In this document: positions 1 to 64,000 of the stretch, one piece after another
Layout of the letters: each line of letters begins with the position of its first letter
Position numbering within the stretch: position 1 is the stretch's first letter
Virus record (IMG/VR): IMGVR_UViG_3300036823_000156
Span: 19,960-83,959 of that record
Strand: one strand, 5' to 3'
Origin: a virus
DNA: 64,000 nucleotides
Made by a program: the position numbers and the translations under genes
Notes under the pieces: model-generated
What the model saw: the letters and a program-made list of their open reading frames with translations, nothing else
Told to the model about the DNA's origin: nothing
Databases searched by the model: none

Positions 1-149
1 TGGAGATCGCACTGGGCCCGGACGCGCTGGACGCGCTGGCCTCGGTTCCGGACCTGGACAGCGAACATCTGGACACGATCGCCCAACGGATCACGCAGAA
101 GTTCGTGGACTCGACGAGCGTCCCAAAAGGAGAATTGAGGAGCGTATAA
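1..149 (+). CDS. Tail assembly chaperone (gpG-like), 3' partial
   Basis: Frame 3 reads ...KFVDSTSVPKGELRSV* (TAA 147-149), directly upstream of the tape measure gene, and contains the slippery heptamer CCCAAAA at 122-128. Confidence 0.8.
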   Translation, partial: EIALGPDALDALASVPDLDSEHLDTIAQRITQKFVDSTSVPKGELRSV

Positions 150-604
150 ACGAACTCCTCTGGGTCCTGCACTACCTCGACGACATCCGCAGCGATCTGT
201 CCGTGTACCACAGGATCGAGGATCTGGAATGGATGCCCTCGGACACCTTCTTCGTGTACGCGGAGCGGATGGGCGCCTACAAGGGCGTGCTGTACGCGCA
301 GATGCAGATCGACGCACAGCAGGCCGGCGTCGCAGCACCACCGCAACAGGCTGCGGCCACGCCGAAGCAGCGCTACCGCCCGCACGACGTGATCGAACGG
401 GCGGACGACGGCACGAAGATCCTCAACGGCGTGGCGGTCGACGAGGAGGACATTCCACTGTGGACCAAGAAGTTGCCCGGGGCCCAGGGCAAGGTCGAGG
501 TGATCCCCGGGGACATCGGGTCCATCGGGTTCAGCGAGGCGTTCCGTGGCCAGTTCAGCTACGCACGGGTGAGCAAGCAGGAGCAGGAGGCGGTCGGTGA
601 CTAG
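122..604 (+). CDS. Tail assembly chaperone -1 frameshift extension (gpGT-like)
   Basis: The -1 frame from C CCA AAA is open (RRIEERINELLWVLHYLDDIRSDLSVYHRIEDL...) and continuous with ORF 203..604. Confidence 0.8.
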   Translation, partial: PKRRIEERINELLWVLHYLDDIRSDLSVYHRIEDLEWMPSDTFFVYAERMGAYKGVLYAQMQIDAQQAGVAAPPQQAAATPKQRYRPHDVIERADDGTKILNGVAVDEEDIPLWTKKLPGAQGKVEVIPGDIGSIGFSEAFRGQFSYARVSKQEQEAVGD

Positions 605-3600
605 CGCGGGAGGCTCCTCCTCGTTCAAGATCGCCGACGCCTACGTCCTGGTCGGCGCGAACCTGGACGAGCGCTCCGTCGAGCAGACGGTCACCTCGGC
701 GCAGCGGCAGATCAGCCGGTCCGCGCTGAACCTCAAGGTCACGCTGGACAAGCGCAGCCTCAACGACGCCGTCACCACGACGCGGGCGTCGGTCAAGGAA
801 CTCGGGACCGATCTCAAGGTCAAGTTGGGGATCAACCTCGACGACAAGTCCCTGGCCGACACCGCGTTGGCCGTGGAGGCCGCGGCCGACACGATGAGTC
901 GCACGTCCGGGGTCAACCTGCACGTGGGCCTGGACAACACCTCGGTGCTGCGCGCGGGCGCCGACCTCAAGGCCGTCACCCGCGTCATGGGCACCCAGGA
1001 CGCGATCAACCTGCGGGTCAACAGCTCCGGGCTGTCCGAAGCCGACAACGAGGTGCAGTCCTTTTCCAACCGCTGGACGCGCCTGGCCAAGTTGATCACA
1101 GCCGGCGCACTGATCGGCGCCGGTCCGCTCGAAGCGGTCGGCCTGGCCACGGTCATCGCCGGGTTCGGTGCGCTGGCCATCGCGGCCGAGGCCAGCAACA
1201 AGGACGTCAAGGCCTCGTTCAAGGACATGACCGCCTCCGCCAAGCAGACGGCGGCCGAGGGGTTCTCGCCGGTCATCCCCCAGCTGGTGTCGCTGGGCGA
1301 GCAGGCCAAGACCACGATCAGCGGTCTGGAACCCGCCTTCCAGCGTGCCGGCCTGGCGATCTCGCCGATCCTGGGCACCATCGGCACCGATCTGCTGGAA
1401 TCCGTGCAACGCGGCGTCGAGGGGGCCGAGCCCCAGCTGAACAAGCTGCCGCCGCTGGCCAGCTCGATCGGCAACTCGTTCAACACCCTCGAACACGGTG
1501 TCGGCGGGTTCGTCAACAACATCGACGTCAGCAAGGCCGTACACGGCTGGGACACGCTGACCGTCGCGGTCGGGCAGCTGCTGCCGGCCCTGTCGATCTT
1601 GCTGAACACCGCCGAGCCGGTCGGCTCCGCGCTGTTGCAGATCGTGGGCGGCGCGGTCTCCACCCTGTTCCGCGAGATCGGCGAACTCAACCCGGAGATG
1701 CAGGCCGCCGGGGCGATCTTCTCCTTCATCGGCCCCGCCATCTCGGTGGTCGGGCCGCCGCTGCTGGCGGTCGCCGCCGGCACGCGGCTACTGACCGGTA
1801 GCTGGACCGACTTCGCCGGGGCCGGCACCAAGCTCAAGGGCATCGTCACCGGCATGCCCGGCATCATCGAGCAGTTGGGCCAGAAGTTCGGCTACACCAC
1901 GGCCGCCGCCAACCAGGCGGCCAAGGCGTCGGCCGAGGTCGCGCTGAACACCGCGCTGGAGTCCAAAGCGGTCGACGAGGCCGTCGTCGCCGAGGCGGCC
2001 GACGCGGTGGCCCAGGAGGACAGCGCCAAGAACGCGCAGTCCCTCTCGATCGCCAAGAAGCAACTGGCCGCGTCCACGGTCGAAGCCACCGAGGCGCAGA
2101 AGGCGTTCGACGCCACCACCGAGGAGTCCACCTTCGCGATGGGACCGCTCGGCCTGGCGCTGGGTGTGGTGACGGCCGGACTGCTGCTGTTCTCCGGTCG
2201 GTCCAAGGACGCCTCCGAGCCCACCCAGGACCTGACCGCCGACCTGGAGCGCCTGGCCGCCGCCGCGCCCGGTGCGACGCAGGGCATCCTGGCCGGCGAC
2301 CCGGCGCTGCAGAAGCTGATCACGGGCGCCAAGAACGCCGGTGTCAACGTGCAGGGCCTGCTGTCGGCCTACCAAGGCGGCACCGGCCCGCTGGACGCGT
2401 TCACCAAACAGCTGCAGAACCAGCAGAAGCAGCTGGGGGACACGCAGGTGTCGATGTCCTCGGTGACCACCGGGATCAAGCTGGGCAACGACCCGGCCGT
2501 GAAGTTCTCCGCCTCCATCGCCCAGTTGGCGGCGGCCGGCAAGCAGCTGTCGGAGAACAACGTCAAGCTGTCACCGCAGCAGCAGGCGCAGATCGCGCAG
2601 TACCGCAACCTCCAGGCCGTCACGGCACAGCTGGGCGTGTCGCAGAAGGCCCTCGCCGGCAATCAGGCCGCGGGCGCCGCGGTCACGCAGACCACGCAGC
2701 AGACGCAGACCCAGTGGAACCACACGATGACCGAGGCCAGCTCCATCACCTCGGCCTACGGCGGCAACCTCACCAGCACCGCGCTGCAGATGCAGAACTT
2801 CGCCGCACAGCAGAAAAACGGCCAGTTCTCGATGGAGGACTTCGTCAAGGCGCAGGTCACCGCGGCCGGCGGGTTCCTGCAGGCACAGGCACAACAGCAG
2901 CAACTCAACGCCGCGGTCACCCAGACCGCCCAAGCCCAGGTGCAGGCCGGTCAGTCGGTCGCGTCGGCCAAGAACCAGGAGCAGCAGGCGATTCTGCAGG
3001 TGGCCGACGCCGAGCACAGCGCGGCACAGTCCGCCGGTGCGGTCACCGACGCCGAGCACTCCTACCAGCAGTCCATTCAGGCCGTGTCCGACGCGAAAAC
3101 CGCGGTGGTCAAGGCACAGCAGCAGGAACACACCGCGCAGCTTCAGTACACACAGGACCTGGCCGCCGCACGCGCCGCCGAACTGGCGCTCTCGGCCGCC
3201 CGCAAGCAGGCGGTGCTGGACCTGCAGGCCGAGCAGCGCCAGGTGCTCGATCAGGGCGACACGGTGGCCCAGGCCGAGTTGCAACTGTTCGACGCACAGC
3301 AGGCGGTCAACAACGCCGGCCTGGCCAACAGCACACTGAAGCTGTCCGACCTGGCCAACACCAAGAACCTCAACACCGCCAACGAACAGTCCTACCAACT
3401 GCTGCTCTCGCTGTCCGAGGCGCAGCACGGACTCAACGACGCCAAGGCCCAACAGGCCCAAGTGGACAGTCAGAACGCCGCCGACCAGAAGAAGGGCGTC
3501 TCGGGCAGCCAGGACGTGCTGACCGCGCAGCAGAACATCGCCCAGGCGCAGAACCAGGTCCAGCAGTCGCAGCAGCAACTGGTGGACAGCAAGGATTCGG

Positions 3601-5120
3601 TCGTCAAGGCCAGCCAGTCGGTGGTGCAGGCCCAGTACGCGGAGAAGCAGGCGCACGACGCGGTCGCCCAGGCCCAGTACGCCGAACAGCAGGCCAACGT
3701 GGCGGTCACCCAGGCCAGTTTCGCTTCGCAGCAGGCGACCCAGGCGTTGGCCTCGGCGAATCTGCAGGCGCAGCAGGCCTCGATCGCCCACAAGACCGCG
3801 GTACAGCAGGCCAGCGGATCGATCGACATCAACACCCAGGCCGGCAACCGCAACGTCACCACCCTGCTGCAACTCTACGACAACCAGATCGCGGCCGGTA
3901 AGTCGACCGACCAGGCGCGCACCGCGGTGGAGAAGGAAGGCGTCCAGCTCGGCATCACCAAGGGCGACGTGGACAAGGTCCTGGGGTCGATCAAGAACAT
4001 CCAGGGCAAGACCGCGACGTTCGGCGTGGTCGGCACGCCCTCGGTCAACCTGTCCGAGCTGATCAACGCGGCGAGCAAGCAAGGTCTCAACCCGCGCACG
4101 CTGGGCTTCACCACCTCCGAGATCGGCAACGCCCGGGCCAGCGGGTCGGGCAGCTTCCCGACGCACGGCGCGGCCACCGGTGGCCTGATCAAGGGCCCGG
4201 GCACCAGCACGTCGGACTCGATCATGGGAGTCAGCCGCGCGGGGGTGCCCACGGCCTGGGTGAGCCCGGACGAGTACGTGGTCAACGCCAAGGCCACCTC
4301 GATGTTCCTGCCGCAGCTGGAGGCCCTCAACGCCGCCGGGCTGCCGGGCCGGGCCTCCGGTGGTCTGGCCGGCGACGGCAAGGCGATCGTGTCGGCCAAC
4401 CTGATGCTGACCGAGGTCGGCGCCATGATGCACTCCGCTCGCGAGGCCTTCCTCAAATCCGGCATCGCCAGTTCCCTGCCGGACTTCGCGCCCAAGAACC
4501 CGCCCGAGCCGGACTTCTCGGCGCTGGGCGCGGGCGGCGACACCGGGTCGCACGGCGCGGCCCAGGCCGCGGCCCAGGCCTACGCGGCGAGCGTGTTGAG
4601 TGCGCACGGATGGAGCTCCGCCCAGATGGCTCCCCTGATCAAACTGTGGAACCAGGAGTCGGGCTGGCAGTGGTGGGCGCTCAACAGCTCCAGTGGCGCC
4701 TACGGCATCCCGCAGTCCCTTCCGGCCAGCAAGATGGCGTCGGCCGGTCCGGACTGGCGCACCAACGCGCGCACGCAGATCAACTGGGGCCTGGGGTACA
4801 TTCAAGATCGTTACGGCTCGCCAGCAGCGGCATGGGCGCACGAGATCGGCTACAACTGGTACGACGAGGGCGGCGTCCTGCCCAAGGGCCTGTCGATGTC
4901 GCTGAATCAGACCGGCGCCAACGAGCACAAGGCCGTGTTCAGCACGGCGCAGTGGAACGCGCTGGGGGCCCTGGCCTCGGCGGTGCAGAGCGGCACGAGC
5001 GGCAAGACGGTCCAGATCCACAACCACTTCCTGGTGGAGTCCATGTCGGTCGCCAACGCCGTCGCGGCGCAGGCCTCGGCACAGACCAGCTGGGACCTCG
5101 CGACGAGCCTGGGGGCGTGA
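597..5120 (+). CDS. Tape measure protein with C-terminal lytic transglycosylase domain
   Basis: 1507 aa, Ala/Gln-rich coiled coil with TM segments; C-terminal WNQESGW...GAYGIPQ...TQINWGLGYIQDRYG SLT-like motif. Confidence 0.93.
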   Translation: MTSAGGSSSFKIADAYVLVGANLDERSVEQTVTSAQRQISRSALNLKVTLDKRSLNDAVTTTRASVKELGTDLKVKLGINLDDKSLADTALAVEAAADTMSRTSGVNLHVGLDNTSVLRAGADLKAVTRVMGTQDAINLRVNSSGLSEADNEVQSFSNRWTRLAKLITAGALIGAGPLEAVGLATVIAGFGALAIAAEASNKDVKASFKDMTASAKQTAAEGFSPVIPQLVSLGEQAKTTISGLEPAFQRAGLAISPILGTIGTDLLESVQRGVEGAEPQLNKLPPLASSIGNSFNTLEHGVGGFVNNIDVSKAVHGWDTLTVAVGQLLPALSILLNTAEPVGSALLQIVGGAVSTLFREIGELNPEMQAAGAIFSFIGPAISVVGPPLLAVAAGTRLLTGSWTDFAGAGTKLKGIVTGMPGIIEQLGQKFGYTTAAANQAAKASAEVALNTALESKAVDEAVVAEAADAVAQEDSAKNAQSLSIAKKQLAASTVEATEAQKAFDATTEESTFAMGPLGLALGVVTAGLLLFSGRSKDASEPTQDLTADLERLAAAAPGATQGILAGDPALQKLITGAKNAGVNVQGLLSAYQGGTGPLDAFTKQLQNQQKQLGDTQVSMSSVTTGIKLGNDPAVKFSASIAQLAAAGKQLSENNVKLSPQQQAQIAQYRNLQAVTAQLGVSQKALAGNQAAGAAVTQTTQQTQTQWNHTMTEASSITSAYGGNLTSTALQMQNFAAQQKNGQFSMEDFVKAQVTAAGGFLQAQAQQQQLNAAVTQTAQAQVQAGQSVASAKNQEQQAILQVADAEHSAAQSAGAVTDAEHSYQQSIQAVSDAKTAVVKAQQQEHTAQLQYTQDLAAARAAELALSAARKQAVLDLQAEQRQVLDQGDTVAQAELQLFDAQQAVNNAGLANSTLKLSDLANTKNLNTANEQSYQLLLSLSEAQHGLNDAKAQQAQVDSQNAADQKKGVSGSQDVLTAQQNIAQAQNQVQQSQQQLVDSKDSVVKASQSVVQAQYAEKQAHDAVAQAQYAEQQANVAVTQASFASQQATQALASANLQAQQASIAHKTAVQQASGSIDINTQAGNRNVTTLLQLYDNQIAAGKSTDQARTAVEKEGVQLGITKGDVDKVLGSIKNIQGKTATFGVVGTPSVNLSELINAASKQGLNPRTLGFTTSEIGNARASGSGSFPTHGAATGGLIKGPGTSTSDSIMGVSRAGVPTAWVSPDEYVVNAKATSMFLPQLEALNAAGLPGRASGGLAGDGKAIVSANLMLTEVGAMMHSAREAFLKSGIASSLPDFAPKNPPEPDFSALGAGGDTGSHGAAQAAAQAYAASVLSAHGWSSAQMAPLIKLWNQESGWQWWALNSSSGAYGIPQSLPASKMASAGPDWRTNARTQINWGLGYIQDRYGSPAAAWAHEIGYNWYDEGGVLPKGLSMSLNQTGANEHKAVFSTAQWNALGALASAVQSGTSGKTVQIHNHFLVESMSVANAVAAQASAQTSWDLATSLGA

Positions 5121-5121
5121 C

Positions 5122-6030
5122 ATGGCACCTCCGACCTATCAGATCGGCAGCTGGCTGGTCGGCGGCGACGGCGGCATCACCGACGCCGCGAACATCATCT
5201 GGCGGGTCAACCCACAGGGCACCACCGGCATCTTCGACTCGGCCGACAACCGCCTCAACCAGACGGTGTTCAACGAGTACGACGGCGCCCAGCGCTCGCG
5301 CAACTACGACAACGCGTTGCCCATCACCATCGCCGGCACCGCGCAGGGTGTCGACTTCGCCTCCGTCGCGGCGGCCCGCCGGGCGTTCGTCGGCATGCTG
5401 GCCGGCGGCGGCCAGAAGACCCTGACGGTCACCGACGTCGACGGCGCGGTGCTCACGATCACGGTGGAGAAGAACGGGAAACAGCAGGTCACACCGCAGA
5501 GCCAGGGTTGCGACTTCGATTGGCAGCTCAACTGCATCGCCGCCGACCCGCGCAAGTACCTGCCCGACCAGTCGGCCAGCATCGGGCTGCCCAGCAGTTC
5601 CGGCGGCCTGAACTGGTCGGCCGGCGGCGGTCTGAACTGGTCTTCCGGCGGCGGTCTGGACTGGGGGATCGCCGGGTCGAACGGCCTGATTCAGTTGACC
5701 AACACCGGCACCGCCGAGGCGTGGCCGGAGTTCCAGTTCTTCGCACCCACGGACGGATCCACCTTGGTCAATCCGACTGCGGTCAATCAGCTGACCGGCG
5801 AGACGCTGAAGTTCGTCGACACGCTGATCCAGGGCGACATCGTCGATATCAAGTCCTCGATCTACGAGCGGTCGGTGACCAAGAACGGCGTGCCCTACCG
5901 ACGCAATCTGCAAGTGGCGCAATGGTTCTCCATCGCGCCGGGCGAGACCATGACGGTGCAGTTCCAGGGCACCGGCACCTCGTCCACCTCCCTGATGACC
6001 GCGACCCTGTCGCCCGCCGTGTACGCCTAG
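5122..6030 (+). CDS. Distal tail (Dit)-like minor tail protein
   Basis: Follows the TMP; AADPRKY and NTGTAEAWP motifs; three GGL(N/D)W repeats. Confidence 0.8.
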   Translation: MAPPTYQIGSWLVGGDGGITDAANIIWRVNPQGTTGIFDSADNRLNQTVFNEYDGAQRSRNYDNALPITIAGTAQGVDFASVAAARRAFVGMLAGGGQKTLTVTDVDGAVLTITVEKNGKQQVTPQSQGCDFDWQLNCIAADPRKYLPDQSASIGLPSSSGGLNWSAGGGLNWSSGGGLDWGIAGSNGLIQLTNTGTAEAWPEFQFFAPTDGSTLVNPTAVNQLTGETLKFVDTLIQGDIVDIKSSIYERSVTKNGVPYRRNLQVAQWFSIAPGETMTVQFQGTGTSSTSLMTATLSPAVYA

Positions 6031-6040
6031 GAGAGACGCG

Positions 6041-7198
6041 ATGGCACTGACCAACCAGACGATCGGCGGCTCCGGCATCGCGGGCGGCACGTGGACGATT
6101 CAATCCACCAACACCGCGATCGTCGGCCGCTTCCACGACCTGGCCTTCCTGCAGGAGGGCAGCGCCGGGTCGCCGATGCAGAGTGCCCGCACGGGCTGCC
6201 TGCCCGGCCCGTCGCTGAGCACCGTGGCGCTGCCCGGGTGCTTCGGGGTGACGGCCGCGGGCGGCCTGTCCTGCAGCCTGGGGCGCGGATCGGCCTTCGT
6301 CGAGCGCAACACGCAGGTCGGCCCGTACAACGTGCACACCGAGGCCGTCGGCACCGTCACCTTCGGAACGGCCAACGCGACCAATCCCCGGATCGACCGG
6401 GTCGACCTCCAGGTCTTCGACGGCGTTCTCGGCGACAACGGCGGCGTGTCGCTCACCCAGTTCGTGGTGACCCAGGGCACCGCGGCCGGCGTGCCCACGC
6501 TGCCGGCCGCACCGACCAACTCGACACCCATGTTCAAGCTCACCCTGCCGGCCAACACCGTCACCATCACCTCCGGCATGCTGACCGACATCCGCCGGTC
6601 GGCGGGCCTGCGCGGCGCCAAGCGCATGATGCTGAGCGGCGACCTGCTCACCGACGTCGGCATCGAAGCCGGCGAACTGCGCGACACCTCGGCCATCCGC
6701 ACGGTCGGCACGATCGACCGGTGGGACCCGGTCAGCGCCACGTGGGTGATGACCGCCGATCTCAGCGCGGCCCAGACCGTGTTCTACAACCCCGCCGTCT
6801 CGGTCAATTCGATCACGGACAACACAACCTTCACCGGTTACCGCGACACGTCCAGCAACCTGCTGGGCACCGCGTTCGTCGCCCCCGCTTCGGGCAAGGT
6901 GGACCTCTCCTTCGGCGCGTCCTTGACCATTAGCCACATCACCACCGAGGTCCAGCTCAGTATCAACGTGAACACCGGCTCGACGATCGGTGGTGGTAGT
7001 AGCTTCCTGGCCGCGTCGGCCGGCATTTCCGCAGTCGGCAAGAACACTGACGAAACGATGGTGTCCCGTCATGTGCTAGTCACCGGCTTGACACCGGGAT
7101 CGACCTACAATGCGTCCTTCACGTGGAAGATGACTTTGTCAGGAAGCACTGCGACCTCGCAGATTCCGTGGATGCTCGCCAAGCCCATCTTTGTCTGA
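6041..7198 (+). CDS. Minor tail protein
   Basis: Tail-module position; NPRIDRV...QGTAA...P.LP motif common in actinophage tail proteins. Confidence 0.75.
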   Translation: MALTNQTIGGSGIAGGTWTIQSTNTAIVGRFHDLAFLQEGSAGSPMQSARTGCLPGPSLSTVALPGCFGVTAAGGLSCSLGRGSAFVERNTQVGPYNVHTEAVGTVTFGTANATNPRIDRVDLQVFDGVLGDNGGVSLTQFVVTQGTAAGVPTLPAAPTNSTPMFKLTLPANTVTITSGMLTDIRRSAGLRGAKRMMLSGDLLTDVGIEAGELRDTSAIRTVGTIDRWDPVSATWVMTADLSAAQTVFYNPAVSVNSITDNTTFTGYRDTSSNLLGTAFVAPASGKVDLSFGASLTISHITTEVQLSINVNTGSTIGGGSSFLAASAGISAVGKNTDETMVSRHVLVTGLTPGSTYNASFTWKMTLSGSTATSQIPWMLAKPIFV

Positions 7199-8438
7199 TC
7201 CCAGGAGTGAATTCGTGATTACCACACAGGCCGACCTCGAAGCCGCCCTGCTCGTCGGGGGCGACGTGATCTGCGACCCGACCGTCACCATCGCGTTGAC
7301 CGACACGATGGCCGTGGCTCTGCCGACGCGGCTGCTGGGCGGCACGTTCACGATCGACGCGGGCCCGGCGTTCGAGGTGACCTCCAGCGACGTCGAGATC
7401 GGCGGACTCTCGATCGCCGGTGGCATCGGCGGGGGCTTCGACGACACCCAGAAGTTGATCTACGTGCTGGGCACCAGCGAGGCGCCGCTGTCGCGCGTGG
7501 ACATCCACGACTGCCACCTGTCCGACAGCGCGGCGGACAACATCTGGGTCGAGTGGTGCGTCGACTCCACGGTGCACGACAACATCATCGAGCACTACCT
7601 CTACAGCGGCATCATGGTCATCTCCGGCAGCGGGCTGACCATCGCCGACAACGTGATCTCCGACGCCACCATCGCCGCCGGCCAGCTCAACTGCTACGGC
7701 ATCGCGCTGACCGACCTCGACAACACCCTCGCGGCGCGCACCCACAACTGCTCGGTCGTCGGCAACAGGATCAACCTGATCGACTGGGAGGGCATCGACA
7801 CCCACGGCGGCACCGACCTGGTCATCACCGGCAACGTGGTGACCGCCTGCCACCGCGGCATCGCCCTGGTCACCGGCAACGCGACCCGCGTCACCAGCCC
7901 CACCAACTGCGTCGTCTCCGGCAACGTGGTCGACGGCACCGGTGCCCGGGTGACGCCGGACATCGGCGTGTTCCTGTCCGGCATCTCCGGCCAGCCCGCG
8001 TCCGCGACCGTCACCGGCAACCAGGTCGTCGGCTACGACAGCGCACAGCCCTTCTCCGCGAACTTCTACAACCGGGGTGACACCTACATCGGCGGCAACT
8101 CCCGGCCGTTCATGCCGTGGACCGCGGTGCCGCTCGCGACCGGCTTCACCGGCAACGCCACGTTCCCGCCGATGTACATGGTCGACGGCAACACCGTCTC
8201 CTTCCGCGGCGGCGTCGTCCCGCCCGCAGGAGGCATGCCCGCCAACCCGCAGATCGGCACGCTGGCCAGCGCCGCGTGGCCCGAGCACCGCACCTTCTAC
8301 GCCACCACCAAGAGCAGCAACGCGGCCGGCGGGATCGGCACGCTCAACGTCGACATCGACGGAAAGTTCCGAGTGGACTACGCCTCGACCAGTGACACGT
8401 TCACCTGGTGGTTGACCGGAAGCTACCAGGCGATCTGA
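7191..8438 (+). CDS. Right-handed beta-helix (pectin-lyase-like) tail spike / depolymerase
   Basis: Repeated (V/I)xGNx(V/I) beta-helix rungs; lies in the tail module. Confidence 0.75.
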   Translation: MSDPRSEFVITTQADLEAALLVGGDVICDPTVTIALTDTMAVALPTRLLGGTFTIDAGPAFEVTSSDVEIGGLSIAGGIGGGFDDTQKLIYVLGTSEAPLSRVDIHDCHLSDSAADNIWVEWCVDSTVHDNIIEHYLYSGIMVISGSGLTIADNVISDATIAAGQLNCYGIALTDLDNTLAARTHNCSVVGNRINLIDWEGIDTHGGTDLVITGNVVTACHRGIALVTGNATRVTSPTNCVVSGNVVDGTGARVTPDIGVFLSGISGQPASATVTGNQVVGYDSAQPFSANFYNRGDTYIGGNSRPFMPWTAVPLATGFTGNATFPPMYMVDGNTVSFRGGVVPPAGGMPANPQIGTLASAAWPEHRTFYATTKSSNAAGGIGTLNVDIDGKFRVDYASTSDTFTWWLTGSYQAI

Positions 8439-9598
8439 TGACCAGTGCGTTCGCGAAGTTCCGGTACTACGCGCTGGTCTACTTCACCGTGACCGGCGAA
8501 GTGATCGACGAGATTCCGCTGGCCGGGGTGCCGCAGTGGATGACCAAGATCAACGACACGGGCTCGTGGACGATCCAGACCCAGATCGGGACCGACACCT
8601 TCGACAGCGGCGGCTGTCTGTCCAAACAGCACCTGCGCGAGATCACCGACCCCTGGCGGCATTCCGTCGCCATCTGCTGGGGGACGGGATCGCGCAGCGA
8701 CTACATCGTGCAGGCCGGGCCGATCACCAGCCGGGCCAACCTGCAGTCCGGTGCCGGGCAGCCTCCGCTGCTACAGATCGGCGGCCTCGGGCCGTGGGGC
8801 GTGCTGCTCAAGACCATGCAGCTGGCCAGCTCGTGGCCCGGCGTGTCGCTCACGCAGCCCGGCGGGGCCGACACGAACTACACGGACTCGCTGTGGGGCA
8901 TCGCGACCGACATCCTGACCAACGCGGTGGCGCGCAACCCGATCCCCTTGGACATCCCGACCTTCGCCGGTGGCGGCACGAACGTCCGCAACTACTTCGG
9001 CTACGACCTCGCGACGGCGGGTCAGCGGCTGCAGGAGCTGACCCAGGTCATCGGCGGCCCGGACGTCTATCTGAAGCCGTACTTCTTCGACAACAACCAC
9101 ATCCACCACAATGTCCTCATCGGACAGCCGATGCTGGTCACGTCGGGCAATCCGATCGTGTTCGACTATCCCGGGTCGATCAAGCAGATCCTGGAGTCGC
9201 TGGACGGTAGCAACCAGGCCACCACCACGTTCGAGAAGGGCGACGGCATCGAGTACGCGATGCTGTGGGCCCAGTCGATCGACACCACGCTGACCAACGC
9301 GGGCTGGCCGAAGCTGGAGACCACCGACAACTCGCACTCCGACGTGGTGCTGCAGGCCACCCTGCAGGAGTGGGCCGACGGGCAGCAACAGCTCAACGGC
9401 ATCGGGGTCACCACCTACGCCATCACCGTCAAGATGGACGACCCGGACACGCCCTTCGGCAGTTTCGACCCCGGCTCGCCCGGCATCTACAACGTGCGCG
9501 GTCACGCGTGGCTGCCCGACGGCGAACTCCAGCAACGTATCATCGGGCTGCAGCAGGGACAGCAGGACTTCGAGTACGTGCACCTGGTAGGGACCTGA
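8438..9598 (+). CDS. Minor tail protein (Gp37/Tal-like hub)
   Basis: Tail module; TGATG coupling; GPDVY.KP and GWPKLE motifs. Confidence 0.7.
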   Translation: MTSAFAKFRYYALVYFTVTGEVIDEIPLAGVPQWMTKINDTGSWTIQTQIGTDTFDSGGCLSKQHLREITDPWRHSVAICWGTGSRSDYIVQAGPITSRANLQSGAGQPPLLQIGGLGPWGVLLKTMQLASSWPGVSLTQPGGADTNYTDSLWGIATDILTNAVARNPIPLDIPTFAGGGTNVRNYFGYDLATAGQRLQELTQVIGGPDVYLKPYFFDNNHIHHNVLIGQPMLVTSGNPIVFDYPGSIKQILESLDGSNQATTTFEKGDGIEYAMLWAQSIDTTLTNAGWPKLETTDNSHSDVVLQATLQEWADGQQQLNGIGVTTYAITVKMDDPDTPFGSFDPGSPGIYNVRGHAWLPDGELQQRIIGLQQGQQDFEYVHLVGT

Positions 9599-9599
9599 C

Positions 9600-10397
9600 A
9601 TGGTAGCGACACCGGGATTCATCCCGCACTCCAACGACAATCCCGTGGTAAAGGCGATCCAACGCACCAACACCAAGATCGACGCGGTGGCCAGCAAGAC
9701 GTTGCACTCGGTGTCGGTGGTCAACACCAACGGCGAGACCATGTTCTCGATCGTGCCCTCGGACTTCGTGGACGAGGACGGGAACCCGATCGTGTCGTTG
9801 ACGATCAACGATCCGATCTCGGGCTTCGCGATCCTGCGACAGGAACCGGCTGCCGGCCACGAGAACCCCGACGGCACCATGGAGGGCACCAACTGGTTCT
9901 GGCACATGGACGACGCGGCCGACAACCGTCTGGTGGCCACCGACGGCCTGGCCGGCAAGGGGCTGGCGCTGCCCTACTTCGACGTGTCGATGTACCGGCA
10001 GTGGACACCGACCCAGTCCGCCACGCCCAGCTCGATCGGCAACAACTACGCCACCGTGGCCGCCAGCCTGGTCGCCGGGGCGGGCCTGCAGTACCTGATG
10101 TGGGAGGGGCGCGTCGGTTACTGTTCGCACCCCTTCATCAGCGTCAACGGCATCTGGGGCAATTCGAGCGGGGGCTCCGCGGTGCCGACCTACACCCTCG
10201 TGATGGACGGCGTCACGGTCGGCTCGTGGACGGCCAGCAGCTTCGGCGTGGTCCTGCACGAGTTCGACTGCTCCGACATCATCGGCAACATCGACATCCA
10301 GACCCAGCTGTTCATGCACTCGTCGGTCAGCAGCAGCGACCAGCTGGCCTGCGCCATGCTCGGCACGCACCTACGCCAGTCGCCAGCGGCCAGCTGA
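9600..10397 (+). CDS. Minor tail protein
   Basis: Last gene of the rightward tail operon. Confidence 0.6.
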   Translation: MVATPGFIPHSNDNPVVKAIQRTNTKIDAVASKTLHSVSVVNTNGETMFSIVPSDFVDEDGNPIVSLTINDPISGFAILRQEPAAGHENPDGTMEGTNWFWHMDDAADNRLVATDGLAGKGLALPYFDVSMYRQWTPTQSATPSSIGNNYATVAASLVAGAGLQYLMWEGRVGYCSHPFISVNGIWGNSSGGSAVPTYTLVMDGVTVGSWTASSFGVVLHEFDCSDIIGNIDIQTQLFMHSSVSSSDQLACAMLGTHLRQSPAAS

Positions 10398-10964
10398 TCA
10401 CAGAACCTGGGCGAACATCACACCGCGTGGCGTGGGCAGATAGATCGGTCGCAGCAATCCCTCCTGCGCCAGTCGCTCCACGTCGGGGCGCACGGGGTGC
10501 TGCGGTCCACAATCGTGGAAGCCGACGATCGCGTCATGAGCCATGCGAACACGCAACGTGCGGAACTCCTGCTGCCGTAGATGTGTCAATGAGTCGAACC
10601 AGGCGAAACCGATCGGTGGTGTTTCATCAGACAGGTTGGCGTGCAGAGAGCTCTTGTGCAGCACGGTCACCGGTAGTCCGCGCACCCGGTCGGCGGACAG
10701 CACGACGCGGTTAGCGTCAGTTTCGTAGGTGTACAGGCGCCCGTGGCCGTTGGCTCGCAGAGCATCACCGATGTACCAAGCGGTCTGCCCGAACGCCGTG
10801 CCGGTCTCCACCACCGTCTCGGGCTGCAGGGCGCGCACGAAGGCGCCAACCAGCTCGCTGACCTCGATCTCGGTCGAGTCGCTGTCGGTCGAGTGCCAGT
10901 ATTCGGGATATGGACAGTCCGGTCGGGCCGGTGTCCATCGGGATTCGGGGACGATCGTCACCAT
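10398..10964 (-). CDS. Class I SAM-dependent methyltransferase (Methyltransf_24-like)
   Basis: VVETGTAFG motif I, F(A)WFDS and VGFHD; start overlaps the upstream GT stop. Confidence 0.8.
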   Translation of the reverse strand: MVTIVPESRWTPARPDCPYPEYWHSTDSDSTEIEVSELVGAFVRALQPETVVETGTAFGQTAWYIGDALRANGHGRLYTYETDANRVVLSADRVRGLPVTVLHKSSLHANLSDETPPIGFAWFDSLTHLRQQEFRTLRVRMAHDAIVGFHDCGPQHPVRPDVERLAQEGLLRPIYLPTPRGVMFAQVL

Positions 10965-11524
10965 GTGGGCCTTCCAGAAGTGTTCTGACCATGCACGTGC
11001 CAGATCCAGGTCCGCTCGGGCAGGTGGCTGAAGCTGGCGTGCTCGTCGAGCAGGGCCAGGTAGAAGCCCCAGTCGTCGTACAGCCCGTTCGGGCCGTGTT
11101 GGAAGCCGCCGACGGCCTGAGCCATCGCGGTGTTCACCAGCGACGGGGTGGGGATGTAGGAGTATCGGCGCAGCGCCTCGGCGCTGAACGGCACGCCGAA
11201 GTGCTGGGGACTGGGGTCGGCCATCCCGCGCATCTCCGGCCACGGGTACACCACGTCGGCGCCGGTGCTCAGCATGTGCCCGTGGCACTGGGCCAGGTGC
11301 TGGGGCAGGAACTCGTCGTCGTCGTCCAGGAACGCCACGTACTTCGTGGTGACCTTGGCCAGCGCCCGATTCTTGGTGCTCGCCGCGCCCAACCTCTGCA
11401 CGTCGGTCTCGACGATGATCGCATCCGGCCGGAGATCCTGCCCCAACACGGACGCCACGGCCCGCCGCAGCAACTCGCGCCGCGGCGGGATCGTGGCAAT
11501 GCACACCGTGATGTTCGAGGTCAT
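10958..11524 (-). CDS. Glycosyltransferase family 2
   Basis: TVCIATI...RAVASV...KNRAL...VAFLDDDDE (GT-A DXD). Confidence 0.9.
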   Translation of the reverse strand: MTSNITVCIATIPPRRELLRRAVASVLGQDLRPDAIIVETDVQRLGAASTKNRALAKVTTKYVAFLDDDDEFLPQHLAQCHGHMLSTGADVVYPWPEMRGMADPSPQHFGVPFSAEALRRYSYIPTPSLVNTAMAQAVGGFQHGPNGLYDDWGFYLALLDEHASFSHLPERTWIWHVHGQNTSGRPTW

Positions 11525-11757
11525 ACGTTGAGATCTACGACACCGAGCATCGTGCCGATGCGGTCGCGCAAGGCGGTCGCGTCAGCCTGGCTCACCGGTA
11601 TCGGGCCCACCAGGAACTCGGCGAATTGAACGCCGAAGGTGGTGTTCGTGGTGTTCCAGGCTTCGACCTGAAAACCGCCATCGGTGTTTTCGGCGACCAC
11701 AATACTGCTCATGTGATCCATATTGATGGGCTGTCCGAACTTATCCTTTATCCACAT
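11521..11757 (-). CDS. Hypothetical protein (paralog of 11796..12023)
   Basis: Shares (I/V)NMDH motif with its neighbour; low GC. Confidence 0.6.
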   Translation of the reverse strand: MWIKDKFGQPINMDHMSSIVVAENTDGGFQVEAWNTTNTTFGVQFAEFLVGPIPVSQADATALRDRIGTMLGVVDLNV

Positions 11758-11795
11758 TATGCGCCTCTACCTTTCGCTCTCGAATAATGTTTTTG

Positions 11796-12023
11796 TTACG
11801 GCAAGTCGTATCCGCGAACCAATGCTTGCAATGTCGCTTCTGCCACCGCCACGTCGGTATATATGTTAGGGCTTTGGTGCGTAGTGCCCGACACATCGTC
11901 GAAGAATATTCCCCAGTTCTCAGTAGTGGGAATGGTCTTGACGTATGCCTTGACGACATGATCCATATTCACGTAGGAAGAGTTGTTTGAGGTGTCATCG
12001 TCTGCTTCGATCCACACAGCCAT
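11796..12023 (-). CDS. Hypothetical protein (paralog of 11521..11757)
   Basis: W(I)...VNMDHV; low GC. Confidence 0.6.
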   Translation of the reverse strand: MAVWIEADDDTSNNSSYVNMDHVVKAYVKTIPTTENWGIFFDDVSGTTHQSPNIYTDVAVAEATLQALVRGYDLP

Positions 12024-12032
12024 GTGAAATAC

Positions 12033-12647
12033 TCAGCCCTTCTCATACAATTTTCTGTTGGGATTGTTTGTGCTCATGTCACGATGTTCGCCAGAATGCC
12101 ACAGATCATACGCCCAAGGAAGATTGGAAGGGTGTCGAAGAAGGCGTTCTCGGCCACCGGACAGGCGACGCAGAAAGTCAGTGTCCTCGTAGCCCCATCC
12201 TTCGTAGCGTTCGTCCATTCCTCCCAACGAATCCCACACACCGCTGCGCATGGCAACGATCCCTTGACAACTGTAATCAGAATTTTCCGGCTTAAAAGAT
12301 TTTGGATTGCTGCCAGCCAGGATGCGATTGGTATCGGCCTTGCCGTAGTAGAATACGCCACTGAAAACAAAGGACCATAATGGCCAGTCAGTTGTTCTTT
12401 CGACCGCCTGCTTGATGGCATCCACGTCGGGCAAATGATCGGCGCCCAGTTTGACGTAAACATCCCCCGTCGCCTTTTTCGCTGCGCGATTTGTTGCGCG
12501 CGAACAATTGAACGGGTGTCCGTTGTCGTCGTCCTCGCCGACGCAGATTTCGAAGGGGGTGGCTTCCCACAGCGGGTGCATGTAGTTCCAGATGCGCTCG
12601 CGCTGGCCGTGATCGGTCCGCCAGGGGATCAGGATCGAGACCTTCAT
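12033..12647 (-). CDS. Glycosyltransferase (GT2 / galactosyltransferase-C-like)
   Basis: VSILIPWR, FNCSRATN, GAD and GGMDERYEGWGYEDTDF motifs. Confidence 0.88.
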   Translation of the reverse strand: MKVSILIPWRTDHGQRERIWNYMHPLWEATPFEICVGEDDDNGHPFNCSRATNRAAKKATGDVYVKLGADHLPDVDAIKQAVERTTDWPLWSFVFSGVFYYGKADTNRILAGSNPKSFKPENSDYSCQGIVAMRSGVWDSLGGMDERYEGWGYEDTDFLRRLSGGRERLLRHPSNLPWAYDLWHSGEHRDMSTNNPNRKLYEKG

Positions 12648-12967
12648 TGGCGCAGTGCCATGGTCGAGTAGTGCAGCGCTTCGTCGGCCTTCGCGGTTTC
12701 GGAGAAAACGTTCAGGCGTCCGTCTTCGTCGAACTCGGCGGGGAAGTCCTCGGGGAATTCGCGGGCCAGCGCGGTGTACAGCTCGAAGATCCAGTCACTG
12801 TTGCCGAAGGGATGCTTGGCGCTGAACCCGTCTGTCTCGTCGAGCAGGGCACTCAGCAGCAGGACCAGGTATTCCCGGATGGTGCTGGCGCCCGCGTCGT
12901 TGCCGTGGGGGTCCATCGGGCAGGCCAACACGAGTTCGGGGGACGGGAAGATCACTGCTTCGGTCAT
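12644..12967 (-). CDS. Hypothetical protein
   Basis: Coupled ORF with typical codon usage. Confidence 0.6.
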   Translation of the reverse strand: MTEAVIFPSPELVLACPMDPHGNDAGASTIREYLVLLLSALLDETDGFSAKHPFGNSDWIFELYTALAREFPEDFPAEFDEDGRLNVFSETAKADEALHYSTMALRQ

Positions 12968-13149
12968 GATGCCTCCTGGGGCCAGCTGATCTGCAGGGTG
13001 GGGTTGAGGGCCAGCAATTCGTTGGCGCGATCGAACTCGGCGTCACTCACGTTGCCCAACATGTCGGAGAGCGTGTCGGTGTCGGCCAGGTTGTTCAGCT
13101 GAGTCTGCAGGTCCTCGCAGATGCGCGCCTTGATCTCGTCGTCGTTCAC
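12964..13149 (-). CDS. Hypothetical protein
   Basis: GTG start overlapping the GT4 stop; VNDDEIKARI... Confidence 0.55.
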   Translation of the reverse strand: MNDDEIKARICEDLQTQLNNLADTDTLSDMLGNVSDAEFDRANELLALNPTLQISWPQEAS

Positions 13150-14213
13150 CGGGTCTCTCCTAGCAGTACGTGGGCCCATTTCCAGGCGTTCTTCTCGTAG
13201 GTGTGCGCGCGGGCGACCGCGCGGGCGTTGGCGCCCATCGTCTCGCGCAGCTCGCGGTCGTGCACGAGGGTGGTCAGGTGGGTGGCCATCTCGCCGGGGG
13301 TGCGGAACAGCAGGCCGGTCTCGCCGTGCAGCACGAAGTCGTGGTACGGGCCGTAGTCGCTGGCTACGATCGGGATGCCCAGCGCCGCGCACTCCAGCGC
13401 CTTGATCGGCGACTTGGAGAGGTTGAACGGATGCTGGCGCAGCGGGGCGACGCACACGTCGAAGTTGATCCGGCGCAGGTAGTCCTCGACGCCGTGCACC
13501 CAGCCCAGGCCGGTGACGCGCTCGGGCGGAATGGCCCGCAGGTCGGCGGTGAAGTAGTCCGTATCGCCCATGATGTGCAGCAGGGCGCTCTGCTCGCGGT
13601 CGATCCACTGCACCAGCCGGGGCAGGTAGTGCTGCCAGTCCATGCTGTGGTTGCTGCTGCCGCCCCAGCCGACCACGGTGGCGCGACGCTTCCAGTAGCT
13701 GCGGGCCACCGAGTCGTGTTCGTCGGGGATCAGGTGCTCGTGCCGCGGTCGCCGGTGCTTCAGCAGCCACGCGGGGATGTAGTTCGGGATCACGTACACC
13801 GGGGCGTCGGTGTGCTGCCGGGCCACGTCGGCCAGGGCGCGGCGGGTCACGATCACACCGGTGGACACGGCGAGGTTGGCGTGGATGCGGCCCAGGATCG
13901 CCGAGGTGTACTCGGGGTAGGCCGGGTTGGCCCGGTCGATGCTGAACACGTCGTCGTCCATCTCGAAGAACAGCCGCTGCCCCTCGGCGGCCAGGCCCTG
14001 CCACAGTCGACTGGGCTCCTCCTCGGCGACGAACTGGCCGAGGATGGTGACGTGCTCCTTCAGGCCCGCGTCACCCCGGGCGCCGGGGTGCAGCTCGTTG
14101 GGCAGGTACCGGCTCCAGGCGCACGAGTAGCCCTGCGCGTTGAGCGCGGTCATCGGCTGCTGGACGCGGTACCAGGCTACGGCGCCGTCGTTACTGGTCC
14201 ATCCAAAGAGCAT
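13146..14213 (-). CDS. Glycosyltransferase family 4 (GT-B)
   Basis: WYRVQQP, FEMDDD, VIPNY, VGWGGS..H, FNLSKSPIKALECAALGIPIVASD motifs. Confidence 0.9.
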   Translation of the reverse strand: MLFGWTSNDGAVAWYRVQQPMTALNAQGYSCAWSRYLPNELHPGARGDAGLKEHVTILGQFVAEEEPSRLWQGLAAEGQRLFFEMDDDVFSIDRANPAYPEYTSAILGRIHANLAVSTGVIVTRRALADVARQHTDAPVYVIPNYIPAWLLKHRRPRHEHLIPDEHDSVARSYWKRRATVVGWGGSSNHSMDWQHYLPRLVQWIDREQSALLHIMGDTDYFTADLRAIPPERVTGLGWVHGVEDYLRRINFDVCVAPLRQHPFNLSKSPIKALECAALGIPIVASDYGPYHDFVLHGETGLLFRTPGEMATHLTTLVHDRELRETMGANARAVARAHTYEKNAWKWAHVLLGETR

Positions 14214-14620
14214 GCGCCGGTCCGCAGGGCCTTCTCCACGTGCCGCGGTGGCCGGATCGCCTTCACGCCCCGCGACCTCGCCAGCGCCACCAGCTCTGTC
14301 CATGTGATCGGCTTCTCCAGTCGGTCCAGGCCCGCGCGGGCCCGTGCGTGGGTGTCGGGGGTGTAAGTGTCGCTGGCCAGCTCCCGGCGGTACAGCAGAC
14401 GGGTCATCTCGCGGTGCTCGCGCACCTCGGGCAGCCACAGGGCGACGAACGCGTCCCACTGGGCGTCGTCGGGCGAGCGCACGCCGGTGGACGGCCCGAG
14501 CCGGGCGATCTCCGCCTTGTGCAGGGCGCGTGCGCGTTCGTGCGGGGTGGGGTTGTTGGCGATGTAGCGGCGGTGCGCCTCGTTGTCGAGGTGGTGGCGC
14601 CAGATGCTGAATACTCCCAT
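14177..14620 (-). CDS. Hypothetical protein
   Basis: ATG preceded by AAAGG; ORF fills the gap. Confidence 0.55.
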   Translation of the reverse strand: MGVFSIWRHHLDNEAHRRYIANNPTPHERARALHKAEIARLGPSTGVRSPDDAQWDAFVALWLPEVREHREMTRLLYRRELASDTYTPDTHARARAGLDRLEKPITWTELVALARSRGVKAIRPPRHVEKALRTGACSLDGPVTTAP

Positions 14621-14679
14621 GTGTCGTAGCCCTTTCGTTGGAGAGCGGTATCCGGCCGCTCTAGCAGAGGATGGTAACA

Positions 14680-14728
14680 CGAGAGCCCGGCCAGTGGTAG
14701 GGCTACCTCACCACTGACCGGGCTCTCG
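14680..14728. terminator. GC-rich hairpin, probable terminator
   Basis: cgagagcccggccagtggt / accactgaccgggctctcg inverted repeat in an intergenic gap. Confidence 0.55.
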
Positions 14729-14805
14729 CTACTCCGGGACCACGCTGGCCGGCACCGGTATGCGTCGTGCCAGCGGCTGCCTGCGGAGTTCTCCCCGATC
14801 GTAGC

Positions 14806-15354
14806 CTACCCGAACAGGTGCGGCCACCATTCGGCGCGTCGCTTCGGGCCCAGTCGGAGGTCGTGTGCCTTGCGCAGCCACAGAACCGAGTGCCTGTCGG
14901 CGTCGCGGGCATGACCCAGGCCGCCCTTGCGTTCGTAAAGATCAATCTCTTTGAGATAGTCGTCGGTGGCCGTGCCCATCGCCTCGCTGGGCTGCTGTCG
15001 GAACGTGTAGCGCGGGTCTCCGACGAAGTGCAGCGCGAAGTCCAGCTTGGCCGTCAGGCGGACCGGGGACAGCACTTCCTTGTCCTGGTTGAACATTCGG
15101 ATGATGAAGTCCTCGACCAGGATGCAGGCGTCGGGATACTGACGGCACAACCGAAGCATGTCCTCGGCGGCCACGTCCTCGTCCTTGCTGTCGATCTGAC
15201 CGTGGTCCCAGAACAGCGCCGTGCCGAACATGGTGGCCACCGAAGCCTTCTTGTTCAGCATGGCTTGGCGGGATACGGTCAGCACCGACCAGCCCGTCGT
15301 GCCGCCCGGGTCGAAGGCCAGCACGGTGGGGTGCTCGGCGCTGAAGTCGGGCAT
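14806..15354 (-). CDS. RuvC-like Holliday junction resolvase
   Basis: VLAFDPGGTTGW...LVEDF...HARDA RNase-H-fold acidic residues. Confidence 0.75.
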   Translation of the reverse strand: MPDFSAEHPTVLAFDPGGTTGWSVLTVSRQAMLNKKASVATMFGTALFWDHGQIDSKDEDVAAEDMLRLCRQYPDACILVEDFIIRMFNQDKEVLSPVRLTAKLDFALHFVGDPRYTFRQQPSEAMGTATDDYLKEIDLYERKGGLGHARDADRHSVLWLRKAHDLRLGPKRRAEWWPHLFG

Positions 15355-15542
15355 TACTGCTGCTCGATGGCGATGACGTGGATCAGGTTGACGTAGTCGC
15401 CGCTGGGCAGTTCCAGGAAGCTGCACGGCGAGTCGCTCATCACGACGTGCGACACGCGGTCGTCGAAGATGCTGGATGGGTCGCCGTACCACGTGCGCTG
15501 CGTGCCGTCACTGAGCCGCAGGGTGTAGTTGGCTTCGCTCAT
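15354..15542 (-). CDS. Hypothetical protein
   Basis: Coupled small ORF. Confidence 0.55.
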   Translation of the reverse strand: MSEANYTLRLSDGTQRTWYGDPSSIFDDRVSHVVMSDSPCSFLELPSGDYVNLIHVIAIEQQ

Positions 15543-15934
15543 TCGGGATTCCTTCTCTCCCACCGGATCATGGCTTCGGCGCGGATCGCGTCCACGTCGG
15601 GGCGATAGCAGTTGAGGAACACGGCCAGCATCTCGGCCGACCCGCGCAGGTACCCGACGGACTCAGGCGTCGAGTGATCCATCACCTCGTCCATCTTCTG
15701 ATCGATCAGACTCCACATGCTCTCCAGCAGCGTCCCGCCGTGCGCGCTGATGGAAAACGTCCCACGATGTTCCGGGGCCGTAGTTCGCGGCGAGGTAGCG
15801 GCTGGCTGCGACGACCTGCTCGGCCGGGGTGCCGGCGATTCCGGCGGCGTAGTCGATGGGGGAGGGGAGGAACTGGTAGTCCGGTTTGATCCCGCGCGCC
15901 GTCGAGGGCGCGGGGTTACTACTGCCCCACTCAC
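15539..15934 (-). CDS. Hypothetical protein (start uncertain)
   Basis: C-terminal half has phage-like composition and is coupled to the downstream ORF. Confidence 0.4.
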   Translation of the reverse strand: MSGAVVTPRPRRRAGSNRTTSSSPPPSTTPPESPAPRPSRSSQPAATSPRTTAPEHRGTFSISAHGGTLLESMWSLIDQKMDEVMDHSTPESVGYLRGSAEMLAVFLNCYRPDVDAIRAEAMIRWERRNPE

Positions 15935-15960
15935 TCTGCCTCCTGATGAATGCCAGTTGT

Positions 15961-18345
15961 TCAGGCGTTGGAGCCGACGAGATCGTCATCGTCATCGTCG
16001 GCCTCTTCCGGCGCCTCATCCGGTTCCAGAACGCCGAGACTGTTCGCGTAAATGCTGACACCGAAACCACTCCCTACATCCTTCTTGGTGGCCGACACGA
16101 CGACCACGTCCACGTCCAGGTTGATCGCCTCGATCAGCTCGCGCATCGCCGGGAACGCCCACCGGTTGATCCGCACGTACACGTCCTCGTCGCCCTCGTC
16201 GTAGCCGAACAGCACGGCGCTGGTCAGCAGCTCGGGATCGCGCAACTGCTCCAGGATCTCGGCATCGGTGGCGTCCGGGTTGTCGCCGTACTTGCGCTGC
16301 TTCTCCAGTTCGTTGTCGAAGCGGATCTTGCGGATGAAACCGATCCACACCACCGGGTGCTCGCCCTTGGGCGGCATGTCGTTGGAGCTGTGCGTGGGGA
16401 TTGGCAGGCCGGCGAAGTCGGGCAGGCCGCGTCGGATGCCCTCGCGGTACTCGTGCAGCAGGTGGCTGACCCGGTGCAGCTCGAACGGGTCCTCGGCGGT
16501 GGCGAAGCCGATCATGGTGGCGATCGTCTTGGGCCCGATCCCCTTGACCGGTTTGTAGTCCCCCCAGTCGAACGCGCCGTAGCGGCGCTGCTCGGTCAGC
16601 GACCGCTCGACGGCCTCGCGGTGGGCCAGCATGGCCAGCGCGGTCGTCTCGCCGACGTTCGGGATCTGCAGCAGCCCGGCCCGCAGCGCGCCCGCCTCGC
16701 CCTCGGCCAGCAGGGCGGGGGCGGGCTCCCAGGACAGGTCGGACACCTGCGCGTCGGGGGCCAGGATGGTGATGCCGTGGTGCAGGATGTCCTGCATCAG
16801 GCGGGGTGTCTTCTCCTTGCCGGTCTTGGGCAGCTGGCCGGCGTAGAAGGCCAGCGGGTGGTTGGTCTTCAGCCACATCGACCAGTACGCGACCATGGAG
16901 TACGAGCAGGCGTGTGCGTAGTTGAACAGGTACTTGCTGGCCGTGGTCATCCTGGCCCAGATGCGCCGGGCGTCCTCACCGGAGATGCCGTGGTTGCTGG
17001 CGGCGCCGCGCTCGAAGGCGTCGTACAACTCGTTGAACGCGGCCTCGCCCAGCTTGCCGGAGATGATCCGCCGGATCCGGCCGATCTCGGTGCCGGAGAA
17101 CCCGCCGATCTGGGCCAGGATGCGGAACACCTGCTCCTGGAAGATCACCGTGCCGTAGCTGTGCCGGGTGATCTCGTCGATCACCGGATGCACCGACGGG
17201 ATGGCCAGCCGCCCGTGCCGACGGGCGACGTAGGCGGTGTACTCGCCCGATCCCAGCGGACCGGGCCGGGCCAGGGCGCTGATGTCGACGAGGTGGCGGA
17301 AGTCCTCGGGCTCGACGGCCCGGCAGACGCCGCGCTGGGTGCGTCCCTCGAACTGGAAGATGCCGGTCAGGTCGCCGTCCCGGAACGCGTCGAGCACCTT
17401 CTGGTCGTTGAGCGGGACGCGGTAGAGCTCCTCCAGCGGCATGTCGATGATCTTCAGTGACTGGCCGATCATGCCCATCGTGGTCAGTCCCAGGAAGTCG
17501 ATCTTCGTCATGCCGAGGTACTCGGCCGACTTCTTGTCCGCCGCCACGACGGAGACCTGGTGCTTGGTGGCCTTGGTCTTGCCGATCTCGCGGGTGTACG
17601 TGGCGCACACGTCGGTGATGGGTCGCGAGGAGATGACGATGCCGGCGGCGTGCACCGACATGCCGCGGTAGTCGCCCTCGAAGTTCTCGGCCTCCCGGAT
17701 CTGCGGCCACTTCTGAGCGATCTCGCGGGCCTTGGGGAACAGCTCGAACACGTCGTGCACCGAGTCGTTCTGGCGCGGGTCCCCGGCCTCCCGGTCGATG
17801 ATCAGGCCGGCCACCGTCTCGACCGCCCACTTCGGAATCCGGTAGACGCGGCCGATGTCCTTGATCGCCGTCTTGCCGCGGAACCGGGCGTAGTTGGCGA
17901 TGTTGCCGACGCAGTCCTCGCCGTACTTGCGCTTGGCGTACTCGACCATCTCGTGCCGGCGGTCGTCGGCGAAGTCGATGTCGATGTCGGGCATGTCGTC
18001 GCGGGTGGGGTCCAGGAACCGTTCGAACAGCATGTTGGGGTAGCGCATCGGGTTGATCTCGGTGATGCGCAGCAGATAGCACACCAGGCTGGCGGCGGCC
18101 GACCCCCGGCCTGGCCCGACGGCGATGCCGTGGTCCTTGGCGTGGCGCACCAGATCTGAAACGATCAAGAAGTAGTCGCAGAAGTCCTTGCCGACGATCG
18201 TGTCCATCTCGTAGTGGATGCGCGTGGTCACGTCGGCGGCGTGCTGCCCGAGGAACCCGTCGTGCGGTGCCCGGAACGTCCAGCCGTTGCGCAGCCAGGT
18301 CCATAGCAGCTCGGTGGAGTTGACCGGCTGGGACGCCGTGGTCAT
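15961..18345 (-). CDS. dnaE: DNA polymerase III alpha (DnaE), polymerase/HhH/OB part of a split gene
   Basis: GPGRGSAAASLV, MPDIDIDF, SVHAAG, KIDFLGL, GIFQF, FNYAHA. Confidence 0.93.
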   Translation of the reverse strand: MTTASQPVNSTELLWTWLRNGWTFRAPHDGFLGQHAADVTTRIHYEMDTIVGKDFCDYFLIVSDLVRHAKDHGIAVGPGRGSAAASLVCYLLRITEINPMRYPNMLFERFLDPTRDDMPDIDIDFADDRRHEMVEYAKRKYGEDCVGNIANYARFRGKTAIKDIGRVYRIPKWAVETVAGLIIDREAGDPRQNDSVHDVFELFPKAREIAQKWPQIREAENFEGDYRGMSVHAAGIVISSRPITDVCATYTREIGKTKATKHQVSVVAADKKSAEYLGMTKIDFLGLTTMGMIGQSLKIIDMPLEELYRVPLNDQKVLDAFRDGDLTGIFQFEGRTQRGVCRAVEPEDFRHLVDISALARPGPLGSGEYTAYVARRHGRLAIPSVHPVIDEITRHSYGTVIFQEQVFRILAQIGGFSGTEIGRIRRIISGKLGEAAFNELYDAFERGAASNHGISGEDARRIWARMTTASKYLFNYAHACSYSMVAYWSMWLKTNHPLAFYAGQLPKTGKEKTPRLMQDILHHGITILAPDAQVSDLSWEPAPALLAEGEAGALRAGLLQIPNVGETTALAMLAHREAVERSLTEQRRYGAFDWGDYKPVKGIGPKTIATMIGFATAEDPFELHRVSHLLHEYREGIRRGLPDFAGLPIPTHSSNDMPPKGEHPVVWIGFIRKIRFDNELEKQRKYGDNPDATDAEILEQLRDPELLTSAVLFGYDEGDEDVYVRINRWAFPAMRELIEAINLDVDVVVVSATKKDVGSGFGVSIYANSLGVLEPDEAPEEADDDDDDLVGSNA

Positions 18346-18500
18346 CGCCACCCCCAACTCCGGTCGAGGTGCCGGCGGGCCGCCGCGCGAGCGTGGATCT
18401 GTTGCCACCACATGTGATTGGCCGTCATGTCGCCGCGCAGGCGAGCCTCCTTGGCCTGGGAGCGCATGTAGTTGTACCAATTCGTGTTGACGCGAGCCAT
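18342..18500 (-). CDS. Small 52-aa ORF inserted between the two DnaE halves
   Basis: TGATG and ATGA overlaps with both neighbours; MARVNTNWYNYM... Confidence 0.55.
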   Translation of the reverse strand: MARVNTNWYNYMRSQAKEARLRGDMTANHMWWQQIHARAAARRHLDRSWGWR

Positions 18501-19429
18501 CACCACTCCAGGTCGTCGGTGGTGCCGGGGAAGCGCACGCGCTCGGTCTTGGGCAGCGTGACCTGGCAGCGCTGGCCGATCTCCTCGGAATTGCAGATGG
18601 CTTCCCACGCCTGTGTGCGGGTCAGGCCGGTGGCCATCAGCTGTTCGCCGATCTGCTTGTCGGACAGGGGGTAGGAGAGACGAATGTCGTATTCCCAGCC
18701 CGCGTCCTGGCTTTCCACCGTGCCGCCGCGCAGTGCCGCGTGAAGGGCCACCTGGACGCGATTCTGCTCTGGAAGGAGATAGTGAACGTCTGCGGTGGCA
18801 ACGAGGGGAATGCCGAACTCGGCGGAAAGCTCAGCGTAAATCCCGTTGAGTGTGCGACAACGTCGCAGTTCAGGGAAGCGCTGTACTTCGAGGTAGTACC
18901 CGTCGCCGTAGACGTCGAGGAACCAATTGATGACAGCTCTCGCTCGATCAAGGTCGAGATCGCTCGCCGTATCGCGTTGCTCACCAAGACTTTTGCCTCC
19001 CAGCAGGGTGCAGGCCAGCAGCGAGTCGGCGCAGCCCGAGGTGGAGATGAGGCCCTCGCCGTGCGCGGCCAGCATGTCGGAGTGGCAGGTGGGGAACTTG
19101 GAGGCCGCGGTCACGCCCAGGGTGGCCCACGACCCGGCCATCAGCTGGCACAGGTTGCGGTACCCGGCCAGGTTCTCCGCGACCACGGTCTGGTGCCACT
19201 TGCGCTTCTCGTTCGGCGGGGCGGTGTACAGCTCGCAGCCGAACGCCGGGTGCAGCCCGACGGCGAGCAGTTCCTTCTCCCATAGCGGGTGCGCCGTGGT
19301 GTTGCCATGGTCGGTGATGGCCGCGCCGGTGTAACCCAACTCGGCCAGCCGGGCGGCGTGCTCCTTCGGCGTCTTCGCCCCGTCGCCATAGCTGTAGGTG
19401 CAGTGCGTGTGGACACTGAAGAAGCGCAT
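18500..19429 (-). CDS. dnaE: DnaE N-terminal PHP domain (stand-alone)
   Basis: HTHCTYSYGDG, AITDHG, GCELY, YYLEVQ, ATADVHY. Confidence 0.9.
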   Translation of the reverse strand: MRFFSVHTHCTYSYGDGAKTPKEHAARLAELGYTGAAITDHGNTTAHPLWEKELLAVGLHPAFGCELYTAPPNEKRKWHQTVVAENLAGYRNLCQLMAGSWATLGVTAASKFPTCHSDMLAAHGEGLISTSGCADSLLACTLLGGKSLGEQRDTASDLDLDRARAVINWFLDVYGDGYYLEVQRFPELRRCRTLNGIYAELSAEFGIPLVATADVHYLLPEQNRVQVALHAALRGGTVESQDAGWEYDIRLSYPLSDKQIGEQLMATGLTRTQAWEAICNSEEIGQRCQVTLPKTERVRFPGTTDDLEW

Positions 19430-19659
19430 CACGGGTGTTTCGTTTGGTACTGCAGGACGGCGGCCTCCATCTTGCGGGCCGCGTTGACGATCGAGGTGCG
19501 GGCGCCGCGCACGCGGTGATCGTCGTGGGAGGCGCCGTCGATCAGCAGGTTGTCCAGGCGACCGTGCGCCATGGCCCACACGAAGATCGGCTTCTTCAGT
19601 TCCTCGTACAGGTCTTCGACGCGTTCGACGAGCTGCTCGTCCGGTGTTGGTGTCGACAT
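19429..19659 (-). CDS. Hypothetical protein
   Basis: GAGGAG RBS; coupled to the PHP gene. Confidence 0.6.
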   Translation of the reverse strand: MSTPTPDEQLVERVEDLYEELKKPIFVWAMAHGRLDNLLIDGASHDDHRVRGARTSIVNAARKMEAAVLQYQTKHP

Positions 19660-19670
19660 GGTCGTGCTCC

Positions 19671-20240
19671 TCACGTCTCGACGACTTCGTTGGCGCTGGC
19701 CCGGTAGGTCAGCTCCTCGGGAAGCTTCAGGGCGCCTCGGCGCAGCAGTCGGATGTCGTTGGTGGACAGTCGCAGCCGGTAGCCCCGAGGGGCGCCCTGC
19801 ACGAGCTGTGGCCACAGGATGGGCATGTCGGCCGGAGTGCCCGGCCACTGCGGCGCGTACTCACGACGGGACCGGATCAGCTGGCTGCGGTGGCTGCGGT
19901 GGATGTGCAGGTCGCCCAGCCACGGCGGGTTCAGCAGCTCGTCGCCGCCGTTCTCCAGATCCGTCCCGGTGGTGGCCAGCAGATCGGTGTCCAGGTCGGG
20001 CAGTGAGTGGTTCCGGTTGGTGACCAGCTCGTTGGCCATCATCAGGCCGTGGATGCACAGCCGCCACTGGTACGGCCCCCACATCGAGATCGCCAGAAAC
20101 CGCTTGTTCGTGGGAGAGTCGGGAGGCGCGAGGAGCAGCCGCAGCACCTCGGTCGAGGTCTCCACCTGCTCGACCAGATCCTCGTCAGTCAGGGACTGGG
20201 CCGCTTTGCCCGGCTCGATATGCGGCATCCAGGTGATCAT
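19671..20240 (-). CDS. Pyrimidine-dimer DNA glycosylase-like (MSMEG_6728 family)
   Basis: MITWMP...A..L...L..Q.E, MW.PY, PPWLGD..IHRSHRS.L pattern. Confidence 0.7.
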   Translation of the reverse strand: MITWMPHIEPGKAAQSLTDEDLVEQVETSTEVLRLLLAPPDSPTNKRFLAISMWGPYQWRLCIHGLMMANELVTNRNHSLPDLDTDLLATTGTDLENGGDELLNPPWLGDLHIHRSHRSQLIRSRREYAPQWPGTPADMPILWPQLVQGAPRGYRLRLSTNDIRLLRRGALKLPEELTYRASANEVVET

Positions 20241-20411
20241 GCTTGCAGCCCATGTCCTTCCTGTGTGCTCCCGGCCGCCGCTCTCTGCGAACGACGGCCG
20301 GGACCCGTGGGTAGTGCAACTTTCAATTACCTGCAGAAGTACAGGTAACCGGTCACCATCAGGATGGCGACGTTCAGAACAACCAACAGGACGCGCCACA
20401 GCGCCTGGTGG

Positions 20412-21371
20412 TTAGAACGGCGGCGCGCCGCCGGCAGTACGAGCACCACGCGCACGCCGAGCGGGGGGAGCCGCAGCCGGTTCGGGAGCAGGGGCGGGGG
20501 CGGCATCCTCTTCGGCTTCTTCCTCGTCGGCGTCCTCGGGCGTCACGTTCGGGAACTCGGTGGTGAGGATCATGTCGATGATGTCGTCGTCGGAGTGCCG
20601 CTTCAGGGGCTTGAGCTCCAGCGACTTGGCGATCTTCACCAGCTCGGGCCGCTTGCCCCCTTCGGCCAGCGCGTCCAGCTCCTCGGCCCGCGCGGTGTAG
20701 GCGGGGTCGACCTCGGACTCGGCCTCCTCCTCGACCTCGTCGGCTTCCTCGGCCTCCTCCTCGACCTCGTCGGCCTCGTCCTCGTCCGACTCCTCGGCCG
20801 GCGACTCGATGCCCTCTTCGGCCTCGTCCTCCTCGTCCTCCGGAGCGGCGTGGTCCTCGGTCGGGGGCACCAGGAAGGACTTGATCTCCATCTTGGCGTC
20901 GGTCGTCACACCGGTCTGCGGGTTGGTGTACGGCTTGCCCATGTTGATCGAGACGACCAGCGCCATGCCGGCCTCGTCGACCTTCAGCGACCCGATCTTG
21001 GTGATCTTGTCGTCGCCCCGGGACGTCTTGGTCGCCGACACCATCGGGCCGTTCGCCCAGAAGTCCTGGATGTCGGAGTCGCTGGCACCCAGGGCCACCA
21101 GGAAGCCGTTGACGAAGCGCGAGCTGTCGTCGGTGACGTTCTGGTTGTTCCAGATGGACTGGCCGTTGTACTGGGCCTTGTTCGACCCGGTCGCCTCGTC
21201 GCATTCCCACACGAAGCGCAGCATGTCGTCGTTGTTCTTGTTCTTGGACAGCGTGAGCTGCTTCAACTTTCCGCGGTACGCACCGGCCGGACCCTCGAAG
21301 GCGGTGAAACCGGTGGCCGGGGTGGACTTGGCGGAAGCGGATGAGACTCCGCCGAGTTTCCTACGAGGCAT
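20412..21371 (-). CDS. ssDNA-binding-like protein (DUF669-like) with acidic tail
   Basis: PAGAY.GK N-terminus, very acidic linker, C-terminal PPF; next to an AAA_24 ATPase. Confidence 0.6.
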   Translation of the reverse strand: MPRRKLGGVSSASAKSTPATGFTAFEGPAGAYRGKLKQLTLSKNKNNDDMLRFVWECDEATGSNKAQYNGQSIWNNQNVTDDSSRFVNGFLVALGASDSDIQDFWANGPMVSATKTSRGDDKITKIGSLKVDEAGMALVVSINMGKPYTNPQTGVTTDAKMEIKSFLVPPTEDHAAPEDEEDEAEEGIESPAEESDEDEADEVEEEAEEADEVEEEAESEVDPAYTARAEELDALAEGGKRPELVKIAKSLELKPLKRHSDDDIIDMILTTEFPNVTPEDADEEEAEEDAAPAPAPEPAAAPPARRARGARTAGGAPPF

Positions 21372-21424
21372 GGAGATTGCCCTCTTTCTGTTGTACGACC
21401 CACGGGTTGGGGTGGGGGACTGTG

Positions 21425-22270
21425 TTACTTCTTCGCGCGGGCGGCCCGCCGGGCGGCGGCACCTGACAGGCCACCGGTCGCGGTCGCGGTCGCGGGCGCG
21501 GGTCGGGACTCGCCTTCCGCGTTGAACGCGCCGTTGATGCGCGCGCTGATCTGCGCCAGGGTGCGGTTGTCGGTGAACTTGCCGAGGCTGTCGGTCCAGT
21601 CCTTGGCGAAGTAGGGAGGCCGGGGCTGCCAGTAGATCCGCCGGACCTCGGTGCCCTTCTCGTTCTCCGTACCGTGTTCGATGATCTTCATGTAGCCGAC
21701 GCAGGTCATCATGCCACAGACGAAGTTGCTGATCTTGCCCTTCCCGCCCTCCAGAGCGGGAAGAACGGACTCGTCACCGCCGTCGGTGTCGACGTTCATG
21801 TCCTGTGCGGTCATGATCACGTTGCGCGGGTTGTCGCACAGCTCACCGATCAACCGGCGGGTCAGGTTCTGGTACTCCAGGTGGTCCTGGATCTGCAGGA
21901 CGTCGAGCTTGCGGGTGCCTTGCGCCGCCTTGCCGAACTCCCGGGACAAGATCCAGTCGATCGCCTTGGACTGGATGGAGGTGAGCGAGTCGAACAGTGT
22001 CCACTCGGGATCACCGTACTCGCCGTCCTCCCACGCCTGCTTGGCGGCCAGGAACGTCTCGAAGTCGGGACACACGATGATCTTGCCCTTGCCGCCGAGA
22101 CGGCGGGCCGAGGCGCCCTTGTCCTTCTCGCAGGAGATCACCAGATCCGCACCGCCGGCACCAGCGCCGAACACGGTCTTCCCGATGCCGGACTTCCCGT
22201 ACACCAACATGTTGACCGATACTGGCGTCTCGTCCAGGGCGACGGGGGTGGGTGCCTTGCGAGCGGGCAT
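21425..22270 (-). CDS. AAA_24 / Sak4-like ATPase recombinase
   Basis: LVYGKSGIGKT Walker A, FDSLT, NVIMTAQ, YFAKD. Confidence 0.8.
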   Translation of the reverse strand: MPARKAPTPVALDETPVSVNMLVYGKSGIGKTVFGAGAGGADLVISCEKDKGASARRLGGKGKIIVCPDFETFLAAKQAWEDGEYGDPEWTLFDSLTSIQSKAIDWILSREFGKAAQGTRKLDVLQIQDHLEYQNLTRRLIGELCDNPRNVIMTAQDMNVDTDGGDESVLPALEGGKGKISNFVCGMMTCVGYMKIIEHGTENEKGTEVRRIYWQPRPPYFAKDWTDSLGKFTDNRTLAQISARINGAFNAEGESRPAPATATATGGLSGAAARRAARAKK

Positions 22271-22440
22271 GGTGTAGATCCTTCCGGCCGGAGACGATCA
22301 GCTTAGCCTCTGCTGGAGAGGCTGGTCAAGCAGGTCGGGCAACGTGGCGTCGTCCGGGTGCACGGCCCGGTGCCGGTCGGAGAACATCCACACCAACTCC
22401 ACCAGCGCGACCACGCATACCAGTACTGCCAACATAAAGT

Positions 22441-22731
22441 TCACTGCATCCTCCTCTCGGTATGTTCGGCATTGATCTGATCGACCATCGCACGGGCGCC
22501 GACCAGAAAGTCCCGCCACCGGGTCGGTTCGGGCCCCGTCATGCCGAAATGCTCGCGCAACTCGGCCACCAGCACATCGTCGCCAGGGTTGCGATCAGGA
22601 TGCCCGAGAGCCTCGGAGAGTACGTCTCGGAACCTATCTGCCACGTCCGATGCAATGCGGTGCGCCGCTCGCGAATTCTCCAGCATGGCCAGTAGTCGCT
22701 GGATCTCGGCCGACGGTTCGATGTCCTTCAC
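22441..22731 (-). CDS. Hypothetical protein
   Basis: GTG after an AGGAG-rich RBS. Confidence 0.5.
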   Translation of the reverse strand: MKDIEPSAEIQRLLAMLENSRAAHRIASDVADRFRDVLSEALGHPDRNPGDDVLVAELREHFGMTGPEPTRWRDFLVGARAMVDQINAEHTERRMQ

Positions 22732-22872
22732 TCCTTCTCCTTCCCTTCCTCGTCTCGGCGTCGGTTCAGATCCCATGCTGTCGTGCCCTCGTAGCCGAAG
22801 TGGATGTGCGGCCCCATGTGATCAGCGGGCAGGTCGCAATGCAGGTCGCGCAACGCCTCGTAGGCCTCGCAG

Positions 22873-23475
22873 TCAGTCGGCAGCATGCTGCTTGCTCAGC
22901 CGGTTCAGGAATACCTGGTACTGCGCGCGGTGTTCGGTGATCTCGTGGATGATCTCGGCGACGCCGTCGTCGAACGGACGCGCACGCCACCCGGCGATCT
23001 CCCGATCCTTCCACTCGATGGCGTCGACCAGCAGCGCGATCACCGCATCGCGCGTGGCCCACCGGTCGTCGAAGACCAGCCGAGCATTGTGTTCCACGGC
23101 TTTGTATACGTATTCGCGGAGATCGGTCACTCGGCAGAACGCACGCCGGTCGTAGAACGCGGCCTTGTAGAAGATCGACACTCGACTGCGACCGAACGCG
23201 TCCGTGATCTCCGACCACATCGAATGCTCGGTCGCGCTCTTGGCCCAGCCTTCAGGTATCGTCACGTGACGAAACAACGTGTCGTGCTGGACGACATCGC
23301 CCAGCGTGAATCCGATCTCGGCCAGCTTGTCGCTGCCCTTGGTCGGCACCTGGTCGGAGTGCACCAGTTGGCGCTGCCCGTCGGCCTCCATGCCGGTGAT
23401 GTAGCCGCTCTGTCCCAGGGCCAGTAGGCCCACGAAGTTGGTCGCAGGATCGCGCCCGGACGTGTCCTCGATCAT
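22873..23475 (-). CDS. Hypothetical phage protein
   Basis: GGAAGG RBS; IFYKAAFYDR motif seen in actinophage proteins. Confidence 0.65.
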   Translation of the reverse strand: MIEDTSGRDPATNFVGLLALGQSGYITGMEADGQRQLVHSDQVPTKGSDKLAEIGFTLGDVVQHDTLFRHVTIPEGWAKSATEHSMWSEITDAFGRSRVSIFYKAAFYDRRAFCRVTDLREYVYKAVEHNARLVFDDRWATRDAVIALLVDAIEWKDREIAGWRARPFDDGVAEIIHEITEHRAQYQVFLNRLSKQHAAD

Positions 23476-23626
23476 CGCCTTCCCTTCCTCGCCAACGAGT
23501 CGGGCCGGCACCCCGTTCGAGATGCCGACCCGTACTCACTTCTGGTTGCTCAGCCGTCGCACTTCGTGCGGAAGCAGCTGGTACACACGTACCCTTCCTG
23601 GTGGCACGAACACCCGCAGGGGGTCA

Positions 23627-24481
23627 TCAGTCGTTCGGGTTGTCGTTGGCCTTCAGGCAGACCACCCACGTGCGCACAGTCTGCGTCGTGTCGGTCGTGT
23701 TCTGGAAGGTGACCAGCCAACCCTTGCCGTTCGTGCCGGTCAGTTCGTCCCTGCTCATGCTGACGTTCACACCGGTCACGCTGCCCGAGCCGTTCCCGAC
23801 CGAGTAGCCACCGCCGACGGCGACGAAATCGGTGGCGGGACCGTTGGCGGCATCCCCACCGATCGGGTAGCCGGGGTCGGTGATCAGGTTGTCATCCGCC
23901 GTACCAGCACACGTCGCGGCAACCTGGGCCTGCCCATTGGGCGGGACCGTCGAGCCGAACGAATTGTGCAGCACGTTGCCGACCGTGGGGTCGGCCGGCA
24001 GCACCGACTCGGCGTCGATCTCGACCAGGGCGTGCGTGGCTGCACCCTCTTCTTCGATCACGAACGTGCCGGCCGCGTCCAGCTTGACCCACGCGACGCC
24101 GGAGTTCTCGCTGCCCTTGGTGTAGGCCACGGTCGGGTTGCCCGGCGCGCCGGTGCCGGTCGCGTGGGCGACGAGCTGGCCGGTGCCGGTCGGGTTGAAC
24201 GCGGTGACCTTGACCAGGACCGCCGTGGCGCCCGGGTCGGCCAGACCCGCAGCGGCACCGGTGGCCTGCACGGTCACGTCATGACCGTTGAACAGTGGTC
24301 CACCGTTCGGGACGCTGAAACCCGGCACGCGCACGTTGGCGGGCAGGGTGACGACGTTGGACGGGGCGCTGGCGGTACCGGGCGCCGGGGCGGCGCTGGC
24401 CGTGCCGGCCAGGCCGAGGCCGGTCAGCGCGAGGGCGCCGACGGCGAGGCCGATGACGGCCCGCTTGCTGATCTTGAACAA
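23627..24481 (-). CDS. Secreted/exported beta-rich protein
   Basis: Sec signal peptide (KISKR, hydrophobic stretch, ASA-A); C-terminal AVGGGY...W.V...VVC domain. Confidence 0.7.
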   Translation of the reverse strand: MFKISKRAVIGLAVGALALTGLGLAGTASAAPAPGTASAPSNVVTLPANVRVPGFSVPNGGPLFNGHDVTVQATGAAAGLADPGATAVLVKVTAFNPTGTGQLVAHATGTGAPGNPTVAYTKGSENSGVAWVKLDAAGTFVIEEEGAATHALVEIDAESVLPADPTVGNVLHNSFGSTVPPNGQAQVAATCAGTADDNLITDPGYPIGGDAANGPATDFVAVGGGYSVGNGSGSVTGVNVSMSRDELTGTNGKGWLVTFQNTTDTTQTVRTWVVCLKANDNPND

Positions 24482-24550
24482 GGTGTATCCCTTCGAGTAG
24501 GTGATGGTGCGTAGCCCTGATGCTCTAGCGGAGGCTGACTCTAGCAGAGC

Positions 24551-24757
24551 CTAGTCGTCGGGCGCAACGCCCGGGGGCGCGCTTTGGTTGAACAGCGCGA
24601 TCGTGATGTGGAACTGGCACAGCACGACCATGTACCGCTGGATCTCCCCGCCGATCTCCATGGCCAGCATCTGCTGGGACGTGTCCGGCGAGCCGCACAG
24701 GTCGTAGGTGTCGGCCTCGGCGTTGTGGCCGGTGACCCGGACGCAGGGGCCGCTCAC
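24551..24757 (-). CDS. Hypothetical protein
   Basis: Coupled small ORF. Confidence 0.5.
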   Translation of the reverse strand: MSGPCVRVTGHNAEADTYDLCGSPDTSQQMLAMEIGGEIQRYMVVLCQFHITIALFNQSAPPGVAPDD

Positions 24758-24987
24758 TCCGGCACGATCGGGCAGTGGCGGTACTGGTCGATGGCGGTCA
24801 GGACCGACGGCAGCCGCATCAGCACGTTGTTCATGCTCGCCGCGATCTCGGGGGCGGCGGCGTCGGACATCGTCACCGCCACGAACCGCGACACGTTCGG
24901 CTCACCCTCGAACTGGACGTCGAGGTAGATCGTGCGCGGGTTGTGCCGGCCGACCCGGAAACTCACGTGCTCGATGAACTCGCTCAC
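24754..24987 (-). CDS. Hypothetical protein
   Basis: Coupled small ORF (RVGRHNPRTIY). Confidence 0.55.
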   Translation of the reverse strand: MSEFIEHVSFRVGRHNPRTIYLDVQFEGEPNVSRFVAVTMSDAAAPEIAASMNNVLMRLPSVLTAIDQYRHCPIVPE

Positions 24988-25991
24988 CAGTCCTCCCCGT
25001 CGATCGTGTCGGCCAGTACCGAGACCTCGGTCGGGCGGTAGCCGTAGTGCACCCGGTCATTGATCATCTTGGCCTCGGCCAGACTCATGGCTGTGTTGGC
25101 CCACTGCCGGCTGCGTTCACCTCGGGGCAGCGAGACGGCGAAACCGGTGACGCCGCCCCGACCACTGGGCTTGGTCGGGATGCCGGCGCCGACGGTGCTG
25201 AACTCGACCACCATGCGATCTAGCTTGGGCGTTCGTTTCGTGCGGCCCAGAAGCATCCGTTCCAGCTGCAGGTTGACCGGGTAGTCGTCCTCGGGCAGGT
25301 GCAACACGCCCGCGACCGGCTCGCCGACCTTCTCGTAGCTGTAGCGCTTCGGTCCCCAGATCCGGTCCAGCAGGCTGGTGTTCAGGGTGCCGTACTGCCA
25401 CTTCGGGTCGTCGCGGCTGTGCGTGTCGCGCTTGGCCCACAGCGACCACGAGAGGAACTTGCCCTCCTGGTTGTAGCTGATGCCGGTGACGCGCGATTCG
25501 TAGCCGGTCGGGTTGAGGCGGCGCTGCAGGCCCTGACCGAATTTCTGGGTGTGCAGGTAGAGCGCGCCGAGACGACCCAGATGCAGGTGTGCGGCCAGCG
25601 TGTGCTCCGATCCGCAGTTGCCGACCTTGAACTCGATCGAGGCCCCGCGATGCGCCTTCCACAGCACGAGCTGGCCGCCGACGTTGCCGCGCGGTGTCTC
25701 GACCAGGAAGGTGCCGGGTTGCGGACGCAGAGGCGCTCCGATGACCCGGTCGCCATCCAGCCGCAGGTCCGACGTGCCCGGAGCACCGCCCCGGGCGCCG
25801 CACCGGTCACACACCGCCCAGGCCGCCCGGTCGGTGCCGTCCACGACGGGCCGGTGCCCGAACAGCCGGCACAGCGGGATCAGCCGGGGCAGCTCGTGCA
25901 CCCAGAAGCCGACGTCGACCGCGGCCTCGACGCCGCCGTCCTTACGGTAGTCGGTGGCGAACGCGTAGATCTTCTCGCCGAAGTGCTTCAC
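24984..25991 (-). CDS. Hypothetical protein
   Basis: GTGA overlaps on both sides; CRLFGH...CDRC motif. Confidence 0.6.
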   Translation of the reverse strand: MKHFGEKIYAFATDYRKDGGVEAAVDVGFWVHELPRLIPLCRLFGHRPVVDGTDRAAWAVCDRCGARGGAPGTSDLRLDGDRVIGAPLRPQPGTFLVETPRGNVGGQLVLWKAHRGASIEFKVGNCGSEHTLAAHLHLGRLGALYLHTQKFGQGLQRRLNPTGYESRVTGISYNQEGKFLSWSLWAKRDTHSRDDPKWQYGTLNTSLLDRIWGPKRYSYEKVGEPVAGVLHLPEDDYPVNLQLERMLLGRTKRTPKLDRMVVEFSTVGAGIPTKPSGRGGVTGFAVSLPRGERSRQWANTAMSLAEAKMINDRVHYGYRPTEVSVLADTIDGEDW

Positions 25992-26344
25992 CGGACGCGC
26001 TCGCTCATGTGCAAGGCCTGGTGCGGGTCCTCGACCAGGGTGTAGTGCGCGCCGCCGTCGGTCGACATGGCCTTCGAGTTGCGCTTGTTCTGCCACAGCG
26101 GCGTTCCGCTGATGCCGGTCTGATCGACCCACTCGTCCGGGTCGTTCGTCAGCGGCGTCAGGTTCTCGTACTGCAGCAGCGCGTTCAGCGTCGGGATGAA
26201 GACGGACGCCGACCCTCCACTGTGGCGCATGTCGGCGAACACCCGGATCATCTCCAGGTATCCGCGGACCATGTCCGGCTCCTCGCCCAGCAGTGCCAGC
26301 TCGCGCTGGGCGTGCTTGATCAGGTTACTGTCGCTCTCGCTCAC
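25988..26344 (-). CDS. Hypothetical phage protein
   Basis: SNLIKHA.REL...HSGGSA...LTPLT...EW...WQNKR pattern. Confidence 0.65.
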   Translation of the reverse strand: MSESDSNLIKHAQRELALLGEEPDMVRGYLEMIRVFADMRHSGGSASVFIPTLNALLQYENLTPLTNDPDEWVDQTGISGTPLWQNKRNSKAMSTDGGAHYTLVEDPHQALHMSERVR

Positions 26345-27471
26345 TTCGTGGGCTCCTTCACCTTGAGAAACTTGCTGGACACCGCGTCGACCCGGTGGTC
26401 GGCGTACGGGTCCTCCTGGTGGTAGGCGTAGTGCTGGTAGGACTCCCAGTCGCCGCCCTGCTCGTGCAGCTCGCACATCTCGACGAACGGACAGAAGACG
26501 CACTCGCGCGTGGGGGTCTTGGTGATCGGCAACTCGCCGGTGCGCACCAGGTTCATGTGCTCGACCTCGTCCTGGATGCGGTCAAGCTGGATCTGGCGCT
26601 CCTTGGCGGTGCGCCGGATCGTGGTGCGCAGGAACAGCGGTGCCGGCTGGACCTTGCTGACCTCGCCCAGCACCTGCAGCATGAGTGCCGCCGCGATGGA
26701 CTCCAGGCCGTCCTTGGACAGCTTCTTCAGGTCGGCCTCGGTCCAGCCGTCCAGCCCGGTCAGCGCCGCGATGTAGTGCGGCTTGGTCGGCTGGTTGGTG
26801 GCCAGACCCTGCTCGGTGCGCGGCCGGTCGTCGGGCATCCCCTTGCGCATGAAGTTGTACTCGATGCCGTACAGGGATTCCTTCGGGCCGATCTTGCCCT
26901 GGTGCCGCAGCTCGTGCGTGGCGACCGCCCAGTACGACCCGGCCTGGTCGTCGAGCACCAGGTGCGAGGTCGAGATGGTGGCCGCGGTCTTGTGCTCCAT
27001 GAGCTTGATCTTGCCGTCAGCGTGGTCGCGGATGACGCCGTCGAACGTGCCGACGTAGTTGATCACCGGCGAGGGCCGTCCAATGAGGACATGGAAGGCG
27101 TACTCCGGTGAGATCACCTCCCACGACGGGTCGCCCCGGTAGCGCTGGACGTAGCCCTCCATCATGGCCGCGCCCAGCTTCTTCGCATCCACCCACTCGG
27201 CCTGTTCCGGATCGCCGGTGCCCCGGTTGTCCCGGATGAAGGCCAACGTGTCGCCGCAGTAGCGCTCCCACGTCTCGCGCGGGTCGGCGCCCCGGACCAT
27301 GCCGGGCGGGTAGTACTCGGCCAGCGCGAGGTGGATGCCGGTGCCGAACCACAGGGCATCCGGCTTCACCGCGTTGGTCCGCAGGCCCATCCGGTAGGAC
27401 CAGAACCATTGCTGGATGCAACGTTTGAACGAACCGCGCTCGCTGGTGCGCAGGTAGGGCAGATCGTTCAT
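26341..27471 (-). CDS. Cas4/RecB-like PD-(D/E)xK exonuclease
   Basis: S.R..F.RC, GTGIH, GTFD...EHKT, C-terminal C..CPF...C. Confidence 0.85.
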   Translation of the reverse strand: MNDLPYLRTSERGSFKRCIQQWFWSYRMGLRTNAVKPDALWFGTGIHLALAEYYPPGMVRGADPRETWERYCGDTLAFIRDNRGTGDPEQAEWVDAKKLGAAMMEGYVQRYRGDPSWEVISPEYAFHVLIGRPSPVINYVGTFDGVIRDHADGKIKLMEHKTAATISTSHLVLDDQAGSYWAVATHELRHQGKIGPKESLYGIEYNFMRKGMPDDRPRTEQGLATNQPTKPHYIAALTGLDGWTEADLKKLSKDGLESIAAALMLQVLGEVSKVQPAPLFLRTTIRRTAKERQIQLDRIQDEVEHMNLVRTGELPITKTPTRECVFCPFVEMCELHEQGGDWESYQHYAYHQEDPYADHRVDAVSSKFLKVKEPTK

Positions 27472-27472
27472 C

Positions 27473-27793
27473 TCAGTCTTCCGGCCGCAAGGCGGGGTCG
27501 TCGAGCACCTGGTCCTCGGGGACGCCCTTGCGAGTGGCGTAGGCGTGCCGGGCGTTGCCGCTCCTACACTTCGGGCAGCGGCAGTAGTAGTTGTTGTAGG
27601 AGTTGAGGACGCCGTGCTCCGGAGCGTCCGGTGCCCACATGAACTCCTGGTCGTGCAGCTCGGCGCGCTCGGCCTGGGTGAAGACCATGCGCTGCGCGTT
27701 CTCCAGGTCGTCCCAGCCCGGCGGCATCGAACCGGCCCGGGACAGAACACGTGCGTCGCGTCGTTTCTCGCGTAGTTCGGCCGTGTTGGGCAT
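27473..27793 (-). CDS. Hypothetical Zn-binding protein
   Basis: HG...YNNY.CRC.KC motif. Confidence 0.6.
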   Translation of the reverse strand: MPNTAELREKRRDARVLSRAGSMPPGWDDLENAQRMVFTQAERAELHDQEFMWAPDAPEHGVLNSYNNYYCRCPKCRSGNARHAYATRKGVPEDQVLDDPALRPED

Positions 27794-27805
27794 GGGTACG
27801 CCTCT

Positions 27806-28447
27806 CTAGAATTCGACTTCGCCCGGCTGCAGGACGCCCGCGGACCGTCCCCGCCGCTTGGTCGACCGGGTGGGGGCCGGGGTCACGCTGGCCCGCACCG
27901 CGACCGTCTCGGTCTTCGGCGCGGCGGCGCGGCGGGCGGCCCGCCGTTCGGCCAGGGTCGTCCGAGCCTTGGCGGGCGTGGACGGCGCGGCGGCCTTCGC
28001 AGCGCGCTTCGCGGCTCGCTCCTGTTTCTGCTCTTCCTGGGCCTTGTAGGCCGCGATGAACGCCTCGCGCACGTTGATCGCGATCCGGCCACGAGGGGCG
28101 ACCTCGTAGCCGTGCTTGACCGCCCACTGGCGAATCGCGATGGCCGAGAATTTGTCGGTGATCTCGGGCGAGGACGTGACCTTGCCGGGCTTTTGGGGCG
28201 CACGCTTGGGTTCGCTGGTCGCGTACTGCACGGCGCCGTTGTGCTTGTCGGTGGCGTCGGCGTACTCCTTCGAGCCGACCCACGCCTGTCGCGCGGTGCT
28301 CTGCGCGAGGTGGATGCCCAACTCGAACATGCGTCGGCCGGTCCGCGACATCTCCAGCCCGGCCTGCTGGACGAACCATTCCGCTTCGTCGGTCTCGATC
28401 GGCTTGGGACCACTTTCAATGGCCCGCAGAACCCGTTCCTCCGCCAT
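27806..28447 (-). CDS. Lsr2-like DNA-binding protein with basic tail
   Basis: AIRQWAVKHGYEVAPRGRI matches the Lsr2 C-terminal AT-hook-like domain. Confidence 0.8.
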   Translation of the reverse strand: MAEERVLRAIESGPKPIETDEAEWFVQQAGLEMSRTGRRMFELGIHLAQSTARQAWVGSKEYADATDKHNGAVQYATSEPKRAPQKPGKVTSSPEITDKFSAIAIRQWAVKHGYEVAPRGRIAINVREAFIAAYKAQEEQKQERAAKRAAKAAAPSTPAKARTTLAERRAARRAAAPKTETVAVRASVTPAPTRSTKRRGRSAGVLQPGEVEF

Positions 28448-28477
28448 GCTTTCCTCCCGTGTCGACTGTCAGCGAAG

Positions 28478-28490
28478 AATGTACACTATC
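28478..28490 (-). promoter_or_regulatory. Conserved GTTAGTGTACATT-type motif (variant)
   Basis: aatgtacactatc; includes the TAG stop of the upstream gene. Confidence 0.6.
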
Positions 28491-29094
28491 GTTGCCAGGC
28501 CTCCACGGCGATGACCGCGTCGTCGTTGTCACGCAGCTGCAGCGAGTAGGTGTCGTTGTCGACTCCCAGCACGGCGTGCACGATCAGGTTTTTGCGCACA
28601 ATGCCTTCGACCCAGTGACCGTCGACCGACGCCCAGACCTTCTCGAAGTACAAGCCCTGCGGGGCACGGTGTACGACCAGCCCGTTCGACACCGGCTTCG
28701 GCTTCGCCTCCAACTCGGACAGACGCTGGATCAATGGCTTGGCCCGCAGCCAGTACAGCGCGCTGGTGGCGAAGTGCTCCCGCAACATCTCGTCCGGGCT
28801 CCACGAGCGACCCCGACCGCCCAGTTCGGTGTCACGCGCGGCCACGCACAACATCGCCTCCTGCGTCTGCAGGTAGCCGGCCCGCCGCTCGAACCACGCG
28901 ATCAGGTTCGCCCGATGTCCCGGCGCCAGCTGCTTGACCTTCAGCTTGCGTCCGTCGGCCGGGTACCACCACTTCTTCTGCTCCAGCAACTCCAGTGTGC
29001 TGGGACGGCCGTCGGCGTTCCAGCCGGACGTCGCGTTCTTGTAGTCCTCATCCCGGTCGAACGTCACGTCCTCGTAGTCCGTGTCGTCACCCAC
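28486..29094 (-). CDS. Hypothetical protein
   Basis: GTG start abutting the helicase stop; AAGGAG RBS. Confidence 0.6.
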   Translation of the reverse strand: MGDDTDYEDVTFDRDEDYKNATSGWNADGRPSTLELLEQKKWWYPADGRKLKVKQLAPGHRANLIAWFERRAGYLQTQEAMLCVAARDTELGGRGRSWSPDEMLREHFATSALYWLRAKPLIQRLSELEAKPKPVSNGLVVHRAPQGLYFEKVWASVDGHWVEGIVRKNLIVHAVLGVDNDTYSLQLRDNDDAVIAVEAWQR

Positions 29095-30854
29095 TAGATC
29101 AACTCCTTCGCTCTGCGCCCGTCGAGGGCGAACTTCTGGACGGCATCCGCCGCGCGGTTGTCGTTGTGGATCTTGTGCTCGATCGTGCCGGTCGAGCCGA
29201 GGTACCAGATGGTGACCTGGTGCATGCGGGACACGCGGTGCGCGCGGTCCTCGACCTGCTCCTGGTCGTCGGGCACCCAGGTCTGGTCCAGGAAGATCAC
29301 GTCGTCGGCCGCGTCCAGGGTCAGCGAGACGCCACCGGCCGTGGTGGTCAGCAGCATGACCTGCGGGGCGCCGTCCTCCTGGAACGAGCGCTTCGCCGTG
29401 GCCCGGCGGGCCTTGGACACGTCGCCGGTGATCTTGGTGACCTGCACGCCCGCCTCGATCAGCGCGGTCTCGAACAGGTCGATGACCGAGCTGAACTGGC
29501 TGGCGACGATCACCTTCTGGTCGGCGTCGCGCTCGGAGAGCCAGTTGAGCAACCACTTCAGCTTGTTGGAGGGCGTTTCGGGAACGAAGTTGCCCTCGTC
29601 GTCCAGCCGACCGGCGGTGGTGGCGAACTGCTTGAGCCGGGTCAGCACGGCCAACACGCCGTCGGCCTGCAGCTCCCCGCCGTCCAGCTCGACCAGGGCG
29701 CGCTGGCGCATGTCCTTGTAGATGCGGGCCTGCTCGGGCTCCATGTCCAGCCAGATGGCGCCGTTGCCGGCGTAGAACTTCGGCGGCAGGTCGGGGGCCG
29801 CGTCCTTCTTCGTGCGGCGCAGCATCACCGAGTCCAGCTCGGCGTAGAACTCCGGCTTGCGGTGGATCTTCAGGCCGTCGATGATCCGGCCGCGGCCCGC
29901 CGCGTCGTCGTAGACCTCGAACCAGTGCTCGACCCACGTCCAGTACGAGCGGTATCGCTCGGGGTAGAGCCAGTTCAGCGTGCCCCACAGGTTCTCCAGC
30001 TTGCCGCGGAACGGCGTGCCCGACATCGCGATCCGCAGGCCACCCTCGGCCACCTTCAGTCGACCCAGGCCCTGCCGACGGGCGGCCTGCTTGTAGATGG
30101 CACCGGTGCGGGTGATCAACATCTGGTGCGACTCGTCAGCGATGATCGAGGCCCACTCGACGTCGTGCAGCTGGGTGTAGCCGTCCTTGAGACGGAACAT
30201 CTCCGGGTTGCACACCAGCCACTTGCGGCCGGGCGCGGCCAGGAACGCGGCGATCGTCTTCTCGCGCCTGACCCGGCCGCCGCAGCAGGCGAACACCGCG
30301 TCGCCGGGGACCCACCGGTGCAGCTCGGGCTCCCAGGTGAGGTCGACCGCGGTGGCCGGGGCGATGACCAGGTTCGGCCCGTCGATCCCGCTCTCCAGTA
30401 CGGCGCCGATCGACTGCAGCGTCTTGCCCAGGCCGGGCTGGTCGCCCAGCAGGCCGCAGCGCGAGGAGGCCAGCCAGGCCGCGCCGACCTGCTGGTAGGT
30501 GCGGGTGCTCATCGCCTCGGCGAGCACCGGGAAGAGGGTGCGCACGCGATCCACGTCGGCGCCCTCCTGCCCGGCGATCGCCGCGATCCGCTCGCGGCGC
30601 TGCTTCTCCTCGATCGCCCACGCGGTCAGCGCCGGGCCGATCGAGAGCTGCGTGCCCCACACCCGACGCAGGTCGGTGCAGCTGTACCACGCCAGTGGGT
30701 AGGTCCAGGCCTTGTGCGTCTTGTTCCAGGAGTGGCCTTGCACCGACTTGCACAGGCGCTTCATCTCCTCGAACGCCGCGTCGTCGCCGTAGGGGACGCG
30801 TGGCGTCCGGAGGTGGATCCGGCCGCTGACCAGTTCGATGGCGGGAAGCTGCAT
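29094..30854 (-). CDS. SNF2-family DNA helicase
   Basis: GDQPGLGKT, IADESH, SGTP, Q.EDRAHR. Confidence 0.92.
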   Translation of the reverse strand: MQLPAIELVSGRIHLRTPRVPYGDDAAFEEMKRLCKSVQGHSWNKTHKAWTYPLAWYSCTDLRRVWGTQLSIGPALTAWAIEEKQRRERIAAIAGQEGADVDRVRTLFPVLAEAMSTRTYQQVGAAWLASSRCGLLGDQPGLGKTLQSIGAVLESGIDGPNLVIAPATAVDLTWEPELHRWVPGDAVFACCGGRVRREKTIAAFLAAPGRKWLVCNPEMFRLKDGYTQLHDVEWASIIADESHQMLITRTGAIYKQAARRQGLGRLKVAEGGLRIAMSGTPFRGKLENLWGTLNWLYPERYRSYWTWVEHWFEVYDDAAGRGRIIDGLKIHRKPEFYAELDSVMLRRTKKDAAPDLPPKFYAGNGAIWLDMEPEQARIYKDMRQRALVELDGGELQADGVLAVLTRLKQFATTAGRLDDEGNFVPETPSNKLKWLLNWLSERDADQKVIVASQFSSVIDLFETALIEAGVQVTKITGDVSKARRATAKRSFQEDGAPQVMLLTTTAGGVSLTLDAADDVIFLDQTWVPDDQEQVEDRAHRVSRMHQVTIWYLGSTGTIEHKIHNDNRAADAVQKFALDGRRAKELI

Positions 30855-30861
30855 GCCGGCC

Positions 30862-30874
30862 AATGTACACTAAC
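30862..30874 (-). promoter_or_regulatory. Conserved GTTAGTGTACATT motif
   Basis: Exact aatgtacactaac on + strand. Confidence 0.7.
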
Positions 30875-31121
30875 CTTCCGCTACGGGTCCAGTCGGTTCC
30901 GGCCCGGCGTGCTCACCGAGGCTGAGATGGACGTGGGTGAGCAGCATCAGCTTCCGGGCGCCCTCCTGCACCTCCGCCAGCTCGTTGGCCGTGAGCTTCT
31001 TCAGCCCATGCGCCGCCATCGCGTTGCCCTCGGCGTTCTTGTCCATCAGACAAGTCAGGGCGGTCGCCGCCGACACCTGCGCGTCGGGCAGGGTCAGGAT
31101 CTTGTGGGCGTAGGCGTCCAT
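30870..31121 (-). CDS. Hypothetical protein
   Basis: GAGGAG RBS. Confidence 0.6.
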   Translation of the reverse strand: MDAYAHKILTLPDAQVSAATALTCLMDKNAEGNAMAAHGLKKLTANELAEVQEGARKLMLLTHVHLSLGEHAGPEPTGPVAEG

Positions 31122-31317
31122 TCCGCTCCTCTTCCAGTGAGACGATCAACTGCCGGAGGGATCCGGCAATCGCTTCGAAGTCCAGCACGTACTCCGCATG
31201 CACGCGCTGGTCGCGCTTGCGGGCGATCCGCAAGATGTTCTCGCAGGTGTCCAGCGCCCGCCGGGCGAGCGTCAGATGCAGTGGGTACAAAGGTGTCCTT
31301 TCCAGACGGTTCAGAAC

Positions 31318-31892
31318 CGCACGGGCATTACTAAATGGCGTGCGCCAGCATGGTTGGCTCGTGCGGAGCGAGGTCCGCCCGGCCGGCGGGTCTACTTGGC
31401 GCACAGGAGGTCATGGCCAACCGGGCGGAGCGAGTTCCCAGCCTGCGTCCCGCTATGGGTACACGATAATCACTGGCAGACCGGGAGGTGGAGCCGCCCG
31501 GCTGGCGACCGATTTCTGGAGCGCGCTCCGTACTGGCCAGCCGGGCGGAGTAGGTGATCGAGCGGTCAATTTTGGTGTGTCGCGAAGTAATGGCTCGATC
31601 GGAAGGGGACCGCCCGGCTGGCGGGGTCGGGGTGGAGTGCGATGTGAGCTGGCCAACCGGGCGGAGTGGTTCCGAGGCGGGACACATTTGGGGTGCGCCA
31701 CGAAATGGCCTCGGTGTGTTGGGCCGCCCGGCTGGTGGCATTAGTTGGAGTGCGACACTCTGATGACCAACCGGGCGGAGTAGATGACCGGGCATAACGA
31801 TATGGAATGCGAATCGCGTTGGCCCGATCAGAAGGGACCGCCCGGCTGGCGGTTCAAGATGGGTTGTGTCGGATTTCTGGCCAGCCGGGCGG
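31318..31892 (-). ncRNA. TIGR-like stem-loop guide array, about 10 units (downstream of Tas-like gene)
   Basis: About 58-nt periodic hairpin units: stem-CCA-N8/9-(CRCnnn)-CCA-N9-stem on the - strand; alternate units share the CCGCCCGGYTGG stem. Confidence 0.8.
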
Positions 31893-31896
31893 AGTC

Positions 31897-32823
31897 TCAG
31901 GCCGCGTCCTGCAGGTCGGGCGGTCCGAAGCCGTGGGCGACGTGGATGGCGCGGGACTGCCGCCACAGGTCGCGCAGGACCTCCTTGGACACGCACCGCA
32001 GGGCGCGAGCGTGGATGTGGTTCTTCGACAGCGGGGTGCCGGCGAGCGCGGGGCTGCCCGAGGGTCCGCATCGGACGCAGGCCAACTCGTGCACGGCGTC
32101 GGCGTAGAACTCCTTCTCCTGGTCGTAGACCTCGCGGTACGGGCCGCCGGACTTCATGCAGGACTCGGAAATCATCCGGCAGCGCATCCGCGCGGTGACC
32201 GACCAGTTGACCTTGGTGCCCTTGCGGCGGGCCGGAGCCAGACCGGCGATCACGCTGTAGCCGGAGTAGCTCCACAGCTCGGCGATCGTGCGGGGGCGGC
32301 CCATCTTGACGTTCCAGTACGGATCCCCGATCGCGGCCAGCAGTCGACCGACCTGCTTGGCGCCCAGGCCCTTCTGCGCCTCGATCCAGCCGTACAGCGG
32401 GTGGTCCTGAATGGTCTTCTGCAGGTTCTTCGTCGCGTTGACCTCGGCCCGCTGCATCGGCGGCACGATCAGGCCCATCTGCCACACCATCGGGTTCCAG
32501 CCCTTGGGCATGGTGAAGATCTTGCGGTTGGCCGCGGCCTGGATGGACAGGTGCGTCTCGACCTCGTCGAGCACGGCCTGCACGAGGTCGAAATCCTCCT
32601 CGTCCTCGGGCACGTGGATGTTCGGGGGCAGGAAGCCGAAGCCGACGTCCTTGCCGTCCTTGTTCATCCGGGGCAGCACGAGCTGGCGCAACCGGTTCTG
32701 GTTGGCGATGCGCACGCGCTCCATGTCGTCGAGCACGTCGGCGGCCATCGTCAACGTGGGCGGCGACATCAGTTCGGCGAGGGGATTCGGTACCGCTTCG
32801 ACCTCTTCGATCTCTTCTGTCAT
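31897..32823 (-). CDS. Nop/IS110-C-terminal-domain RNA-binding protein, nuclease-less (TasA-like)
   Basis: RIANQNRL coiled coil, HPLY.W....GLG.....LLA.IGD, LWSYSG, RRKG...NWS, YR..YD..K, H.HARALR...K..L.DLW; no DEDD RuvC or HNH seen. Confidence 0.75.
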   Translation of the reverse strand: MTEEIEEVEAVPNPLAELMSPPTLTMAADVLDDMERVRIANQNRLRQLVLPRMNKDGKDVGFGFLPPNIHVPEDEEDFDLVQAVLDEVETHLSIQAAANRKIFTMPKGWNPMVWQMGLIVPPMQRAEVNATKNLQKTIQDHPLYGWIEAQKGLGAKQVGRLLAAIGDPYWNVKMGRPRTIAELWSYSGYSVIAGLAPARRKGTKVNWSVTARMRCRMISESCMKSGGPYREVYDQEKEFYADAVHELACVRCGPSGSPALAGTPLSKNHIHARALRCVSKEVLRDLWRQSRAIHVAHGFGPPDLQDAA

Positions 32824-32850
32824 GCACTTTCTCCTTGGGTGGGTGGGGAT

Positions 32851-33216
32851 TCCGACTGACGGGGAGTGCTGGTCGCACGATCGCTGATGGTCAGTCGGAG
32901 CGGTGGTCCGCTCGGCCGGCGGGATGACTTGTGTCGTGCTTCCGTGTTGGCCGACCGAGCGGAACTCGGTCACCCGGCCGACGTCGTCAGCGTTGGTTCG
33001 CCGCGCGCTGTTGGTCGACCGGGCAAATCTCTTCGGGTGGAACCGCCCGACTGGCGAAAGGTGTTTGGGCAGCGATCGCTCCTGGCCAGCCGGGCGGAGT
33101 CGGGCCCGTTGCCGACACGACGATTGTGAGTCGAGTCGTGCGGTGGTCGGCAACGGGAGTGGGCGTCCGGCCAACGTTCACCCGTGGGGCGCATGGGTCG
33201 AGCTGGTCGGCCGGAC
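32851..33216 (-). ncRNA. TIGR-like stem-loop guide array, 6 units (upstream of Tas-like gene)
   Basis: Six hairpins with paired TGG (CCA on - strand) boxes about 18 nt apart; starts just after the conserved motif at 33220. Confidence 0.78.
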
Positions 33217-33219
33217 TGA

Positions 33220-33232
33220 AATGTACACTAAC
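33220..33232 (-). promoter_or_regulatory. Conserved GTTAGTGTACATT motif upstream of the TIGR-like array
   Basis: Exact aatgtacactaac. Confidence 0.7.
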
Positions 33233-33258
33233 ACAGGTCGGTGTAGCGGTAATGATCC

Positions 33259-33692
33259 AAGCCTCGCCTCGCCTGGCCGCGCCCTGCCCAGCCTCGCCCC
33301 GCCATGCACCGCCTTGCCTAGCACCGCATCGCCAAGCGCGTCCGGCAGCGGAGTCGAACCGCTGCTACGACCATCCGGACAACCATTCTCCCAGCCTTGC
33401 CATGCCGCGCCATGCCTCGCCGGGCACCGCCCAGCCTCGCCACGCCGAGCGTGCTGCCCCCGGGAGTCGAACCCGAGATGCGACCATCGCAGCTACCATT
33501 CTCCTAGCCACGCCGCGCACCGCCGCGCCCTGCCGCGCCGAGCCACGCCATGCCAAGCCACGCCCTGCCGAGCGTGCTGCCCCCGGGAGTCGAACCCGAG
33601 GTACGACCATCGCAGCCACCATTCTCCTAGCCTGGCCCAGCCGCGCCCTGCCCTGCCGAGCCACGCCCTGCCCTGCCGAGCCACGCCACGCC
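33259..33692 (-). ncRNA. Array of four (GGC-NN)11-15 pentamer tracts separated by mini tRNA-like elements (VIPR-like guide RNAs)
   Basis: Tracts 33259-33333, 33392-33446, 33505-33569, 33628-33692; separators carry GGTTCGACTCC T-arms. Confidence 0.8.
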
Positions 33693-33705
33693 CTGCATCT
33701 TCGCG

Positions 33706-34191
33706 CTAGGCGCGAAGTTTCTTGGGAGCGTTGCGCTCCAATTCTGCCACTCGCTCGGCGAGTGACCGAGTTTCGCGGCGGCGGCGGCCGTTGATCTCGG
33801 CCTTGCGAGCTGCTACGCGTTCCTCGAAGTCCACCTCGGCCCGCCGTTCGTGTACCAGTTCGGCACGACGGCGTTGTGAGGCATTGATCTTGGCGGCGTG
33901 ACGGTCGTCAGCGCGTGCAGCTTTCTTGCGTTGCCTGCCGATCAGCGGCACGGCGGCGTTCGGCTCCAACACCAGCCACCCGATGTTCTCCTTGGTTTCG
34001 ACCGTGTTCTTGCCGGCACGACCGAGTTCCAGATTGGCCTTGATCATCGCGCCTTGGACCGAGTTCCGGCTGGGCGCCTTGCAGTCCTCGATAGCCTGGG
34101 CATAGGTGATGACGCCACCCACCTCGGTCTCGCACACGATGTCGTACAGGATCCGCCAACGTGCCTTGCCGTTCGCAGGTTCGATGTTCAT
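33706..34191 (-). CDS. Accessory protein, putative winged-HTH plus basic coiled coil
   Basis: ATGA overlap with the RAMP-like gene; GGVITY...V....NIGW wing-like pattern. Confidence 0.6.
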   Translation of the reverse strand: MNIEPANGKARWRILYDIVCETEVGGVITYAQAIEDCKAPSRNSVQGAMIKANLELGRAGKNTVETKENIGWLVLEPNAAVPLIGRQRKKAARADDRHAAKINASQRRRAELVHERRAEVDFEERVAARKAEINGRRRRETRSLAERVAELERNAPKKLRA

Positions 34192-34763
34192 TGAGTCACC
34201 TCGACCGTGAACCTCCCGTAGAACCGGCGGAACGTGCCGACACCGATCATCTTGCCCGCCTTGGTCGCGATATCTTGGAAGTCCTCGGTCGACAGCACGC
34301 GGTCGTCGACGTCGATCTCGAACGCGCAGGACCACTGCGGGAAGATCGGCCGGACGCGCGGGATGCGCTTGCCCTCCACATTCACCATCAGGCGGCTGAC
34401 GTACGGACTGGTCGGCCCGTCGCCCCAGAGACCGTCGACATCGCGCGGCCCGTCATAGGACAGTGGCGCCTTCAGATCAAAAACCTGAAGAGCTTGAGCG
34501 ACTTTCTTGCCCGACCGGGTGATGGACCCCGCCTCCATCAGCGCCCGGAAGATGTTGTCACCCGGCAGGTACGGACCGAGCTCGGCGTTGTGGTACAGCG
34601 CCCCGACCCAGGACAACCGGTCGATCTCGGCCCTGTCCTCGTCGGTCTTGTTGGTTCGTTTGGACGTCAGTTTCTTTACGGCCCTGGTGATCGGCTCATC
34701 GGGGTCGGCAAGTCTGATGTTGTGCATGATGAGCGGCGCGATGCCGGTCAGCTCGATTCGCAT
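34188..34763 (-). CDS. Stand-alone RAMP/Cas7-like protein (Vipr-like)
   Basis: N-terminal IELTGIAPLIMH strand, PYLPG, RVRPIFPQW and C-terminal G-rich loop GVGTFRRFYGRFTV. Confidence 0.72.
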   Translation of the reverse strand: MRIELTGIAPLIMHNIRLADPDEPITRAVKKLTSKRTNKTDEDRAEIDRLSWVGALYHNAELGPYLPGDNIFRALMEAGSITRSGKKVAQALQVFDLKAPLSYDGPRDVDGLWGDGPTSPYVSRLMVNVEGKRIPRVRPIFPQWSCAFEIDVDDRVLSTEDFQDIATKAGKMIGVGTFRRFYGRFTVEVTQ

Positions 34764-34830
34764 GACTTTCCGTTCTGTGGTCAGTGTTTGACGGCAGTTC
34801 CGTCTCACTTCACATCGGACATTGTCCGAT

Positions 34831-34937
34831 CGTGCGGGCCGAGGACTCGAACCTCGGTGTGTGCCGCTCCCGCTTCCTAGCCTGGCCCCGCCAAGCCCTG
34901 CCCTGCCGAGCCACGCCCTGCCATGCCGAGCCCTGCC
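34831..34937 (-). ncRNA. (GGC-NN)12 tract plus mini tRNA-like element upstream of the RAMP-like gene
   Basis: 12 perfect pentamers at 34878-34937 followed by GCGGG...CCGAGG-TTCGAGT-CCTCGG-CCCGC-ACG. Confidence 0.8.
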
Positions 34938-34944
34938 TTGCAAG

Positions 34945-34978
34945 AATGTACACTAACGTAGGTCGGTGATCGCGTCAA
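34945..34978 (-). promoter_or_regulatory. SigA-like promoter containing the conserved motif
   Basis: TTGACG-17 bp-TAGTGT(ACATT) immediately before the first GGC-NN tract. Confidence 0.7.
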
Positions 34979-35420
34979 GTCCGACGGAGCGGAAAGCACT
35001 GTCCGCAAAGGTCAGAACGCGGCGGCCCATGCGAGTGCTGTAGACGTGGGTGGAGCGGGCATCCTTGGGCACGGTGGCCTTCTCGCGCAGACCGGTGAAC
35101 GTGTTGATCCACTCGATCTGCTTGCCGGCCAGGCATTCCGCTGCCGTGTTGTCGTCCATGGCCGCGAAGTCGTAGGTCGGCTCGCTGGTGCGCAGTGCGG
35201 TGGCCGCCGCGGCCGGGTCCAGGATCTGCTGGCGCCCCCGCACTTCGGGCGACTCGAACCAGGACTCCGAACTGGCGAAGCGCTCGCCGCGCCAGATCAG
35301 CTCCATCCGCTCACCCTCGCCGCGCCAGAACCGCATCCGGTAGTCGCTCTCGTAGCCCAGCTCGTCGTGCTCCCAGCCCATCTTGGTGGCCCAGTGCGCC
35401 AACTCCTCGGTGCCTTTCAC
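34953..35420 (-). CDS. Hypothetical protein
   Basis: Coupled ORF. Confidence 0.6.
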   Translation of the reverse strand: MKGTEELAHWATKMGWEHDELGYESDYRMRFWRGEGERMELIWRGERFASSESWFESPEVRGRQQILDPAAAATALRTSEPTYDFAAMDDNTAAECLAGKQIEWINTFTGLREKATVPKDARSTHVYSTRMGRRVLTFADSAFRSVGLDAITDLR

Positions 35421-35737
35421 GCCGGATACCCTCTCTCCATCAGCTCGACCGGGCGCTCGCCGACGTAGCCCTGGCACGCGCACCGCACATCGACGTCGTG
35501 CCAGTCCACATTGGTGGCCCACTTGCGTTGTTGGTGCGTGACCTGGCACGGCCCGCCGTGGAGCAGCTCACGCGTGCTGGTGACGAGGTGCTCGTGCGCA
35601 CTGATGGGATCTCCGCACGTGCACCGGTAGCTCGGCGGCTTCGGGTCCTGGTGGTCCCGCTTGTAGTAACCGGTCACGCGGCCGACGACGAAGGCCACCA
35701 CCGTCGCCGCCGCGAGAACGATGTCGAGCAGGTGCAT
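35417..35737 (-). CDS. Small membrane-anchored Cys/His protein
   Basis: N-terminal TM; C.C.D...H...C...C.C motif. Confidence 0.55.
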   Translation of the reverse strand: MHLLDIVLAAATVVAFVVGRVTGYYKRDHQDPKPPSYRCTCGDPISAHEHLVTSTRELLHGGPCQVTHQQRKWATNVDWHDVDVRCACQGYVGERPVELMERGYPA

Positions 35738-35739
35738 GG

Positions 35740-36630
35740 TCAGTTGCCGCCCACGACGACCGGCGACCCCTGCGGGATCGGGATGATCTTGACCTTGCCG
35801 TCGGTGATGGCCTGGTTGACGGCCTGCTGTTCCTGGTAGGCCTGGTAACCGGCCACGCCGCCCGGGAAGTTCTTGGCCGCCTGCTCGTCCACGGCGGCGG
35901 CCTGCTGCCGCAGCACCGCGGCCTGCTTGGCCGACAGACCGGCCTGCAGCTGGGGCTGGATGCCCGGCTTCTGCAGCAGCACCACGTCGATGTCGATCAG
36001 GTTGGTGCCCAGCGTGAGCTGGTTGAGGATGCGCGGGATGTCCTGCTGCACCTGCGTGGACCACGAGGTGGTGGCCTGCGCGGAGGTGTAGAGGTCCTGC
36101 CAGCCGAAGTTCAGCGCCTCGGTGTCACTGGCCCGGTCGACGGCCGCGCCCAGGTAGTTCTTCAGCATCTCGTCCCAGCCGCCGGGCAGGTCCGCGTCCG
36201 CGTCGGTGGGCAGCGCGTCGTACTTCTTGCCGATCAGCTCCCAGAACGCCTGCAGGCGCCCGCCGGGCCAGGTGCGGCCGGTCGAGTCCTTCCACGGCAC
36301 GCAGGAGGTGTTGAGGGTGAACTTGACCGTGCCGGTCACGCTGATCTGCTGGCCGTCCTTGGTGGCCGAGGTCAGCGCCGGGGAGTCCTCACCCTTGCCG
36401 GTGCCGAAGGACCAGTCGCGCTGGCCCAGCGGTGCGTAGTACTCGGTGTCGTTGACGTCGCGAGCGCCGTGCGTCGAGGGACCGGTGCACTGGACGAACT
36501 TCACGCTGTCGAAGGGGCCGCCGCCGTACTGCAGGGCGACCTGGGAGGCCGTGGTGTTGACGATCGAGCAGGCCGCGACGGCGGCCAGCACGACGGGGGC
36601 GAGGACTGCTGCTCGCAGGTACCTTTTCAC
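35740..36630 (-). CDS. SPFH/band-7-like lipoprotein
   Basis: Lipobox VAAC; TKDGQ.ISV.GTV.F; C-terminal coiled coil. Confidence 0.65.
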   Translation of the reverse strand: MKRYLRAAVLAPVVLAAVAACSIVNTTASQVALQYGGGPFDSVKFVQCTGPSTHGARDVNDTEYYAPLGQRDWSFGTGKGEDSPALTSATKDGQQISVTGTVKFTLNTSCVPWKDSTGRTWPGGRLQAFWELIGKKYDALPTDADADLPGGWDEMLKNYLGAAVDRASDTEALNFGWQDLYTSAQATTSWSTQVQQDIPRILNQLTLGTNLIDIDVVLLQKPGIQPQLQAGLSAKQAAVLRQQAAAVDEQAAKNFPGGVAGYQAYQEQQAVNQAITDGKVKIIPIPQGSPVVVGGN

Positions 36631-36893
36631 AGCTGTCGTATGTCCTTTCTGGACTTCTGGATGATCTCCTTGACCTTGCTGGCCAGGGGGTGATCGAGGT
36701 CGCTGTACTCGGCGGCGGCCATGTCGATCTCGTACAGGGCGTCCTGGCGCAGGTTGTTCTGCGCCTCGACGCGCCGCAGGTGCCGCCGGTTGATCCCGGC
36801 CCGCCGCCCGAGCAGGAAGTAGGCCGCCCACATCAGCACCGCCAGCACGGCGACCGCACCGACACTGAGCCCGGCCAGATCCGCGAGCTTCAT
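36627..36893 (-). CDS. Small membrane protein
   Basis: One TM helix, coupled. Confidence 0.6.
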   Translation of the reverse strand: MKLADLAGLSVGAVAVLAVLMWAAYFLLGRRAGINRRHLRRVEAQNNLRQDALYEIDMAAAEYSDLDHPLASKVKEIIQKSRKDIRQL

Positions 36894-37321
36894 TCCTCGT
36901 CCTCCGGCTGTGCCGCTGGGGCAGCACCCACAACCTCGTGCGACATGATGCGGATGCGGTGGCGGCTCGGCCCGGCAGCCTCAACGGCGTCTTGCTCCGT
37001 CGCGTAGACGGCGTACACTTCATCGTCCATTTCGCTGCTACCAGCGAGCCAGACGACCGCCGGGGCAGCGAGCAGACCGGCGGCGGCCAGAGTGCGGGCG
37101 ACTTCCTCGGCGTATTGGTGCGCGGCAGTGCGTGGCCCGTCGTAGGCGCCACCCCACATGGCGCGGAACACCGCTCGCGCTGCTCTTTCGGTGAGGTCGG
37201 TGGCGAGGTGTAACTCGGATCGGGTGAACAGCTCCTCGGCGTCGGCCGGCACGGTGTCGCGGGTGCCACCCCGGATGAGGTCCTGCGACGGGGACCACCA
37301 GAGGCGGATGCGGGTGGCCAT
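36890..37321 (-). CDS. Hypothetical protein
   Basis: Coupled ORF. Confidence 0.55.
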   Translation of the reverse strand: MATRIRLWWSPSQDLIRGGTRDTVPADAEELFTRSELHLATDLTERAARAVFRAMWGGAYDGPRTAAHQYAEEVARTLAAAGLLAAPAVVWLAGSSEMDDEVYAVYATEQDAVEAAGPSRHRIRIMSHEVVGAAPAAQPEDEE

Positions 37322-37523
37322 CAGAGGTTCACCGGCGCGTGCAGGTCCCCGCTGATCTGGGTGACGGTGCCGTGCACGCCGCCGACGACCTGGTTGCCGA
37401 TGTTCAGCAGCCCGGCCCGGTGCAGGTGTTCGGCCAGCTGTCGGCACTCGCGCTTGTTCAGCGGCTGCGACCACTCGTCGCTGGCCACCTCGATGTGCTG
37501 GGCCGCGATCTCCACGATGCCCA

Positions 37524-37937
37524 TCAGTCGTCCTCGCTCTCTTCCTCGTCCGGGAACTCGTTGTCCAGAATGAACTCGATCAGATCCGCGTCCCGGGTGC
37601 CGGTCGTGACGTAGAGGGTGGGGTCCAGCTGTCGGGCGACGGCCTCCAGATCGGTCCGCTTCATGGTGGTGAGTTCGCCCTCCCGGGCGTTCTCGGCGTC
37701 CGCGGTCAGCAGCTCGACGTCGGGTTCGTGGCCGCCCTCGGTCATGACCTCCAGCTCGCCGGTGTACGCGACCGCGCCGCAGCTCCCGCAGGTCAGCCGC
37801 TCCTGGGCGCCCATGTCGATCGGGATGGCGACGAGACCCTTGTGTTGGAACAGGGTCAGGCACGGACCGAAGAACACGTCCTCGCCGCAGTTCTCGCACT
37901 CCAGGAACAGATAGAAGCGCCCGTCGTTCTCGTCCAT
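37524..37937 (-). CDS. Hypothetical Zn-ribbon protein
   Basis: CENC...CGSC; acidic tail. Confidence 0.6.
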   Translation of the reverse strand: MDENDGRFYLFLECENCGEDVFFGPCLTLFQHKGLVAIPIDMGAQERLTCGSCGAVAYTGELEVMTEGGHEPDVELLTADAENAREGELTTMKRTDLEAVARQLDPTLYVTTGTRDADLIEFILDNEFPDEEESEDD

Positions 37938-38287
37938 CAGCCCAACACCTCCACGTCGGCTCGGTCCAGATCGTGCATCGTCTCGGTGGTGCAGTCCTCG
38001 GGATCGGCCGGGTAGGCGAACGACACGGTGCCGGCCCCTCGGTCGACCGCGGTGATCAGGTAGACGTGTCCGGCGAGCGGGAACCGGATGCGCTTACCGA
38101 CCTGGTACTTGCCGGCGGGCTCGGCCACCGGGGCCGGTGTGGCTTCACCCAGTGCCAGGGTGAGCACGCGGGTGGACTCCAGGCCGTCCTTGGCCCGGAT
38201 GTTGATCGGCTTGAGCAGTTGCTTGTCCTCGCAGGTGAGGTGGACCTCGCCCTTGGCGTTGCACCAGACCTCGAACATCAGCTTCAT
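37937..38287 (-). CDS. Hypothetical protein
   Basis: Coupled ORF MKLMFEVW... Confidence 0.55.
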   Translation of the reverse strand: MKLMFEVWCNAKGEVHLTCEDKQLLKPINIRAKDGLESTRVLTLALGEATPAPVAEPAGKYQVGKRIRFPLAGHVYLITAVDRGAGTVSFAYPADPEDCTTETMHDLDRADVEVLG

Positions 38288-38519
38288 GACGCGCTCCCCT
38301 CGGCCACCGGGGCCGTCGAGACCCACTGGCTGGCGCGGGCGTCCCATTCCAGCTGCTTGGCCTCGGCGAAGCTGGCGTAGCTGCCCCGGCAGGTCACGGT
38401 GGCGATCATGCTGCCGCGGAACGCGCGTTTGGCCTGGTGCTTGGCCAGCGTGCCGTTGGCCAGCAGGCGAATCGGTTGCACGCAGGCCAGGCACGTGCCG
38501 TAGTACGGTTGTGCGGTTG

Positions 38520-39299
38520 TCATTCGGCTCCTTCCCAGGTTGCCTCGTAGATGGTGGCCATCAGGCCGTTGGCCCAGTCGCGGTCGGGCACCGTCCGCAA
38601 CGGCGACTTCTCGATCGCTTCCTGGATGTCCAGCTCCCAGTCCTCGATCATCGACAGCACCTCGTCCAGCGTGTAGACGCCGGTGCGGATGTGGTGCAGC
38701 AGGGTGCGCTGGGGCTCGGGGATCGGCAGCGTGATGCGGCCGGTGGACAGCAGCTCGTGTCCCTGGAAACCCAGGCGCACCGCGTGGTAGGCGAACTTCG
38801 TGTCGAAGCCGTACTCGGCGATCAGCTCGGGACGGTTGGTGTGCTGCGACTTCAGGCCCAGCATGCGCAGGCGCTGGTTGTGCAGGTAACCCAGGAACTT
38901 GTGCGTGATCTGCTTGGACAGGATGTGTTCGATCGCGTGGTTCGAGCGCAGCACCCGACCCCAGTGCGTGATGGTCACGGTGTCCTGCTTCGGCGCGAAC
39001 AGCGGCATGATGACGGTGGGGTTGCCGTCCAGCGCCAGGCGCATCCACTTGCGCAGCCCGTAGACGTTCAGATCGAGATCGCCCGGTCCGGAACGCACGT
39101 GCTGCGGCTGGGTGCGGAACTCGTACTGGTCGAAGCGCTTCAGCCCGAGCACGTACTCCTTGGGTTCGACGCAGATGCCCATCTCGTCGCGGTCGTCGGT
39201 GTCCTCGACGGTCACCCCGTACAGGCCGGAACCGACCTGGGTCCGCAGGATCGTGAACCGGTTGGCGATGTCCTCGCGGTCCGGCGTCTGGTACTTCAT
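38520..39299 (-). CDS. Pol-beta superfamily nucleotidyltransferase
   Basis: VGSGLYG...DTDDRDEMGI, GNPT, YGFDTKFAYHAVRL. Confidence 0.8.
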   Translation of the reverse strand: MKYQTPDREDIANRFTILRTQVGSGLYGVTVEDTDDRDEMGICVEPKEYVLGLKRFDQYEFRTQPQHVRSGPGDLDLNVYGLRKWMRLALDGNPTVIMPLFAPKQDTVTITHWGRVLRSNHAIEHILSKQITHKFLGYLHNQRLRMLGLKSQHTNRPELIAEYGFDTKFAYHAVRLGFQGHELLSTGRITLPIPEPQRTLLHHIRTGVYTLDEVLSMIEDWELDIQEAIEKSPLRTVPDRDWANGLMATIYEATWEGAE

Positions 39300-39505
39300 C
39301 TCAGCCACCGTTGGCCCCCTTCCAGTTCTGCTCGATGGTGCGCGCGATCTCCACGACGTCGTCGTCGGCCGACACGCCCGCATCGGCGTGCTCCAGGCCG
39401 ATCCGGGCCAGCGCCAGCAAGGCCTCGCGCTGCCGGGAGGACAGCAGATCCCGAATCAACGAGCTGGCGCTGATCTTCTTGAACTCGGTCTGCTTCGGGA
39501 TGCCC

Positions 39506-39949
39506 TTAGTCGTCATCGGTCGTGTAGCCTCCCGCCAGATATGCGAGCAGGCGGCGGAACGCCACGCTGTTGCTGACGCCGGGGACCGTGCGCACCTCGG
39601 GCTCGCCCAGGTCGACCGCACCCTCGAACACCGTGATCGTGGACGTGCAGATCTCGGACTCCCAGTCGTCGCCGAGGTGCACCTTCAGCACCAGGCTGGG
39701 CGCGACCTCCACGAGTCGGCGCAAGGTGTCGACCACGCTGTCGTCGCTGTAGTCGCGTTCGGACAGGTTGCCGTCGGCGTGGATCTCCTCGGCGACCCAC
39801 ATGCCCAGACTGCCCAGGCCCGGCCCCGACACTGGGTTGTACGCCAAGGGGTGCCAGCGCTCGTAGTCGACCGACACGAAGTCCTCGGCCGCCGCGATAT
39901 CCCGGGACGCCAGCGTGCCGCGCAGCTGTGCGTGTCGCCAGTTACCCAT
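39506..39949 (-). CDS. Hypothetical protein
   Basis: ORF in operon. Confidence 0.55.
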   Translation of the reverse strand: MGNWRHAQLRGTLASRDIAAAEDFVSVDYERWHPLAYNPVSGPGLGSLGMWVAEEIHADGNLSERDYSDDSVVDTLRRLVEVAPSLVLKVHLGDDWESEICTSTITVFEGAVDLGEPEVRTVPGVSNSVAFRRLLAYLAGGYTTDDD

Positions 39950-40190
39950 TGCTCTCACGCACCTTCCTGCCCGCGCGGATCGCACCGCGGACGGTCATGT
40001 AGCCGATACCGACACCGATGATGTGGACCTTGGGGTAGTCCTGCCAGTTGCCGGAGTACAGCGTGTAGCGAAAGAAGCGCGTCATGTTGTTGCGGGTCAC
40101 GAACGCGGTGCCGGTCTCGTTGGACCACATCACGGACTCGATGTAGTTCCCCCGGAGCGTGGCAAAGGCCCGTATCTTGGTTCTGCGCAA
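39942..40190 (-). CDS. Hypothetical protein
   Basis: AAGGAG RBS, downstream of the conserved motif. Confidence 0.55.
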   Translation of the reverse strand: MRRTKIRAFATLRGNYIESVMWSNETGTAFVTRNNMTRFFRYTLYSGNWQDYPKVHIIGVGIGYMTVRGAIRAGRKVRESNG

Positions 40191-40230
40191 AGACTCCAGC
40201 CTCCTTGGCGGGTGAGTGGGTGGTAGAAGG

Positions 40231-40243
40231 AATGTACACTAAC
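40231..40243 (-). promoter_or_regulatory. Conserved GTTAGTGTACATT motif
   Basis: Exact; TTGCAA lies 18 bp upstream of TACATT. Confidence 0.7.
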
Positions 40244-40505
40244 TGGCGAGGTTCTTGCAACAGGTACCGATCCAGCCGACGTCGGACAGGCGATGGATCA
40301 GGGCGTCCTGCACGAGGGGTTCCTCGCAGGCCGCGCAGATACCGGGGAAGCTCGCCGGCACCCAGCCGACCATCTCCTCAGCGGCGTAGCGCTCCCGGCG
40401 CTGCGACATCTCGTACTCGACCTGCTCCTCGGGCGTGCGCGTGTTCCCCTTGCAGTGCGCGCACTGCGACACCAGCAGGTCGGTGCGTTCGCAACGCTCA
40501 TCCAC
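40239..40505 (-). CDS. Hypothetical Cys-rich protein
   Basis: C..C motifs; A.FPG.C..C pattern. Confidence 0.6.
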   Translation of the reverse strand: MDERCERTDLLVSQCAHCKGNTRTPEEQVEYEMSQRRERYAAEEMVGWVPASFPGICAACEEPLVQDALIHRLSDVGWIGTCCKNLAS

Positions 40506-40544
40506 CGGACGCCACCTCCTCGGCCAGCTCGGCGATCACGGCGT

Positions 40545-41105
40545 TCACCGCAGGGCCGCGAGCTTCGGGTAGCGGGCGTCGGCCTCGGCGGTGGAAATGA
40601 CCGTGAGGTCGCGCAGCAGGGCGGTGTGCACCGAGGAGCGGCGCAGGGCCTTCGCGTGGCGCTCGACCCGGTCGCGCAGCTCGTTGAACTCGTTCATGCC
40701 GGCGAAGTGCTTCGAGTTGGCCTCGGTCAGCCAGTCGCGGAACTTGGTCTGGCCGTGGTGGCGATGGTGGTGGGTCGCGGACATCGGCACGATCACCGGG
40801 CCCGAGTCGGTGAACCGGATGCGCACGGTGGGGCTCTCGTCGGCCGCCGGCTCGGGCGCCACGAACAGGGCGTCGGCGGTCAGCATGGTGGGCAGCTGGA
40901 TGCGCACGACCGCGGTGGCCGCCGCGTCCAGGGCGGCGGTGACCCGGGTGCCGGCGACCGCGTGCGCGGCAGCTGCCCACTCGCGGGCGGTCGCCCGCAG
41001 TCTGGGACCGGCCTCGGGGTTCATGCCGAAGTAGTAGGCCCAGCAGATCCCCACGAAACCGGCCAGCAGTGCGGGGACCTCAAAGGACTGGAAGAAGAGC
41101 GCCAT
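40545..41105 (-). CDS. Membrane-anchored hypothetical protein
   Basis: N-terminal TM; AAGGGA RBS. Confidence 0.55.
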   Translation of the reverse strand: MALFFQSFEVPALLAGFVGICWAYYFGMNPEAGPRLRATAREWAAAAHAVAGTRVTAALDAAATAVVRIQLPTMLTADALFVAPEPAADESPTVRIRFTDSGPVIVPMSATHHHRHHGQTKFRDWLTEANSKHFAGMNEFNELRDRVERHAKALRRSSVHTALLRDLTVISTAEADARYPKLAALR

Positions 41106-41131
41106 GAGACTTTCCCTTCTGTGTCAGGAAA

Positions 41132-41162
41132 GCCCCGGCCCCGCACTGTGCGGGGCCGGGGC
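41132..41162 (-). terminator. Intrinsic terminator after the Ro60 gene
   Basis: gccccggccccgca / tgcggggccggggc hairpin followed by TTT on the - strand. Confidence 0.7.
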
Positions 41163-41175
41163 GTGAGCTGGTACG

Positions 41176-42813
41176 TCAGGCGGAATAGAACGGCCAGTTG
41201 GCGTTCTGCCCGCGCTCCAGCAGTTCGATCTGTCGGAACGCGGAGTCGGTCAGACCGCTCATCACGTGCCGGTTGGCCGCGCCCGACGGGGCGTGCCCGC
41301 GCCGGTATCCGGCCAGATTGTAGGTGTAGAGCGGGGTGCTGTCCGGCAGGGCCGAGCCGGGATCTTTGCCCCAGTAGTCGCTGGCCTGCTCGTCGGTCAG
41401 GATGACCACGCGGTCGTGCTTGTCGAAGTTCCGGGCCACCGCCTGGGTGGTTTCCGTGCCGCCCGCCAGGAAGTAGCCCGCACTCTTCCACCGGGCGATG
41501 CCACTGAGCAGCGACTCTTCCTTGCGGAACGGGAACTTCGTCGAGGCGTTGGAGAACGACACGACGGTCGGCTGATCGCACCGATGGGCCAGGGCCAGGC
41601 CGAACAGCACCGCCGCGTCCCAGCGGGCCAGCGTGCCGTCCTTGCTGAACGTCGCGTCCATCGACGCGGACGTGTCCACCAGGATCAGTGTGCGACCCTC
41701 CAGCGTCGTGATGTTGTCCAGCGAGTTCTGCAGAGCGCGTTCCAGCGCGCCCTGCCACCGGCCACCGCTGCCGACGGCGCGGGCACTGGAGAGCAGCTGC
41801 ATCGGCCACTGGCGGGCGGCCACGATCTCGGCCGGGTCGGACAGCCGCGCCACGACGTGCTTGACCGAGGCGGGAGAGATGCCGGCCTGGTCGAAGTTGC
41901 GCAGGTTCATCCGCAACGCCTGGAACCCCATCGACGGGATCAGCGCGTCCCACACCGGGCCGGTCATCTCGCCCTGCAGCCAGCCCGACACGGTCTCCCA
42001 CGTCATGCCGGCCGACGCGATCTTGTTGGCCGCCTTGACCGGGTCCTTGGTGAACAGCCTGCGCCGCTTGTCCAGGTCCCACTGCTGCATCTTCCGGTTG
42101 GCCGTGATCATCTTCAACTCGGCCGGGATCACGGCGTCCTTGTGCTTGTAGTGGCGGTCCAGGATGTAGGAGAACAACGCGGACTGCTCGGCGTCACGCG
42201 GTCGCGGCCGGCACAACGCGATCACCCGGGCGAAGTCGAACTCCCGTTCGCCGGTGTCGTACTTGAGGAACGCGCGCTGCGTGTACATCCGGGTGGCCGC
42301 CGAGGCCGCGCCCCGACGCCAGGAGATCGGCAGGGTGTCCTTGCCCGGGTGCGTGCTGCGCCAGTAGGCCAGGGCCTCGCCGGGCTCGTCCGGGCGCTGC
42401 AGGGCCGCGTCGAGGAACAGGCGGCCGGAGAACTCCTCGTGCCCTTCGTAGCGCTTGAGGCCGTCCAGCGCGTGCGCGGCGGCCACCATCGGGGCGGTGC
42501 GCAGGAATCCCTCGGTCCGCAGCCACTTGATCCACGCCATGGTCCACTGTGGATTCAGCGCGGCGACGTTGCGGGTGAGGGTGGCGAAGCGCGAGTCGCG
42601 GTCTTTGGCGGTCTCGTAGAAGGTGTCCTGCCCGACCATGTTCTGGACCGAGAGCAGGAACAGCTCGGACTGCAGGCCGCGGGCGTAGCCGGGGCCGCCC
42701 TCCTCGGTGCGTCCGGTCGGCGTCGACTCGGAGAGGATCGGGGACATGCCCGGCGCGGACGGCGGCGCCGTCCGCGCCGTGCGGGCGGAGGCCGGTGGAT
42801 TGAAACGAGCCAT
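41176..42813 (-). CDS. rsr: Ro60/Rsr-like TROVE-domain RNA-binding protein with vWA domain
   Basis: T.EGG.GY...ELF, TFYE, RPDE, TWE, ALRMNLRN, ILVDTSASM (MIDAS), GGT, LTDEQ. Confidence 0.9.
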   Translation of the reverse strand: MARFNPPASARTARTAPPSAPGMSPILSESTPTGRTEEGGPGYARGLQSELFLLSVQNMVGQDTFYETAKDRDSRFATLTRNVAALNPQWTMAWIKWLRTEGFLRTAPMVAAAHALDGLKRYEGHEEFSGRLFLDAALQRPDEPGEALAYWRSTHPGKDTLPISWRRGAASAATRMYTQRAFLKYDTGEREFDFARVIALCRPRPRDAEQSALFSYILDRHYKHKDAVIPAELKMITANRKMQQWDLDKRRRLFTKDPVKAANKIASAGMTWETVSGWLQGEMTGPVWDALIPSMGFQALRMNLRNFDQAGISPASVKHVVARLSDPAEIVAARQWPMQLLSSARAVGSGGRWQGALERALQNSLDNITTLEGRTLILVDTSASMDATFSKDGTLARWDAAVLFGLALAHRCDQPTVVSFSNASTKFPFRKEESLLSGIARWKSAGYFLAGGTETTQAVARNFDKHDRVVILTDEQASDYWGKDPGSALPDSTPLYTYNLAGYRRGHAPSGAANRHVMSGLTDSAFRQIELLERGQNANWPFYSA

Positions 42814-42856
42814 GAGTGCTCAACTCCTTGTCAGAGAAGGAGGAGCGGCAAGCCAA

Positions 42857-42985
42857 GAGTCCGAGAAAAGGTGGTCGAAGGTATTGTCGCGCTCTACCGC
42901 TGAGCTACCCACCGAAGTGGGGCGGGATTCGAACCCGCGACCTCGTCCTTACAGGGGAAGTAACCCTCAACCTGACTGCGGACTC
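42857..42985 (-). ncRNA. yrlA: YrlA-type Y RNA (permuted tRNA-like domain)
   Basis: Terminal stem GAGTCCG/CGGACTC; T arm GCGGG-TTCGAAT-CCCGC, then CCCAC-TTCG-GTGGG, then D arm TAGCTCAGCGGTAGAGC; directly upstream of Ro60. Confidence 0.85.
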
Positions 42986-42996
42986 ATAAGCTTGAC

Positions 42997-43066
42997 GCTC
43001 CCGAGGAAAAGGTGGACCAGGCGTAATTTCGCCGAATGAAGTAGCCCGGTCTGAGACAGCGGGAGC
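42997..43066 (-). ncRNA. Second, minimal Y RNA-like element lacking the tRNA domain
   Basis: GCTCCCG...GCTACTTC...CCACCTTTTCCTCGGGAGC parallels the YrlA stem (GTTACTTC...CCACCTTTTCTCGG). Confidence 0.6.
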
Positions 43067-43173
43067 TGTCGGGAAAAGCTAGCCCGGCGGTCGGCTTGGC
43101 GTGTGGTCCCCGCCGAACCGCCGGTGGTGCAACCGTACCGGACGCTCCAGCGGAGCGTCAAGCGGGTTTCTGA

Positions 43174-43602
43174 CTACGCTGCCGGCGGCTGGTCGGTCGC
43201 CGGGGGCACGAGGGCGGTGACGCCGTCGACCGCGGTCGAGAGGTCGGCGGTCGCGGCCTGGAGGCCGGTCACGTCGACGCCCTGAGCCTGGAGATTCGCG
43301 ATCTCCGTCTGCAGTGCGCTGGTGTCGTCGGTGACCTTGGTCTTCAGGTCGGTGACCGCGGTGGTCAGGGCGTCGATGTCGGCCTGCGAAGCGGCCATCA
43401 GGTCCTCCAAGTGATCGAATCGAATGTCGAGGTCGGACTCGGAGCCTACCGCACCGCCAGCGGCGAGGAACTGTGTGAACTGGGCGGCCGTGGCCAGGAT
43501 GGCCTGGGTCAGTCCGCCGACGCGGGGGCGTCGGCCGTGCCAGGCGGCGACCGCCTGGTCGAGAGCGATCTGCCGGTTGTTCAAGCTGTGTGGAGTGGTC
43601 AT
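43174..43602 (-). CDS. Hypothetical coiled-coil protein
   Basis: ORF with heptad-like C-terminus (internal start at MAASQ possible). Confidence 0.55.
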   Translation of the reverse strand: MTTPHSLNNRQIALDQAVAAWHGRRPRVGGLTQAILATAAQFTQFLAAGGAVGSESDLDIRFDHLEDLMAASQADIDALTTAVTDLKTKVTDDTSALQTEIANLQAQGVDVTGLQAATADLSTAVDGVTALVPPATDQPPAA

Positions 43603-44257
43603 GCCGGCAGCCTAGTGAGGCTGGACCTGCTGGGACAAACAATGCCCGACGTGGTGGCGGGCCTGGCAGGACAGGGTGCCGTCGCACTGCACTTCCCGGC
43701 GCGGCGGTGGCGCGTTCTTCTCCTTGGCCACGGTCATCTCTCCCTCGGTGGCTTGGGCTCCTCGGGCTTACTGGGCTTGCCCGGCGGTCCCGGCTTCGTG
43801 TCGCGCCCCGGCTTCGGGGATCGCGGTTTCGGCGCGGGCTGCGGATTCGGTTTGGGCATCCTGGCGTCGATCACTTCCTTTCGTGACAAGGGGAGGAGGG
43901 GCCGACCCGGACCGCCGCTACGGTTCGGTCCGGGTCGGCGTGGGGTGGCCTGCCTTGCACAGGCCGCGAAAGACGCGGGCACGGCATGAAACCCGCTCTC
44001 CAGGTCCGGATCGCAGCGGGCCGCTTGGTCTGTGACAACGGCGCGGTCCCGCTGGTTCCTGGTCCTGAGCACCCCATCGGGAGGTGCCTAGCGCCAACCG
44101 AAGTCGTCGCCGGTGAAGCTGAAATCGCGATCGGTCATGGTTCTCACCTCTTCTCGGACTATGGCTCCCGCACGTCTGTGTGACGTGCGGGACCATACGT
44201 CAGGGAATCGTTTGCACCACGACGTCCTTGGCCGAGCCAGTATGGCAGGCTCTGCTA

Positions 44258-44355
44258 GAGCTTGTCCAGTATCGCTTAGTGCTGCGAGCGGTGCGGACCC
44301 TCTAGGAGCTTGTCCAGTATCGCTTCGTGCTGCGAGCGGTGCAGACCCTCCAGGA
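44258..44355. repeat. 48-bp tandem duplication
   Basis: gagcttgtccagtatcgctt.gtgctgcgagcggtgc.gaccctc.ag at 44258 and 44306. Confidence 0.85.
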
Positions 44356-44524
44356 TCTCCTGCAGCGGCGCGGCCAGAGCCTGCGCGCCGGTGAAGATCG
44401 ACGGGTCCCAGCCCGGCCGCTGGGTGTCGAACAACAGGTCCTCGACCCAGGTGATGGCGTCCAGCACCTTGTCCTCGGCCTCGTCCAGTTCTGGCAGCAA
44501 GCTGCCGTTAGCCGACATGGGCAC
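44276..44524 (-). CDS. Hypothetical protein
   Basis: AAGGAGG RBS; C-terminus formed by the duplication. Confidence 0.55.
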   Translation of the reverse strand: MPMSANGSLLPELDEAEDKVLDAITWVEDLLFDTQRPGWDPSIFTGAQALAAPLQEILEGLHRSQHEAILDKLLEGPHRSQH

Positions 44525-45035
44525 GCACCTCCTTGATCAACTCCTGCCACGTCAACGTGGTGTTGCGGTGATGGCCCAACGCGGTGGCCAGCTCGCCGTG
44601 CAGATCAAGCACCGCCTCGGCCGCGCTGTCCTGCTGTTGGAGGAGGTGTACCAGCTCCAGCATGTTGGCCCAGCTGCCGGTGGCCGGGTCGACCTCCAGC
44701 GCCTTGGCCAGTTCGGCCTCGTGCGACTCGGGGGCGGGCGGGACCAGGCGGTGGTAGACGGGCCACTGCTGCAGGGTCGCGGCGGCCAGCACCACGGCAC
44801 CGGGGCCGAAGTTGGTACCCAGCTGCTGCAGGCCCTGCAGCAGTGGGGCGGGGAACTGGTTCTGGTAGCGCTGCAGCATGGCCTGGGCGAACTCCTGCAC
44901 GGTGTCCGGGACGTCCTCGGCATCGGCGTCCTGCCATTCGCCGAGGAAGTAGCGTGCCCACTCGTGCGTCCAGGGCGGCAGGGTGGTCTCGACGACCTGC
45001 AGGGCTTCCTTGAGCGGATTCTTCTTCGGTGGCAT
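44508..45035 (-). CDS. Hypothetical protein
   Basis: GGAG RBS, typical codon usage. Confidence 0.6.
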   Translation of the reverse strand: MPPKKNPLKEALQVVETTLPPWTHEWARYFLGEWQDADAEDVPDTVQEFAQAMLQRYQNQFPAPLLQGLQQLGTNFGPGAVVLAAATLQQWPVYHRLVPPAPESHEAELAKALEVDPATGSWANMLELVHLLQQQDSAAEAVLDLHGELATALGHHRNTTLTWQELIKEVRAHVG

Positions 45036-45364
45036 TCGTTCTCCAGTTGTGAGTGGGGACGAAAGAGTGCGACGACGGCTGGCTGGATCAACCACTTCCG
45101 GGCGCCTGCGAGAGATCGCGTCGCACCGTCCGTCGACCTTGAAACCTTCCTGGCGGGTTGGCAGGTCGACACCGTCGTCACACTCAGCGCCGGAGAGAGC
45201 GATGAAACTCTCTCCGGCTCACTCCTCGGGGAGCAGCGACAATCAGGGGGCTTCTTGTCGTTTGGGGGTTTCCCGAGGAAGTCTGGGTCTATCCGGGGTG
45301 TGCCGGGCGGGGTCTCACCTCCCCGCCCGGCCTATCACCCACCCACACTCAGAGTGTGGCCTGG

Positions 45365-46259
45365 ACCCGCTCGATCGACGAGGCAACATGGGGACACACA
45401 GTCCACTGGCCGGTCGACGGGAAGTTGTCGCGAGTTTAGCAGTGCCGCGGCCGGTCCGGCATAAGGTCGTGGGTGCCACTGGGCCCCTGACCGGACCGGC
45501 CTCGGCACGTCAGGCGTGCAGAGCGGCCACGTGGTCGATCGCGGCGTGCGCGGCGGTGATGTACTCCAGGGTCGGATCCTTGCGGATCTCCTGACCCGGC
45601 ACGTACTCGTCCCACACCGCCTTCTGCAGAGCGTAGGGCACGAGCTTCCAGTGCCGGAAGCACATCAGCAGTCGAGGTGCCACTTCTTTGGCGCACCCTC
45701 GGGCGTGGCACTTGTGCCCCATGCGCTCTCCTGTTCTTGTCGCCAACCGGGCGACCGAATGTGGGTCGCGTGAACTTATGGCCCGGCTGGCCGCCATGGG
45801 ATGAGTGTCGCGTGCGAATGAGCCAGCCGGGGGTCGTTAGCCATTGGGATTCGGGACACAGTGGGCCGCCCGGCTGGCGCCATCCGTTGAGGTGGGGTGC
45901 CTTTTTGGCCAAACGGGCGGACGTTAGACGGGCAGCTCCCTAATCCAGACTACTCAGGTCCGGCCAATCGGGACTTCGCACGAGTGACTAGCTCGCACTC
46001 GGTGTTAGTCAGACACACTGCCCTGCTTGGGATCCGACCGCTCGGCTGGCGACTCAAGATGGAGCCCGGAACGTGATGGCCAGTCGAGAGGTCGGATGGC
46101 CAGCCGGGCGGTCGGGGAGTGTTGGGGCCCGCGGAGAAGTGGACCGCCCGGCTGGCGCGAGTCAATGGTGTCGCGTGTCAGCGTTGGCCAACCGGGCGGG
46201 GCCTCCGCCCGGCTGGTACGTCCCTGCTTGGAGAACGCGATCAAGTGACCAGCCGGGCG
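45365..46259 (-). ncRNA. Orphan TIGR-like stem-loop array (about 7 units, interrupted by a small ORF)
   Basis: Same CCGCCCGGCTGG/CCAGCCGGGCGG stems and paired TGG boxes as the 31.3-33.2 kb arrays. Confidence 0.7.
45510..45722 (-). CDS. Small Zn-binding hypothetical protein
   Basis: H.C.A.GC...LMC..HW motif; AGGAG RBS. Confidence 0.6.
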   Translation of the reverse strand: MGHKCHARGCAKEVAPRLLMCFRHWKLVPYALQKAVWDEYVPGQEIRKDPTLEYITAAHAAIDHVAALHA

Positions 46260-46263
46260 AATG

Positions 46264-46677
46264 TCAGTTGCTGTGGTCGTAGGGCCAGCCGTGCTTCTCG
46301 GCGCACGTGGGGCCGTACCCGTTCTTGATCGACTCCTCGCGGGTCAGCGGAAGGCCGCAGTTGCAACACACACCGTACAGGGCGCCGAACTCGGCGGCCT
46401 GCTCGGCGGTGATCTTGTCCACCGAGGACAGGCGGTAGATCGCACCCTTGGCGTACTCCCACTTGGCCCGAGCGCCCACTTCTTCGGGTGGTGCCAGGAT
46501 CTTGGCGTACAGCCGGCCCGAGCCGTGCCTGGCCTGCACCACCTTGTAGACCCGGTCCTCGAAGACGTAGACGCCGGCCTCGGTGATCGGCGGTCGGGGC
46601 GCGGTCGTACCCTGCGCGCAGTCGCGCACCTGGGCCACCGTCTCGTGCGCGTGGTGGCAGTGTCCACACTGGATCAC
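46264..46677 (-). CDS. DUF6011-like Zn-finger protein
   Basis: CCNCGLPLTREESIKNGYGPTC. Confidence 0.65.
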   Translation of the reverse strand: MIQCGHCHHAHETVAQVRDCAQGTTAPRPPITEAGVYVFEDRVYKVVQARHGSGRLYAKILAPPEEVGARAKWEYAKGAIYRLSSVDKITAEQAAEFGALYGVCCNCGLPLTREESIKNGYGPTCAEKHGWPYDHSN

Positions 46678-46932
46678 TCGTCCGCCTCCTTCCGCTTCGG
46701 GTCGACCACGAGAATCATCATCCCCGCGTACGCGATGCAGAAGGCCAGGAGCGGCGACAAGATCCATCCCATCAGATCGTTGTTACTGGCCAAGGACACC
46801 ATGGCGGTGCCCCAGGACAACAGGAGGATGGAAAACTTGATCATCCGATCACCAGCGCCAGCGTGATCACGATGACGACGAAGAAGACGGCGAGCAGGAA
46901 GACGCCCGCGTCGCTGCCGGGTTCGGGTTCGG

Positions 46933-47340
46933 TCACTTGGCGCCTGCCTTGTTCTTCAGCCACTCCTTGCCGGTCAGGCGGCGCAGGGTGGTGACGGACT
47001 TGGTGTCGGTGATCTGCGCCCACAGCTTGGGGTGCTGGGTCTGCAGCAACGCCTTGCCGTCCTTCGTGATCTCCGTGCGATCACCGGTGCCCAGCCGGAG
47101 GATGAAGTCCAGCTTGGCGGAGTCGAGGTTGAGCTTGTTCTCGATGCGGTCCAGTCCGAGGTTCTCGACCTCGGCCTTGATCGCCGCCACCAGCAGGTCG
47201 TGTTCGGCCTGCAGTCCTTCGGCCTGCTTGGCGGCGGCGTCCTTGCGGCTGTAGCTGGCGTCGTAGCCGGCCAACAGCTTGCCGATCCTCGATCGGCCGT
47301 CGAACTCGTATGTCGGAGGCTTCGTTTCGTTGGTGTGCAT
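46933..47340 (-). CDS. Hypothetical protein
   Basis: GAGGAA RBS, first ORF of the leftward unit. Confidence 0.6.
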   Translation of the reverse strand: MHTNETKPPTYEFDGRSRIGKLLAGYDASYSRKDAAAKQAEGLQAEHDLLVAAIKAEVENLGLDRIENKLNLDSAKLDFILRLGTGDRTEITKDGKALLQTQHPKLWAQITDTKSVTTLRRLTGKEWLKNKAGAK

Positions 47341-47453
47341 CGTTTCCTCGCAGGTGAGAGTTTTCGGAGGCTTCGTGTTCTGACGATTCGTGTTCTGAGG
47401 ATTCGTGTGTGGTGTGTGAGTGATTGGTTGCTACGCGCCGGAGCGCGCCTTCT

Positions 47454-47723
47454 GCGTGGCCCTAGGGGATTCGAACCCCTGTCTCCGTGACTTCACGGGT
47501 CCACCGGGGCCGCCGGCAAGCAGGACGAGGAGAGGTCAGGGTGTCTTGGGCCGCTAAACGATCGGGCCGTAAGGTTTCCGTTGTGCCTGGTGCATGCCGT
47601 CCGAGCCCGCGCTCGTGTCATCGCGCAAGGACCGTGGGGTATGACGTGTTGTTCGTGGTGCCAGGCCACCATTCAGTTGTCAGGAAGACGGTCGCACAGC
47701 CGCTGTCCTGGCCGGTCAGGGCC
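47454..47723 (-). ncRNA. tmRNA-shaped / tRNA-like-closed structured RNA (about 270 nt)
   Basis: 5' GGCCCTGACCGGCCAGGACAGCGGCTGT can pair with 3' GACAGGGG-TTCGAAT-CCCCT-AGGGCC-A; upstream TTGCGC-17-TAACGT promoter. Confidence 0.45.
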
Positions 47724-47890
47724 TCTCTAGCGGGGCGATGACGGGAACGTTAGTGCACGGTGCCGGGTCGCGCAACCCTCCAGCAGGATCAGAGAGGTCG
47801 ACGGTCTTGTTTTGGCTGGTCAGACGGCCCAAAAAATTTCTGGCCCATTTTTCTTGATCAAACCCGTTATTGTACATTTCGGACATCGGA

Positions 47891-47932
47891 AAGCCCCCGG
47901 TCCACGCCGTGACGTGCGCGAACCGGGGGCTC
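47891..47932 (-). terminator. Terminator hairpin after the lysis operon
   Basis: agcccccggt / accgggggct followed by TT on the - strand. Confidence 0.55.
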
Positions 47933-47951
47933 CGAGCGCCTGCCTGCGAGT

Positions 47952-48242
47952 TCAGGCGCCCGTCGTGGGCAGTTGCACGTCGTTGGGGGCGTGCTTGGTG
48001 ACGTAGCCGCTCACGAACGCGACCGCGGCCGGCACCAACGGGGCGACCAGCACGTCGACCCAGTCGGGCAGGCCGGGCAGCACCAGCGGGTGCGCGCCCA
48101 CGGCCTGCAGGATGGCCAGCAGCGCGACGCCGCCCAGCCAGGTCCCCACCGACGCGGCGGTGACCTTGCGGGTGGGCTGGCCGGGCACGACCGGCGTGGC
48201 CGGCAGGGGAACGGTGGGGACCGGTTCGGCGGCGTGCGTCAT
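47952..48242 (-). CDS. Holin
   Basis: RKVTAAS + 2 TM + GY..H pattern; downstream of the endolysin. Confidence 0.75.
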   Translation of the reverse strand: MTHAAEPVPTVPLPATPVVPGQPTRKVTAASVGTWLGGVALLAILQAVGAHPLVLPGLPDWVDVLVAPLVPAAVAFVSGYVTKHAPNDVQLPTTGA

Positions 48243-48394
48243 GCGCTGACTCCCGTCAGGTCGATGATGACGGCGATCGCGGCCACGATGCCGGCGACGA
48301 TGGCCAGCGCGATGCGCCACGTCGGGGCGGTCGCGGCGATCGCGAAGGCCAGGAACATCAGGGCGGCGGCCAGCAGCGCGAAGATGATCTTCAT
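48239..48394 (-). CDS. Small 2-TM membrane protein
   Basis: MKIIFALLAA...; coupled. Confidence 0.55.
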   Translation of the reverse strand: MKIIFALLAAALMFLAFAIAATAPTWRIALAIVAGIVAAIAVIIDLTGVSA

Positions 48395-48843
48395 GAGGCC
48401 GGCACCGCCCGGGTCGCGTTCCACTGCGCCACCGTCATGCCCGGCGTGTCGTCGGGCACGAGGTAGCGGCGCAGGTGGTGCATGGCCACGTACAGGTCGA
48501 CGCTGGACCAGTTCTCCCAGGTGTCCACCACGAGGTTGTGGTCGGACCCGTCGGGGGTGTGGGCGATCATCGTGCCGCCGACCGCACCGACGTACATGGT
48601 CGCCTCGCGCCACCACTCGCCGCGGTGCGCGAAGTCGTCGAAGGCGGGCGGCCGGACCGGCGGGGCCCACTCGGTGCACGAGTCGGGGACCTCGAAGATC
48701 CCGCCGTGCGGCATCGCCTCCCAGCGCTGGGCGTCGTCGACCTGCAGCACGTTGTCGAAGGTCCACATCCGGGCCGGGTGGTCGGTGATCTCGTCACCCT
48801 CGACGACCTCGTAGGTGTGCGGGTGCGCGGCGGCGTACTTCAT
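48391..48843 (-). CDS. Hypothetical protein
   Basis: Coupled ORF in the lysis cassette. Confidence 0.55.
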   Translation of the reverse strand: MKYAAAHPHTYEVVEGDEITDHPARMWTFDNVLQVDDAQRWEAMPHGGIFEVPDSCTEWAPPVRPPAFDDFAHRGEWWREATMYVGAVGGTMIAHTPDGSDHNLVVDTWENWSSVDLYVAMHHLRRYLVPDDTPGMTVAQWNATRAVPAS

Positions 48844-49754
48844 GCGGTCGCCACCGGCGGCTGCAGGGTGACCGTCCAGCCGGCACCGAGGACCGCGGCG
48901 AATGCGGTCTCCATGTCGGCCACGCTCGTGCCGCCGCCCAGGTGCGCGTCCACGGCGGCCAGCAGGGCGGCCTGGTTGGCCGGCAGCGCCCCGGCGATCT
49001 TGGTGACGTTGGCCGACGTGCTGGCGATGGCCAGCGCCATCGGTCCGGCCGTGTTGACGCCGGTGGTGCCGGGCAGGTATTTGCGCAGGAAGAAGCCGAC
49101 GGTGCCGGGCGCCGGGTTCTCGGGAATCTTGTCGGTGAACTGCACGTCGATCTCCTCGGTCGGTGCGGGGGCGGTGGTGGCGGGCAGCGGGACCAGGATC
49201 CAGTCCTTGTCGTCCGCGCTGCCGGCGATGGTGATGCTGGTGGTGTTGTCCTGCCAGATGTTGACGTAGGGCGGCATGTCCTTCTTGGACCCGGCACCGA
49301 CGTAGAAGTCGGTGATGCCCGCGTCGTGGCAGGCGATCAGCACCTCGGAGAACCCGTAGATGCCGATCCTGCCCTTCCAGCCGCCCAGCTTCAGGGTGTT
49401 GCGGAAGGACCGGACGTAGACCAGCATGCCGGGGATGTTGCGGGACGAGACGTGCTCGTCGACGGCGGGCAGCGCGTTCTCGGTGAAGGCGATCTTCTTC
49501 TTGCGGGCGTCGGCCAGGAACGCGTTGGCGTGCGCCGCACCGGCCGCCCCGCCGCCGGAGATGTCGGTGGACAGATTCTCGTAGGCCAGAATCAGCAGTA
49601 GCCGGTGCTCGACGTAATCGGCGTACTGGGCCGCCGTCATGTCCTTGGCGGAGTTCGGGGTGCCGACGTAGCCCAGCCAGCCCTGCGCCCCGTCGGCCAG
49701 CAGTGTCACGGCCGAGGGGTGGTTGATCCCGTCGGCGATGTAGCCCTGGGTCAT
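48840..49754 (-). CDS. Endolysin, DUF1906/GH25-like glycoside hydrolase
   Basis: GYV...KD....Y, LAYE, G.AG.AHA, AVD, GIYG, WQ. Confidence 0.78.
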   Translation of the reverse strand: MTQGYIADGINHPSAVTLLADGAQGWLGYVGTPNSAKDMTAAQYADYVEHRLLLILAYENLSTDISGGGAAGAAHANAFLADARKKKIAFTENALPAVDEHVSSRNIPGMLVYVRSFRNTLKLGGWKGRIGIYGFSEVLIACHDAGITDFYVGAGSKKDMPPYVNIWQDNTTSITIAGSADDKDWILVPLPATTAPAPTEEIDVQFTDKIPENPAPGTVGFFLRKYLPGTTGVNTAGPMALAIASTSANVTKIAGALPANQAALLAAVDAHLGGGTSVADMETAFAAVLGAGWTVTLQPPVATA

Positions 49755-50062
49755 GACACTTCCAGCGGCGGCAGCGAGAAGTTGTCACCGGTGTCGATGA
49801 CGATCTGGTGCACCTCGTCGACCTCGCAGTGGTGGAAATTGCCCATCGGCGTCACGTCCGGCTTGCACCAGCAGTCGGCGCCTTCGGTGTGCACCTTGAC
49901 GTTCTCGTCCAGTTCGGTCATCTCTTGCCCCTCGGTCGTTTGTGCGCGTGTGAGCGCGATCGGTGCTTGCGCCGTATCCTCTTCGACGGCACGATCCGGC
50001 CCGTCTTGTTCGCCGTCCTCCTCGGCAGATCCCCCGTCGGCTCACCATCCACAGTGGACCTC

Positions 50063-52048
50063 CTACTGGTGGTTGTTGTACAACGAGTAGGAAACGGGCA
50101 CGTCGGTGTTCGCCAGGAACGTTCCCGAACCACCCGATCGCCAGCACAGGCAGAACCGCACGGCACCGTCGACCAGATCGCCGTCGGCCACGGTAAACCA
50201 CTGGCGTGCGTTGCAACCGGCAATGTTGCCGTCCGGGTTGACACCGCCCATGCCTTCGTACGTGCCGGGCGCCGGGAAAGAAGGGCTACCCAGCTGCCGT
50301 ACCAGGTTGCCGTCCGTATCCACCACCCCGATGTCGTAGTACGTGCCGGCGCCGGACAGGACGGTGAACCCGTACTCGGCGGACACCTGGTCGCCCGCGA
50401 CGGCCGAGATCGACTCCTCGGTGCCCGCGATCGGCAGATAGGCGCCGCCGGTGTTCACCGCGCCCACGTTGCCGGTGACGATGAAGCCCGACGCGATCGA
50501 CATGGCGGCACCACCGCCGCCGGAGGGCGCGTCCTCCCAGGACATGCCGATGTCGGCGCCGGAATTGGCCATGATGACCTGGCCCGGGGTGCCGACGGGG
50601 AAGCGGGAGACGGTGCCGGCGCCGGTGCCCACGACCAGGTCGCCGACGGTGGTCACGGTGGATAGCGGGATGCCGTCGCCCGAGCCACCGCCGCTCGGGG
50701 TGGCCGGGACCCAGCGGGAGGCCGCCGCGTCGAAGGCCAGCACCTGCTGGTCGGTGACGCCGGTGGGGTCGACGTCGGTCAGGTCGCCCAGGACCGGCTC
50801 GCGGAAGGCGGTCAGCGAGCTGATCGACAGCGGCACGCCGGCATCGTCGGTGTTGCCGTACCCGATGACGGTGGCCGCCGCGTCGATGTTGGCGTAGTCG
50901 GTGGTGCCCTTCGCGATCGCACACTCCACCAGGGACACCTTGGCGTGCGCGCCGAGCACGACCGAGTAGTTCTGCGGGCTCTTGAAAAAGCACCCGTTGG
51001 CGAACACCCAGCCGACCCGGTTCGGGTCGGGGTCGCCCTCGGGGATGCCGGTGTCGTCGGGGTCGGCGAACAGCGCGCCGGTGAACCCCGCGTCGCCGGG
51101 CAGCGTGTAGTCCGGGTCCACGGACAGGTCGAGGTAGCAGCCGTAGAGGTGCACGTCGGCCGCCGGGGGCGCCAGCTGCTGCAGACCGTCCGCGTGTGCC
51201 CCGGCGGCCGGGCGGGTGTCGTGCACGTAGCAGTACTCCAGTACCGGGCCTTGCGTGTAGGTGCGACCGAACTGGAAGGCGTCGTCGCCGTGCTGCGTGA
51301 TCTCGCACAGCCGGATCGTGACGCCCGAACCGCCCGAGAACGCCCGGCCCAGCGCGGTGATCTTGCACTGGGAGAACACCCGGCCGTGCTCCAGGCCGGT
51401 GTTGGCGTCCAGGCGGACCCCGAAATCGGCGTTGCCGCACTCGACGTGCGAATTGGTGACGGTGACGTCGTTGCCCAGCACGATCAGCTCGGAGCAGACG
51501 AAGTGGGTCTTGTCCCACGTCTCGCCGTCGGTGAGGGTGATCGCGTTGTCCGGGTCGTTGTCCGGGTGCGGGGTCAGTTCGCCGGCAGCGAACGGGAAGA
51601 CCGCGCGCGCCTTGGCCAGCTCGTAGGGCCGGGCGGCGCCGGACTGGCCGGCCGGCAGGCTGCCGTCGGCCCCTAGCGGACCGGCCGGGCCGCCGGGCTG
51701 GCCGACCGAGGACAGCGGCACGAACAGCGCCGGGCTGGCCGGGGCCGGGGCGGCCAGGTCGTGCAGGGTGCCCAGCGTGGTCGTGCTCGGCGTGGCCGGC
51801 ACGTGCACCTGGAAGCGCTCCCGCCACACCGGGGTCTGCACGGTGATGATCCAGTCGGCCTCGGCGGTCAGCGTGACCGTGTCCGCGAACGCTCCGGCGA
51901 CCACGTCCACCACGCCGGTCGGCTCGTCGCCGTAGATGATCGAGCCCTCGGCGGTCGCCCGGACCAGCTGAAAGGCCACCGAGCCGGACGCGGTCGGGGT
52001 GTCGGTCAGCGGGTCGCGGATGTCCGCGGTGACGGTGACGGTGCTCAT
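50063..52048 (-). CDS. Tail-fibre-like protein with beta-helix domain
   Basis: N-terminal adaptor, AHADGLQ beta-helix, LGDLTDVD/QVLAFD..W and GDLVVG fibre motifs. Confidence 0.65.
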   Translation of the reverse strand: MSTVTVTADIRDPLTDTPTASGSVAFQLVRATAEGSIIYGDEPTGVVDVVAGAFADTVTLTAEADWIITVQTPVWRERFQVHVPATPSTTTLGTLHDLAAPAPASPALFVPLSSVGQPGGPAGPLGADGSLPAGQSGAARPYELAKARAVFPFAAGELTPHPDNDPDNAITLTDGETWDKTHFVCSELIVLGNDVTVTNSHVECGNADFGVRLDANTGLEHGRVFSQCKITALGRAFSGGSGVTIRLCEITQHGDDAFQFGRTYTQGPVLEYCYVHDTRPAAGAHADGLQQLAPPAADVHLYGCYLDLSVDPDYTLPGDAGFTGALFADPDDTGIPEGDPDPNRVGWVFANGCFFKSPQNYSVVLGAHAKVSLVECAIAKGTTDYANIDAAATVIGYGNTDDAGVPLSISSLTAFREPVLGDLTDVDPTGVTDQQVLAFDAAASRWVPATPSGGGSGDGIPLSTVTTVGDLVVGTGAGTVSRFPVGTPGQVIMANSGADIGMSWEDAPSGGGGAAMSIASGFIVTGNVGAVNTGGAYLPIAGTEESISAVAGDQVSAEYGFTVLSGAGTYYDIGVVDTDGNLVRQLGSPSFPAPGTYEGMGGVNPDGNIAGCNARQWFTVADGDLVDGAVRFCLCWRSGGSGTFLANTDVPVSYSLYNNHQ

Positions 52049-52072
52049 GGGCGCCTCTCCTCCAGCAGGAGT

Positions 52073-52531
52073 CTACCGGGGTCGCACAAGGCTGACGACC
52101 TGCGCGTATTCGTTGTCGTCGAGCAGGTCCAGCAACGCGACGGCCTGCGTGACCGGGTCGGCCGGATCACCGGCCAGCGCGGTCCGCCGGGAGCGCTGGG
52201 CGGCCCGGGCGCCCCGCATCCCGCCCTTGCGCCACACCAGCACCTGCCACAGGCCTCCGGTCAGCAGCAGCTCGAACAGCGCCAGGATCCCCCACGCCAC
52301 GATGGCGGGAGCCTGCTGCCCGGGCGGGATCGGTGGTCCGGGGGCGACCGCGTGCCGCTCGATCGCGTAGATCATCACCAAGAAAATTCCGGATTCCAGC
52401 AGCACCAGGCCCCGGGTGAAGAAGTTGCGCCACGGCGAGCCGAACGTCACGAACACCAGCATGAACACGAAACTGAGCAGACCGATCATCGACTGCAATC
52501 CGGTGACGACGTCGTTCACCAGCACCATCAT
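52073..52531 (-). CDS. Multi-TM membrane protein (holin-associated)
   Basis: Three hydrophobic helices, PW motif. Confidence 0.6.
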   Translation of the reverse strand: MMVLVNDVVTGLQSMIGLLSFVFMLVFVTFGSPWRNFFTRGLVLLESGIFLVMIYAIERHAVAPGPPIPPGQQAPAIVAWGILALFELLLTGGLWQVLVWRKGGMRGARAAQRSRRTALAGDPADPVTQAVALLDLLDDNEYAQVVSLVRPR

Positions 52532-52767
52532 GTCGTCCTCCTGGAGACCACGACGGCCTGTACCGACCGCGTGATGTCATTCTCCCGAAGGTGCTGACGG
52601 ATCTGGGCCAGCAGAGGCTCCAGCTCCGTCCTTTTGCGAGCAACGTCACGCTGGGCCTCGTGGGCACTGAGCAGGGCCGCACGCGCTTCGGAGCTGGGCA
52701 TGGACTCGGTCGCCTCGTCCTGGTGGGGGGATGCCGTGGGAGGACGACGGCGACGGAGGAACGACAT
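52528..52767 (-). CDS. Hypothetical protein
   Basis: Coupled; ...LREN motif. Confidence 0.55.
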   Translation of the reverse strand: MSFLRRRRPPTASPHQDEATESMPSSEARAALLSAHEAQRDVARKRTELEPLLAQIRQHLRENDITRSVQAVVVSRRTT

Positions 52768-53109
52768 CTACGTCACCCCGCCCGGCAATTGCTGGCGGAT
52801 CGCCGTCATCACCGAGTTGGCGATCACCGCGGACTGCTGCGTCGAGCGGTTGATATCCAGCAGCCCGTCGTGGGCTTCCTTCATCGATCCGAACGCCTCC
52901 TTCCACGTCGCCGCCTCGGCCTCGGCCTTCGCCAGCTGCGTGGCGGCACTCGCCCGCACCTCGTCGACCCGGTTCGAGGGGACCAACTGGCCGATCATGC
53001 GCGGGATCACGGTAAACCCGATCACGGTGGCGGCGATACCCAGCAGTGCCAGAAGGACGGTGATCAAGGTGGTCTGATCAGCCACGGCGTCCGCTGCCGA
53101 CAGGATCAT
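52768..53109 (-). CDS. Membrane protein (TM plus coiled coil)
   Basis: TM followed by LVP...W.EA pattern. Confidence 0.6.
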   Translation of the reverse strand: MILSAADAVADQTTLITVLLALLGIAATVIGFTVIPRMIGQLVPSNRVDEVRASAATQLAKAEAEAATWKEAFGSMKEAHDGLLDINRSTQQSAVIANSVMTAIRQQLPGGVT

Positions 53110-53177
53110 CCGGGCCTCCCTGTTCTTCGCCGTTTCCGCAGGTCACACATAACGGCAGGGTAGCATGCACGCGGGTG

Positions 53178-53207
53178 TGGACAATCCGCACTCGTACAGG
53201 GTAGTGT
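53178..53207 (+). promoter_or_regulatory. SigA-like rightward promoter at the divergence point
   Basis: TGGACA-18 bp-TAGTGT upstream of the HTH gene. Confidence 0.55.
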
Positions 53208-53259
53208 ACGGCCTCACGCCCTGGGCGGGGCGTGCAGAAGTACGGAAGGAGTTGATCAT

Positions 53260-53514
53260 ATGCGACGCCGGAAGTTCGGCCTGTGGCTCACACGCGGCGA
53301 CGCCGCGTCCTACCTGGGCGTCTCCGAGCGCACGATCTACAAGTGGCTGGCCAACGGCATGCTGGACGCGGTGCGGGTGGAGGGCTACAACAAGACCCGG
53401 ATCGCGCGCAAGCAGCTGGAGGAGCTGAAGGCCGAGGCCGAGCAGCGGGGCGTCTCGCTGGTCATGCAGCTGGCCCTGGCGCGACACCGCGACCAGGACC
53501 AGGTGAGCGCCTGA
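53260..53514 (+). CDS. Excisionase-like HTH DNA-binding protein
   Basis: WLT..DAA.YLGVSERTIYKW...G.L. Confidence 0.85.
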   Translation: MRRRKFGLWLTRGDAASYLGVSERTIYKWLANGMLDAVRVEGYNKTRIARKQLEELKAEAEQRGVSLVMQLALARHRDQDQVSA

Positions 53515-53768
53515 TGCCCGACGACACCTCCGCCGAGGCGCTGCGCGAGCTGCTCGGCCTGCCGGCCGACGCCTGCGAGCACCACGTGCTGCTCAAGGTC
53601 AGCGCGCTGCGCTGGGCGGCACACCGCACCGAGGCGCTGGTCGAGTCCTATCAGGACGCGGCCACGGTCGCGCTGGGCCTGACCGGTCCGGTCAACCACC
53701 GGGTGCTGATCTCGCTGCTGCCCGAACTGCGGCGGGAGCTGGACCAGCTGGCGGCGGTGCCGCGATGA
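53514..53768 (+). CDS. Hypothetical protein
   Basis: TGATG coupling. Confidence 0.55.
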   Translation: MPDDTSAEALRELLGLPADACEHHVLLKVSALRWAAHRTEALVESYQDAATVALGLTGPVNHRVLISLLPELRRELDQLAAVPR

Positions 53769-54274
53769 CGCTGCCGGCACCCAGATCCACCGAGCGCGAC
53801 CGGAATCGAGCGCTGCTCCGGTTTGCCGGGGTCAGTCAGGACGTGCTGGTGAACCAGGAGATGGACGACCAGATCGGCAGCGCGGTGATGTGGGCGGTGG
53901 CGCAGCAGAAGATCGCGCCGCCGCCGCACCACTGCGACGGCCGCTATCTGCGGTACCGCGAGACGATCCTGTCCTGGCTGGACGGCGACCTGTTCGGCGG
54001 CTCGGAGAAGCTCTTCGTGCTGGCACTGCCGGCCCCGGGCACCAGCGACCACGTCTGGGAAGGCGGGGGCTCGCTCGACGTGATCGAGCCCGACCATCTG
54101 CGCTGTATCGGCAGGGCGTGGCACCTGGCGCCGTTCGTGGGTGATCCGTTCTTCTACTGGTGGCGGATCGCGGAAGACGATCGCGGCCGGAGAGTTGCTG
54201 GGCGGCAACAGATCCGGCACATCGAAGAATGGGAATACGAAAGACTCCGTGGAAGGGAGCCGTGGAATTTCTGA
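53765..54274 (+). CDS. Hypothetical protein
   Basis: ATGA coupling. Confidence 0.55.
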   Translation: MTLPAPRSTERDRNRALLRFAGVSQDVLVNQEMDDQIGSAVMWAVAQQKIAPPPHHCDGRYLRYRETILSWLDGDLFGGSEKLFVLALPAPGTSDHVWEGGGSLDVIEPDHLRCIGRAWHLAPFVGDPFFYWWRIAEDDRGRRVAGRQQIRHIEEWEYERLRGREPWNF

Positions 54275-54518
54275 TGTACACCCTCACGATCATGATGGAC
54301 AACAATTACACGCACACCGTCGAGATGGACACCGTCGAGATGGCGGCGAGCTTGTTCGGGCACCTGGCCCGGACCATCGGCAACGCGAACGAGACGAACG
54401 CGCTGACGTGGGAGGGGATGACCTCCTCCGTCATCATTCCCCTGCGCAAGATCACCTTCGTCAGTTGCTCGCCACCGGTGTCCGGCCCGCCGCTGCGCGG
54501 CAGTCGGGCGGCGAACGC

Positions 54519-55040
54519 ATGAGCCTCCTACTGGGCATCACCATCGATCCGACAGTCGAGCCTGATCGGAACAAGGTCTACACCATCGCGACGACCGATC
54601 GGCCGCACTTCTGGCACACAGCCGGCGACGGCGGCGGCGGCTGGGTGCGTGGTATCTACAACAGCGGCAGCTCTTTCGGGTCGCCGATGCGTTCGTGGGC
54701 AGAGATGGCCAGCGCGCTGGTCGTCATGACGGCCAGGTACGCGGAACTCGGCACGCGATCGACGGTACTGGTCGAACAGCCGGATGAGCAGCCGACCCAG
54801 GATCGCTTCACCGAGCTGGCCGAGAAGGTCGACGCTCTGAGCCAGCGAGTCCACATGCTCGAAGAGTCGCAGACGACCGCGGCCGAGGTGCTACATCGTC
54901 GTGATCGACTCAGGGCCACGATGGACAACGCACTCAAGGCGTTGGACCTGATGGTCAGCGGTACCGGATTCTCGACGCCTGCGACCTACGATCGCATCAT
55001 CCGGGACGCCCTGACCAAGGCGCGTGATGGCGGTGAGTGA
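54519..55040 (+). CDS. Hypothetical protein
   Basis: ATGA coupling; C-terminal coiled coil. Confidence 0.55.
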   Translation: MSLLLGITIDPTVEPDRNKVYTIATTDRPHFWHTAGDGGGGWVRGIYNSGSSFGSPMRSWAEMASALVVMTARYAELGTRSTVLVEQPDEQPTQDRFTELAEKVDALSQRVHMLEESQTTAAEVLHRRDRLRATMDNALKALDLMVSGTGFSTPATYDRIIRDALTKARDGGE

Positions 55041-55494
55041 GCTGCTGGACGTCATCATGGTGCTGGAAGTTCTGGTCGCCGCGCTGGGGCTGGTCTTCGG
55101 AATGGTCAACCACGGCGCCGTCTACGGGACGCGCCAACACCTCTACACCCAGTTCCGCGGTGGCGCGGTCGTCCTGGTGATCTTCGCGTTCCTGGCCTAC
55201 GGCCTGTGGATCACCTACGCGTTGGCCACCGGGCTGTGGCAGTTCATCGTGATCTTCACGCTGCCGCTGGCGCTCAAGATGGCCTACCGGCGGATCGGCC
55301 GCACGCGCGGTCGCAAGGCCGACGCCGTGGCGATCGTCCCGGCCAAGATCGGCACCGTGATCCTGTGCGAGGACCGGGTGTTCCGGTTGGACAGCATGCA
55401 GGCCGACGGCCGGTTCGACACCGCCTCGCTGATGTTCGTCAGCTCGGGCCCGAAGTACCCGACGGTGGTGGATGCCCGTGCTGCGCAAAGGTGA
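55033..55494 (+). CDS. Membrane protein
   Basis: Three TM segments. Confidence 0.55.
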   Translation: MSELLDVIMVLEVLVAALGLVFGMVNHGAVYGTRQHLYTQFRGGAVVLVIFAFLAYGLWITYALATGLWQFIVIFTLPLALKMAYRRIGRTRGRKADAVAIVPAKIGTVILCEDRVFRLDSMQADGRFDTASLMFVSSGPKYPTVVDARAAQR

Positions 55495-55779
55495 GGTGCT
55501 CGATGCCGACCTGCCGATGTCCTGGGCACTGGAGGTGACCGGGCGGACGCTGCTGCTGCTGTGCCGCGACGTCGAGCCCGGCGAGGGCCTGGGTGCCGTT
55601 CTGGTGCGGGTGATCCGGGGCTACCCGAACGACCACATGGGCTGGGTGGCCGTGCCCAAGACGCTGTTCGACCGACAGCTCTGGGTCGACCTGCGGCCCC
55701 TGCTGCCGCTGCGGCTGGTGCCGCGCCTGGAAGTGCTGATCGCGTGCGACAAGCACAACACGGAATTCGAGGAGCTGCT

Positions 55780-57972
55780 GTGCCTGTCGAACTGACCGAG
55801 GAACAGACCAAGGCGGTGGACCTGTGTGCCAGCCGCCTGCGGTCCAGGATCCCACTGTCCACCTTGTTCGGTCCGGCTGGCTGTGTGGCCGGGGAGACCG
55901 AGCTGTGGGACCCGGTGGCGATGCGTGGACGCCGCATCGACGAGTTGGAAGCGACAGGGGCTCGCCCCTGGGTGCAGACGCTCGCCGGTCCGGTATTGGC
56001 CGAGGTGCCGTTCAAGAAAGGTGTCGCGGATCTCTATCGAATCGTGCTGGCTTCCGGGCGATCTCTTGTCGCGACCGCTGATCATCTGTGTCTGACGCCA
56101 GACGGATGGACCTTCGTCGGTTCGCTCGCGCCGGGCAAGGCACTCCTGTCAGGGTCGCCTTCAGATGAGCCGCGTTGTTCGGAAACAGCCGAAGGTTGCA
56201 TGGATCGTTGTTGCTCGTGTTCTGGTCAATATGATCCACTACTTCCTCGTGGGTCAGTGGCCGACCGAGCGTTTTCGCCATCACGATCCGGTGTTCTCGC
56301 ACATATCCATGGCTGTTCGCCTCGGGATGACCAGGAACCCACAGCAGGACGTAGCCGTGCTTGTCCAGCACCCGACCCCCGCGCCATGCCGGATTCGAGC
56401 GGCCCGATGTGTTGCGTGCCATCGGATGGTCGCTGGGCGGCTGCCGCCACACTGGTCGCTGGATGCCGTGACGAGTCAGGTAGCTGCGAACAGCACTCTG
56501 GTTCGTCCCAACGGTCCGACCGATGGCATCGAGCGTCGCGCCTGCTTCCGCCATCCGCACGACTACTTCGTGTTGCTTCTCGCACGCACCCACTCGGCCG
56601 TGTCGGGACCAGTGCGAGTGATCGCGCGAGACATCTCGCGCTTTCAGGCCGTGGCGTTTCAGGTATTTATGCACCGTTGAGCGGTCGACGTGCAGAAGCC
56701 CAGCTATCTGCAGAGCACTCCAGCCTTGGTCGATCTTGGACAGGATCTCCTCGTGGCGCAGCGCAAGATCAGGCGATCGGCGGCGTTGTCTCTCATTATC
56801 GGTCACAGTGGGAACCTATCATCAGTGTCAGCTACGTGCGCACGGACACGTACTACGACCTGCATGTTCCTGGTGAGGAGCACTATCTGGCTGACGGAAT
56901 CTGGTCACACAACACGGGCAAGACCGAGGTGGCCCGGCACATCGCCGCGCGGCTGGGCGGGGACGTGGCGTTCTGCGCGCCGACCGGCAAGGCGGCGCTG
57001 GTGCTGCGCAACCGGGGCGTGCCGGCCAGCACCGTGCACTCGCTGATCTACCGGCCGCTGGGCGTGTCGCAGCGGATGCTGGAGGAGGCGCAGCGCAAGC
57101 TGGGCGACGCCGAACGCCGGGGCAACCAGCGGCTGTCCCTGGCGCTGCGGGCGGAGATCACCAAGCTGATCGAGATGGTCAACTCGCCCAAGTTCGTGCT
57201 GCGGGAGAAGGAGGAGGTCGGCCCCTACTCGGCCATCGTGGTGGACGAGTCCAGCATGGTCAGTGAGGAGATGCTGACCGACCTGATGTCCTTCGGCATC
57301 CCGGTGCTGGCGCTGGGGGACCCGGCCCAGCTGCCGCCCGTCAAGGCGACCACCCCGCTGGCCGAGGTCGGCTACCGGCCGACGGTGATGCTGACCCAGA
57401 TGCACCGCTTCGCGTTGGAGAGCCCGATCAACCGGCTGGCCACCGAGGTTCGGATGGCCCGCAACCCCCGGGCGATCAGTTCGTGGCTGCCGGAGGGCAG
57501 CGGCGTCAACATGGTCAGGACGTTCCTGTTCACCGACGAGCAGGCGGCCGGCCTGCTGGCCTGGGACCAGGTCCTGTGCGGACGCAACGCCACCCGTATC
57601 AGGTTGAACGCGCAGCTGCGTTCGATCAAGGGCCTGCCGCACAACGAGCTGGACGACGAGGACCGGATGATCTGCCTGCGCAACGACCCCCAGCACGACC
57701 TGGTCAACGGCGAGCAGTACACGGTGAAGGAGCTCGCCGCCAACGACGTCCCCGAACGGATGATCACCTCGGTCGAGGGCTGGACGGCCGAGAACGTACG
57801 CCCCCAGTTCGCGTTCGGCTACGTCTCCACCGTCCACAAGGCACAGGGCAGCGAGTGGGACAACGTGGTGATCTTCGACGAGAGCCAGATCTTCCGGCAG
57901 GACGACTGGAAGTGGCTCTACACCGGGATCACCCGCGCGGCCAAGGCGGTCTGCGTGGTGCGCTGTGCCTAG
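55780..57972 (+). CDS. RecD/Dda-like SF1B helicase with an intein in its Walker A
   Basis: GPAG|intein|TGKT, APTGKAA, STVHS, VDESSM, GDPAQLPPV, TVHKAQGSEW, YTGITRA. Confidence 0.9.
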   Translation: MPVELTEEQTKAVDLCASRLRSRIPLSTLFGPAGCVAGETELWDPVAMRGRRIDELEATGARPWVQTLAGPVLAEVPFKKGVADLYRIVLASGRSLVATADHLCLTPDGWTFVGSLAPGKALLSGSPSDEPRCSETAEGCMDRCCSCSGQYDPLLPRGSVADRAFSPSRSGVLAHIHGCSPRDDQEPTAGRSRACPAPDPRAMPDSSGPMCCVPSDGRWAAAATLVAGCRDESGSCEQHSGSSQRSDRWHRASRLLPPSARLLRVASRTHPLGRVGTSASDRARHLALSGRGVSGIYAPLSGRRAEAQLSAEHSSLGRSWTGSPRGAAQDQAIGGVVSHYRSQWEPIISVSYVRTDTYYDLHVPGEEHYLADGIWSHNTGKTEVARHIAARLGGDVAFCAPTGKAALVLRNRGVPASTVHSLIYRPLGVSQRMLEEAQRKLGDAERRGNQRLSLALRAEITKLIEMVNSPKFVLREKEEVGPYSAIVVDESSMVSEEMLTDLMSFGIPVLALGDPAQLPPVKATTPLAEVGYRPTVMLTQMHRFALESPINRLATEVRMARNPRAISSWLPEGSGVNMVRTFLFTDEQAAGLLAWDQVLCGRNATRIRLNAQLRSIKGLPHNELDDEDRMICLRNDPQHDLVNGEQYTVKELAANDVPERMITSVEGWTAENVRPQFAFGYVSTVHKAQGSEWDNVVIFDESQIFRQDDWKWLYTGITRAAKAVCVVRCA
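55882..56913 (+). mobile_element. Intein (344 aa)
   Basis: Starts CVAGET, block B ATADH, ends YYDLHV...HYLADGIWSHN followed by T+1. Confidence 0.92.
56012..56806 (-). CDS. HNH homing endonuclease with N-terminal HTHs, antisense within the intein
   Basis: NPAWRGG...GYV..HP.A...GYVREHR.VM...LGR.L...EVVDHID....NN...NL. Confidence 0.85.
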   Translation of the reverse strand: MTDNERQRRRSPDLALRHEEILSKIDQGWSALQIAGLLHVDRSTVHKYLKRHGLKARDVSRDHSHWSRHGRVGACEKQHEVVVRMAEAGATLDAIGRTVGTNQSAVRSYLTRHGIQRPVWRQPPSDHPMARNTSGRSNPAWRGGRVLDKHGYVLLWVPGHPEANSHGYVREHRIVMAKTLGRPLTHEEVVDHIDQNTSNNDPCNLRLFPNNAAHLKATLTGVPCPARANRRRSIRLASDTDDQRSRQEIARKPARFDRDPRHLS

Positions 57973-58338
57973 GTGGAAGTGGCGGCACAGCAAGGAAGTG
58001 CTGGACCGCATCGACACGCTGATCGGCCGGCGCTGCTGGCTGTGCGGTGCGGCGGGCGGTTTCTGCCGGGACGTGTGCCGGGTCGAGAGTGGCCGGCAGT
58101 GGGAGTTCCGAGTGAACATCCCGTCTGAGTACGTGGTCTGCGACGAGTCGAATGTCGCATCTCCCGAGGCAGTGGCCGCTTTCGAGCGGCGTCAGCGGGC
58201 CCCCGCGCCCGCTTTCCGGCGGCCACCCGTGATCAGCGTGCAGACGGGCCCGGCACGCATGTACGTGGCTGCTCCGGGCGATCCGGAATGGCACGACATC
58301 GGATGGACAACCAACGATCTCCTTGGAAGGAGTCTTTA

Positions 58339-58953
58339 GTGGACAGTAACGATGTGATGCGCAAGACGTTGCAGGACATCATGACCAGCCTGAAGCGTTT
58401 CGAGACCGAGGTGCTTCTGGCGTTGCGGCACGTCGAATCGGAGCGCTCCGCGGTGGCTGCGGCGGCGGACACGGATGCCATGCGGCTGATCGTGAAGGTG
58501 CTGGCGGCGACCGGGCCGGTGAAGCTCTCGCGGGAGGTACTGGAGTCGGAGACGCCGGGGCTGCTGGAGATGTACCACAACCCGATCGACTACAGCGAGA
58601 CCGTACGGCTGGTGCCGACGTCGGGCGCTCGGACCGGCTGGGTCGCGCTGGCCGGGCAACTCGTGGGCAACGGGATGGACGGCTTCCACACCGTGCACAA
58701 CTGGGACGGCCGCTACTACGACACGTATGCCGAGGCCGAGAAGGCCGGGTGGCAGCTGGCCGTCGACACCGACGACTTCCGCAACGCGCACGTGAGCGAG
58801 GGCGTGCTGGACTGGCTCGGTTTCGACGGCCAGAAGTTCAGCCCGGACAGCGACCACTGGGAGGACTACTGCGACACCGCCGCCGAGTTCGGCTGGGCGG
58901 TGGACTCGGTCGAGGCCATTCTGGCGTCTCCTGTGGAGGTGCCGCGTGGCTGA
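58339..58953 (+). CDS. Hypothetical protein
   Basis: AAGGAG RBS. Confidence 0.6.
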   Translation: MDSNDVMRKTLQDIMTSLKRFETEVLLALRHVESERSAVAAAADTDAMRLIVKVLAATGPVKLSREVLESETPGLLEMYHNPIDYSETVRLVPTSGARTGWVALAGQLVGNGMDGFHTVHNWDGRYYDTYAEAEKAGWQLAVDTDDFRNAHVSEGVLDWLGFDGQKFSPDSDHWEDYCDTAAEFGWAVDSVEAILASPVEVPRG

Positions 58954-59149
58954 GTACACCGACGCCGTGCGGGCGGCGGCCCAGCGGTTGCGCAACCACC
59001 TGAACTACCAGATCGTGCGGGAAGACCTGGGTCGCCACGCGGCCGACGACATCCAGACCGTGGTCGACGCCATTCTGGCGACTCCTCGGCACGAGGACCC
59101 GTGCGACGACATCCGGCTGTGCGCCGAGACGGAGGTGCCGCGTGGCTAG
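58946..59149 (+). CDS. Hypothetical protein
   Basis: GGAGG RBS. Confidence 0.55.
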   Translation: MAEYTDAVRAAAQRLRNHLNYQIVREDLGRHAADDIQTVVDAILATPRHEDPCDDIRLCAETEVPRG

Positions 59150-59251
59150 GCGGGACAAGGAGGAGCGGCCCGAGGAGCGGCGCGGGCTGACTCCGGCCGA
59201 GCAGGCGGAGATCCGGCGCCGGGCGGCCGAGATCGAGGCGGAGCGGAAGAA

Positions 59252-59629
59252 ATGAAGCTGATGCCGAGGTTCGTGCTGAGCCACAACCAGTACGCGGTGG
59301 ACCTGAACTCCTTCCGGATCGACTCGGACTGCGGGGTGCGGGTGAACGCGTACTGGTTCCGGCGGCGCCGGGGCGTGGACGTGGCGTGCCTGGGGTTCCT
59401 GTGGGGCTACCAGGGCGTGCACAGCATGCCCCCGTGGACGGCGCTGGAGTTCCTGGAGCGCCTGACCGACAACCGGTACGGCGGCACGTGCGAGGGCCGC
59501 TGGGACGGGCAGGGCTACTGGGGCTCGGAGGACCCGGTGACGGTCGCGACCCACCTGGAGACGCTCAGGCCGATGCTGCGTCAGTGGGGCCACGTCCCGC
59601 CGCACACGACCGGGTGGTGGGAGCTGTGA
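59252..59629 (+). CDS. Hypothetical protein
   Basis: Coupled ORF. Confidence 0.55.
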   Translation: MKLMPRFVLSHNQYAVDLNSFRIDSDCGVRVNAYWFRRRRGVDVACLGFLWGYQGVHSMPPWTALEFLERLTDNRYGGTCEGRWDGQGYWGSEDPVTVATHLETLRPMLRQWGHVPPHTTGWWEL

Positions 59630-59846
59630 ACGTCCAGATCGACCTCGTGGAGGCGGAGGCGGAGGAGGGCGACGAACGCACGGTGTTGCTGTGGCTGACC
59701 ATGCCGCAGGCCCCGGCGGTCGGGGACACCCTGGAGATCCGCAGTGACGAAGACCGTGCGGCGCGCACCTACGTGGTGCTCGGCGTGCACTGGGTGCTGC
59801 ATTCGGACGCGCGCGTGCTGCCCTCGGTGATCGTGGAGGTGCGCCG

Positions 59847-60251
59847 GTGAGCCGCCTGCTGGTGACCGGGTCCCGGGCGTGGACGGACGTGCCGGCGCTG
59901 CGGGCGCGGCTGTGGCAGGCGGTTGTCGAACTGGGCGGGTCGGAGGCGGTGACGCTGGTGCACGGCGGCTGCCCGCTCGGGGCGGACGCGATGGCGATGG
60001 CCGCGTGGGGTGCGTGGGGACTGGGCCTGATGGAGGTCTTTCCCCCGGACCTGGCGCGGCACGGCTCGCCCTGGGCCTACCGCATCCGCAACCAGCAGAT
60101 GGTGAACGCCGGGGCGGCGCTGTGCCTGGCGTTCGTGGTGGACGTGCCGGGCTGCTCGCGCGGCACCCGGATGACGATGGGTATGGCGCGGCGGGCGGGA
60201 ATCCCGGTGGTGGAAGTGGTGCAGAGTCAGGAGAAAGCAGGTGGCAGTTAG
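59847..60251 (+). CDS. SLOG family (DUF2493/YspA-like) protein
   Basis: LLVTGSR.W, VHGGC..GAD, IRNQ.MV, SRGT. Confidence 0.85.
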   Translation: MSRLLVTGSRAWTDVPALRARLWQAVVELGGSEAVTLVHGGCPLGADAMAMAAWGAWGLGLMEVFPPDLARHGSPWAYRIRNQQMVNAGAALCLAFVVDVPGCSRGTRMTMGMARRAGIPVVEVVQSQEKAGGS

Positions 60252-61023
60252 CAAGAAGCCCACCTTTCGGCGGGAGCCGGAGGAGGAGTACATCTACCGC
60301 TCACTGGACCGGGCCGAGCTGTTCCGGAAGGTTCGCTACGGACTTTTCGACGCGGCCGGGGAACGGGTGGACAAGGCGTTCGGGTACTCCTATCAATCCG
60401 GGGAATCCAAGACCTCTCATGCCTATGACAACTGGGAGAGAGACAAGCCGCAGATCGCCGACCGAATCCCGTTCTTCTTGCCCGAGCTGATGGACGCCGT
60501 GGCCGGCGGCTACGACGTGTTGTTGACTGCTGGGGAAAAAGACGCCTGCGCGTCCGTCAATGCGTGGGGGATGGTCGCCACGACCATGCACCAGGGCGAG
60601 AGCGTGGGATGGGACAACCAGCAAATCGCCTGGCTGCCCCGCTTCGACCGGCTGCGCGAGTCTGGGTGCGAGCGCAGTCGGCTGTGGATCGTGGCTGACC
60701 GGGATCCGACCGGGTGGCTGCACGCCTGGCGCACCTACCGGCAACTGCTCAACGGGAAGGTCGGCGCGTGGGACAAGCACTACGTATGCGTGCTGGCCCC
60801 CGCCGTGCACGGGCACGGGGCCGACCTGGCCGACCACATCGCATTGGGTGAACGGGCAGGAAGTTTCGACGAACTAGAAATTGTTGATCTTCATTGGCTG
60901 GAAGAAGAAGCAGGAGACGCACTGGTAGCGCGGCATAGAACAGGCGGCGCAAAGTATTGGCAGGGATCGGGCCCGTACGCGGCGGGGTATGAACTGCCAC
61001 GGCAATATGAACAGGAGTCGTGA
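60241..61023 (+). CDS. Toprim-domain primase-like protein
   Basis: GEKDA...ATT...IVADRD..G...DLADH. Confidence 0.72.
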   Translation: MAVSKKPTFRREPEEEYIYRSLDRAELFRKVRYGLFDAAGERVDKAFGYSYQSGESKTSHAYDNWERDKPQIADRIPFFLPELMDAVAGGYDVLLTAGEKDACASVNAWGMVATTMHQGESVGWDNQQIAWLPRFDRLRESGCERSRLWIVADRDPTGWLHAWRTYRQLLNGKVGAWDKHYVCVLAPAVHGHGADLADHIALGERAGSFDELEIVDLHWLEEEAGDALVARHRTGGAKYWQGSGPYAAGYELPRQYEQES

Positions 61024-61027
61024 GCAG

Positions 61028-62764
61028 ATGGGTTCAGCAATGAAGCCCGCCGATGTTGTCACTGTCGGGCAGATGGAAGCGCTCCGAGCGCGCAAAGCTT
61101 CGGGAGCGGGCCCTGGTCGTCTCACGACCGCCCAACGTCGGGCGCTGCGGGAATTGGAGAAAGAAGAAGCTCGGCTGATCGACTGGGCCGACAACGGAAC
61201 GCCGCAGGGCGCGTCAGGCGGCGCGGACGCGCCGCACCCGATCTTCTTCGAGTTCATGGACACCTCGGTGGCGCTGCGGCTGTACGAGGAGGTGATCTCC
61301 GGGCGCTACATCTGGGTGGCCGGGCTGGGGTGGCACCGGTGGACCGGCAAGCGGTGGAAAGGCTGCGGAGACGTCGGCATCGCGGCGAAGGTGGCCGAGG
61401 CGGTGCGCGAGTGGGCGGTGGCCTACCTGCGGGACGCGGACGCGGAGCGGGCCAAGAAGTGCGTGGGCCTCAACGCGGAGGGCAAGGTGGCCGCGCTGTG
61501 CCGGCTGCTGCGCGGGCACGCCGAGATCGAGATGAGCCTGCTGGACGCCGATCCGGACCTGTTCAACGTGGCCAACGGCGTGCTGAACCTGCGGACCGGC
61601 CAGCTGGAGGACCACGACACCGTGCGGATGCGCGGGGTCTTCATCACCAAGCTGTCCGAGGTGGCCTACGTCGAGGACGCGCACGTCGGGCACGGCAGCG
61701 GCGCGATCACCTGGCGCCGCGCCCTGGAAGCGGTCCCGGCCGACGTGCGCGAGTGGCTGCGGGTGCGACTGGGGCAGGCCCTGACCGGACACCCGCCCGA
61801 GGACGACATGCTGCCCCTGCTGCACGGCAGCGGCGCCAACGGCAAGAGTTCGTTCCTGGGGGCGGTCGCCGCCGCTGCCGGCGAGTACTCGGTGCTGCTG
61901 GACGACAAGGTGATCCTCGGGGACCCGGGCGGGCACTCGACCGAACTGATGGACCTGCGCGGGGCCCGGCTGGCCTGGATCGAGGAGCTGCCCGAGGGCC
62001 GCTACCTCAACGTGACCCGGCTCAAAAAGATCATGGGCACGAACGTGATCCGGGCCCGGCGGATGCGTCAGGACCCGGTCGAGTTCGCGGTGACGCACTC
62101 GCTGTTCGTGAACACCAACTACAAGCCGATCGTGACCGAGACCGACCACGGCACCTGGCGGCGGCTGGCCCTGGTCAGCTTCCCCTACACCTTCCGCAAG
62201 GGCAAGGAGAAGGGAGAGCCCCTGCGCAACGGGACGGACAAGTTGGGCAACGTGCGGCTGCGGGCCCAGCTGCGCCGCGGCCGGGCCCGGGAGGCGGTGC
62301 TGTCCTGGCTGGTCAGCGGCGCGATGGCCTGGTACGAGGCCGGCAAGGAAATGGCCGCACTGCCGGCCCGGATCGAGACCGACACAGCGGGATGGCGAGG
62401 GCAGGTGGACCTGATCGAGCAGTTCTGGGACGAGGTGCTGGTGGCGGACGCCGGTCGGCACGTGGACTCCGGGCACCTGCACACGGTCTTCATGGCGTGG
62501 TGCAAGGACAAGGGCTACAGCACGATGGTCGACCGGATCTTCCGGGCCCGGATGGAGACGCACGAGCGGACGCGGGGGGCGGAGGTCCGGTACGAGGAGA
62601 CGCGACGGGTCGACTCGGAGGCTTCGGAGGGCATGCCGGACTGGACGACATTGTCCCTTCCGGGCGGTGAGTGGATTCGGCTCAACGTCAGTGCGCATTA
62701 TCGGTACCGGTCGTGGACGGGGGTGCGGTTCGGCTCGGAGATCGGGGGCTCTGCTGGAGACTGA
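61028..62764 (+). CDS. P4/D5-family primase-associated SF3 helicase
   Basis: W.RW.G.RW, LFNV.NG, HGSGANGKS, L.GARL...EE, NTNYKP, GTWRR. Confidence 0.88.
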   Translation: MGSAMKPADVVTVGQMEALRARKASGAGPGRLTTAQRRALRELEKEEARLIDWADNGTPQGASGGADAPHPIFFEFMDTSVALRLYEEVISGRYIWVAGLGWHRWTGKRWKGCGDVGIAAKVAEAVREWAVAYLRDADAERAKKCVGLNAEGKVAALCRLLRGHAEIEMSLLDADPDLFNVANGVLNLRTGQLEDHDTVRMRGVFITKLSEVAYVEDAHVGHGSGAITWRRALEAVPADVREWLRVRLGQALTGHPPEDDMLPLLHGSGANGKSSFLGAVAAAAGEYSVLLDDKVILGDPGGHSTELMDLRGARLAWIEELPEGRYLNVTRLKKIMGTNVIRARRMRQDPVEFAVTHSLFVNTNYKPIVTETDHGTWRRLALVSFPYTFRKGKEKGEPLRNGTDKLGNVRLRAQLRRGRAREAVLSWLVSGAMAWYEAGKEMAALPARIETDTAGWRGQVDLIEQFWDEVLVADAGRHVDSGHLHTVFMAWCKDKGYSTMVDRIFRARMETHERTRGAEVRYEETRRVDSEASEGMPDWTTLSLPGGEWIRLNVSAHYRYRSWTGVRFGSEIGGSAGD

Positions 62765-63297
62765 CGAGTCGGGCTCGGGCCGGGCGGGAATGAGTTCGGG
62801 TCGGGCTCGGGGGCTGGGAGACATTGTTTTAGGTAACAGAACGGTAACGTTGACGAGGGCCGCCGAGGGCGATTCGGCGGCCCTCGGGGCGTTCGGAGAG
62901 GGATGCGGGGAGAGCGGTGAAAAAGTGGTTAGTGTTTTCGGGAAAGTACAATAACGGGTCATTTGGGTGTTTGCGCAGGTCAGCGCTTCCGGGCAAGCTG
63001 GGACAGTTAGTTTGGTCAACTGCCGATGTGCGCACGCGTAAGGGGGAACAGTAGTAGCTGTCCCAGCTAGCCCTTACTTTGATCATGGGTCTGACCTGCG
63101 GAAACAGATTGGTACTGGGACAGCTGAAACGATCTTGAAAAAAAATAAAAAGGATCGCCTGGTCGGTGCTTTGTTTCGATGTGCTACAAGCTTGTAGAAA
63201 TATACCAATGCTGGAGGGGGCTGAGAGTGGGCCGAGACGAGGGCGGAACGAGGGTGGGACGGAATGAGAAGAGGAAATGTAGAATGCGGATCAGAGG

Positions 63298-63310
63298 GTT
63301 AGTGCACATT
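63298..63310 (+). promoter_or_regulatory. Conserved motif variant GTTAGTGCACATT upstream of the terminase-small-like gene
   Basis: One mismatch to GTTAGTGTACATT; oriented with rightward transcription. Confidence 0.6.
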
Positions 63311-63357
63311 CTTGGACGGGTAGCGGGCGAGTCGTGTTCTGGGAAGGGGTGGCTCTA

Positions 63358-64000
63358 GTGGAGATTGAATTTCCTGGGTCGGAGGCGAGGATCGAGGTTC
63401 CGGCGACCAGGGGCGAGGCGACGGGGAAGAGCGAGCGGTACGCGGCGACGGTGAAGCGGGCGAGCAACGGGGGGCGGCGGGGGCCGGGTCGGCCGCCGGG
63501 GAATGCGGTGATGACGGCCCGGCGGACGGCGGCGGCGGTGCAGCGGATCCAGGAGTTGGCCGAGGCCGGGAAGACGCATGCCGAGATCGGTGAGGAACTC
63601 GGGATGACCGGGGCGATGGTGGGCAGGCACTACGCGAAGGTGCTGGAGATGGTGCCGCTGCGGACGGTTTTGCAGAGGCGGGAGTTGCAGTTGCTGCGGA
63701 TCGAGCACGCGCAGCAGCGGGTGATCGAGGTGTTGGACGCGGAGCACCCGTACGTGTCGGAGGGGCGGGAGGTGTTCCCGGTGGTGGCGTGGGAGGTGGG
63801 GGAGGACGGGAAGCGGCGGCCGGTCTACGGGGACAAGCCGTTGCAGGACGCGCGGCCGGTGCTCCAGGCGGCGGGGCAGTTGGTGGGGTTGCTCAAGCGC
63901 GAGGCCGAGACGGTGGGGACGGATGCGCCGAAGCGGATCGAGACGGTCAACACGCACGTGTCGGCGGAGGATCTGCGGATCGGCGGGGTGTTGCAGGGGT
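63358..64000 (+). CDS. Terminase small subunit-like HTH protein, 3' truncated by the window
   Basis: Open frame from GTG 63358 (not in the ORF track): GKTHAEIGEELG HTH; D..PVLQA...L...EA..VG.DAPKR. Confidence 0.65.
   Translation, partial: MEIEFPGSEARIEVPATRGEATGKSERYAATVKRASNGGRRGPGRPPGNAVMTARRTAAAVQRIQELAEAGKTHAEIGEELGMTGAMVGRHYAKVLEMVPLRTVLQRRELQLLRIEHAQQRVIEVLDAEHPYVSEGREVFPVVAWEVGEDGKRRPVYGDKPLQDARPVLQAAGQLVGLLKREAETVGTDAPKRIETVNTHVSAEDLRIGGVLQG

Follow-up and report, generated by a model that had tools for sequence, protein, structure and literature searches.

Two accessory units lie side by side on the minus strand of an uncultured soil phage, and both open with the same 13-base motif. 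Which RNA-guided systems do they encode, do the two belong together, and is the motif a boundary at which modules are exchanged? These questions were addressed in the 64-kb window, the whole stretch of 64,000 nucleotides analysed here. In our reading, to which we assign a probability of about 0.8, the island consists of two independent accessory transcription units of an actinophage-like virus, each carrying a published nuclease-free RNA-guided DNA-binding system, VIPR or TIGR-TasA. Both units are headed by the motif, and the VIPR unit is a recombining cassette.

Anatomy and relatives of the two modules

Along the minus strand, the motif (34957) is followed by vrRNA1, a 191-aa RAMP ORF, a 161-aa ORF and four more pentamer tracts. 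A second copy (33232) precedes six hairpins, a 308-aa ORF, nine to ten hairpins and small ORFs, and a third (30874) leads into an SNF2 helicase gene. This confirms the order given in a sequence-only reading of the region (motif at 34945, GGC-NN/RAMP module, motif at 33220, stem-loop/Nop module, small ORF, motif at 30862, replication genes). The features are as follows.

34945–34957, minus: motif heading the VIPR unit; its inner TAG terminates the upstream ORF 35549-34953
34832–34940, minus: vrRNA1, 13 YNNGG units (34939-34875) plus tRNA-like tail
34188–34763, minus: vipr, 191-aa RAMP (Cas7-like) protein, phrog_4652; PDB 36pp_D match, RAMP fold
33706–34191, minus: vap-like accessory gene, 161 aa; 4-nt overlap with the vipr stop
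33338–33695, minus: vrRNA2, vrRNA3 and vrRNA4 (14, 14 and 12 units), each ending in a tRNA-like tail, head to tail with hardly any spacer
33233–33335, minus: fifth pentamer tract, 16 units (3 degenerate), no tRNA-like tail; then an 11-nt stretch repeating the 3' end of ORF 35549-34953
33220–33232, minus: motif heading the TIGR-TasA unit; right-hand partner of a 24-nt direct repeat (22/24) bounding the VIPR cassette
32851–33216, minus: upstream TIGR sub-array, 6 stem-loop tigRNA units
31897–32823, minus: tasA, 308-aa Nop-domain protein, phrog_4285; TasR/TasH matches
31374–31892, minus: downstream TIGR sub-array, 9 clear stem-loop units (about 9-10)
30870–31121, minus: small ORF, 83 aa, no family; TAG stop inside the next motif copy
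30862–30874, minus: motif heading the SNF2 helicase; ATG 8 nt behind the motif

The pentamer repeats, resolved by Tandem Repeats Finder into periods of 10, 15, 20 and 25 with a 123-nt super-period, make up five tracts with 12-16 YNNGG units each; one tract precedes vipr-vap and the other four follow it. The 191-aa protein matched PDB 36pp_D, 'SUSP1 Vipr protein' (E 2.3e-22), and Csm3/Cas7 were the closest folds to its AF2 model (pLDDT 89). Its residues H14, K30, R138 and R179 align with H17, K33, R138 and R179, the G/target-contact residues of SUSP1 Vipr (10.64898/2026.04.26.720927). As judged by sequence and model, module 1 belongs to the VIPR (Viral Interference Programmable Repeat) systems and is closest to type II of Escherichia phage SUSP1 (10.64898/2026.04.26.720920, 10.64898/2026.04.26.720927, 10.64898/2026.10.15.759431; PDB 36pp). 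In both phages the RAMP protein has about 190 aa, a small vap gene comes next, and the pair is preceded by one vrRNA and followed by an array (10.64898/2026.04.26.720920). The vrRNAs consist of 12-16 YNNGG units in which GGY stays the same and NN varies, and have a constant structured 3' tail. Both systems are phage-borne, dispensable and devoid of a nuclease gene. The differences are the moderate identity of the Vipr proteins (about 31%), a changed G-loop in which the residues D177 and W178, important in SUSP1, are T and F and are kept as such within the own subclade, and the high-GC soil phage as carrier. The 161-aa protein showed weak pairwise similarity to the proteins encoded downstream of vipr in LittleE (E 3e-7) and wV8 (E 3e-4), and vap homologs lie directly 3' of vipr in 24 other loci. 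Vipr, its partner gene and the pentamer arrays recur in Trine, LittleE and wV8.

The tails also set the locus apart. Whereas the SUSP1 tail is a pseudoknot, the tail found here resembles the top half of a tRNA with an acceptor-like stem and a T arm; in vrRNA1 it comprises a 5-bp acceptor-like stem, an 11-nt linker, a 6-bp T stem and a UUCGAGU loop. Such tails are present in 44 of 286 arrays and 19 of 75 loci. RNAalifold recovered both stems, with compensatory changes in 10 of 11 pairs among tails that had been pre-selected for pairing. No word beginning with 'tRNA' was found in four VIPR papers. The constant 3' tail that each vrRNA carries in this clade mimics a tRNA top half, and it probably allows host enzymes that process tRNA ends to cut the head-to-tail array into single guides. 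The tail-less fifth tract is a probable recombination scar.

In the second module, the 308-aa protein matched TasR (PDB 9mty_A, E 8.6e-16) and TasH (E 4e-4). Its model is all-helical (pLDDT 89.8), and Foldseek ranked TasR/TasH first, IS110-type recombinases next and then Nop5/Prp31. A Pfam search of TasA gave no match, and no nuclease domain was found in it. Fifteen dual-spacer hairpins surround tasA and at least three more are distal. In all 18, box C reads CCA or, where a U-A pair compensates, UCA; CCA/CAA stands in the centre, box D is CG, and two variable segments measure 8-9 nt each. This anatomy fits the published stem-loop definition (10.64898/2026.09.09.750476). Sequence and structure model both identify module 2 as a stem-loop TIGR-TasA system (Faure et al., Science 2025, PMC12045711; Xu et al. 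2026, 10.64898/2026.09.09.750476). As in these, the system resides in a phage, its Nop-domain protein has a coiled coil and lacks a nuclease domain, hairpins stand in tandem to either side of the gene in sub-arrays split by other DNA, and each hairpin loop consists of two box C-spacer-box D blocks joined by a linker. Unlike the published systems, one conserved 13-bp stem strictly alternates with variable stems (seen in the downstream sub-array), the C-terminal part of TasA holds an invariant H/C/C/H cluster, the CUU processing motif occurs at some unit junctions only, and a third sub-array is 13 kb away:

45742–46261, minus: distal TIGR sub-array, at least 3 units with matching stem and box pattern, outside the reported island

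The coordinates of the sequence-only reading miss this sub-array. Family membership and anatomy are established by these comparisons, which also bear out two earlier statements, namely that the modules are RNA-guided and mutually unrelated (RAMP/Cas7-like VIPR, Nop-domain TIGR-TasA) and that neither has a recognisable nuclease domain.

Polymorphism of the VIPR cassette

A 36.9-kb contig from a second soil run (X2) joins position 33219 to 34945 with a 13-base overlap that is the motif. Missing from it are exactly those 1725 bases, the whole VIPR unit, that separate the motif copy at 33220 from the one at 34945; its flanks are more than 99% identical to the window (6.1 kb with 16 differences, 2.0 kb with 15 differences). 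TIGR-TasA is intact on this contig, and about 1 kb of additional sequence is present inside the upstream TIGR array. In low-depth contigs of the same run vipr and vap are still present. With GC3 values of 0.84 and 0.75, vipr and vap also fall below their neighbours (0.88-0.96). The VIPR unit is clearly a motif-bounded cassette with presence/absence polymorphism, and the comparison with a related phage proposed earlier revealed module absence at a motif boundary. Deletions of vipr-vap have been reported among SUSP1 relatives; new here are the exact deletion of the unit, the extra TIGR-array sequence and the independence of the two modules.

The evidence consists of Logan contigs instead of raw reads, and metagenome joints can derive from repeats or other organisms, so that the junction might be an assembly artefact or belong to a different phage and say nothing on cassette mobility. 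We regard this as highly improbable. The Logan assembly word is 31, and the shared repeat of just 13-24 nt is below it. Moreover, a single contig covers both flanks, 63 letters are matched on the short side of the junction, and a different phage would still be a close relative without the module exactly at the motif.

The motif copies form direct repeats, so that recombination between them may lead to gain or loss of whole units. Promoter-early stem-loop (PeSL) cassettes of T4-type phages, reportedly described by Arbiol, Comeau and Krisch in 2010, and promoter-bounded morons offer a parallel. In these, repeated promoters flank accessory units, and recombination adds or deletes whole units with the neighbouring genes unharmed. 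A repeated promoter-like sequence flanks accessory units here too; it differs from PeSL in being another motif, with a putative promoter role and no stem-loop terminator partner seen.

Adjacency, common orientation and the shared head motif could indicate that VIPR and TIGR-TasA are one cooperating, co-selected two-layer system. Moreover, homologs of Vipr and TasA, with 81% and 59% identity respectively, were each found on an 11,916-base Logan contig, possibly the same one. These identities are, however, unequal, the VIPR-less variant retains TIGR-TasA, and a search of up to 10 kb around 96 other VIPR loci found no homolog of the present TasA. TasA relatives exist in Cluster A mycobacteriophages without Vipr, and vipr and tasA differ in GC3. 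Cooperation is therefore quite unlikely; the two modules are independent cargo.

Role of the 13-base motif

The motif reads AATGTACACTAAC on the plus and GTTAGTGTACATT on the minus strand. Exact AATGTACACTAAC copies start at 30862, 33220, 34945 and 40231, and near copies at 28478, 47866(-), 62943 and 63298(-). At up to two mismatches, the window contains 8 matches versus 0.06 expected, and the whole 84-kb record 11. Both RNA modules are headed by the motif as claimed before, but so are the SNF2 helicase and the units at 28490 and 40243, and a divergent 2-mismatch pair precedes the terminase operon. These copies rule out the motif as a special mark of the two RNA modules.

The seven best-placed copies are oriented like their downstream genes, and the two copies in which T8 is replaced by C point opposite to the genes around them. 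The motif includes TANNNT hexamers, the start of vrRNA1 is 7-10 nt downstream of it, and a sigma-70 promoter occupies the corresponding position in wV8. A consensus promoter scan found nothing, and -35-like hexamers upstream are inconsistent from copy to copy. None of the runs listed as containing this stretch was an RNA run. We infer that the motif is most likely a phage promoter, and the shared motif suggests co-regulation of the units.

Cluster A mycobacteriophage stoperators are 13-base asymmetric repressor sites that are oriented with transcription and often overlap stop codons. The motif shares length, asymmetry, orientation and frequent overlap with stop codons, its TAG being the stop codon of the upstream ORF in 4 of 5 replication-region copies. 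It might be mainly an operator through which a phage regulator shuts all units together, rather than a promoter. The perfect 6-bp palindrome TGTACA inside a near-palindromic 10-mer, 13 conserved bases exceeding the needs of a -10 hexamer, and the inverted pair in the divergent region before the terminase operon argue in this direction. Whereas stoperators number in dozens, the motif has only about 8-11 copies, and neither a repressor nor an integrase was recognised among 9 left-arm ORFs (genome 965-10187) in a non-exhaustive scan. Furthermore, vrRNA1 and the upstream TIGR array, both of them RNA-only units, directly follow the motif with no other promoter candidate. We consider a predominantly operator role possible yet doubtful; the two roles are not mutually exclusive. 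As to the proposed cassette-exchange boundary, the notion is supported for the VIPR unit, absent exactly between two motifs, but the motif resembles a general phage promoter that permits recombination by being repeated, and not a dedicated exchange site.

Proposed function and the Ro60 gene

Each unit begins at a motif copy most likely serving as promoter, as do the neighbouring replication units and the structural operon. Vipr protomers would coat the vrRNA, one per YNNGG unit, concealing GGY and exposing the NN pairs, which would read DNA by a 'two read, one skipped' rule and block transcription, with the vap product as a putative accessory DNA-binding partner. A TasA dimer would bind each hairpin RNA at the box C/box D pair, the two 8-9-nt spacers would pair with the two strands of the target, and silencing would occur without cutting. 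Recombination between direct motif copies would add or remove whole units.

Relatives of both systems act in RNA-guided transcriptional silencing, and VIPR also in phage-versus-satellite competition, according to published work. As both were published in 2025-2026 as nuclease-free RNA-guided silencers, the earlier idea of a silencing arsenal is largely in line with the literature. No natural target was found for any guide; 'inter-phage competition' therefore rests on the family and not on this phage. Nothing was found in support of 'anti-defence'. Guides acting on host genes or the phage's own genes, in host takeover or self-regulation, instead of rival mobile elements would agree with the lack of a rival-element target, and the published TasA discussion leaves host silencing and life-cycle regulation open (10.64898/2026.09.09.750476). 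Self-matches of vrRNAs and tigRNAs did not exceed shuffled controls, though, vr1, with up to 3 mismatches allowed, matched none of 401 genomes from the order to which Amycolatopsis belongs, and the natural VIPR targets described to date are satellites, prophages and other VIPR loci (10.64898/2026.04.26.720920; 10.64898/2026.10.15.759431). We consider host or self targets unlikely.

Ro60/Y RNA had been counted as a third ribonucleoprotein system of this phage. The Ro60 gene is located upstream of the two modules.

41176–42945, minus: Ro60 (TROVE+vWA) gene (protein 41176-42813) with a YrlA-like RNA match just upstream (42888-42945)

As in bacterial Ro60 (Rsr)/YrlA loci, a TROVE+vWA protein gene has a YrlA-like match directly upstream on the same strand, and an RlaP gene is nearby. 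The RNA match (E 1e-6) differs in scoring 42.7 bits, below the Rfam gathering score of 69, and in covering model positions 24-84 only. A Ro60 gene with a sub-threshold Y-RNA-like element is thus present, but as a separate unit outside the island that is not headed by the motif, and Ro60 is an RNA quality-control type of ribonucleoprotein, not a silencer.

Two RNA-guided modules and their proteins

The sequence-only reading of this DNA had placed two unrelated RNA-guided modules in one island, and searches against solved structures identified both: module 1 matched the VIPR protein 36pp_D ('SUSP1 Vipr protein') and module 2 matched TasR of the TIGR-Tas proteins. The island lies among the genes of 28–47 kb, which are carried on the minus strand. 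The elements of module 1 are as follows.

Features of the VIPR unit
34763–34188, minus strand: vipr, a 191-aa ORF (phrog_4652) with no Pfam family
34191–33706, minus strand: vap, a 161-aa ORF overlapping the vipr stop
minus strand, upstream of vipr: vrRNA1, 13 units
minus strand, downstream of vipr-vap: vrRNA2, vrRNA3 and vrRNA4, with 14, 14 and 12 units
minus strand, behind vrRNA4: fifth tract, 16 units, partly degenerate, without a tail

In a phmmer search Vipr matched 36pp_D over its whole length (residues 2–189, E 2.3e-22), and the best folds for its AF2 model (pLDDT 89.3) were Csm3/Cas7 RAMPs. The residues H14, K30, R138 (thumb R) and R179 (G-loop R), counterparts of SUSP1 H17, K33, R138 and R179, are kept. 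With D177 and W178 they make up the SUSP1 set that grips GGY and the base left unread. SUSP1 D177 and W178 are replaced by T and F in Vipr and its 70–83% identical subclade, and remoter relatives carry D-Y. In 24 other loci a vap homolog comes immediately after vipr, and vap itself displayed weak similarity to partner genes of the Felix O1-like phage wV8 and Mycobacterium phage LittleE. The Vipr homologs of these two phages and of Gordonia phage Trine all adjoin a second small gene and five-base repeat arrays, the unit being NNGGC in the actinophages and NNGGT in wV8.

The VIPR family is characterized by the Vipr protein, a minimal RAMP with RRM core, G-rich loop and thumb, by the accessory gene vap and by vrRNAs consisting of 9–16 tandem YNNGG units, in which GGY is fixed and NN varies, and a constant 3′ tail; along double-stranded DNA the NN dinucleotides recognize two bases and pass over the next, resulting in nuclease-free silencing of rival elements (10.64898/2026.04.26.720920,.720927, 10.64898/2026.10.15.759431). 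Every sequence-level feature of the family is present in module 1, which by these features is a VIPR system. A TRAP-like ring protein wrapping 5-nt repeats, G-quadruplexes and an IS110 bridge-RNA recombinase were discarded as candidates after Vipr and Tas had emerged from the comparison with solved structures.

Module 2 comprises tasA and its hairpin arrays, one of which lies far from the gene. It is listed together with Ro60, the third ribonucleoprotein gene of the region.

Features of the TIGR-TasA unit and Ro60
32823–31897, minus strand: tasA, a 308-aa ORF (phrog_4285, labelled 'transposase')
45742–46261, minus strand: distal TIGR sub-array, at least three units that share the conserved stem and the box C/D pattern; located on the upstream side of tasA at a distance of about 13 kb, beyond the Ro60 block
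41176–42813: Ro60, a TROVE+vWA protein (TROVE E 7e-11)

TasA matched TasR (9mty_A, E 8.6e-16) and TasH (E 4e-4) in sequence, as expected of a Tas protein with Nop domain and coiled coil. The structure predicted for it (pLDDT 89.8) consists of helices and very short strands only, and Foldseek returned TasR (E 2e-7) and TasH, followed by IS110-type bridge recombinases (IS621/ISCro4) and then Nop5 and Prp31. No Pfam family was found for the protein at E up to 0.1 and no RuvC or HNH nuclease domain was detected, which assigns it to the TasA type. An HNH remnant was dropped as a candidate, there being no match to an HNH model and the His residues lying within a helix of the structure model. H245, C249, C252 and H269 (within residues 245–271) are invariant in 23 family members and probably form a zinc site. 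Relatives of TasA occur in Cluster A mycobacteriophages and Gordonia phages.

Six hairpins precede tasA and nine clear ones follow it, with stems of 7–14 bp and loops of 28–31 nt. The box pattern was present in 18 of 18 units (these 15 and three distal ones), each with a loop of 28–31 nt and two variable segments of 8–9 nt. The first box C, made up of a closing C and the CA with which the loop starts, reads CCA in 16 units and UCA in two, the latter with a compensating U-A closing pair, while the loop centre is CCA or CAA. The last box D, in which the final C of the loop is followed by G, is CG in 13 units, TG in three, and CA and TA in one each, the last base of CA and TA compensating the UCA units. 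CTT was seen behind the conserved-stem unit at two of four junctions, the only ones read, by eye. The layout is the one published for stem-loop tigRNAs, where two spacers of 8–10 nt each lie between a box C (CCA/CAA) and a box D (CG/TG), and its motif sets are those of TIGRFinder; judged by its sequence, module 2 belongs to the stem-loop TIGR-TasA systems. For the tigRNA spacer pairs, searched in both arrangements with gaps of 0–4, matches in the genome of the phage itself did not exceed those of shuffled controls.

RNA-guided repression of transcription has been demonstrated for TasA proteins (10.64898/2026.09.09.750476). The proposal of apparently nuclease-free silencers holds in that TasA is without a detected nuclease domain and silencing by VIPR and by TasA is published for relatives; as members of these families, both modules would be expected to silence. 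The same proposal counted three ribonucleoprotein systems. VIPR, TIGR-TasA and Ro60, the last with a YrlA-like match just upstream (E 1.1e-6, under the gathering score), are indeed all present, but Ro60 is a different kind of ribonucleoprotein and is without the head motif shared by the two modules. Phage Ro-like homologs of Ro60 are 38–44% identical. Just downstream of Ro60 and the YrlA-like RNA lies a gene for RlaP (RNA repair pathway polymerase-beta family; 38520–39383), in a unit headed by the 40231–40243 copy of the motif; it may belong to an RNA-repair set.

vrRNAs and their tRNA-like tails

The five YNNGG tracts comprise 12–16 units each with a pyrimidine at Y in 88–93% of the units, and TRF reported periods that are multiples of 5. 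Four of the five tracts end in one conserved fold consisting of a 5–6-bp acceptor-like stem, a 10–11-nt linker with a conserved UGG, a 6–7-bp stem, a UUCGAsU loop, both 3′ strands and ACGC. This predicted fold is the top half of a tRNA, whereas the tail of SUSP1 VIPR is a pseudoknot. The tRNA-like tail was found in 44 of 286 arrays and 19 of 75 VIPR loci, mostly high-GC ones. RNAalifold predicted both stems from 38 tails and revealed compensatory changes in 10 of 11 pairs, the tails having been pre-selected for pairing. ARAGORN and Rfam at gathering threshold reported no tRNA and no family in the window; the tails are not tRNA genes.

Only about two bases separate a tail from the first unit of the next vrRNA, which suggests that guide ends are set by tRNA 3′-end processing. 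Host tRNA-end-processing enzymes would then mature the vrRNAs via their tRNA-like tails, a Cas6-free route that is not described in the VIPR papers examined; no word beginning 'tRNA' occurs in those papers. The tRNA-mimic caps thus suggest how guide arrays could be cut without a dedicated nuclease.

vrRNA1 (34940–34875) and vrRNA2 (33695–33625) have seven of their last nine NN dinucleotides in common, and vrRNA2 contains an internal duplication of four units. Both observations suggest that guides arise by duplication and drift. Directly before vrRNA2, an 8-bp hairpin (33699–33717) with the vap TAG stop in its loop may delimit the downstream vrRNA array at its 5′ end. When NN codes were read as DNA with one base skipped, no vrRNA scored above shuffled guides against its own genome and 97 loci. 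The exact 11-unit patterns of vrRNA1 and vrRNA3 were absent from IMG/VR, and the full vrRNA1 pattern at up to three mismatches gave no match in three genomes or, across the order to which Amycolatopsis belongs, in 401; the closest cultured Vipr homologs (57–59% identity) come from this genus.

Two related cassettes were inspected alongside. In Trine (MH271318.1, locus L001, 3571–4388) the annotated gene 40 spans three vrRNAs together with their tRNA-like tails; a start near locus position 3882 is probable for the vap-like ORF, and the CDS of the record looks over-extended. LittleE (JF937101.1, locus L002, 2660–4460) carries a complete VIPR cassette of gp34 (vipr), gp33 (vap), two vrRNAs upstream and three to four downstream. 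It is reversed and lies between tape measure and minor tail genes, a typical moron position.

The 13-base motif as putative promoter

The repeated motif said to head each module proved genuine, with eight matches at up to two mismatches in the window vs 0.06 expected. It reads AATGTACACTAAC on the plus strand, which is GTTAGTGTACATT on the coding strand, and occurs exactly at 30862, 33220, 34945 and 40231 and with one mismatch at 28478, 47866 and 63298; across the entire genome 11 copies stay within two mismatches. All five copies of the replication region are oriented with transcription and each heads a unit. vrRNA1 starts 7–10 nt behind the 34945–34957 copy, the upstream TIGR array right behind the 33220–33232 copy and the helicase ATG 8 nt behind the 30862–30874 copy, while ribosome-binding sites follow the copies ending at 28490 and 40243. 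In four of these five copies the ORF upstream ends at the TAG within the motif. Upstream of the window, at genome positions 7726–7758 (locus L106), the divergent region that separates a leftward operon from the terminase operon contains two 2-mismatch copies, arranged back to back with 7 nt between them.

The motif contains two overlapping TANNNT hexamers, TAGTGT and TACATT. Both are lost in two copies with a T8 to C change, and the same copies face against the local genes. A sigma-70 promoter is found at the equivalent place before vrRNA1 of wV8; a sigma-70 consensus scan found no promoter here. The 11-mer core occurred in none of the other fetched loci, and the 20-base pattern formed by gene end plus motif was absent from IMG/VR. 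We infer that the motif is a phage promoter, possibly with operator function because of the TGTACA palindrome it contains. Promoter activity, like RNA processing, is predicted here from family membership.

Presence and absence of the VIPR unit in soil runs

The window covers the rightmost 64 kb of a soil virus record in IMG/VR that is 83,959 bases long (estimated completeness 92%, G+C 66.9%). Identity of its proteins to those of known actinophages, for example Nocardia phage P3.1 and Mycobacterium phage Onyinye, does not exceed about 45%. The island had no megablast hit among 50,697 phage records. Close relatives of Vipr (best 39% identity) and of TasA were absent from IMG/VR, and the 80 VIPR loci of a metagenome scan were all at most 56% identical; other Vipr homologs reached 78–83% and TasA homologs 59–80%. 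The locus adds a high-GC soil phage with VIPR, TIGR-TasA and Ro60 together.

Window DNA was present in two soil runs from different studies, and the listing of such runs included no RNA run. Assembled contigs of the two runs, rather than raw reads, were aligned to the window at 27–42 kb. In one run (X2), a 36.9-kb contig (depth 20.5) covered 27000–33097 with 16 differences and 34945–36932 with 15. This contig joins 33219 straight to 34945, with the motif itself as the 13-letter overlap common to the two sides of the joint. The skipped 1725 bases correspond to exactly one motif copy and the whole VIPR unit. Two low-depth contigs of X2 (depth about 4) retain vap and vipr with 1–3 differences, and both forms are therefore present in the sample. 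The idea that the motif acts as a cassette boundary, to be checked by comparing relatives at the motif, is supported for the VIPR unit by a variant that is without it exactly between two copies. The bounding copies form a 24-nt direct repeat (22 of 24 identical), within which 11 nt repeat the 3′ end of the ORF upstream; the fifth pentamer tract is missing its tail exactly at the cassette boundary; and GC3 of vipr and vap is below that of their neighbours. Taken together, the data fit a VIPR unit that recombination at the gene-end-plus-motif sequence first brought in and later removed.

The same contig carries 1127 bases between the motif and 33097 vs about 122 expected. Since pieces of the extra DNA match conserved-stem TIGR units, this variant probably has an upstream TIGR array lengthened by about 1 kb. 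Presence or absence of VIPR and a probable length change of the TIGR array on a near-identical backbone point to a fast turnover of guide cargo.

The interpretation reached by the sequence-only reading was in part, and largely, right, and it recovered the right mechanism as far as family membership can check it. Both kinds of system had been published in 2025–2026, and the locus reveals no new kind. VIPR (2026) and TIGR-TasA (2025–2026) are very young families whose natural biology comes from a handful of model systems; what the locus adds is the exact motif-bounded presence and absence of VIPR, a variable TIGR array, tRNA-like vrRNA tails and a third, distal TIGR sub-array. Taken jointly, the motif would serve both as promoter and as recombination handle, by which self-contained guide-RNA weapons are swapped while the backbone changes by less than 1%, and host tRNA-end-processing enzymes would mature the vrRNAs; we regard this combined reading as tentative, with a probability of roughly three in ten. 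The phage lineage would exchange cargo at the motif, the VIPR unit moving in and out and the TIGR arrays growing and shrinking at conserved stems, and RNA-guided silencers would thus travel in a system of promoter-bounded cassettes.

The VIPR-less form retains TIGR-TasA, no TasA homolog was found in the fetched flanks of 96 other VIPR loci, and Cluster A phages with TasA relatives have no Vipr. On these grounds we conclude for the INDEPENDENCE of the two modules that VIPR and TIGR-TasA are independent cargo piling up in one accessory region. For a Vipr homolog (P0008, 81% identity) and likewise for a TasA homolog (P0093, 59%), the source given is a Logan contig of 11,916 bases; this may be a second co-carrier of both modules with unequal divergence.

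Follow-up and report, generated by a model that had tools for sequence, protein, structure and literature searches.

Which kind of system is formed by a phage gene enclosed on both sides by arrays of hairpins that each carry two variable segments, and on what would such a system act? The locus lies in a window of 64,000 nt, the whole stretch of DNA analysed here (positions 19,960–83,959 of IMGVR_UViG_3300036823_000156), which belongs to a complete phage genome of 84 kb; its site is the early and replication gene block, with a helicase adjoining. The stretch was found in two soil-metagenome DNA runs only, with no RNA runs listed, and a megablast of the nucleotide sequence against the phage collection returned no match. 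The combined evidence on protein, hairpins and relatives makes it very probable that the locus represents the stem-loop type of TIGR-TasA system, in an actinophage. The features in and around the gene are the following, in window coordinates:

31897–32823 including the stop codon, minus strand: tasA, encoding the nuclease-less Nop-domain protein P0001 of 308 aa (translation, PHROG 4285, PDB matches, AF2 model and fold matches)
32831–32836, minus strand: ribosome-binding site AAGGAG, 7 nt ahead of the ATG (sequence reading)
32851–33216, minus strand: upstream stem-loop TIGR array of six units, U1–U6, with a stem sequence individual to each (folding; covariance-model scores of 28.6–38.2 bits, obtained on training units)
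Upstream units, minus strand: U1 33216–33165; U2 33157–33105; U3 33097–33043; U4 33026–32970; U5 32963–32907; U6 32899–32851
31317–31892, minus strand: downstream stem-loop TIGR array of ten units, D1–D10 (fold z-score and covariance model)
Downstream units, minus strand: D1 31892–31838; D2 31830–31785; D3 31778–31724; D4 31714–31672; D5 31664–31610; D6 31600–31556; D7 31548–31494; D8 31486–31436; D9 31429–31374; D10 31366–31317
33220–33233, minus strand: promoter-like motif TGTTAGTGTACATT, with TAGTGT as the putative -10 element, ending about 4 nt ahead of U1 (recurrence)

The protein was compared with known families by sequence and by structure. P0001 matched PHROG 4285 with an E value of 4e-78, and a phmmer search of PDB sequences returned TasR (9mty, E 9e-16) and TasH (E 4e-4), the identity to relatives with solved structures being at most 26–33%. 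When the AF2 model (pLDDT 91.7) was submitted to Foldseek, the ten best matches were all TasR or TasH (E 2e-7). In VIA-align comparisons, the model aligned with the Nop part of TasR at Z 17.5 (rmsd 2.7, 191 aligned residues, TasR residues 111–322) and with that of TasH at Z 17.1, compared with about 12 for the IS110-type recombinases IS621 and ISCro4 and about 7 for Nop5/Prp31; the Nop domain is closest to those of Tas proteins, above IS110 enzymes and Nop5. The match begins at TasR residue 111, past the RuvC domain, and the coiled coil of the model begins at residue 22, with only about 20 residues ahead of it, while a Pfam search of P0001 found no domain, PF01548 and PF02371 included. These comparisons bear out the first-pass annotation, made from the sequence alone, which had read the product as a Tas-like Nop protein lacking RuvC, DEDD and HNH domains and had asked for the Nop fold to be checked. 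Since a RuvC or HNH nuclease domain is absent, the protein belongs to the TasA subtype. Residues C249, C252, H269 and H271 make up a putative zinc site. It is the sole tas product of the phage, no second tas gene being found across the 84-kb genome. Seven relatives (P0002–P0008) are 58–80% identical to it; searching viral contigs and metagenome contigs with P0001 found no relative.

All 16 of the hairpins first proposed, six upstream and ten downstream of the gene, are present on the minus strand. Their common grammar is CCA-spacer A-YG-N4-5-CCA-spacer B-YG, in which a boundary falls between the first C and CA and another between the last Y and G; the boxes match box C (CCA) and box D as published for TIGR units, in agreement with the earlier reading of dual-spacer hairpins with CCA before each spacer and with the stem-loop type of array. 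That reading had given the unique segments as 8–10 nt: there are indeed two per unit, whereas their length is mostly 8–9 nt, the last base being part of box D. Specifically, the final base of each spacer is C in 18 of 25 units and was assigned to this box, and the C-A that follows the stem is invariant in all 24 aligned units (16 beside tasA and eight distal ones). In the 16 flanking units the stems measure 7–14 bp and the loops 28–31 nt, exactly 29 nt in 11 of them, and the linkers are 6–9 nt long, with the 16-nt U3–U4 linker as the sole exception. In the downstream array, odd units have the conserved stem CCGCCCGG(C/T)TGG and even units have unique stems. The published processing motif CUU occurs in just two linkers (D1–D2 and D5–D6) and CUC spans the linker–stem junction in seven units, the remaining units having neither. 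Spacer A proved unrelated to spacer B and to its complement, and the phage does not avoid the 8-bp words that its spacers spell, the ratio of observed to expected being 1.0; among the phage's own spacers, six pairs reach 7/9 identity against 2.0 expected (P about 0.01), a mild excess.

The arrays stand far above chance. A strict grammar scan found six units in the upstream segment against a mean of 0.035 in 200 shuffles, and eight in the downstream segment against 0.025; across the minus strand of the window, 20 of the 22 strict matches lie inside arrays. Fold-energy z-scores were -8.9 for the downstream and -5.4 for the upstream array; the upstream transcript folds into six separate hairpins, and the downstream minimum-energy fold takes an alternative register. 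Covariation among the window units was likewise marked, in that all nine inner stem pairs vary in both arms, pairing holds in 96% of cells and the score was equalled in none of 500 shuffles, part of the stem pairing being by construction because the units were picked as hairpins. An Rfam search of 30500–35000 gave chance-level matches only (RT-13, E 0.21; IRES_Bip, E 0.87) and no snoRNA family.

The phage carries further units 12.5 kb from tas, again on the minus strand:

46042–46261, minus strand: distal array 1, S1–S4, with the same conserved stems as near tasA (grammar and covariance model)
45742–45921, minus strand: distal array 2, S5–S8, with arms common to adjacent units (grammar and covariance model)
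45449–45501, minus strand: isolated unit S9, past a 70-aa ORF (45722–45510), which agrees with the grammar and scores 27.8 bits
45371–45417, minus strand: S10, a weak, degenerate unit with a bulged stem (19.9 bits, E 0.12)

Unit S3 is closed by arms of its neighbours, and S4 (46087–46042), which bears three CCA boxes, scored 29.1 bits (E 0.002) outside the training set of the covariance model; S9 could also be a terminator hairpin. With about nine distal units at 46261–45449, the genome holds about 25 in total instead of the roughly 16 guides counted by the first-pass annotation, which overlooked the distal arrays and so made the system smaller than it is.

The association between hairpins and gene extends to the relatives. 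A covariance model trained on units from the window only recovered 262 units, spread over 83 homologous loci and, for all but two (260), lying on the tas strand, and a motif scan of the relatives found 482 units on the tas strand against 52. The loop measures 30 nt in 411 of these 482 units, compared with mostly 29 nt in the window, so at least one spacer per window unit is 8 nt long. The family consensus, drawn from 150 units, reads C (93%), C (99%), A (100%), N9, C (83%), G, N4 in its first half and C (94%), C (97%), A, N9, C (94%), G (95%) in its second, and in the stems of the same 150 units 99.3% of cells pair and 391 cells vary on both sides. The loci include those of the mycobacteriophages Omega (gp21) and BPBiebs31 (gp74), and in some relatives units fall inside the tas coding sequence. 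A search for a conserved partner gene was negative, no neighbour of the window tasA recurring beside tas in the other loci fetched. Across the relatives, 578 distinct guides were counted in 655 units; they are common only to close kin, with none shared beyond, and the best similarity of any unit to the window guides was 14/18, a chance-level value.

Targets of the guides were sought across the 84-kb genome in two geometries (rcA-B and B-rcA), as 9+9 nt with gaps of 0–3 and as 8+8 nt with gaps of 0–5, with mismatched spacer pairs as control. None of the 25 guides had an own-genome target above this control in either geometry, and matches of 16–17/18 occurred only within the units themselves. 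In the same way, no guide of Omega or BPBiebs31 reached 16/18 in its own genome, and a single cross match was observed, of the Omega guide o2 in BPBiebs31 gp65 (16/18, 0.14 expected). For the Streptomyces prophage L110, four guides had no exact match in the 10.1-Mb host genome, a weak test restricted to exact matches in one geometry. These searches bear on the alternative that survives best, namely a genuine TIGR-TasA system with an internal role, in which the guides would regulate genes or replication of the phage itself or aid recombination and would not act on foreign DNA. Regulation and help to an integrase have both been proposed as options for TasA (Faure 2025, PMC12045711), the locus has a helicase beside it in the early and replication block, and S9 provides a weak own-genome candidate (15/16 at window positions 497–479, 0.12 expected). 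We nevertheless consider an internal role unlikely, given the lack of own-genome matches above control for the 25 guides and for those of the two mycobacteriophages, and given a guide diversity that would be unexpected for conserved regulatory sites. Since the guides have no match in their own genome, the targets of the TIGR-TasA system would most likely be competing phages, other mobile elements or the host.

It is far less probable that the locus is a decayed IS110-family insertion sequence, its protein a transposase remnant and its hairpins the remains of a bridge RNA or of the element's ends. Existing labels point that way, as PHROG 4285 is named 'transposase' and RefSeq gives the same name to Omega gp21 and BPBiebs31 gp74, and the fold is indeed common to the IS621 and ISCro4 recombinases, as noted above. 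The structural ranking, however, places the Tas proteins far ahead, the DEDD/RuvC domain is absent with the IS621 alignment spanning only its residues 124–314, and there are 25 tandem units and not one bridge RNA. The earlier annotation had raised a degenerate IS110 with IS ends; the repeat search reported no pair of repeats that encloses the locus from end to end. Moreover, 83 loci have preserved an architecture of same-strand units with a nuclease-less protein, and 40 positions are invariant across 44 protein homologues, which indicates selection and argues against decay; this explanation is largely refuted. Scarcely credible, finally, is that the hairpins are palindromic repeats of a generic sort, for instance terminators, attenuators or REP-like elements, with no tie to the protein, for although the stems are GC-rich and S9 is placed after an ORF like a terminator, the loops are long and steady at 28–31 nt with CCA and YG at fixed positions, no T tracts follow the stems and a terminator scan of the minus strand was empty, the units of the relatives keep to the tas strand (260 to 2), and some of these also lie within tas coding sequences, as described for other systems (Xu 2026, doi 10.64898/2026.09.09.750476).

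Among known systems, the nearest are the published stem-loop TIGR-TasA loci of PlTasA, from a Peromyscus leucopus gut contig (Faure 2025, PMC12045711), and of BlTasA and MbTasA (Xu 2026), which were compared here by their described features. They have in common with the present locus a nuclease-less Nop-domain protein with a short C-terminal tail that lacks the Y/H processing loop region, variable and covarying stems, sub-arrays on either side of tas and a 9-nt inter-spacer element (YG, N4-5, CCA). This locus differs from them in that its box D is mostly CG and not UG, its loops are mostly 29 nt with one spacer of 8 nt, CUC outnumbers the reported CUU at its stem base, additional arrays are found at a distance of 12.5 kb from tas, and conserved and unique stems alternate, with some arms common to two units. 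TaTasR (9mty) and SpTasH (9vzx, 9w02-04, 21kl) are alike in the Nop fold, the CCA box C directly before the spacers and the two spacers per guide; in contrast, they are DNA-cutting enzymes with a RuvC or HNH nuclease domain, and their guides are 36-nt units from dual-repeat arrays without hairpins. IS110 enzymes (IS621, 8wt6/8wt9; ISCro4, 9t56) likewise have the RNA-binding domain fold and a guide RNA with paired DNA-reading loops, whereas they carry RuvC-like DEDD and catalytic serine domains, rely on a single bridge RNA for each element, which they mobilize; this locus has no such catalytic domains and 25 guides. Box C/D snoRNPs (Nop5/Nop56/58, fibrillarin, L7Ae) also combine a Nop fold with two-spacer guides whose boxes adjoin the spacers, and differ in their RNA targets, K-turns with L7Ae and methyltransferase; in the units, which have only CCA and YG boxes, no K-turn motif (RUGAUGA/CUGA) was seen.

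Taken with published work on relatives, these features suggest how the system may operate. A leftward transcript would start from the phage promoter-like element at 33233–33220 and run through the six upstream units, tasA and the ten downstream units. Transcription from a motif near 33220, as already proposed by the first-pass annotation, is plausible: GTTAGTGTACATT occurs at five minus-strand sites, the other copies being at 28491, 30875, 34958 and 40244, and four of the five are intergenic while the fifth (28491) is just upstream of ORF 28486–29988; matches to the motif numbered 16 against 3.3 expected, and a generic sigma-70 scan found no promoter. Stem-loop arrays with TasA yield unit-length RNAs (Faure 2025, PMC12045711), and TasH processes its own guides by a Y/H loop that the stem-loop clades do not have (Xu 2026, doi 10.64898/2026.09.09.750476). 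Here, cleavage of the pyrimidine-rich 6–9 nt linkers by host RNases would set free individual hairpins (tigRNAs), each held by a presumed TasA dimer through two CCA/YG box pairs, one closing the stem and the other the central loop of 4–5 nt. By analogy with the relatives, each of the two 8–9 nt spacers would pair with a different strand, on adjacent DNA segments, about 16–18 bp being read in all. Arrays may flank tas on both sides, and RNA-guided repression has been shown for another TasA (Xu 2026, doi 10.64898/2026.09.09.750476); after this example, the present TasA may be an RNA-guided DNA binder. As it has no nuclease domain, its complex would bind without cutting and block transcription or replication at the target. 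The roughly nine distal guides (46261–45449) would load onto the same single TasA.

The arms of the stems may do more than close hairpins. Because neighbours in distal array 2 share arms, adjacent hairpins there are mutually exclusive, and the alternation of conserved and unique stems allows two folding registers. We tentatively suggest, as a doubtful possibility, that the 13-nt conserved arm (CCGCCCGGCTGGC and its complement) has roles in alternative guide sets and in the recombination of units. Present in every second unit and common to distal neighbours, the arm would give two mutually exclusive folds of the transcript, the first forming the odd units and the second the even units together with long distal stems made from neighbours' arms, and co-transcriptional folding would select among alternative guide sets from one stretch of DNA. 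The repeated arms could also be recombination sites for the gain, loss and transfer of units, which, if so, would account both for the orphan arrays at 12.5 kb distance and for the additional upstream sequence in a near-identical soil phage; in this phage, from the second soil run and known from contigs only, one of them 36.9 kb long, the upstream array seems to differ by an inserted sequence.

The class of system is already published, although the first-pass annotation treated it as a candidate, and the locus adds little to its definition; the initial proposal of a TIGR-Tas-like system is supported. The description of TIGR-Tas systems is recent, and what they target in nature and where their spacers come from are still unanswered questions (Xu 2026). 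In this respect, a complete 84-kb phage with about 25 guides excludes own-genome targeting at the level tested, and its distant arrays indicate that array finders scanning only around tas could miss part of a system. The comparison of near-identical phages, limited to contigs, gives a hint of unit gain and loss. To our knowledge, there is no adaptation machinery for TIGR arrays; recombination between arms, if true, would offer a route of spacer turnover. Additionally, Omega gp21 and the cluster of BPBiebs31 gp74, annotated as transposase or hypothetical protein, belong to the same system; these phages are cultured on Mycobacterium smegmatis mc2 155, a host in which the native function of TasA would be genetically accessible.

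The system is encoded on a single contig of 83,959 bp (the window being its bases 19960-83959) that originates from a soil metagenome, the stretch being present in two DNA runs, one of which may be its source. By gene content it belongs to a tailed actinophage, with a G+C content of 63-71% in the window, a DnaE-like polymerase sharing 48% identity with the polymerases of mycobacteriophages PLot and PBI1, and a helicase gene directly downstream of the TIGR-tasA locus. The product of tasA, P0001 (308 aa), had no match in a Pfam search, while PHROG 4285, labelled 'transposase', matched it with an E of 4e-78, and a PDB sequence search returned the TIGR-TasR chain 9mty_A (E 9e-16) and TasH (E 4e-4). 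For the AlphaFold2 model, obtained from 44 homologues (pLDDT 91.7), Foldseek placed TasR/TasH chains at ranks 1-10, followed by IS110-type recombinases and then Nop5/Prp31. VIA-align gave Z scores of 17.5 to TasR residues 111-322 (the Nop part only), 17.1 to TasH, about 12 to IS621 and ISCro4, and about 7 to Nop5, Nop56/58 and Prp31. As the coiled coil begins after only about 20 residues, P0001 has no RuvC or HNH domain. The first-pass annotation had described a Nop/IS110-like protein without these nuclease domains, and both parts of that description hold: the Nop fold is present, closest to Tas, then IS110-type proteins, then Nop5, and the TasR match is limited to the Nop part. Judged from the modelled structure, P0001 is a TasA; no second tas gene was found in the 83,959-bp genome. 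Separately, C249, C252, H269 and H271 (CxxC...HxH; window about 32079-32011) were invariant in the 44 homologues and are located within a small beta-hairpin insertion of the model. These residues may constitute a putative zinc site, a feature without mention in Xu et al. 2026 (10.64898/2026.09.09.750476).

The tasA gene is flanked by two arrays of hairpin units, all read on the - strand, in agreement with the 6 upstream and about 10 downstream hairpins counted previously:
33216-32851, - strand: upstream array of 6 hairpins (U1-U6), upstream of ORF 32823..31897
31892-31317, - strand: downstream array of 10 hairpins (D1-D10), downstream of ORF 32823..31897

Each unit follows the order stem, C|CA, spacer A, YG, N4-5, CCA, spacer B, Y|G, stem. 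Among the 16 flanking units, stems measured 7-14 bp and loops 28-31 nt (29 nt in 11/16), with pyrimidine-rich linkers of 6-9 nt except between U3 and U4 (16 nt). A C occupied position 9 after each CCA in 18/25 units; this position was therefore assigned to box D, leaving free spacers of 8-9 nt. The dual CCA-preceded spacers proposed earlier thus stand, their length being corrected from 8-10 nt by the transfer of the last base to box D. A strict grammar scan recovered 6 upstream and 8 downstream units, compared with about 0.03 in shuffles, and fold-energy z values were -5.4 for the upstream and -8.9 for the downstream array. Covariation was detected in all nine inner stem pairs, a partly circular test given that the units had been picked as hairpins.

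The same units were found in relatives. A covariance model, R1, built from 24 units of the window, was searched against 83 loci (IMG/VR and GenBank phages) encoding P0001 homologues of 29-45% identity, and yielded 262 matches at E <1, of which 260 were on the tas strand, concentrated directly upstream of tas, within it and directly downstream. A motif scan of the relatives identified 482 units on the tas strand versus 52 on the opposite strand. The consensus of 150 aligned units was CCA (93/99/100%), N9, CG (C 83%), N4, CCA (94/97%), N9, CG (94/95%). Stem cells were paired in 99.3%, a figure biased by the fitting of the model to the structure, with both-side changes in 391 cells; the strand asymmetry is independent of such fitting. 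Loops were of 30 nt in 411/482 units of relatives and mostly 29 nt in the window phage. Canonical units occur in two cultured mycobacteriophages:
NC_004688.1 14216-16568, tas strand: Mycobacterium phage Omega (L081), gp21, 8 canonical stem-loop units
NC_042327.1 45866-46115, tas strand: BPBiebs31 (L082), gp74, 2 or more canonical stem-loop units

Both gp21 and gp74 are TasA homologues (41% identity) annotated as 'transposase', which looks wrong, and a gene of this kind is present in 83 mycobacteriophage records. Prophage relatives of P0001, all with at most 42% identity, are spread over Actinomycetota (Streptomyces, Kitasatospora, Mycolicibacterium, Nocardioides, Micropruina and others). Units also lie inside tas in a Streptomyces prophage (L110, 3504-3559) and a Kitasatospora prophage (L112, 3480-3535), with the stem GGGCGACCCCGGC in common and different spacers, the spacers thus having changed within a coding sequence.

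Faure et al. (2025, PMC12045711) defined TIGR arrays by box C (CCA) and box D (UG), with two spacers pairing with opposite DNA strands and Tas subtypes TasA, TasR and TasH; in their stem-loop array type, the units undergo processing and a TasA binds them. A catalogue of 2,559 stem-loop arrays places them upstream, downstream, flanking or inside tas; their spacers, 8-10 nt long, are separated by a 9-nt element, and CUU is given as the processing motif. The same study showed a TasA acting as an RNA-guided transcriptional repressor without DNA cutting (Xu et al. 2026, bioRxiv 10.64898/2026.09.09.750476). Every structural feature of our locus fits these descriptions, which supports the earlier TIGR-Tas-like, nuclease-free reading and assigns the locus to a class already known; it is very probably a genuine stem-loop TIGR-TasA system, whose mechanism we infer from characterised relatives.

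The conserved stem CCGCCCGGCTGGC also marks - strand units 12.5 kb from tasA, amid unrelated small genes:
46261-46042, - strand: units S1-S4, conserved stem CCGCCCGGCTGGC
45921-45742, - strand: units S5-S8, conserved stem CCGCCCGGCTGGC
45501-45449, - strand: unit S9, conserved stem CCGCCCGGCTGGC
45417-45371, - strand: weak unit S10

The earlier count of about 16 guides is consequently right for the tasA flanks and too low for the genome. S4, absent from the R1 training set, was matched by R1 with an E of 0.002. In the 48-nt loop of this unit (46112-46042, - strand) there are three CCA boxes and as many spacer-like segments; it may carry a triple spacer, or else be an inner hairpin whose 5' arm has been duplicated. 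The last of its spacers, TCTTGAGTC, is similar to spacer B of D1, TCTTGAACC. Arms are common to adjacent distal units, S3 being closed by the S2 3' arm and the S4 5' arm and one arm serving both S7 and S8, so neighbours cannot fold simultaneously on one RNA. The array downstream of tasA alternates between units with the conserved stem (D1, D3, D5, D7, D9) and units with unique stems. When its whole RNA (591 nt) is folded, the energy minimum lies in the other register, with D2, D4, D6 and D8 each enclosed within a helix of their neighbours' conserved arms; folding during transcription would favour simple hairpins.

Directly before U1, (G/C)GTTAGTGTACATT is found at 33233 (- strand). It recurs on the same strand at 30875, 34958 and 40244, ahead of genes or non-coding modules, and at 28491, at the 5' end of ORF 28486-29988 and, by the ORF list, within ORF 29094-30863; a search allowing 2 mismatches gave 16 matches versus 3.3 expected. 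Weaker copies lie on the + strand at 47748, 47865 and 63297. The motif resembles a -10 region, TAGTGT being the -10 element, probably that of a class of phage promoters, and it heads several early modules, the TIGR array included. Transcription from a motif near 33220, as previously proposed, agrees with this recurrence; as a generic sigma-70 scan found no promoter, the promoter role is one that we infer. Directly upstream (33257-33700, - strand), GGC-NN pentamer tracts have between them an element of roughly 65 nt (GGTTCGACTCCC...GCAGCA), present three times and resembling a tRNA acceptor stem plus T-arm, for which ARAGORN made no tRNA call and Rfam gave no match.

A near-identical phage from a second soil metagenome (run X2) seems to carry extra sequence among U1, U2 and U3, as read at contig level in a repeated region where misassembly is possible. 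Its 36.9-kb contig matches window 31200-33097 with four differences. The extra sequence, corresponding to window 33026-33163, comprises about 727 bases in the U1-U2 interval and an apparent 265 or so between U2 and U3, including a diverged D7-like unit. Hardly any change is seen in tasA and the downstream array. Three point differences, mapped by hand, turn a U3 stem pair from G-U to G-C, alter U3 spacer B and change the U2 box from TCA to CCA.

Given the 3' overhangs of 8 nt and the 'C-5 rule' that have been reported, the likely target form is 5'-spacer B followed by the reverse complement of spacer A, and both orders were searched. The spacer A + B search, put forward in the first-pass annotation for actinophage and host genomes, gave no match here in the phage's own genome above the mismatched A/B pair control in either order, and single spacer 8-mers were not depleted there. 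Omega and BPBiebs31 guides had no match in their own genomes, nor did four Streptomyces prophage guides have an exact match in the host chromosome. The 655 units comprised 578 distinct guides, nearly all differing between loci. Given these absent matches and differing guides, foreign, changing targets fit better than fixed regulatory sites, and we lean towards foreign DNA as the target. The added value is modest and comprises the distal arrays, the arms shared between units, the negative outcome of the own-genome search and the tie to cultured mycobacteriophages, of which Omega and BPBiebs31 have a tractable host.

What the first reader, a model, noticed from the sequence alone, without database searches (positions are those of the whole stretch)
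33392..34937. NN letters of the pentamer tracts decode as codon positions 1-2 (wobble-skipping guides)
Seen (+ strand NN order). 34878 tract: TA TG CC AA CT CT GA AC CT AT GA CT. 33628 tract: TA TG CA GC CT CT GA AC CT CT GA AC AC. 33505 tract: TA AC GC CC GC CT GC GA AC AT AA AC CT. 33392 tract: CA TT AT GC AT TC GG CC CA TC AC. Inference: adding one free base after each NN gives protein-like strings: W/C-P-K/N-L-L-E/D-T-L-I/M-E/D-L, W/C-Q/H-A-L-L-E/D-T-L-L-E/D-T-T (these two look like variants of one helix), T-A-P-A-L-A-E/D-T-I/M-K/N-T-L, and F/L-I-A-I-S-G-P-H/Q-S-T (resembles the lead-in to a P-loop). Guides would then hit coding strands while skipping the wobble base, making them resistant to synonymous escape. 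The 33259 tract decodes less convincingly.
Basis: inference. Interest (0 to 1): 0.88.

Follow-up and report, generated by a model that had tools for sequence, protein, structure and literature searches.

The report
Phage VIPR guide RNAs, gapped code

Summary
All four NN lists match the sequence. NNGCC runs (GGCNN on the minus strand) occur only at 33259-34942 of this 84-kb soil phage genome.

The locus is a VIPR system (bioRxiv 10.64898/2026.04.26.720920, .720927, 2026.10.15.759431):
- The 191-aa gene between the tracts matches the solved SUSP1 Vipr protein (E 2e-22) and folds as a Cas7/Csm3 RAMP.
- A conserved accessory gene follows it.
- One guide lies upstream and four downstream, each with 11-15 GGC/NN units. 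Four carry a structured 3' tail.

For VIPR, the "pair two, skip one, skip base on the codon wobble" rule and its escape-proofing rationale are already shown experimentally.

Direct tests on this window's guides were negative. Exact gapped scans of viral, genome and metagenome collections, plus mismatch-tolerant local searches, gave nothing above chance.

Indirect support:
- NN letters are 48% GC in a genome with 89% GC at third codon positions.
- vr1 and vr2 are related guides.
- One relative's guide matches a DNA-methylase catalytic motif in wobble register.

New member of a known kind. The scan has found VIPR before on other DNA. The tRNA-like tails are the most unusual feature.

The parts
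34878..34942 (-). vrRNA1 repeat tract upstream of vipr. It has 12 GGC-NN units plus a degenerate 5' unit (UGCAA). NN in RNA sense: [AA] AG TC AT AG GT TC AG AG TT GG CA [TA].
34833..34877 (-). vrRNA1 3' tail: a tRNA-like minihelix. The acceptor-like stem is GCGGG/CCCGC, stacked on the T-arm CCGAGG-UUCGAGU-CCUCGG.
   Evidence: The MFE fold gives exactly this structure. Covariation across 30 tails supports it.
34188..34763 (-). vipr gene (P0001, 191 aa), a RAMP protein.
   Evidence: phmmer versus PDB 36pp_D 'SUSP1 Vipr protein' gives E 2.3e-22 over the full length. It matches phrog_4652. The AF2 model has pLDDT 91.8. Top Foldseek hits are Csm3/Cas7.
33706..34191 (-). vap-like accessory gene (P0002, 161 aa), with a basic C-terminal half.
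   Evidence: Homologues lie directly downstream of vipr in 26 of 80 related loci. It has no Pfam, PHROG or PDB family.
33628..33697 (-). vrRNA2 repeat tract. NN: [AG] GT GT TC AG AG GT TC AG AG GC TG CA [TA]. It is a variant of vrRNA1 and contains an internal 4-unit repeat.
33570..33627 (-). vrRNA2 tRNA-like tail: stem GCUGC/GCAGC plus a T-arm with loop UUCGACU.
33505..33569 (-). vrRNA3 repeat tract. NN: AG GT TT AT GT TC GC AG GC GG GC GT [TA]. One unit is UGC instead of GGC.
33447..33504 (-). vrRNA3 tRNA-like tail.
33392..33446 (-). vrRNA4 repeat tract. NN: GT GA TG GG CC GA AT GC AT AA [TG]. One unit is UGC.
33336..33391 (-). vrRNA4 tRNA-like tail: stem GUCCGG/CCGGAC plus T-arm GCAGCGG-UUCGACU-CCGCUGC.
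33259..33333 (-). vrRNA5 repeat tract of 15 units, three of them UGC. NN: GA GG TA AA GG AT GG GA TG AG GC CA GA GA [TT]. It has no tRNA-like tail, so it may be a decayed or differently finished guide.
34943..34978 (-). Possible promoter for the operon, read by eye as TTGACG-17 nt-TAGTGT. The shared motif AATGTACACTAAC..AGGTCGGTG recurs at 33220-33245.
   Evidence: Read directly. The consensus scanner did not call it, so this is inference only.

Best explanation
Window 33259-34978 (minus strand) is a two-gene VIPR operon of an uncultured soil phage. The order is vrRNA1, vipr, a vap-like gene, then an array of vrRNA2 to vrRNA5.

By homology with the characterised SUSP1 and P. fulva systems, the mechanism would be as follows:
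- One Vipr protomer binds each GGC-NN unit and hides the GGC.
- The two NN bases are presented for pairing with double-stranded DNA in which every third base is skipped.
- The filament then blocks transcription of a rival mobile element.

Because the read pattern has period 3, a guide laid on a coding sequence with the skipped base on the wobble position reads only amino-acid-determining bases. This is the published rationale for the code.

What is shown here: family membership, the vrRNA anatomy, the absence of self-targets, and an NN composition that fits codon positions 1-2. What is inferred: that these five guides obey the 1-nt skip rule, that their targets are coding, and the maturation route. 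The natural targets remain unknown.

Four of the five guides end in a tRNA-like acceptor/T-arm minihelix instead of the SUSP1 pseudoknot. I infer this could let host tRNA-processing enzymes cut the array into single guides.
For: Published background:
- VIPR consists of Vipr plus 9-16 GGY/NN repeats plus a 3' tail. The 1-nt skip rule was shown in silico, in vitro and in vivo, with skip bases mostly on the wobble.
- Cryo-EM shows GGY sequestered and one target base flipped out per unit.
- The wobble register blocks escape.

Membership:
- P0001 versus SUSP1 Vipr gives E 2.3e-22 over the full length. SUSP1 H17, K33, R39, R138 and R179 are conserved, and W178 is replaced by another aromatic, F.
- The AF2 model (pLDDT 91.8) hits Csm3/Cas7 RAMPs.
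- IMG/VR holds 217 relatives, and 67 of 80 fetched loci carry GGYNN tracts, almost all on the vipr strand.
- A P0002 homologue lies next to vipr in 26 loci.
- The architecture of one guide upstream and an array downstream matches SUSP1.
- No self-target exists at skip 0, 1 or 2.

Code:
- The 66 NN dinucleotides are 48% GC in a genome with GC3 0.89.
- Codon-position-1-2 models beat the genome dinucleotide model by +7 and +16 bits. Every model that includes position 3 loses by 38-57 bits.
- The same holds in 48 high-GC relatives.

Clade-level target:
- A vrRNA of L023 matches L003 with 9 consecutive perfect units under the 1-nt skip. The match lies in a 1611-nt ORF, with the skip on codon position 3, spelling LWASPECTN.
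- That 18-base pattern has at least 120 IMG/VR hits. 63 of the 80 stored hits are in wobble register.
- With 9-unit seeds there were no pairs at skip 0 or 2.
Against: No natural target was found for any of the five guides.

Exact 1-nt-skip patterns:
- IMG/VR gave 0 hits for vr1, vr2, vr3, vr4 and vr5.
- GTDB genomes gave 0 hits for vr2.
- vr3 hit only a Verrucomicrobia PQQ-propeller gene linker (23 of 26 letters). About 0.07 hits are expected by chance, and this is an implausible target for this phage.
- The merged vr1/vr2 pattern gave 11 metagenome hits. None was exact to either guide, and the count is in the range expected by chance.

Other tests:
- Mismatch-tolerant search of 2.4 Mb of related phage DNA never beat shuffled guides.
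- Skip 0, 2 and 3 controls could not be run at collection scale.
- The NN letters also show an intrinsic bias (few C at the first letter), so composition is not a clean test.
- D177, essential in SUSP1, is T in this protein.
- No RNA data exist.
Confidence: 0.8

Rival explanations
1. It is a VIPR system, but in this divergent actinophage clade the guides use another register or another kind of target: a different skip length, non-coding DNA such as promoters or other vrRNA loci, or decoy sites. Decoding the NN as codon positions 1-2 would then be misleading for these five guides.
For: No coding target was found for any of the five guides. The G-loop residue D177 is T here, and UGC units occur. 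Published vrRNAs also target REP elements and vrRNA loci. vr2 has an internal 4-unit repeat.
Against: The thumb and G-loop residues that set the geometry are conserved. A relative's guide fits the 1-nt skip in wobble register on a catalytic motif. The NN composition excludes registers that cover GC-rich third positions.
Confidence: 0.12
2. The tracts are protein-coding or tmRNA-like. Read in one minus-strand frame they give A-G-x-G-x pentapeptide repeats that end at the TAG of GGCUAG. GenBank annotates the equivalent stretch of Gordonia phage Trine as part of gene 40.
For: Open frames run through the tracts (ORF 33365-33664; Trine gene 40). A T-arm-like element follows each tract.
Against: The period is 5 nt, not 3, and what is conserved is GGY rather than any reading frame. 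The frames stay open only because GGCNN rarely makes a stop codon. ARAGORN and Rfam find no tmRNA or tRNA. The adjacent protein is a Vipr, which explains the tracts fully.
Confidence: 0.02
3. The tracts act as DNA, for example as iterons or binding sites near replication genes, rather than as RNA.
For: In Trine the locus lies next to DNA polymerase and primase genes.
Against: In 67 loci the tracts are almost always on the vipr strand. The tails show compensatory base changes typical of RNA helices. vrRNAs of homologous systems were sequenced and co-purify with Vipr.
Confidence: 0.02

Closest known systems
VIPR systems of the kind characterised in Escherichia phage SUSP1 and a Pseudomonas fulva prophage, called type II in the paper (bioRxiv 10.64898/2026.04.26.720920; structures 10.64898/2026.04.26.720927; biology 10.64898/2026.10.15.759431)
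   Same: The Vipr protein is homologous over its full length (E 2e-22). The operon has vipr plus a small accessory gene. One vrRNA lies upstream and an array downstream. Each guide has 11-15 GGY/NN units followed by a structured 3' tail. The element is phage-borne and has no self-targets.
   Different: The tail is a tRNA-like acceptor/T-arm minihelix, not a pseudoknot. Some units are UGC. The G-loop Asp177 is Thr. The accessory protein has no detectable family. The host is probably a high-GC actinobacterium. The targets are unknown. I could not assign the locus to one of the paper's seven types, because its figures and tables were not available.
Class 1 CRISPR-Cas backbone (Cas7/Csm3 filaments on crRNA)
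   Same: Both have the RAMP fold with a G-loop and thumb. One protomer binds per RNA repeat period, and bases are flipped out periodically. Top Foldseek hits are Csm3 and type VII Cas7.
   Different: This locus has no CRISPR array, and the operon itself holds no other cas genes. The period is 5 nt with only 2 pairing bases, rather than 6 nt with 5 pairing. The guide is hard-wired in the gene rather than acquired.
tRNA-punctuated RNA processing (tRNA-like elements used as RNase P/Z cleavage signals; from my own knowledge, not tested here)
   Same: An acceptor-like stem stacked on a T-arm with a GUUCRANYC loop separates consecutive functional RNAs.
   Different: The element has no D-arm and no anticodon arm. 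ARAGORN and Rfam do not call it. Cleavage has not been shown.

Membership tests
VIPR system | A Vipr protein: a minimal RAMP (RRM core, G-loop, thumb) homologous to characterised Vipr. | tested here: met
   phmmer versus PDB 36pp_D gives E 2.3e-22 over residues 2-189. H14, R138 and R179 are invariant in 24 relatives. The AF2 model hits Csm3/Cas7 with Foldseek probability 1.0.
VIPR system | vrRNA genes made of about 9-16 tandem GGY-NN units with variable NN, on the vipr strand. | tested here: met
   There are five tracts of 11-15 units, GGC apart from five UGC units and a degenerate 5' end unit on vr1 and vr2. They are unique in the genome. 67 of 80 related loci have such tracts.
VIPR system | A conserved structured 3' tail after the repeat tract. 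| tested here: met
   Four of five guides carry a tail. 10 of the 11 predicted pairs show compensatory changes across 30 tails. The tail type differs from the published pseudoknot, and vr5 lacks a tail.
VIPR system | A minimal operon of vipr plus a vap accessory gene, in a viral genome. | tested here: met
   P0002 homologues lie next to vipr in 26 loci. G000 is an IMG/VR virus record estimated 92% complete. Homology of P0002 to a named vap1-6 gene was not testable.
VIPR system | Target recognition by the 1-nt skip rule, with natural targets in rival mobile elements. | tested here: inconclusive
   No target above chance was found for the five guides. One relative's guide fits the rule in wobble register.
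VIPR system | vrRNAs are expressed, processed to about 100 nt, and bound by Vipr. | not testable with these tools
   No RNA holder was listed for this DNA.
VIPR system | No self-targeting by the system's own guides. | tested here: met
   The best own-genome scores at skip 0-2 equal those of shuffled guides. The guides spell no own-proteome peptide.
CRISPR-Cas (class 1) | A CRISPR repeat-spacer array and further cas genes (Cas5, Cas6, large subunit, adaptation genes). | tested here: not met
   Rfam finds no CRISPR repeat family. The repeats near the gene are 5-nt GGCNN tracts and a 123-nt vrRNA unit. The operon has only two genes. A dedicated cas-gene scan of the whole genome was not run.
tRNA / tmRNA | A full cloverleaf, or a tRNA-like domain with a tag reading frame. 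| tested here: not met
   ARAGORN finds 0 genes in the window. Rfam finds 0 matches. Only the acceptor-like stem and T-arm are present.

The most novel reading that the evidence does not exclude
A subclade of actinophage VIPR systems has replaced the pseudoknot tail with a tRNA-like acceptor/T-arm minihelix. Host RNase P, RNase Z or the CCA-adding enzyme could then cut and finish the guide array. This would be a vrRNA maturation route I did not find in the searched text of the VIPR papers. The same subclade may have relaxed recognition of the first G (Thr in place of the essential Asp177, with UGC units tolerated).
Probability: 0.4. Interest if true: 0.5.

Novelty: new member of a known kind. 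Interest (0 to 1): 0.3.

Why it matters
The wobble-skipping code would have been a striking idea a year ago, but it was published and tested experimentally in 2026, so the finding is a correct rediscovery. The remaining value is modest:
- It places a soil actinophage lineage firmly in the VIPR family. The family's characterised members come from Escherichia and Pseudomonas.
- It corrects at least one GenBank annotation (Trine gene 40 runs through a guide array).
- It offers five guides with unknown targets.
- It points to a tRNA-like tail that may link guide maturation to host tRNA processing.

Tried and rejected
- **tRNA/tmRNA reading:** ARAGORN and Rfam found nothing.
- **Peptide-coding reading (A-G-x-G-x ending at TAG):** rejected once the neighbouring gene proved to be a Vipr.
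- **Exact 1-nt-skip scans in IMG/VR:** 0 hits for vr2 with 12 units, vr3 with 11, vr4 with 10, vr1 with 11 and vr5 with 11. The shared vr1/vr2 core gave 3 low-GC, out-of-register hits, judged chance.
- **Exact scans in GTDB genomes:** vr2 gave 0 hits. vr3 gave 2 orthologous hits in a Verrucomicrobia PQQ-propeller gene, judged chance.
- **Merged vr1/vr2 pattern in JGI metagenomes:** 11 hits, none exact to either guide, falling in E/K-rich helices and an enoyl-CoA hydratase C-terminus.
- **Local mismatch-tolerant searches at skip 0-3 with shuffles:** nothing in the own genome, 80 related loci or 2.4 Mb.
- **Decoded peptides:** no match against 84 Vipr homologues or the phage's own six-frame proteome.

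Full report
**What is there**

The window belongs to a single 83,959-bp contig with 67% GC. It is a virus record estimated 92% complete and is held in two soil metagenomes. It has no close cultured relative; the only DNA matches are about 70% identical stretches of Gordonia phage polymerase genes.

Runs of NNGCC at 5-nt spacing, which read as GGCNN on the minus strand, occur only between 33259 and 34942. There are five tracts, all on one strand.

On the minus strand the order is:
- tract 1 (34942-34878) with a structured tail;
- a 191-aa gene (34763-34188, P0001);
- a 161-aa gene (34191-33706, P0002);
- four more tracts (33697-33259). The first three of these are each followed by a 58-nt tail, which gives the 123-nt period seen by TRF.

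**What it is**

A note from the same scan on this stretch used the word "VIPR-like". That led me to three 2026 preprints. They describe Viral Interference Programmable Repeat systems:
- The system is a minimal RAMP protein (Vipr), usually an accessory gene (vap), and vrRNAs made of 9-16 GGY/NN units followed by a constant 3' tail.
- A search of the E. coli pangenome, competition binding assays and GFP repression all showed that only targets of the form xNN (one skipped base per unit) are recognised.
- Most natural targets are coding sequences with the skipped base on the wobble position.
- Cryo-EM shows each protomer hiding GGY and flipping out one target base.
- The October paper argues that the codon register makes targets unable to escape by synonymous change.

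**Membership**

- P0001 matches the solved "SUSP1 Vipr protein" (PDB 36pp_D) at E 2.3e-22 over its whole length.
- From that alignment, SUSP1 H17, K33, R39, R138 and R179 are conserved here. W178 is F, K82 is S, and D177, whose alanine mutant is inactive in SUSP1, is T.
- An AlphaFold model built on 24 homologues (pLDDT 91.8) finds Csm3/Cas7 subunits of type III and type VII CRISPR complexes as best folds.
- IMG/VR holds 217 relatives. In 67 of the 80 fetched loci there are GGYNN tracts, almost always on the vipr strand and within about 1.5 kb.
- P0002 has homologues directly downstream of vipr in 26 of those loci, so it is the conserved accessory gene, though it has no named family.
- The layout of one guide upstream and an array downstream is the same as in SUSP1.
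- Gordonia phage Trine carries the same module. GenBank annotates its gene 40 through the guide array.

**Testing the code on these guides**

Local searches:
- In the phage's own genome, the best scores at skip 0, 1 and 2 equal those of shuffled guides. Skip 3 only finds the guide genes themselves.
- The same holds in 80 related loci and in 2.4 Mb of high-GC phage DNA.

Exact xNN patterns of 10-12 units:
- None matched in IMG/VR for any guide.
- vr2 had no match in 596 Gb of GTDB genomes.
- vr3 matched one orthologous gene in two Verrucomicrobia MAGs, in the linker of a PQQ-propeller protein. It reads ATAPALAETMKTP in wobble register with 23 of 26 letters. About 0.07 hits are expected by chance for 22 fixed bases. 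The host and the gene are implausible targets for this phage, so I treat it as chance but cannot exclude it.
- A merged vr1/vr2 pattern gave 11 metagenome hits, about the number expected. None was exact to either guide. Most lay in E/K-rich helices out of register, and one was the C-terminus of an enoyl-CoA hydratase.
- A looser shared-core pattern gave three low-GC chance hits.

Decoded peptides:
- They match no Vipr homologue.
- They match no protein of the phage itself, so these are not guides against rivals' alleles of the phage's own genes.

The search was limited to exact matches in the large collections and could not include the skip 0, 2 and 3 controls there.

**Indirect evidence**

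- The 66 NN dinucleotides are 48% GC, although the genome is 67% GC and its third codon positions are 89% GC. All models that include position 3 lose 38-57 bits.
- High-GC relatives show the same pattern. They also show a general shortage of C at the first letter, so part of the signal is intrinsic to vrRNAs.
- vr1 and vr2 are related guides: 16 of 24 letters when aligned from the tail, against 3-11 for other pairs (p 0.0009). This fits two alleles of one target. vr2 also has an internal four-unit repeat, which lowers its complexity.
- At clade level, an all-against-all search of 275 guides on 1.4 Mb gave one non-ascertained 9-unit perfect match at skip 1, none at skip 0 or 2, and 0.1 in shuffles.
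- That match is a guide of L023 on prophage L003. It lies in a 1611-nt ORF with the skip base on codon position 3 and spells LWASPECTN, which looks like the catalytic motif IV of C5 DNA methyltransferases (my own knowledge).
- The 18-base pattern occurs in at least 120 IMG/VR contigs of mean 66% GC. 63 of the 80 stored hits are in wobble register by longest ORF, and nearly all read ..LWASPECT(N/K)...
- A second guide (L015 on L024, 17 of 18 letters) is also in wobble register, in a protein that looks like an HK97 gp10-type head-tail protein (my own reading; no family search was run).

So the rule appears to hold in this branch of the family.

**How it most likely works**

- Shown: this is a Vipr with its vrRNA genes.
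- Inferred from homology: Vipr polymerises on each GGC-NN unit, the NN pairs read DNA with one base skipped, and binding silences transcription of a competitor.
- Inferred and unverified: the five guides' targets are coding and in wobble register.
- The tails: among 270 tracts in relatives, 31 (in 16 loci) are followed by a T-arm-like element, against a 0.36% background. An RNAalifold consensus of 30 tails gives a 5-bp acceptor-like helix stacked on a 6-bp T-arm with an invariant GUUCRANYC-type loop, and 10 of the 11 predicted pairs show compensatory changes. The T-stem was part of the selection, but the acceptor-like helix was not.
- The text of the first VIPR paper mentions pseudoknot tails and hammerhead-interspersed arrays but not tRNA-like tails. 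The October paper's text also has no occurrence of "tRNA". Processing by host tRNA enzymes is my inference.

**Verdict**

This is a new member of a known kind. The same scan has reported VIPR loci on several other genomes.

Noticed in passing
window 33336-33391, 33447-33504, 33570-33627, 34833-34877 (minus strand): The guide tails are tRNA-like minihelices: a 5-6 bp acceptor-like stem stacked on a T-arm with loop UUCGA(C/G)U. 10 of the 11 predicted pairs show compensatory changes across 30 tails from 16 loci. I did not find this tail type in the text of the first VIPR paper.
   Followed up: partly
window 33259-33569 (units in vr3, vr4, vr5); P0001 residue 177: Five units read UGC instead of GGC. 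The G-loop Asp that contacts the first G in SUSP1 Vipr (D177, essential there) is Thr in this protein and its nearest relatives, but Asp in most of the clade. This may mean relaxed recognition of the first base.
   Followed up: no
window 33220-33245 and 34943-34966: Two near-identical copies of AATGTACACTAAC(A/G)(C/T)AGGTCGGTG lie one on each side of the VIPR module. On the minus strand they read like a -10 region heading successive operons. The consensus promoter scan did not call them.
   Followed up: partly
L001 2452-3255 (Gordonia phage Trine, MH271318, gene 40): The annotated 'hypothetical protein' gene 40 runs through two vrRNAs and three tRNA-like elements. The real ORF probably starts near locus position 2960. 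Gene 41 is the vipr.
   Followed up: partly
L023 10702-10751 and L003 12194-12220: A guide of a 148-kb viral contig spells LWASPECTN, which looks like the catalytic motif of a DNA cytosine methyltransferase, as carried by an actinobacterial prophage and at least 120 other viral contigs. It does so in wobble register.
   Followed up: yes
window 33259-33333: The fifth tract (15 units) has no tRNA-like tail and runs straight into the repeated promoter-like motif. It may be a decayed guide or one finished in a different way.
   Followed up: no
window 31317-33216: Another note of the scan calls the neighbouring stretch a TIGR-Tas-like module. I did not examine it.
   Followed up: no
window 33699-33717: A perfect 8-bp palindromic hairpin (CTTCGCGC-TAG-GCGCGAAG) spans the stop codon of the accessory gene, just before vrRNA2.
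   Followed up: no
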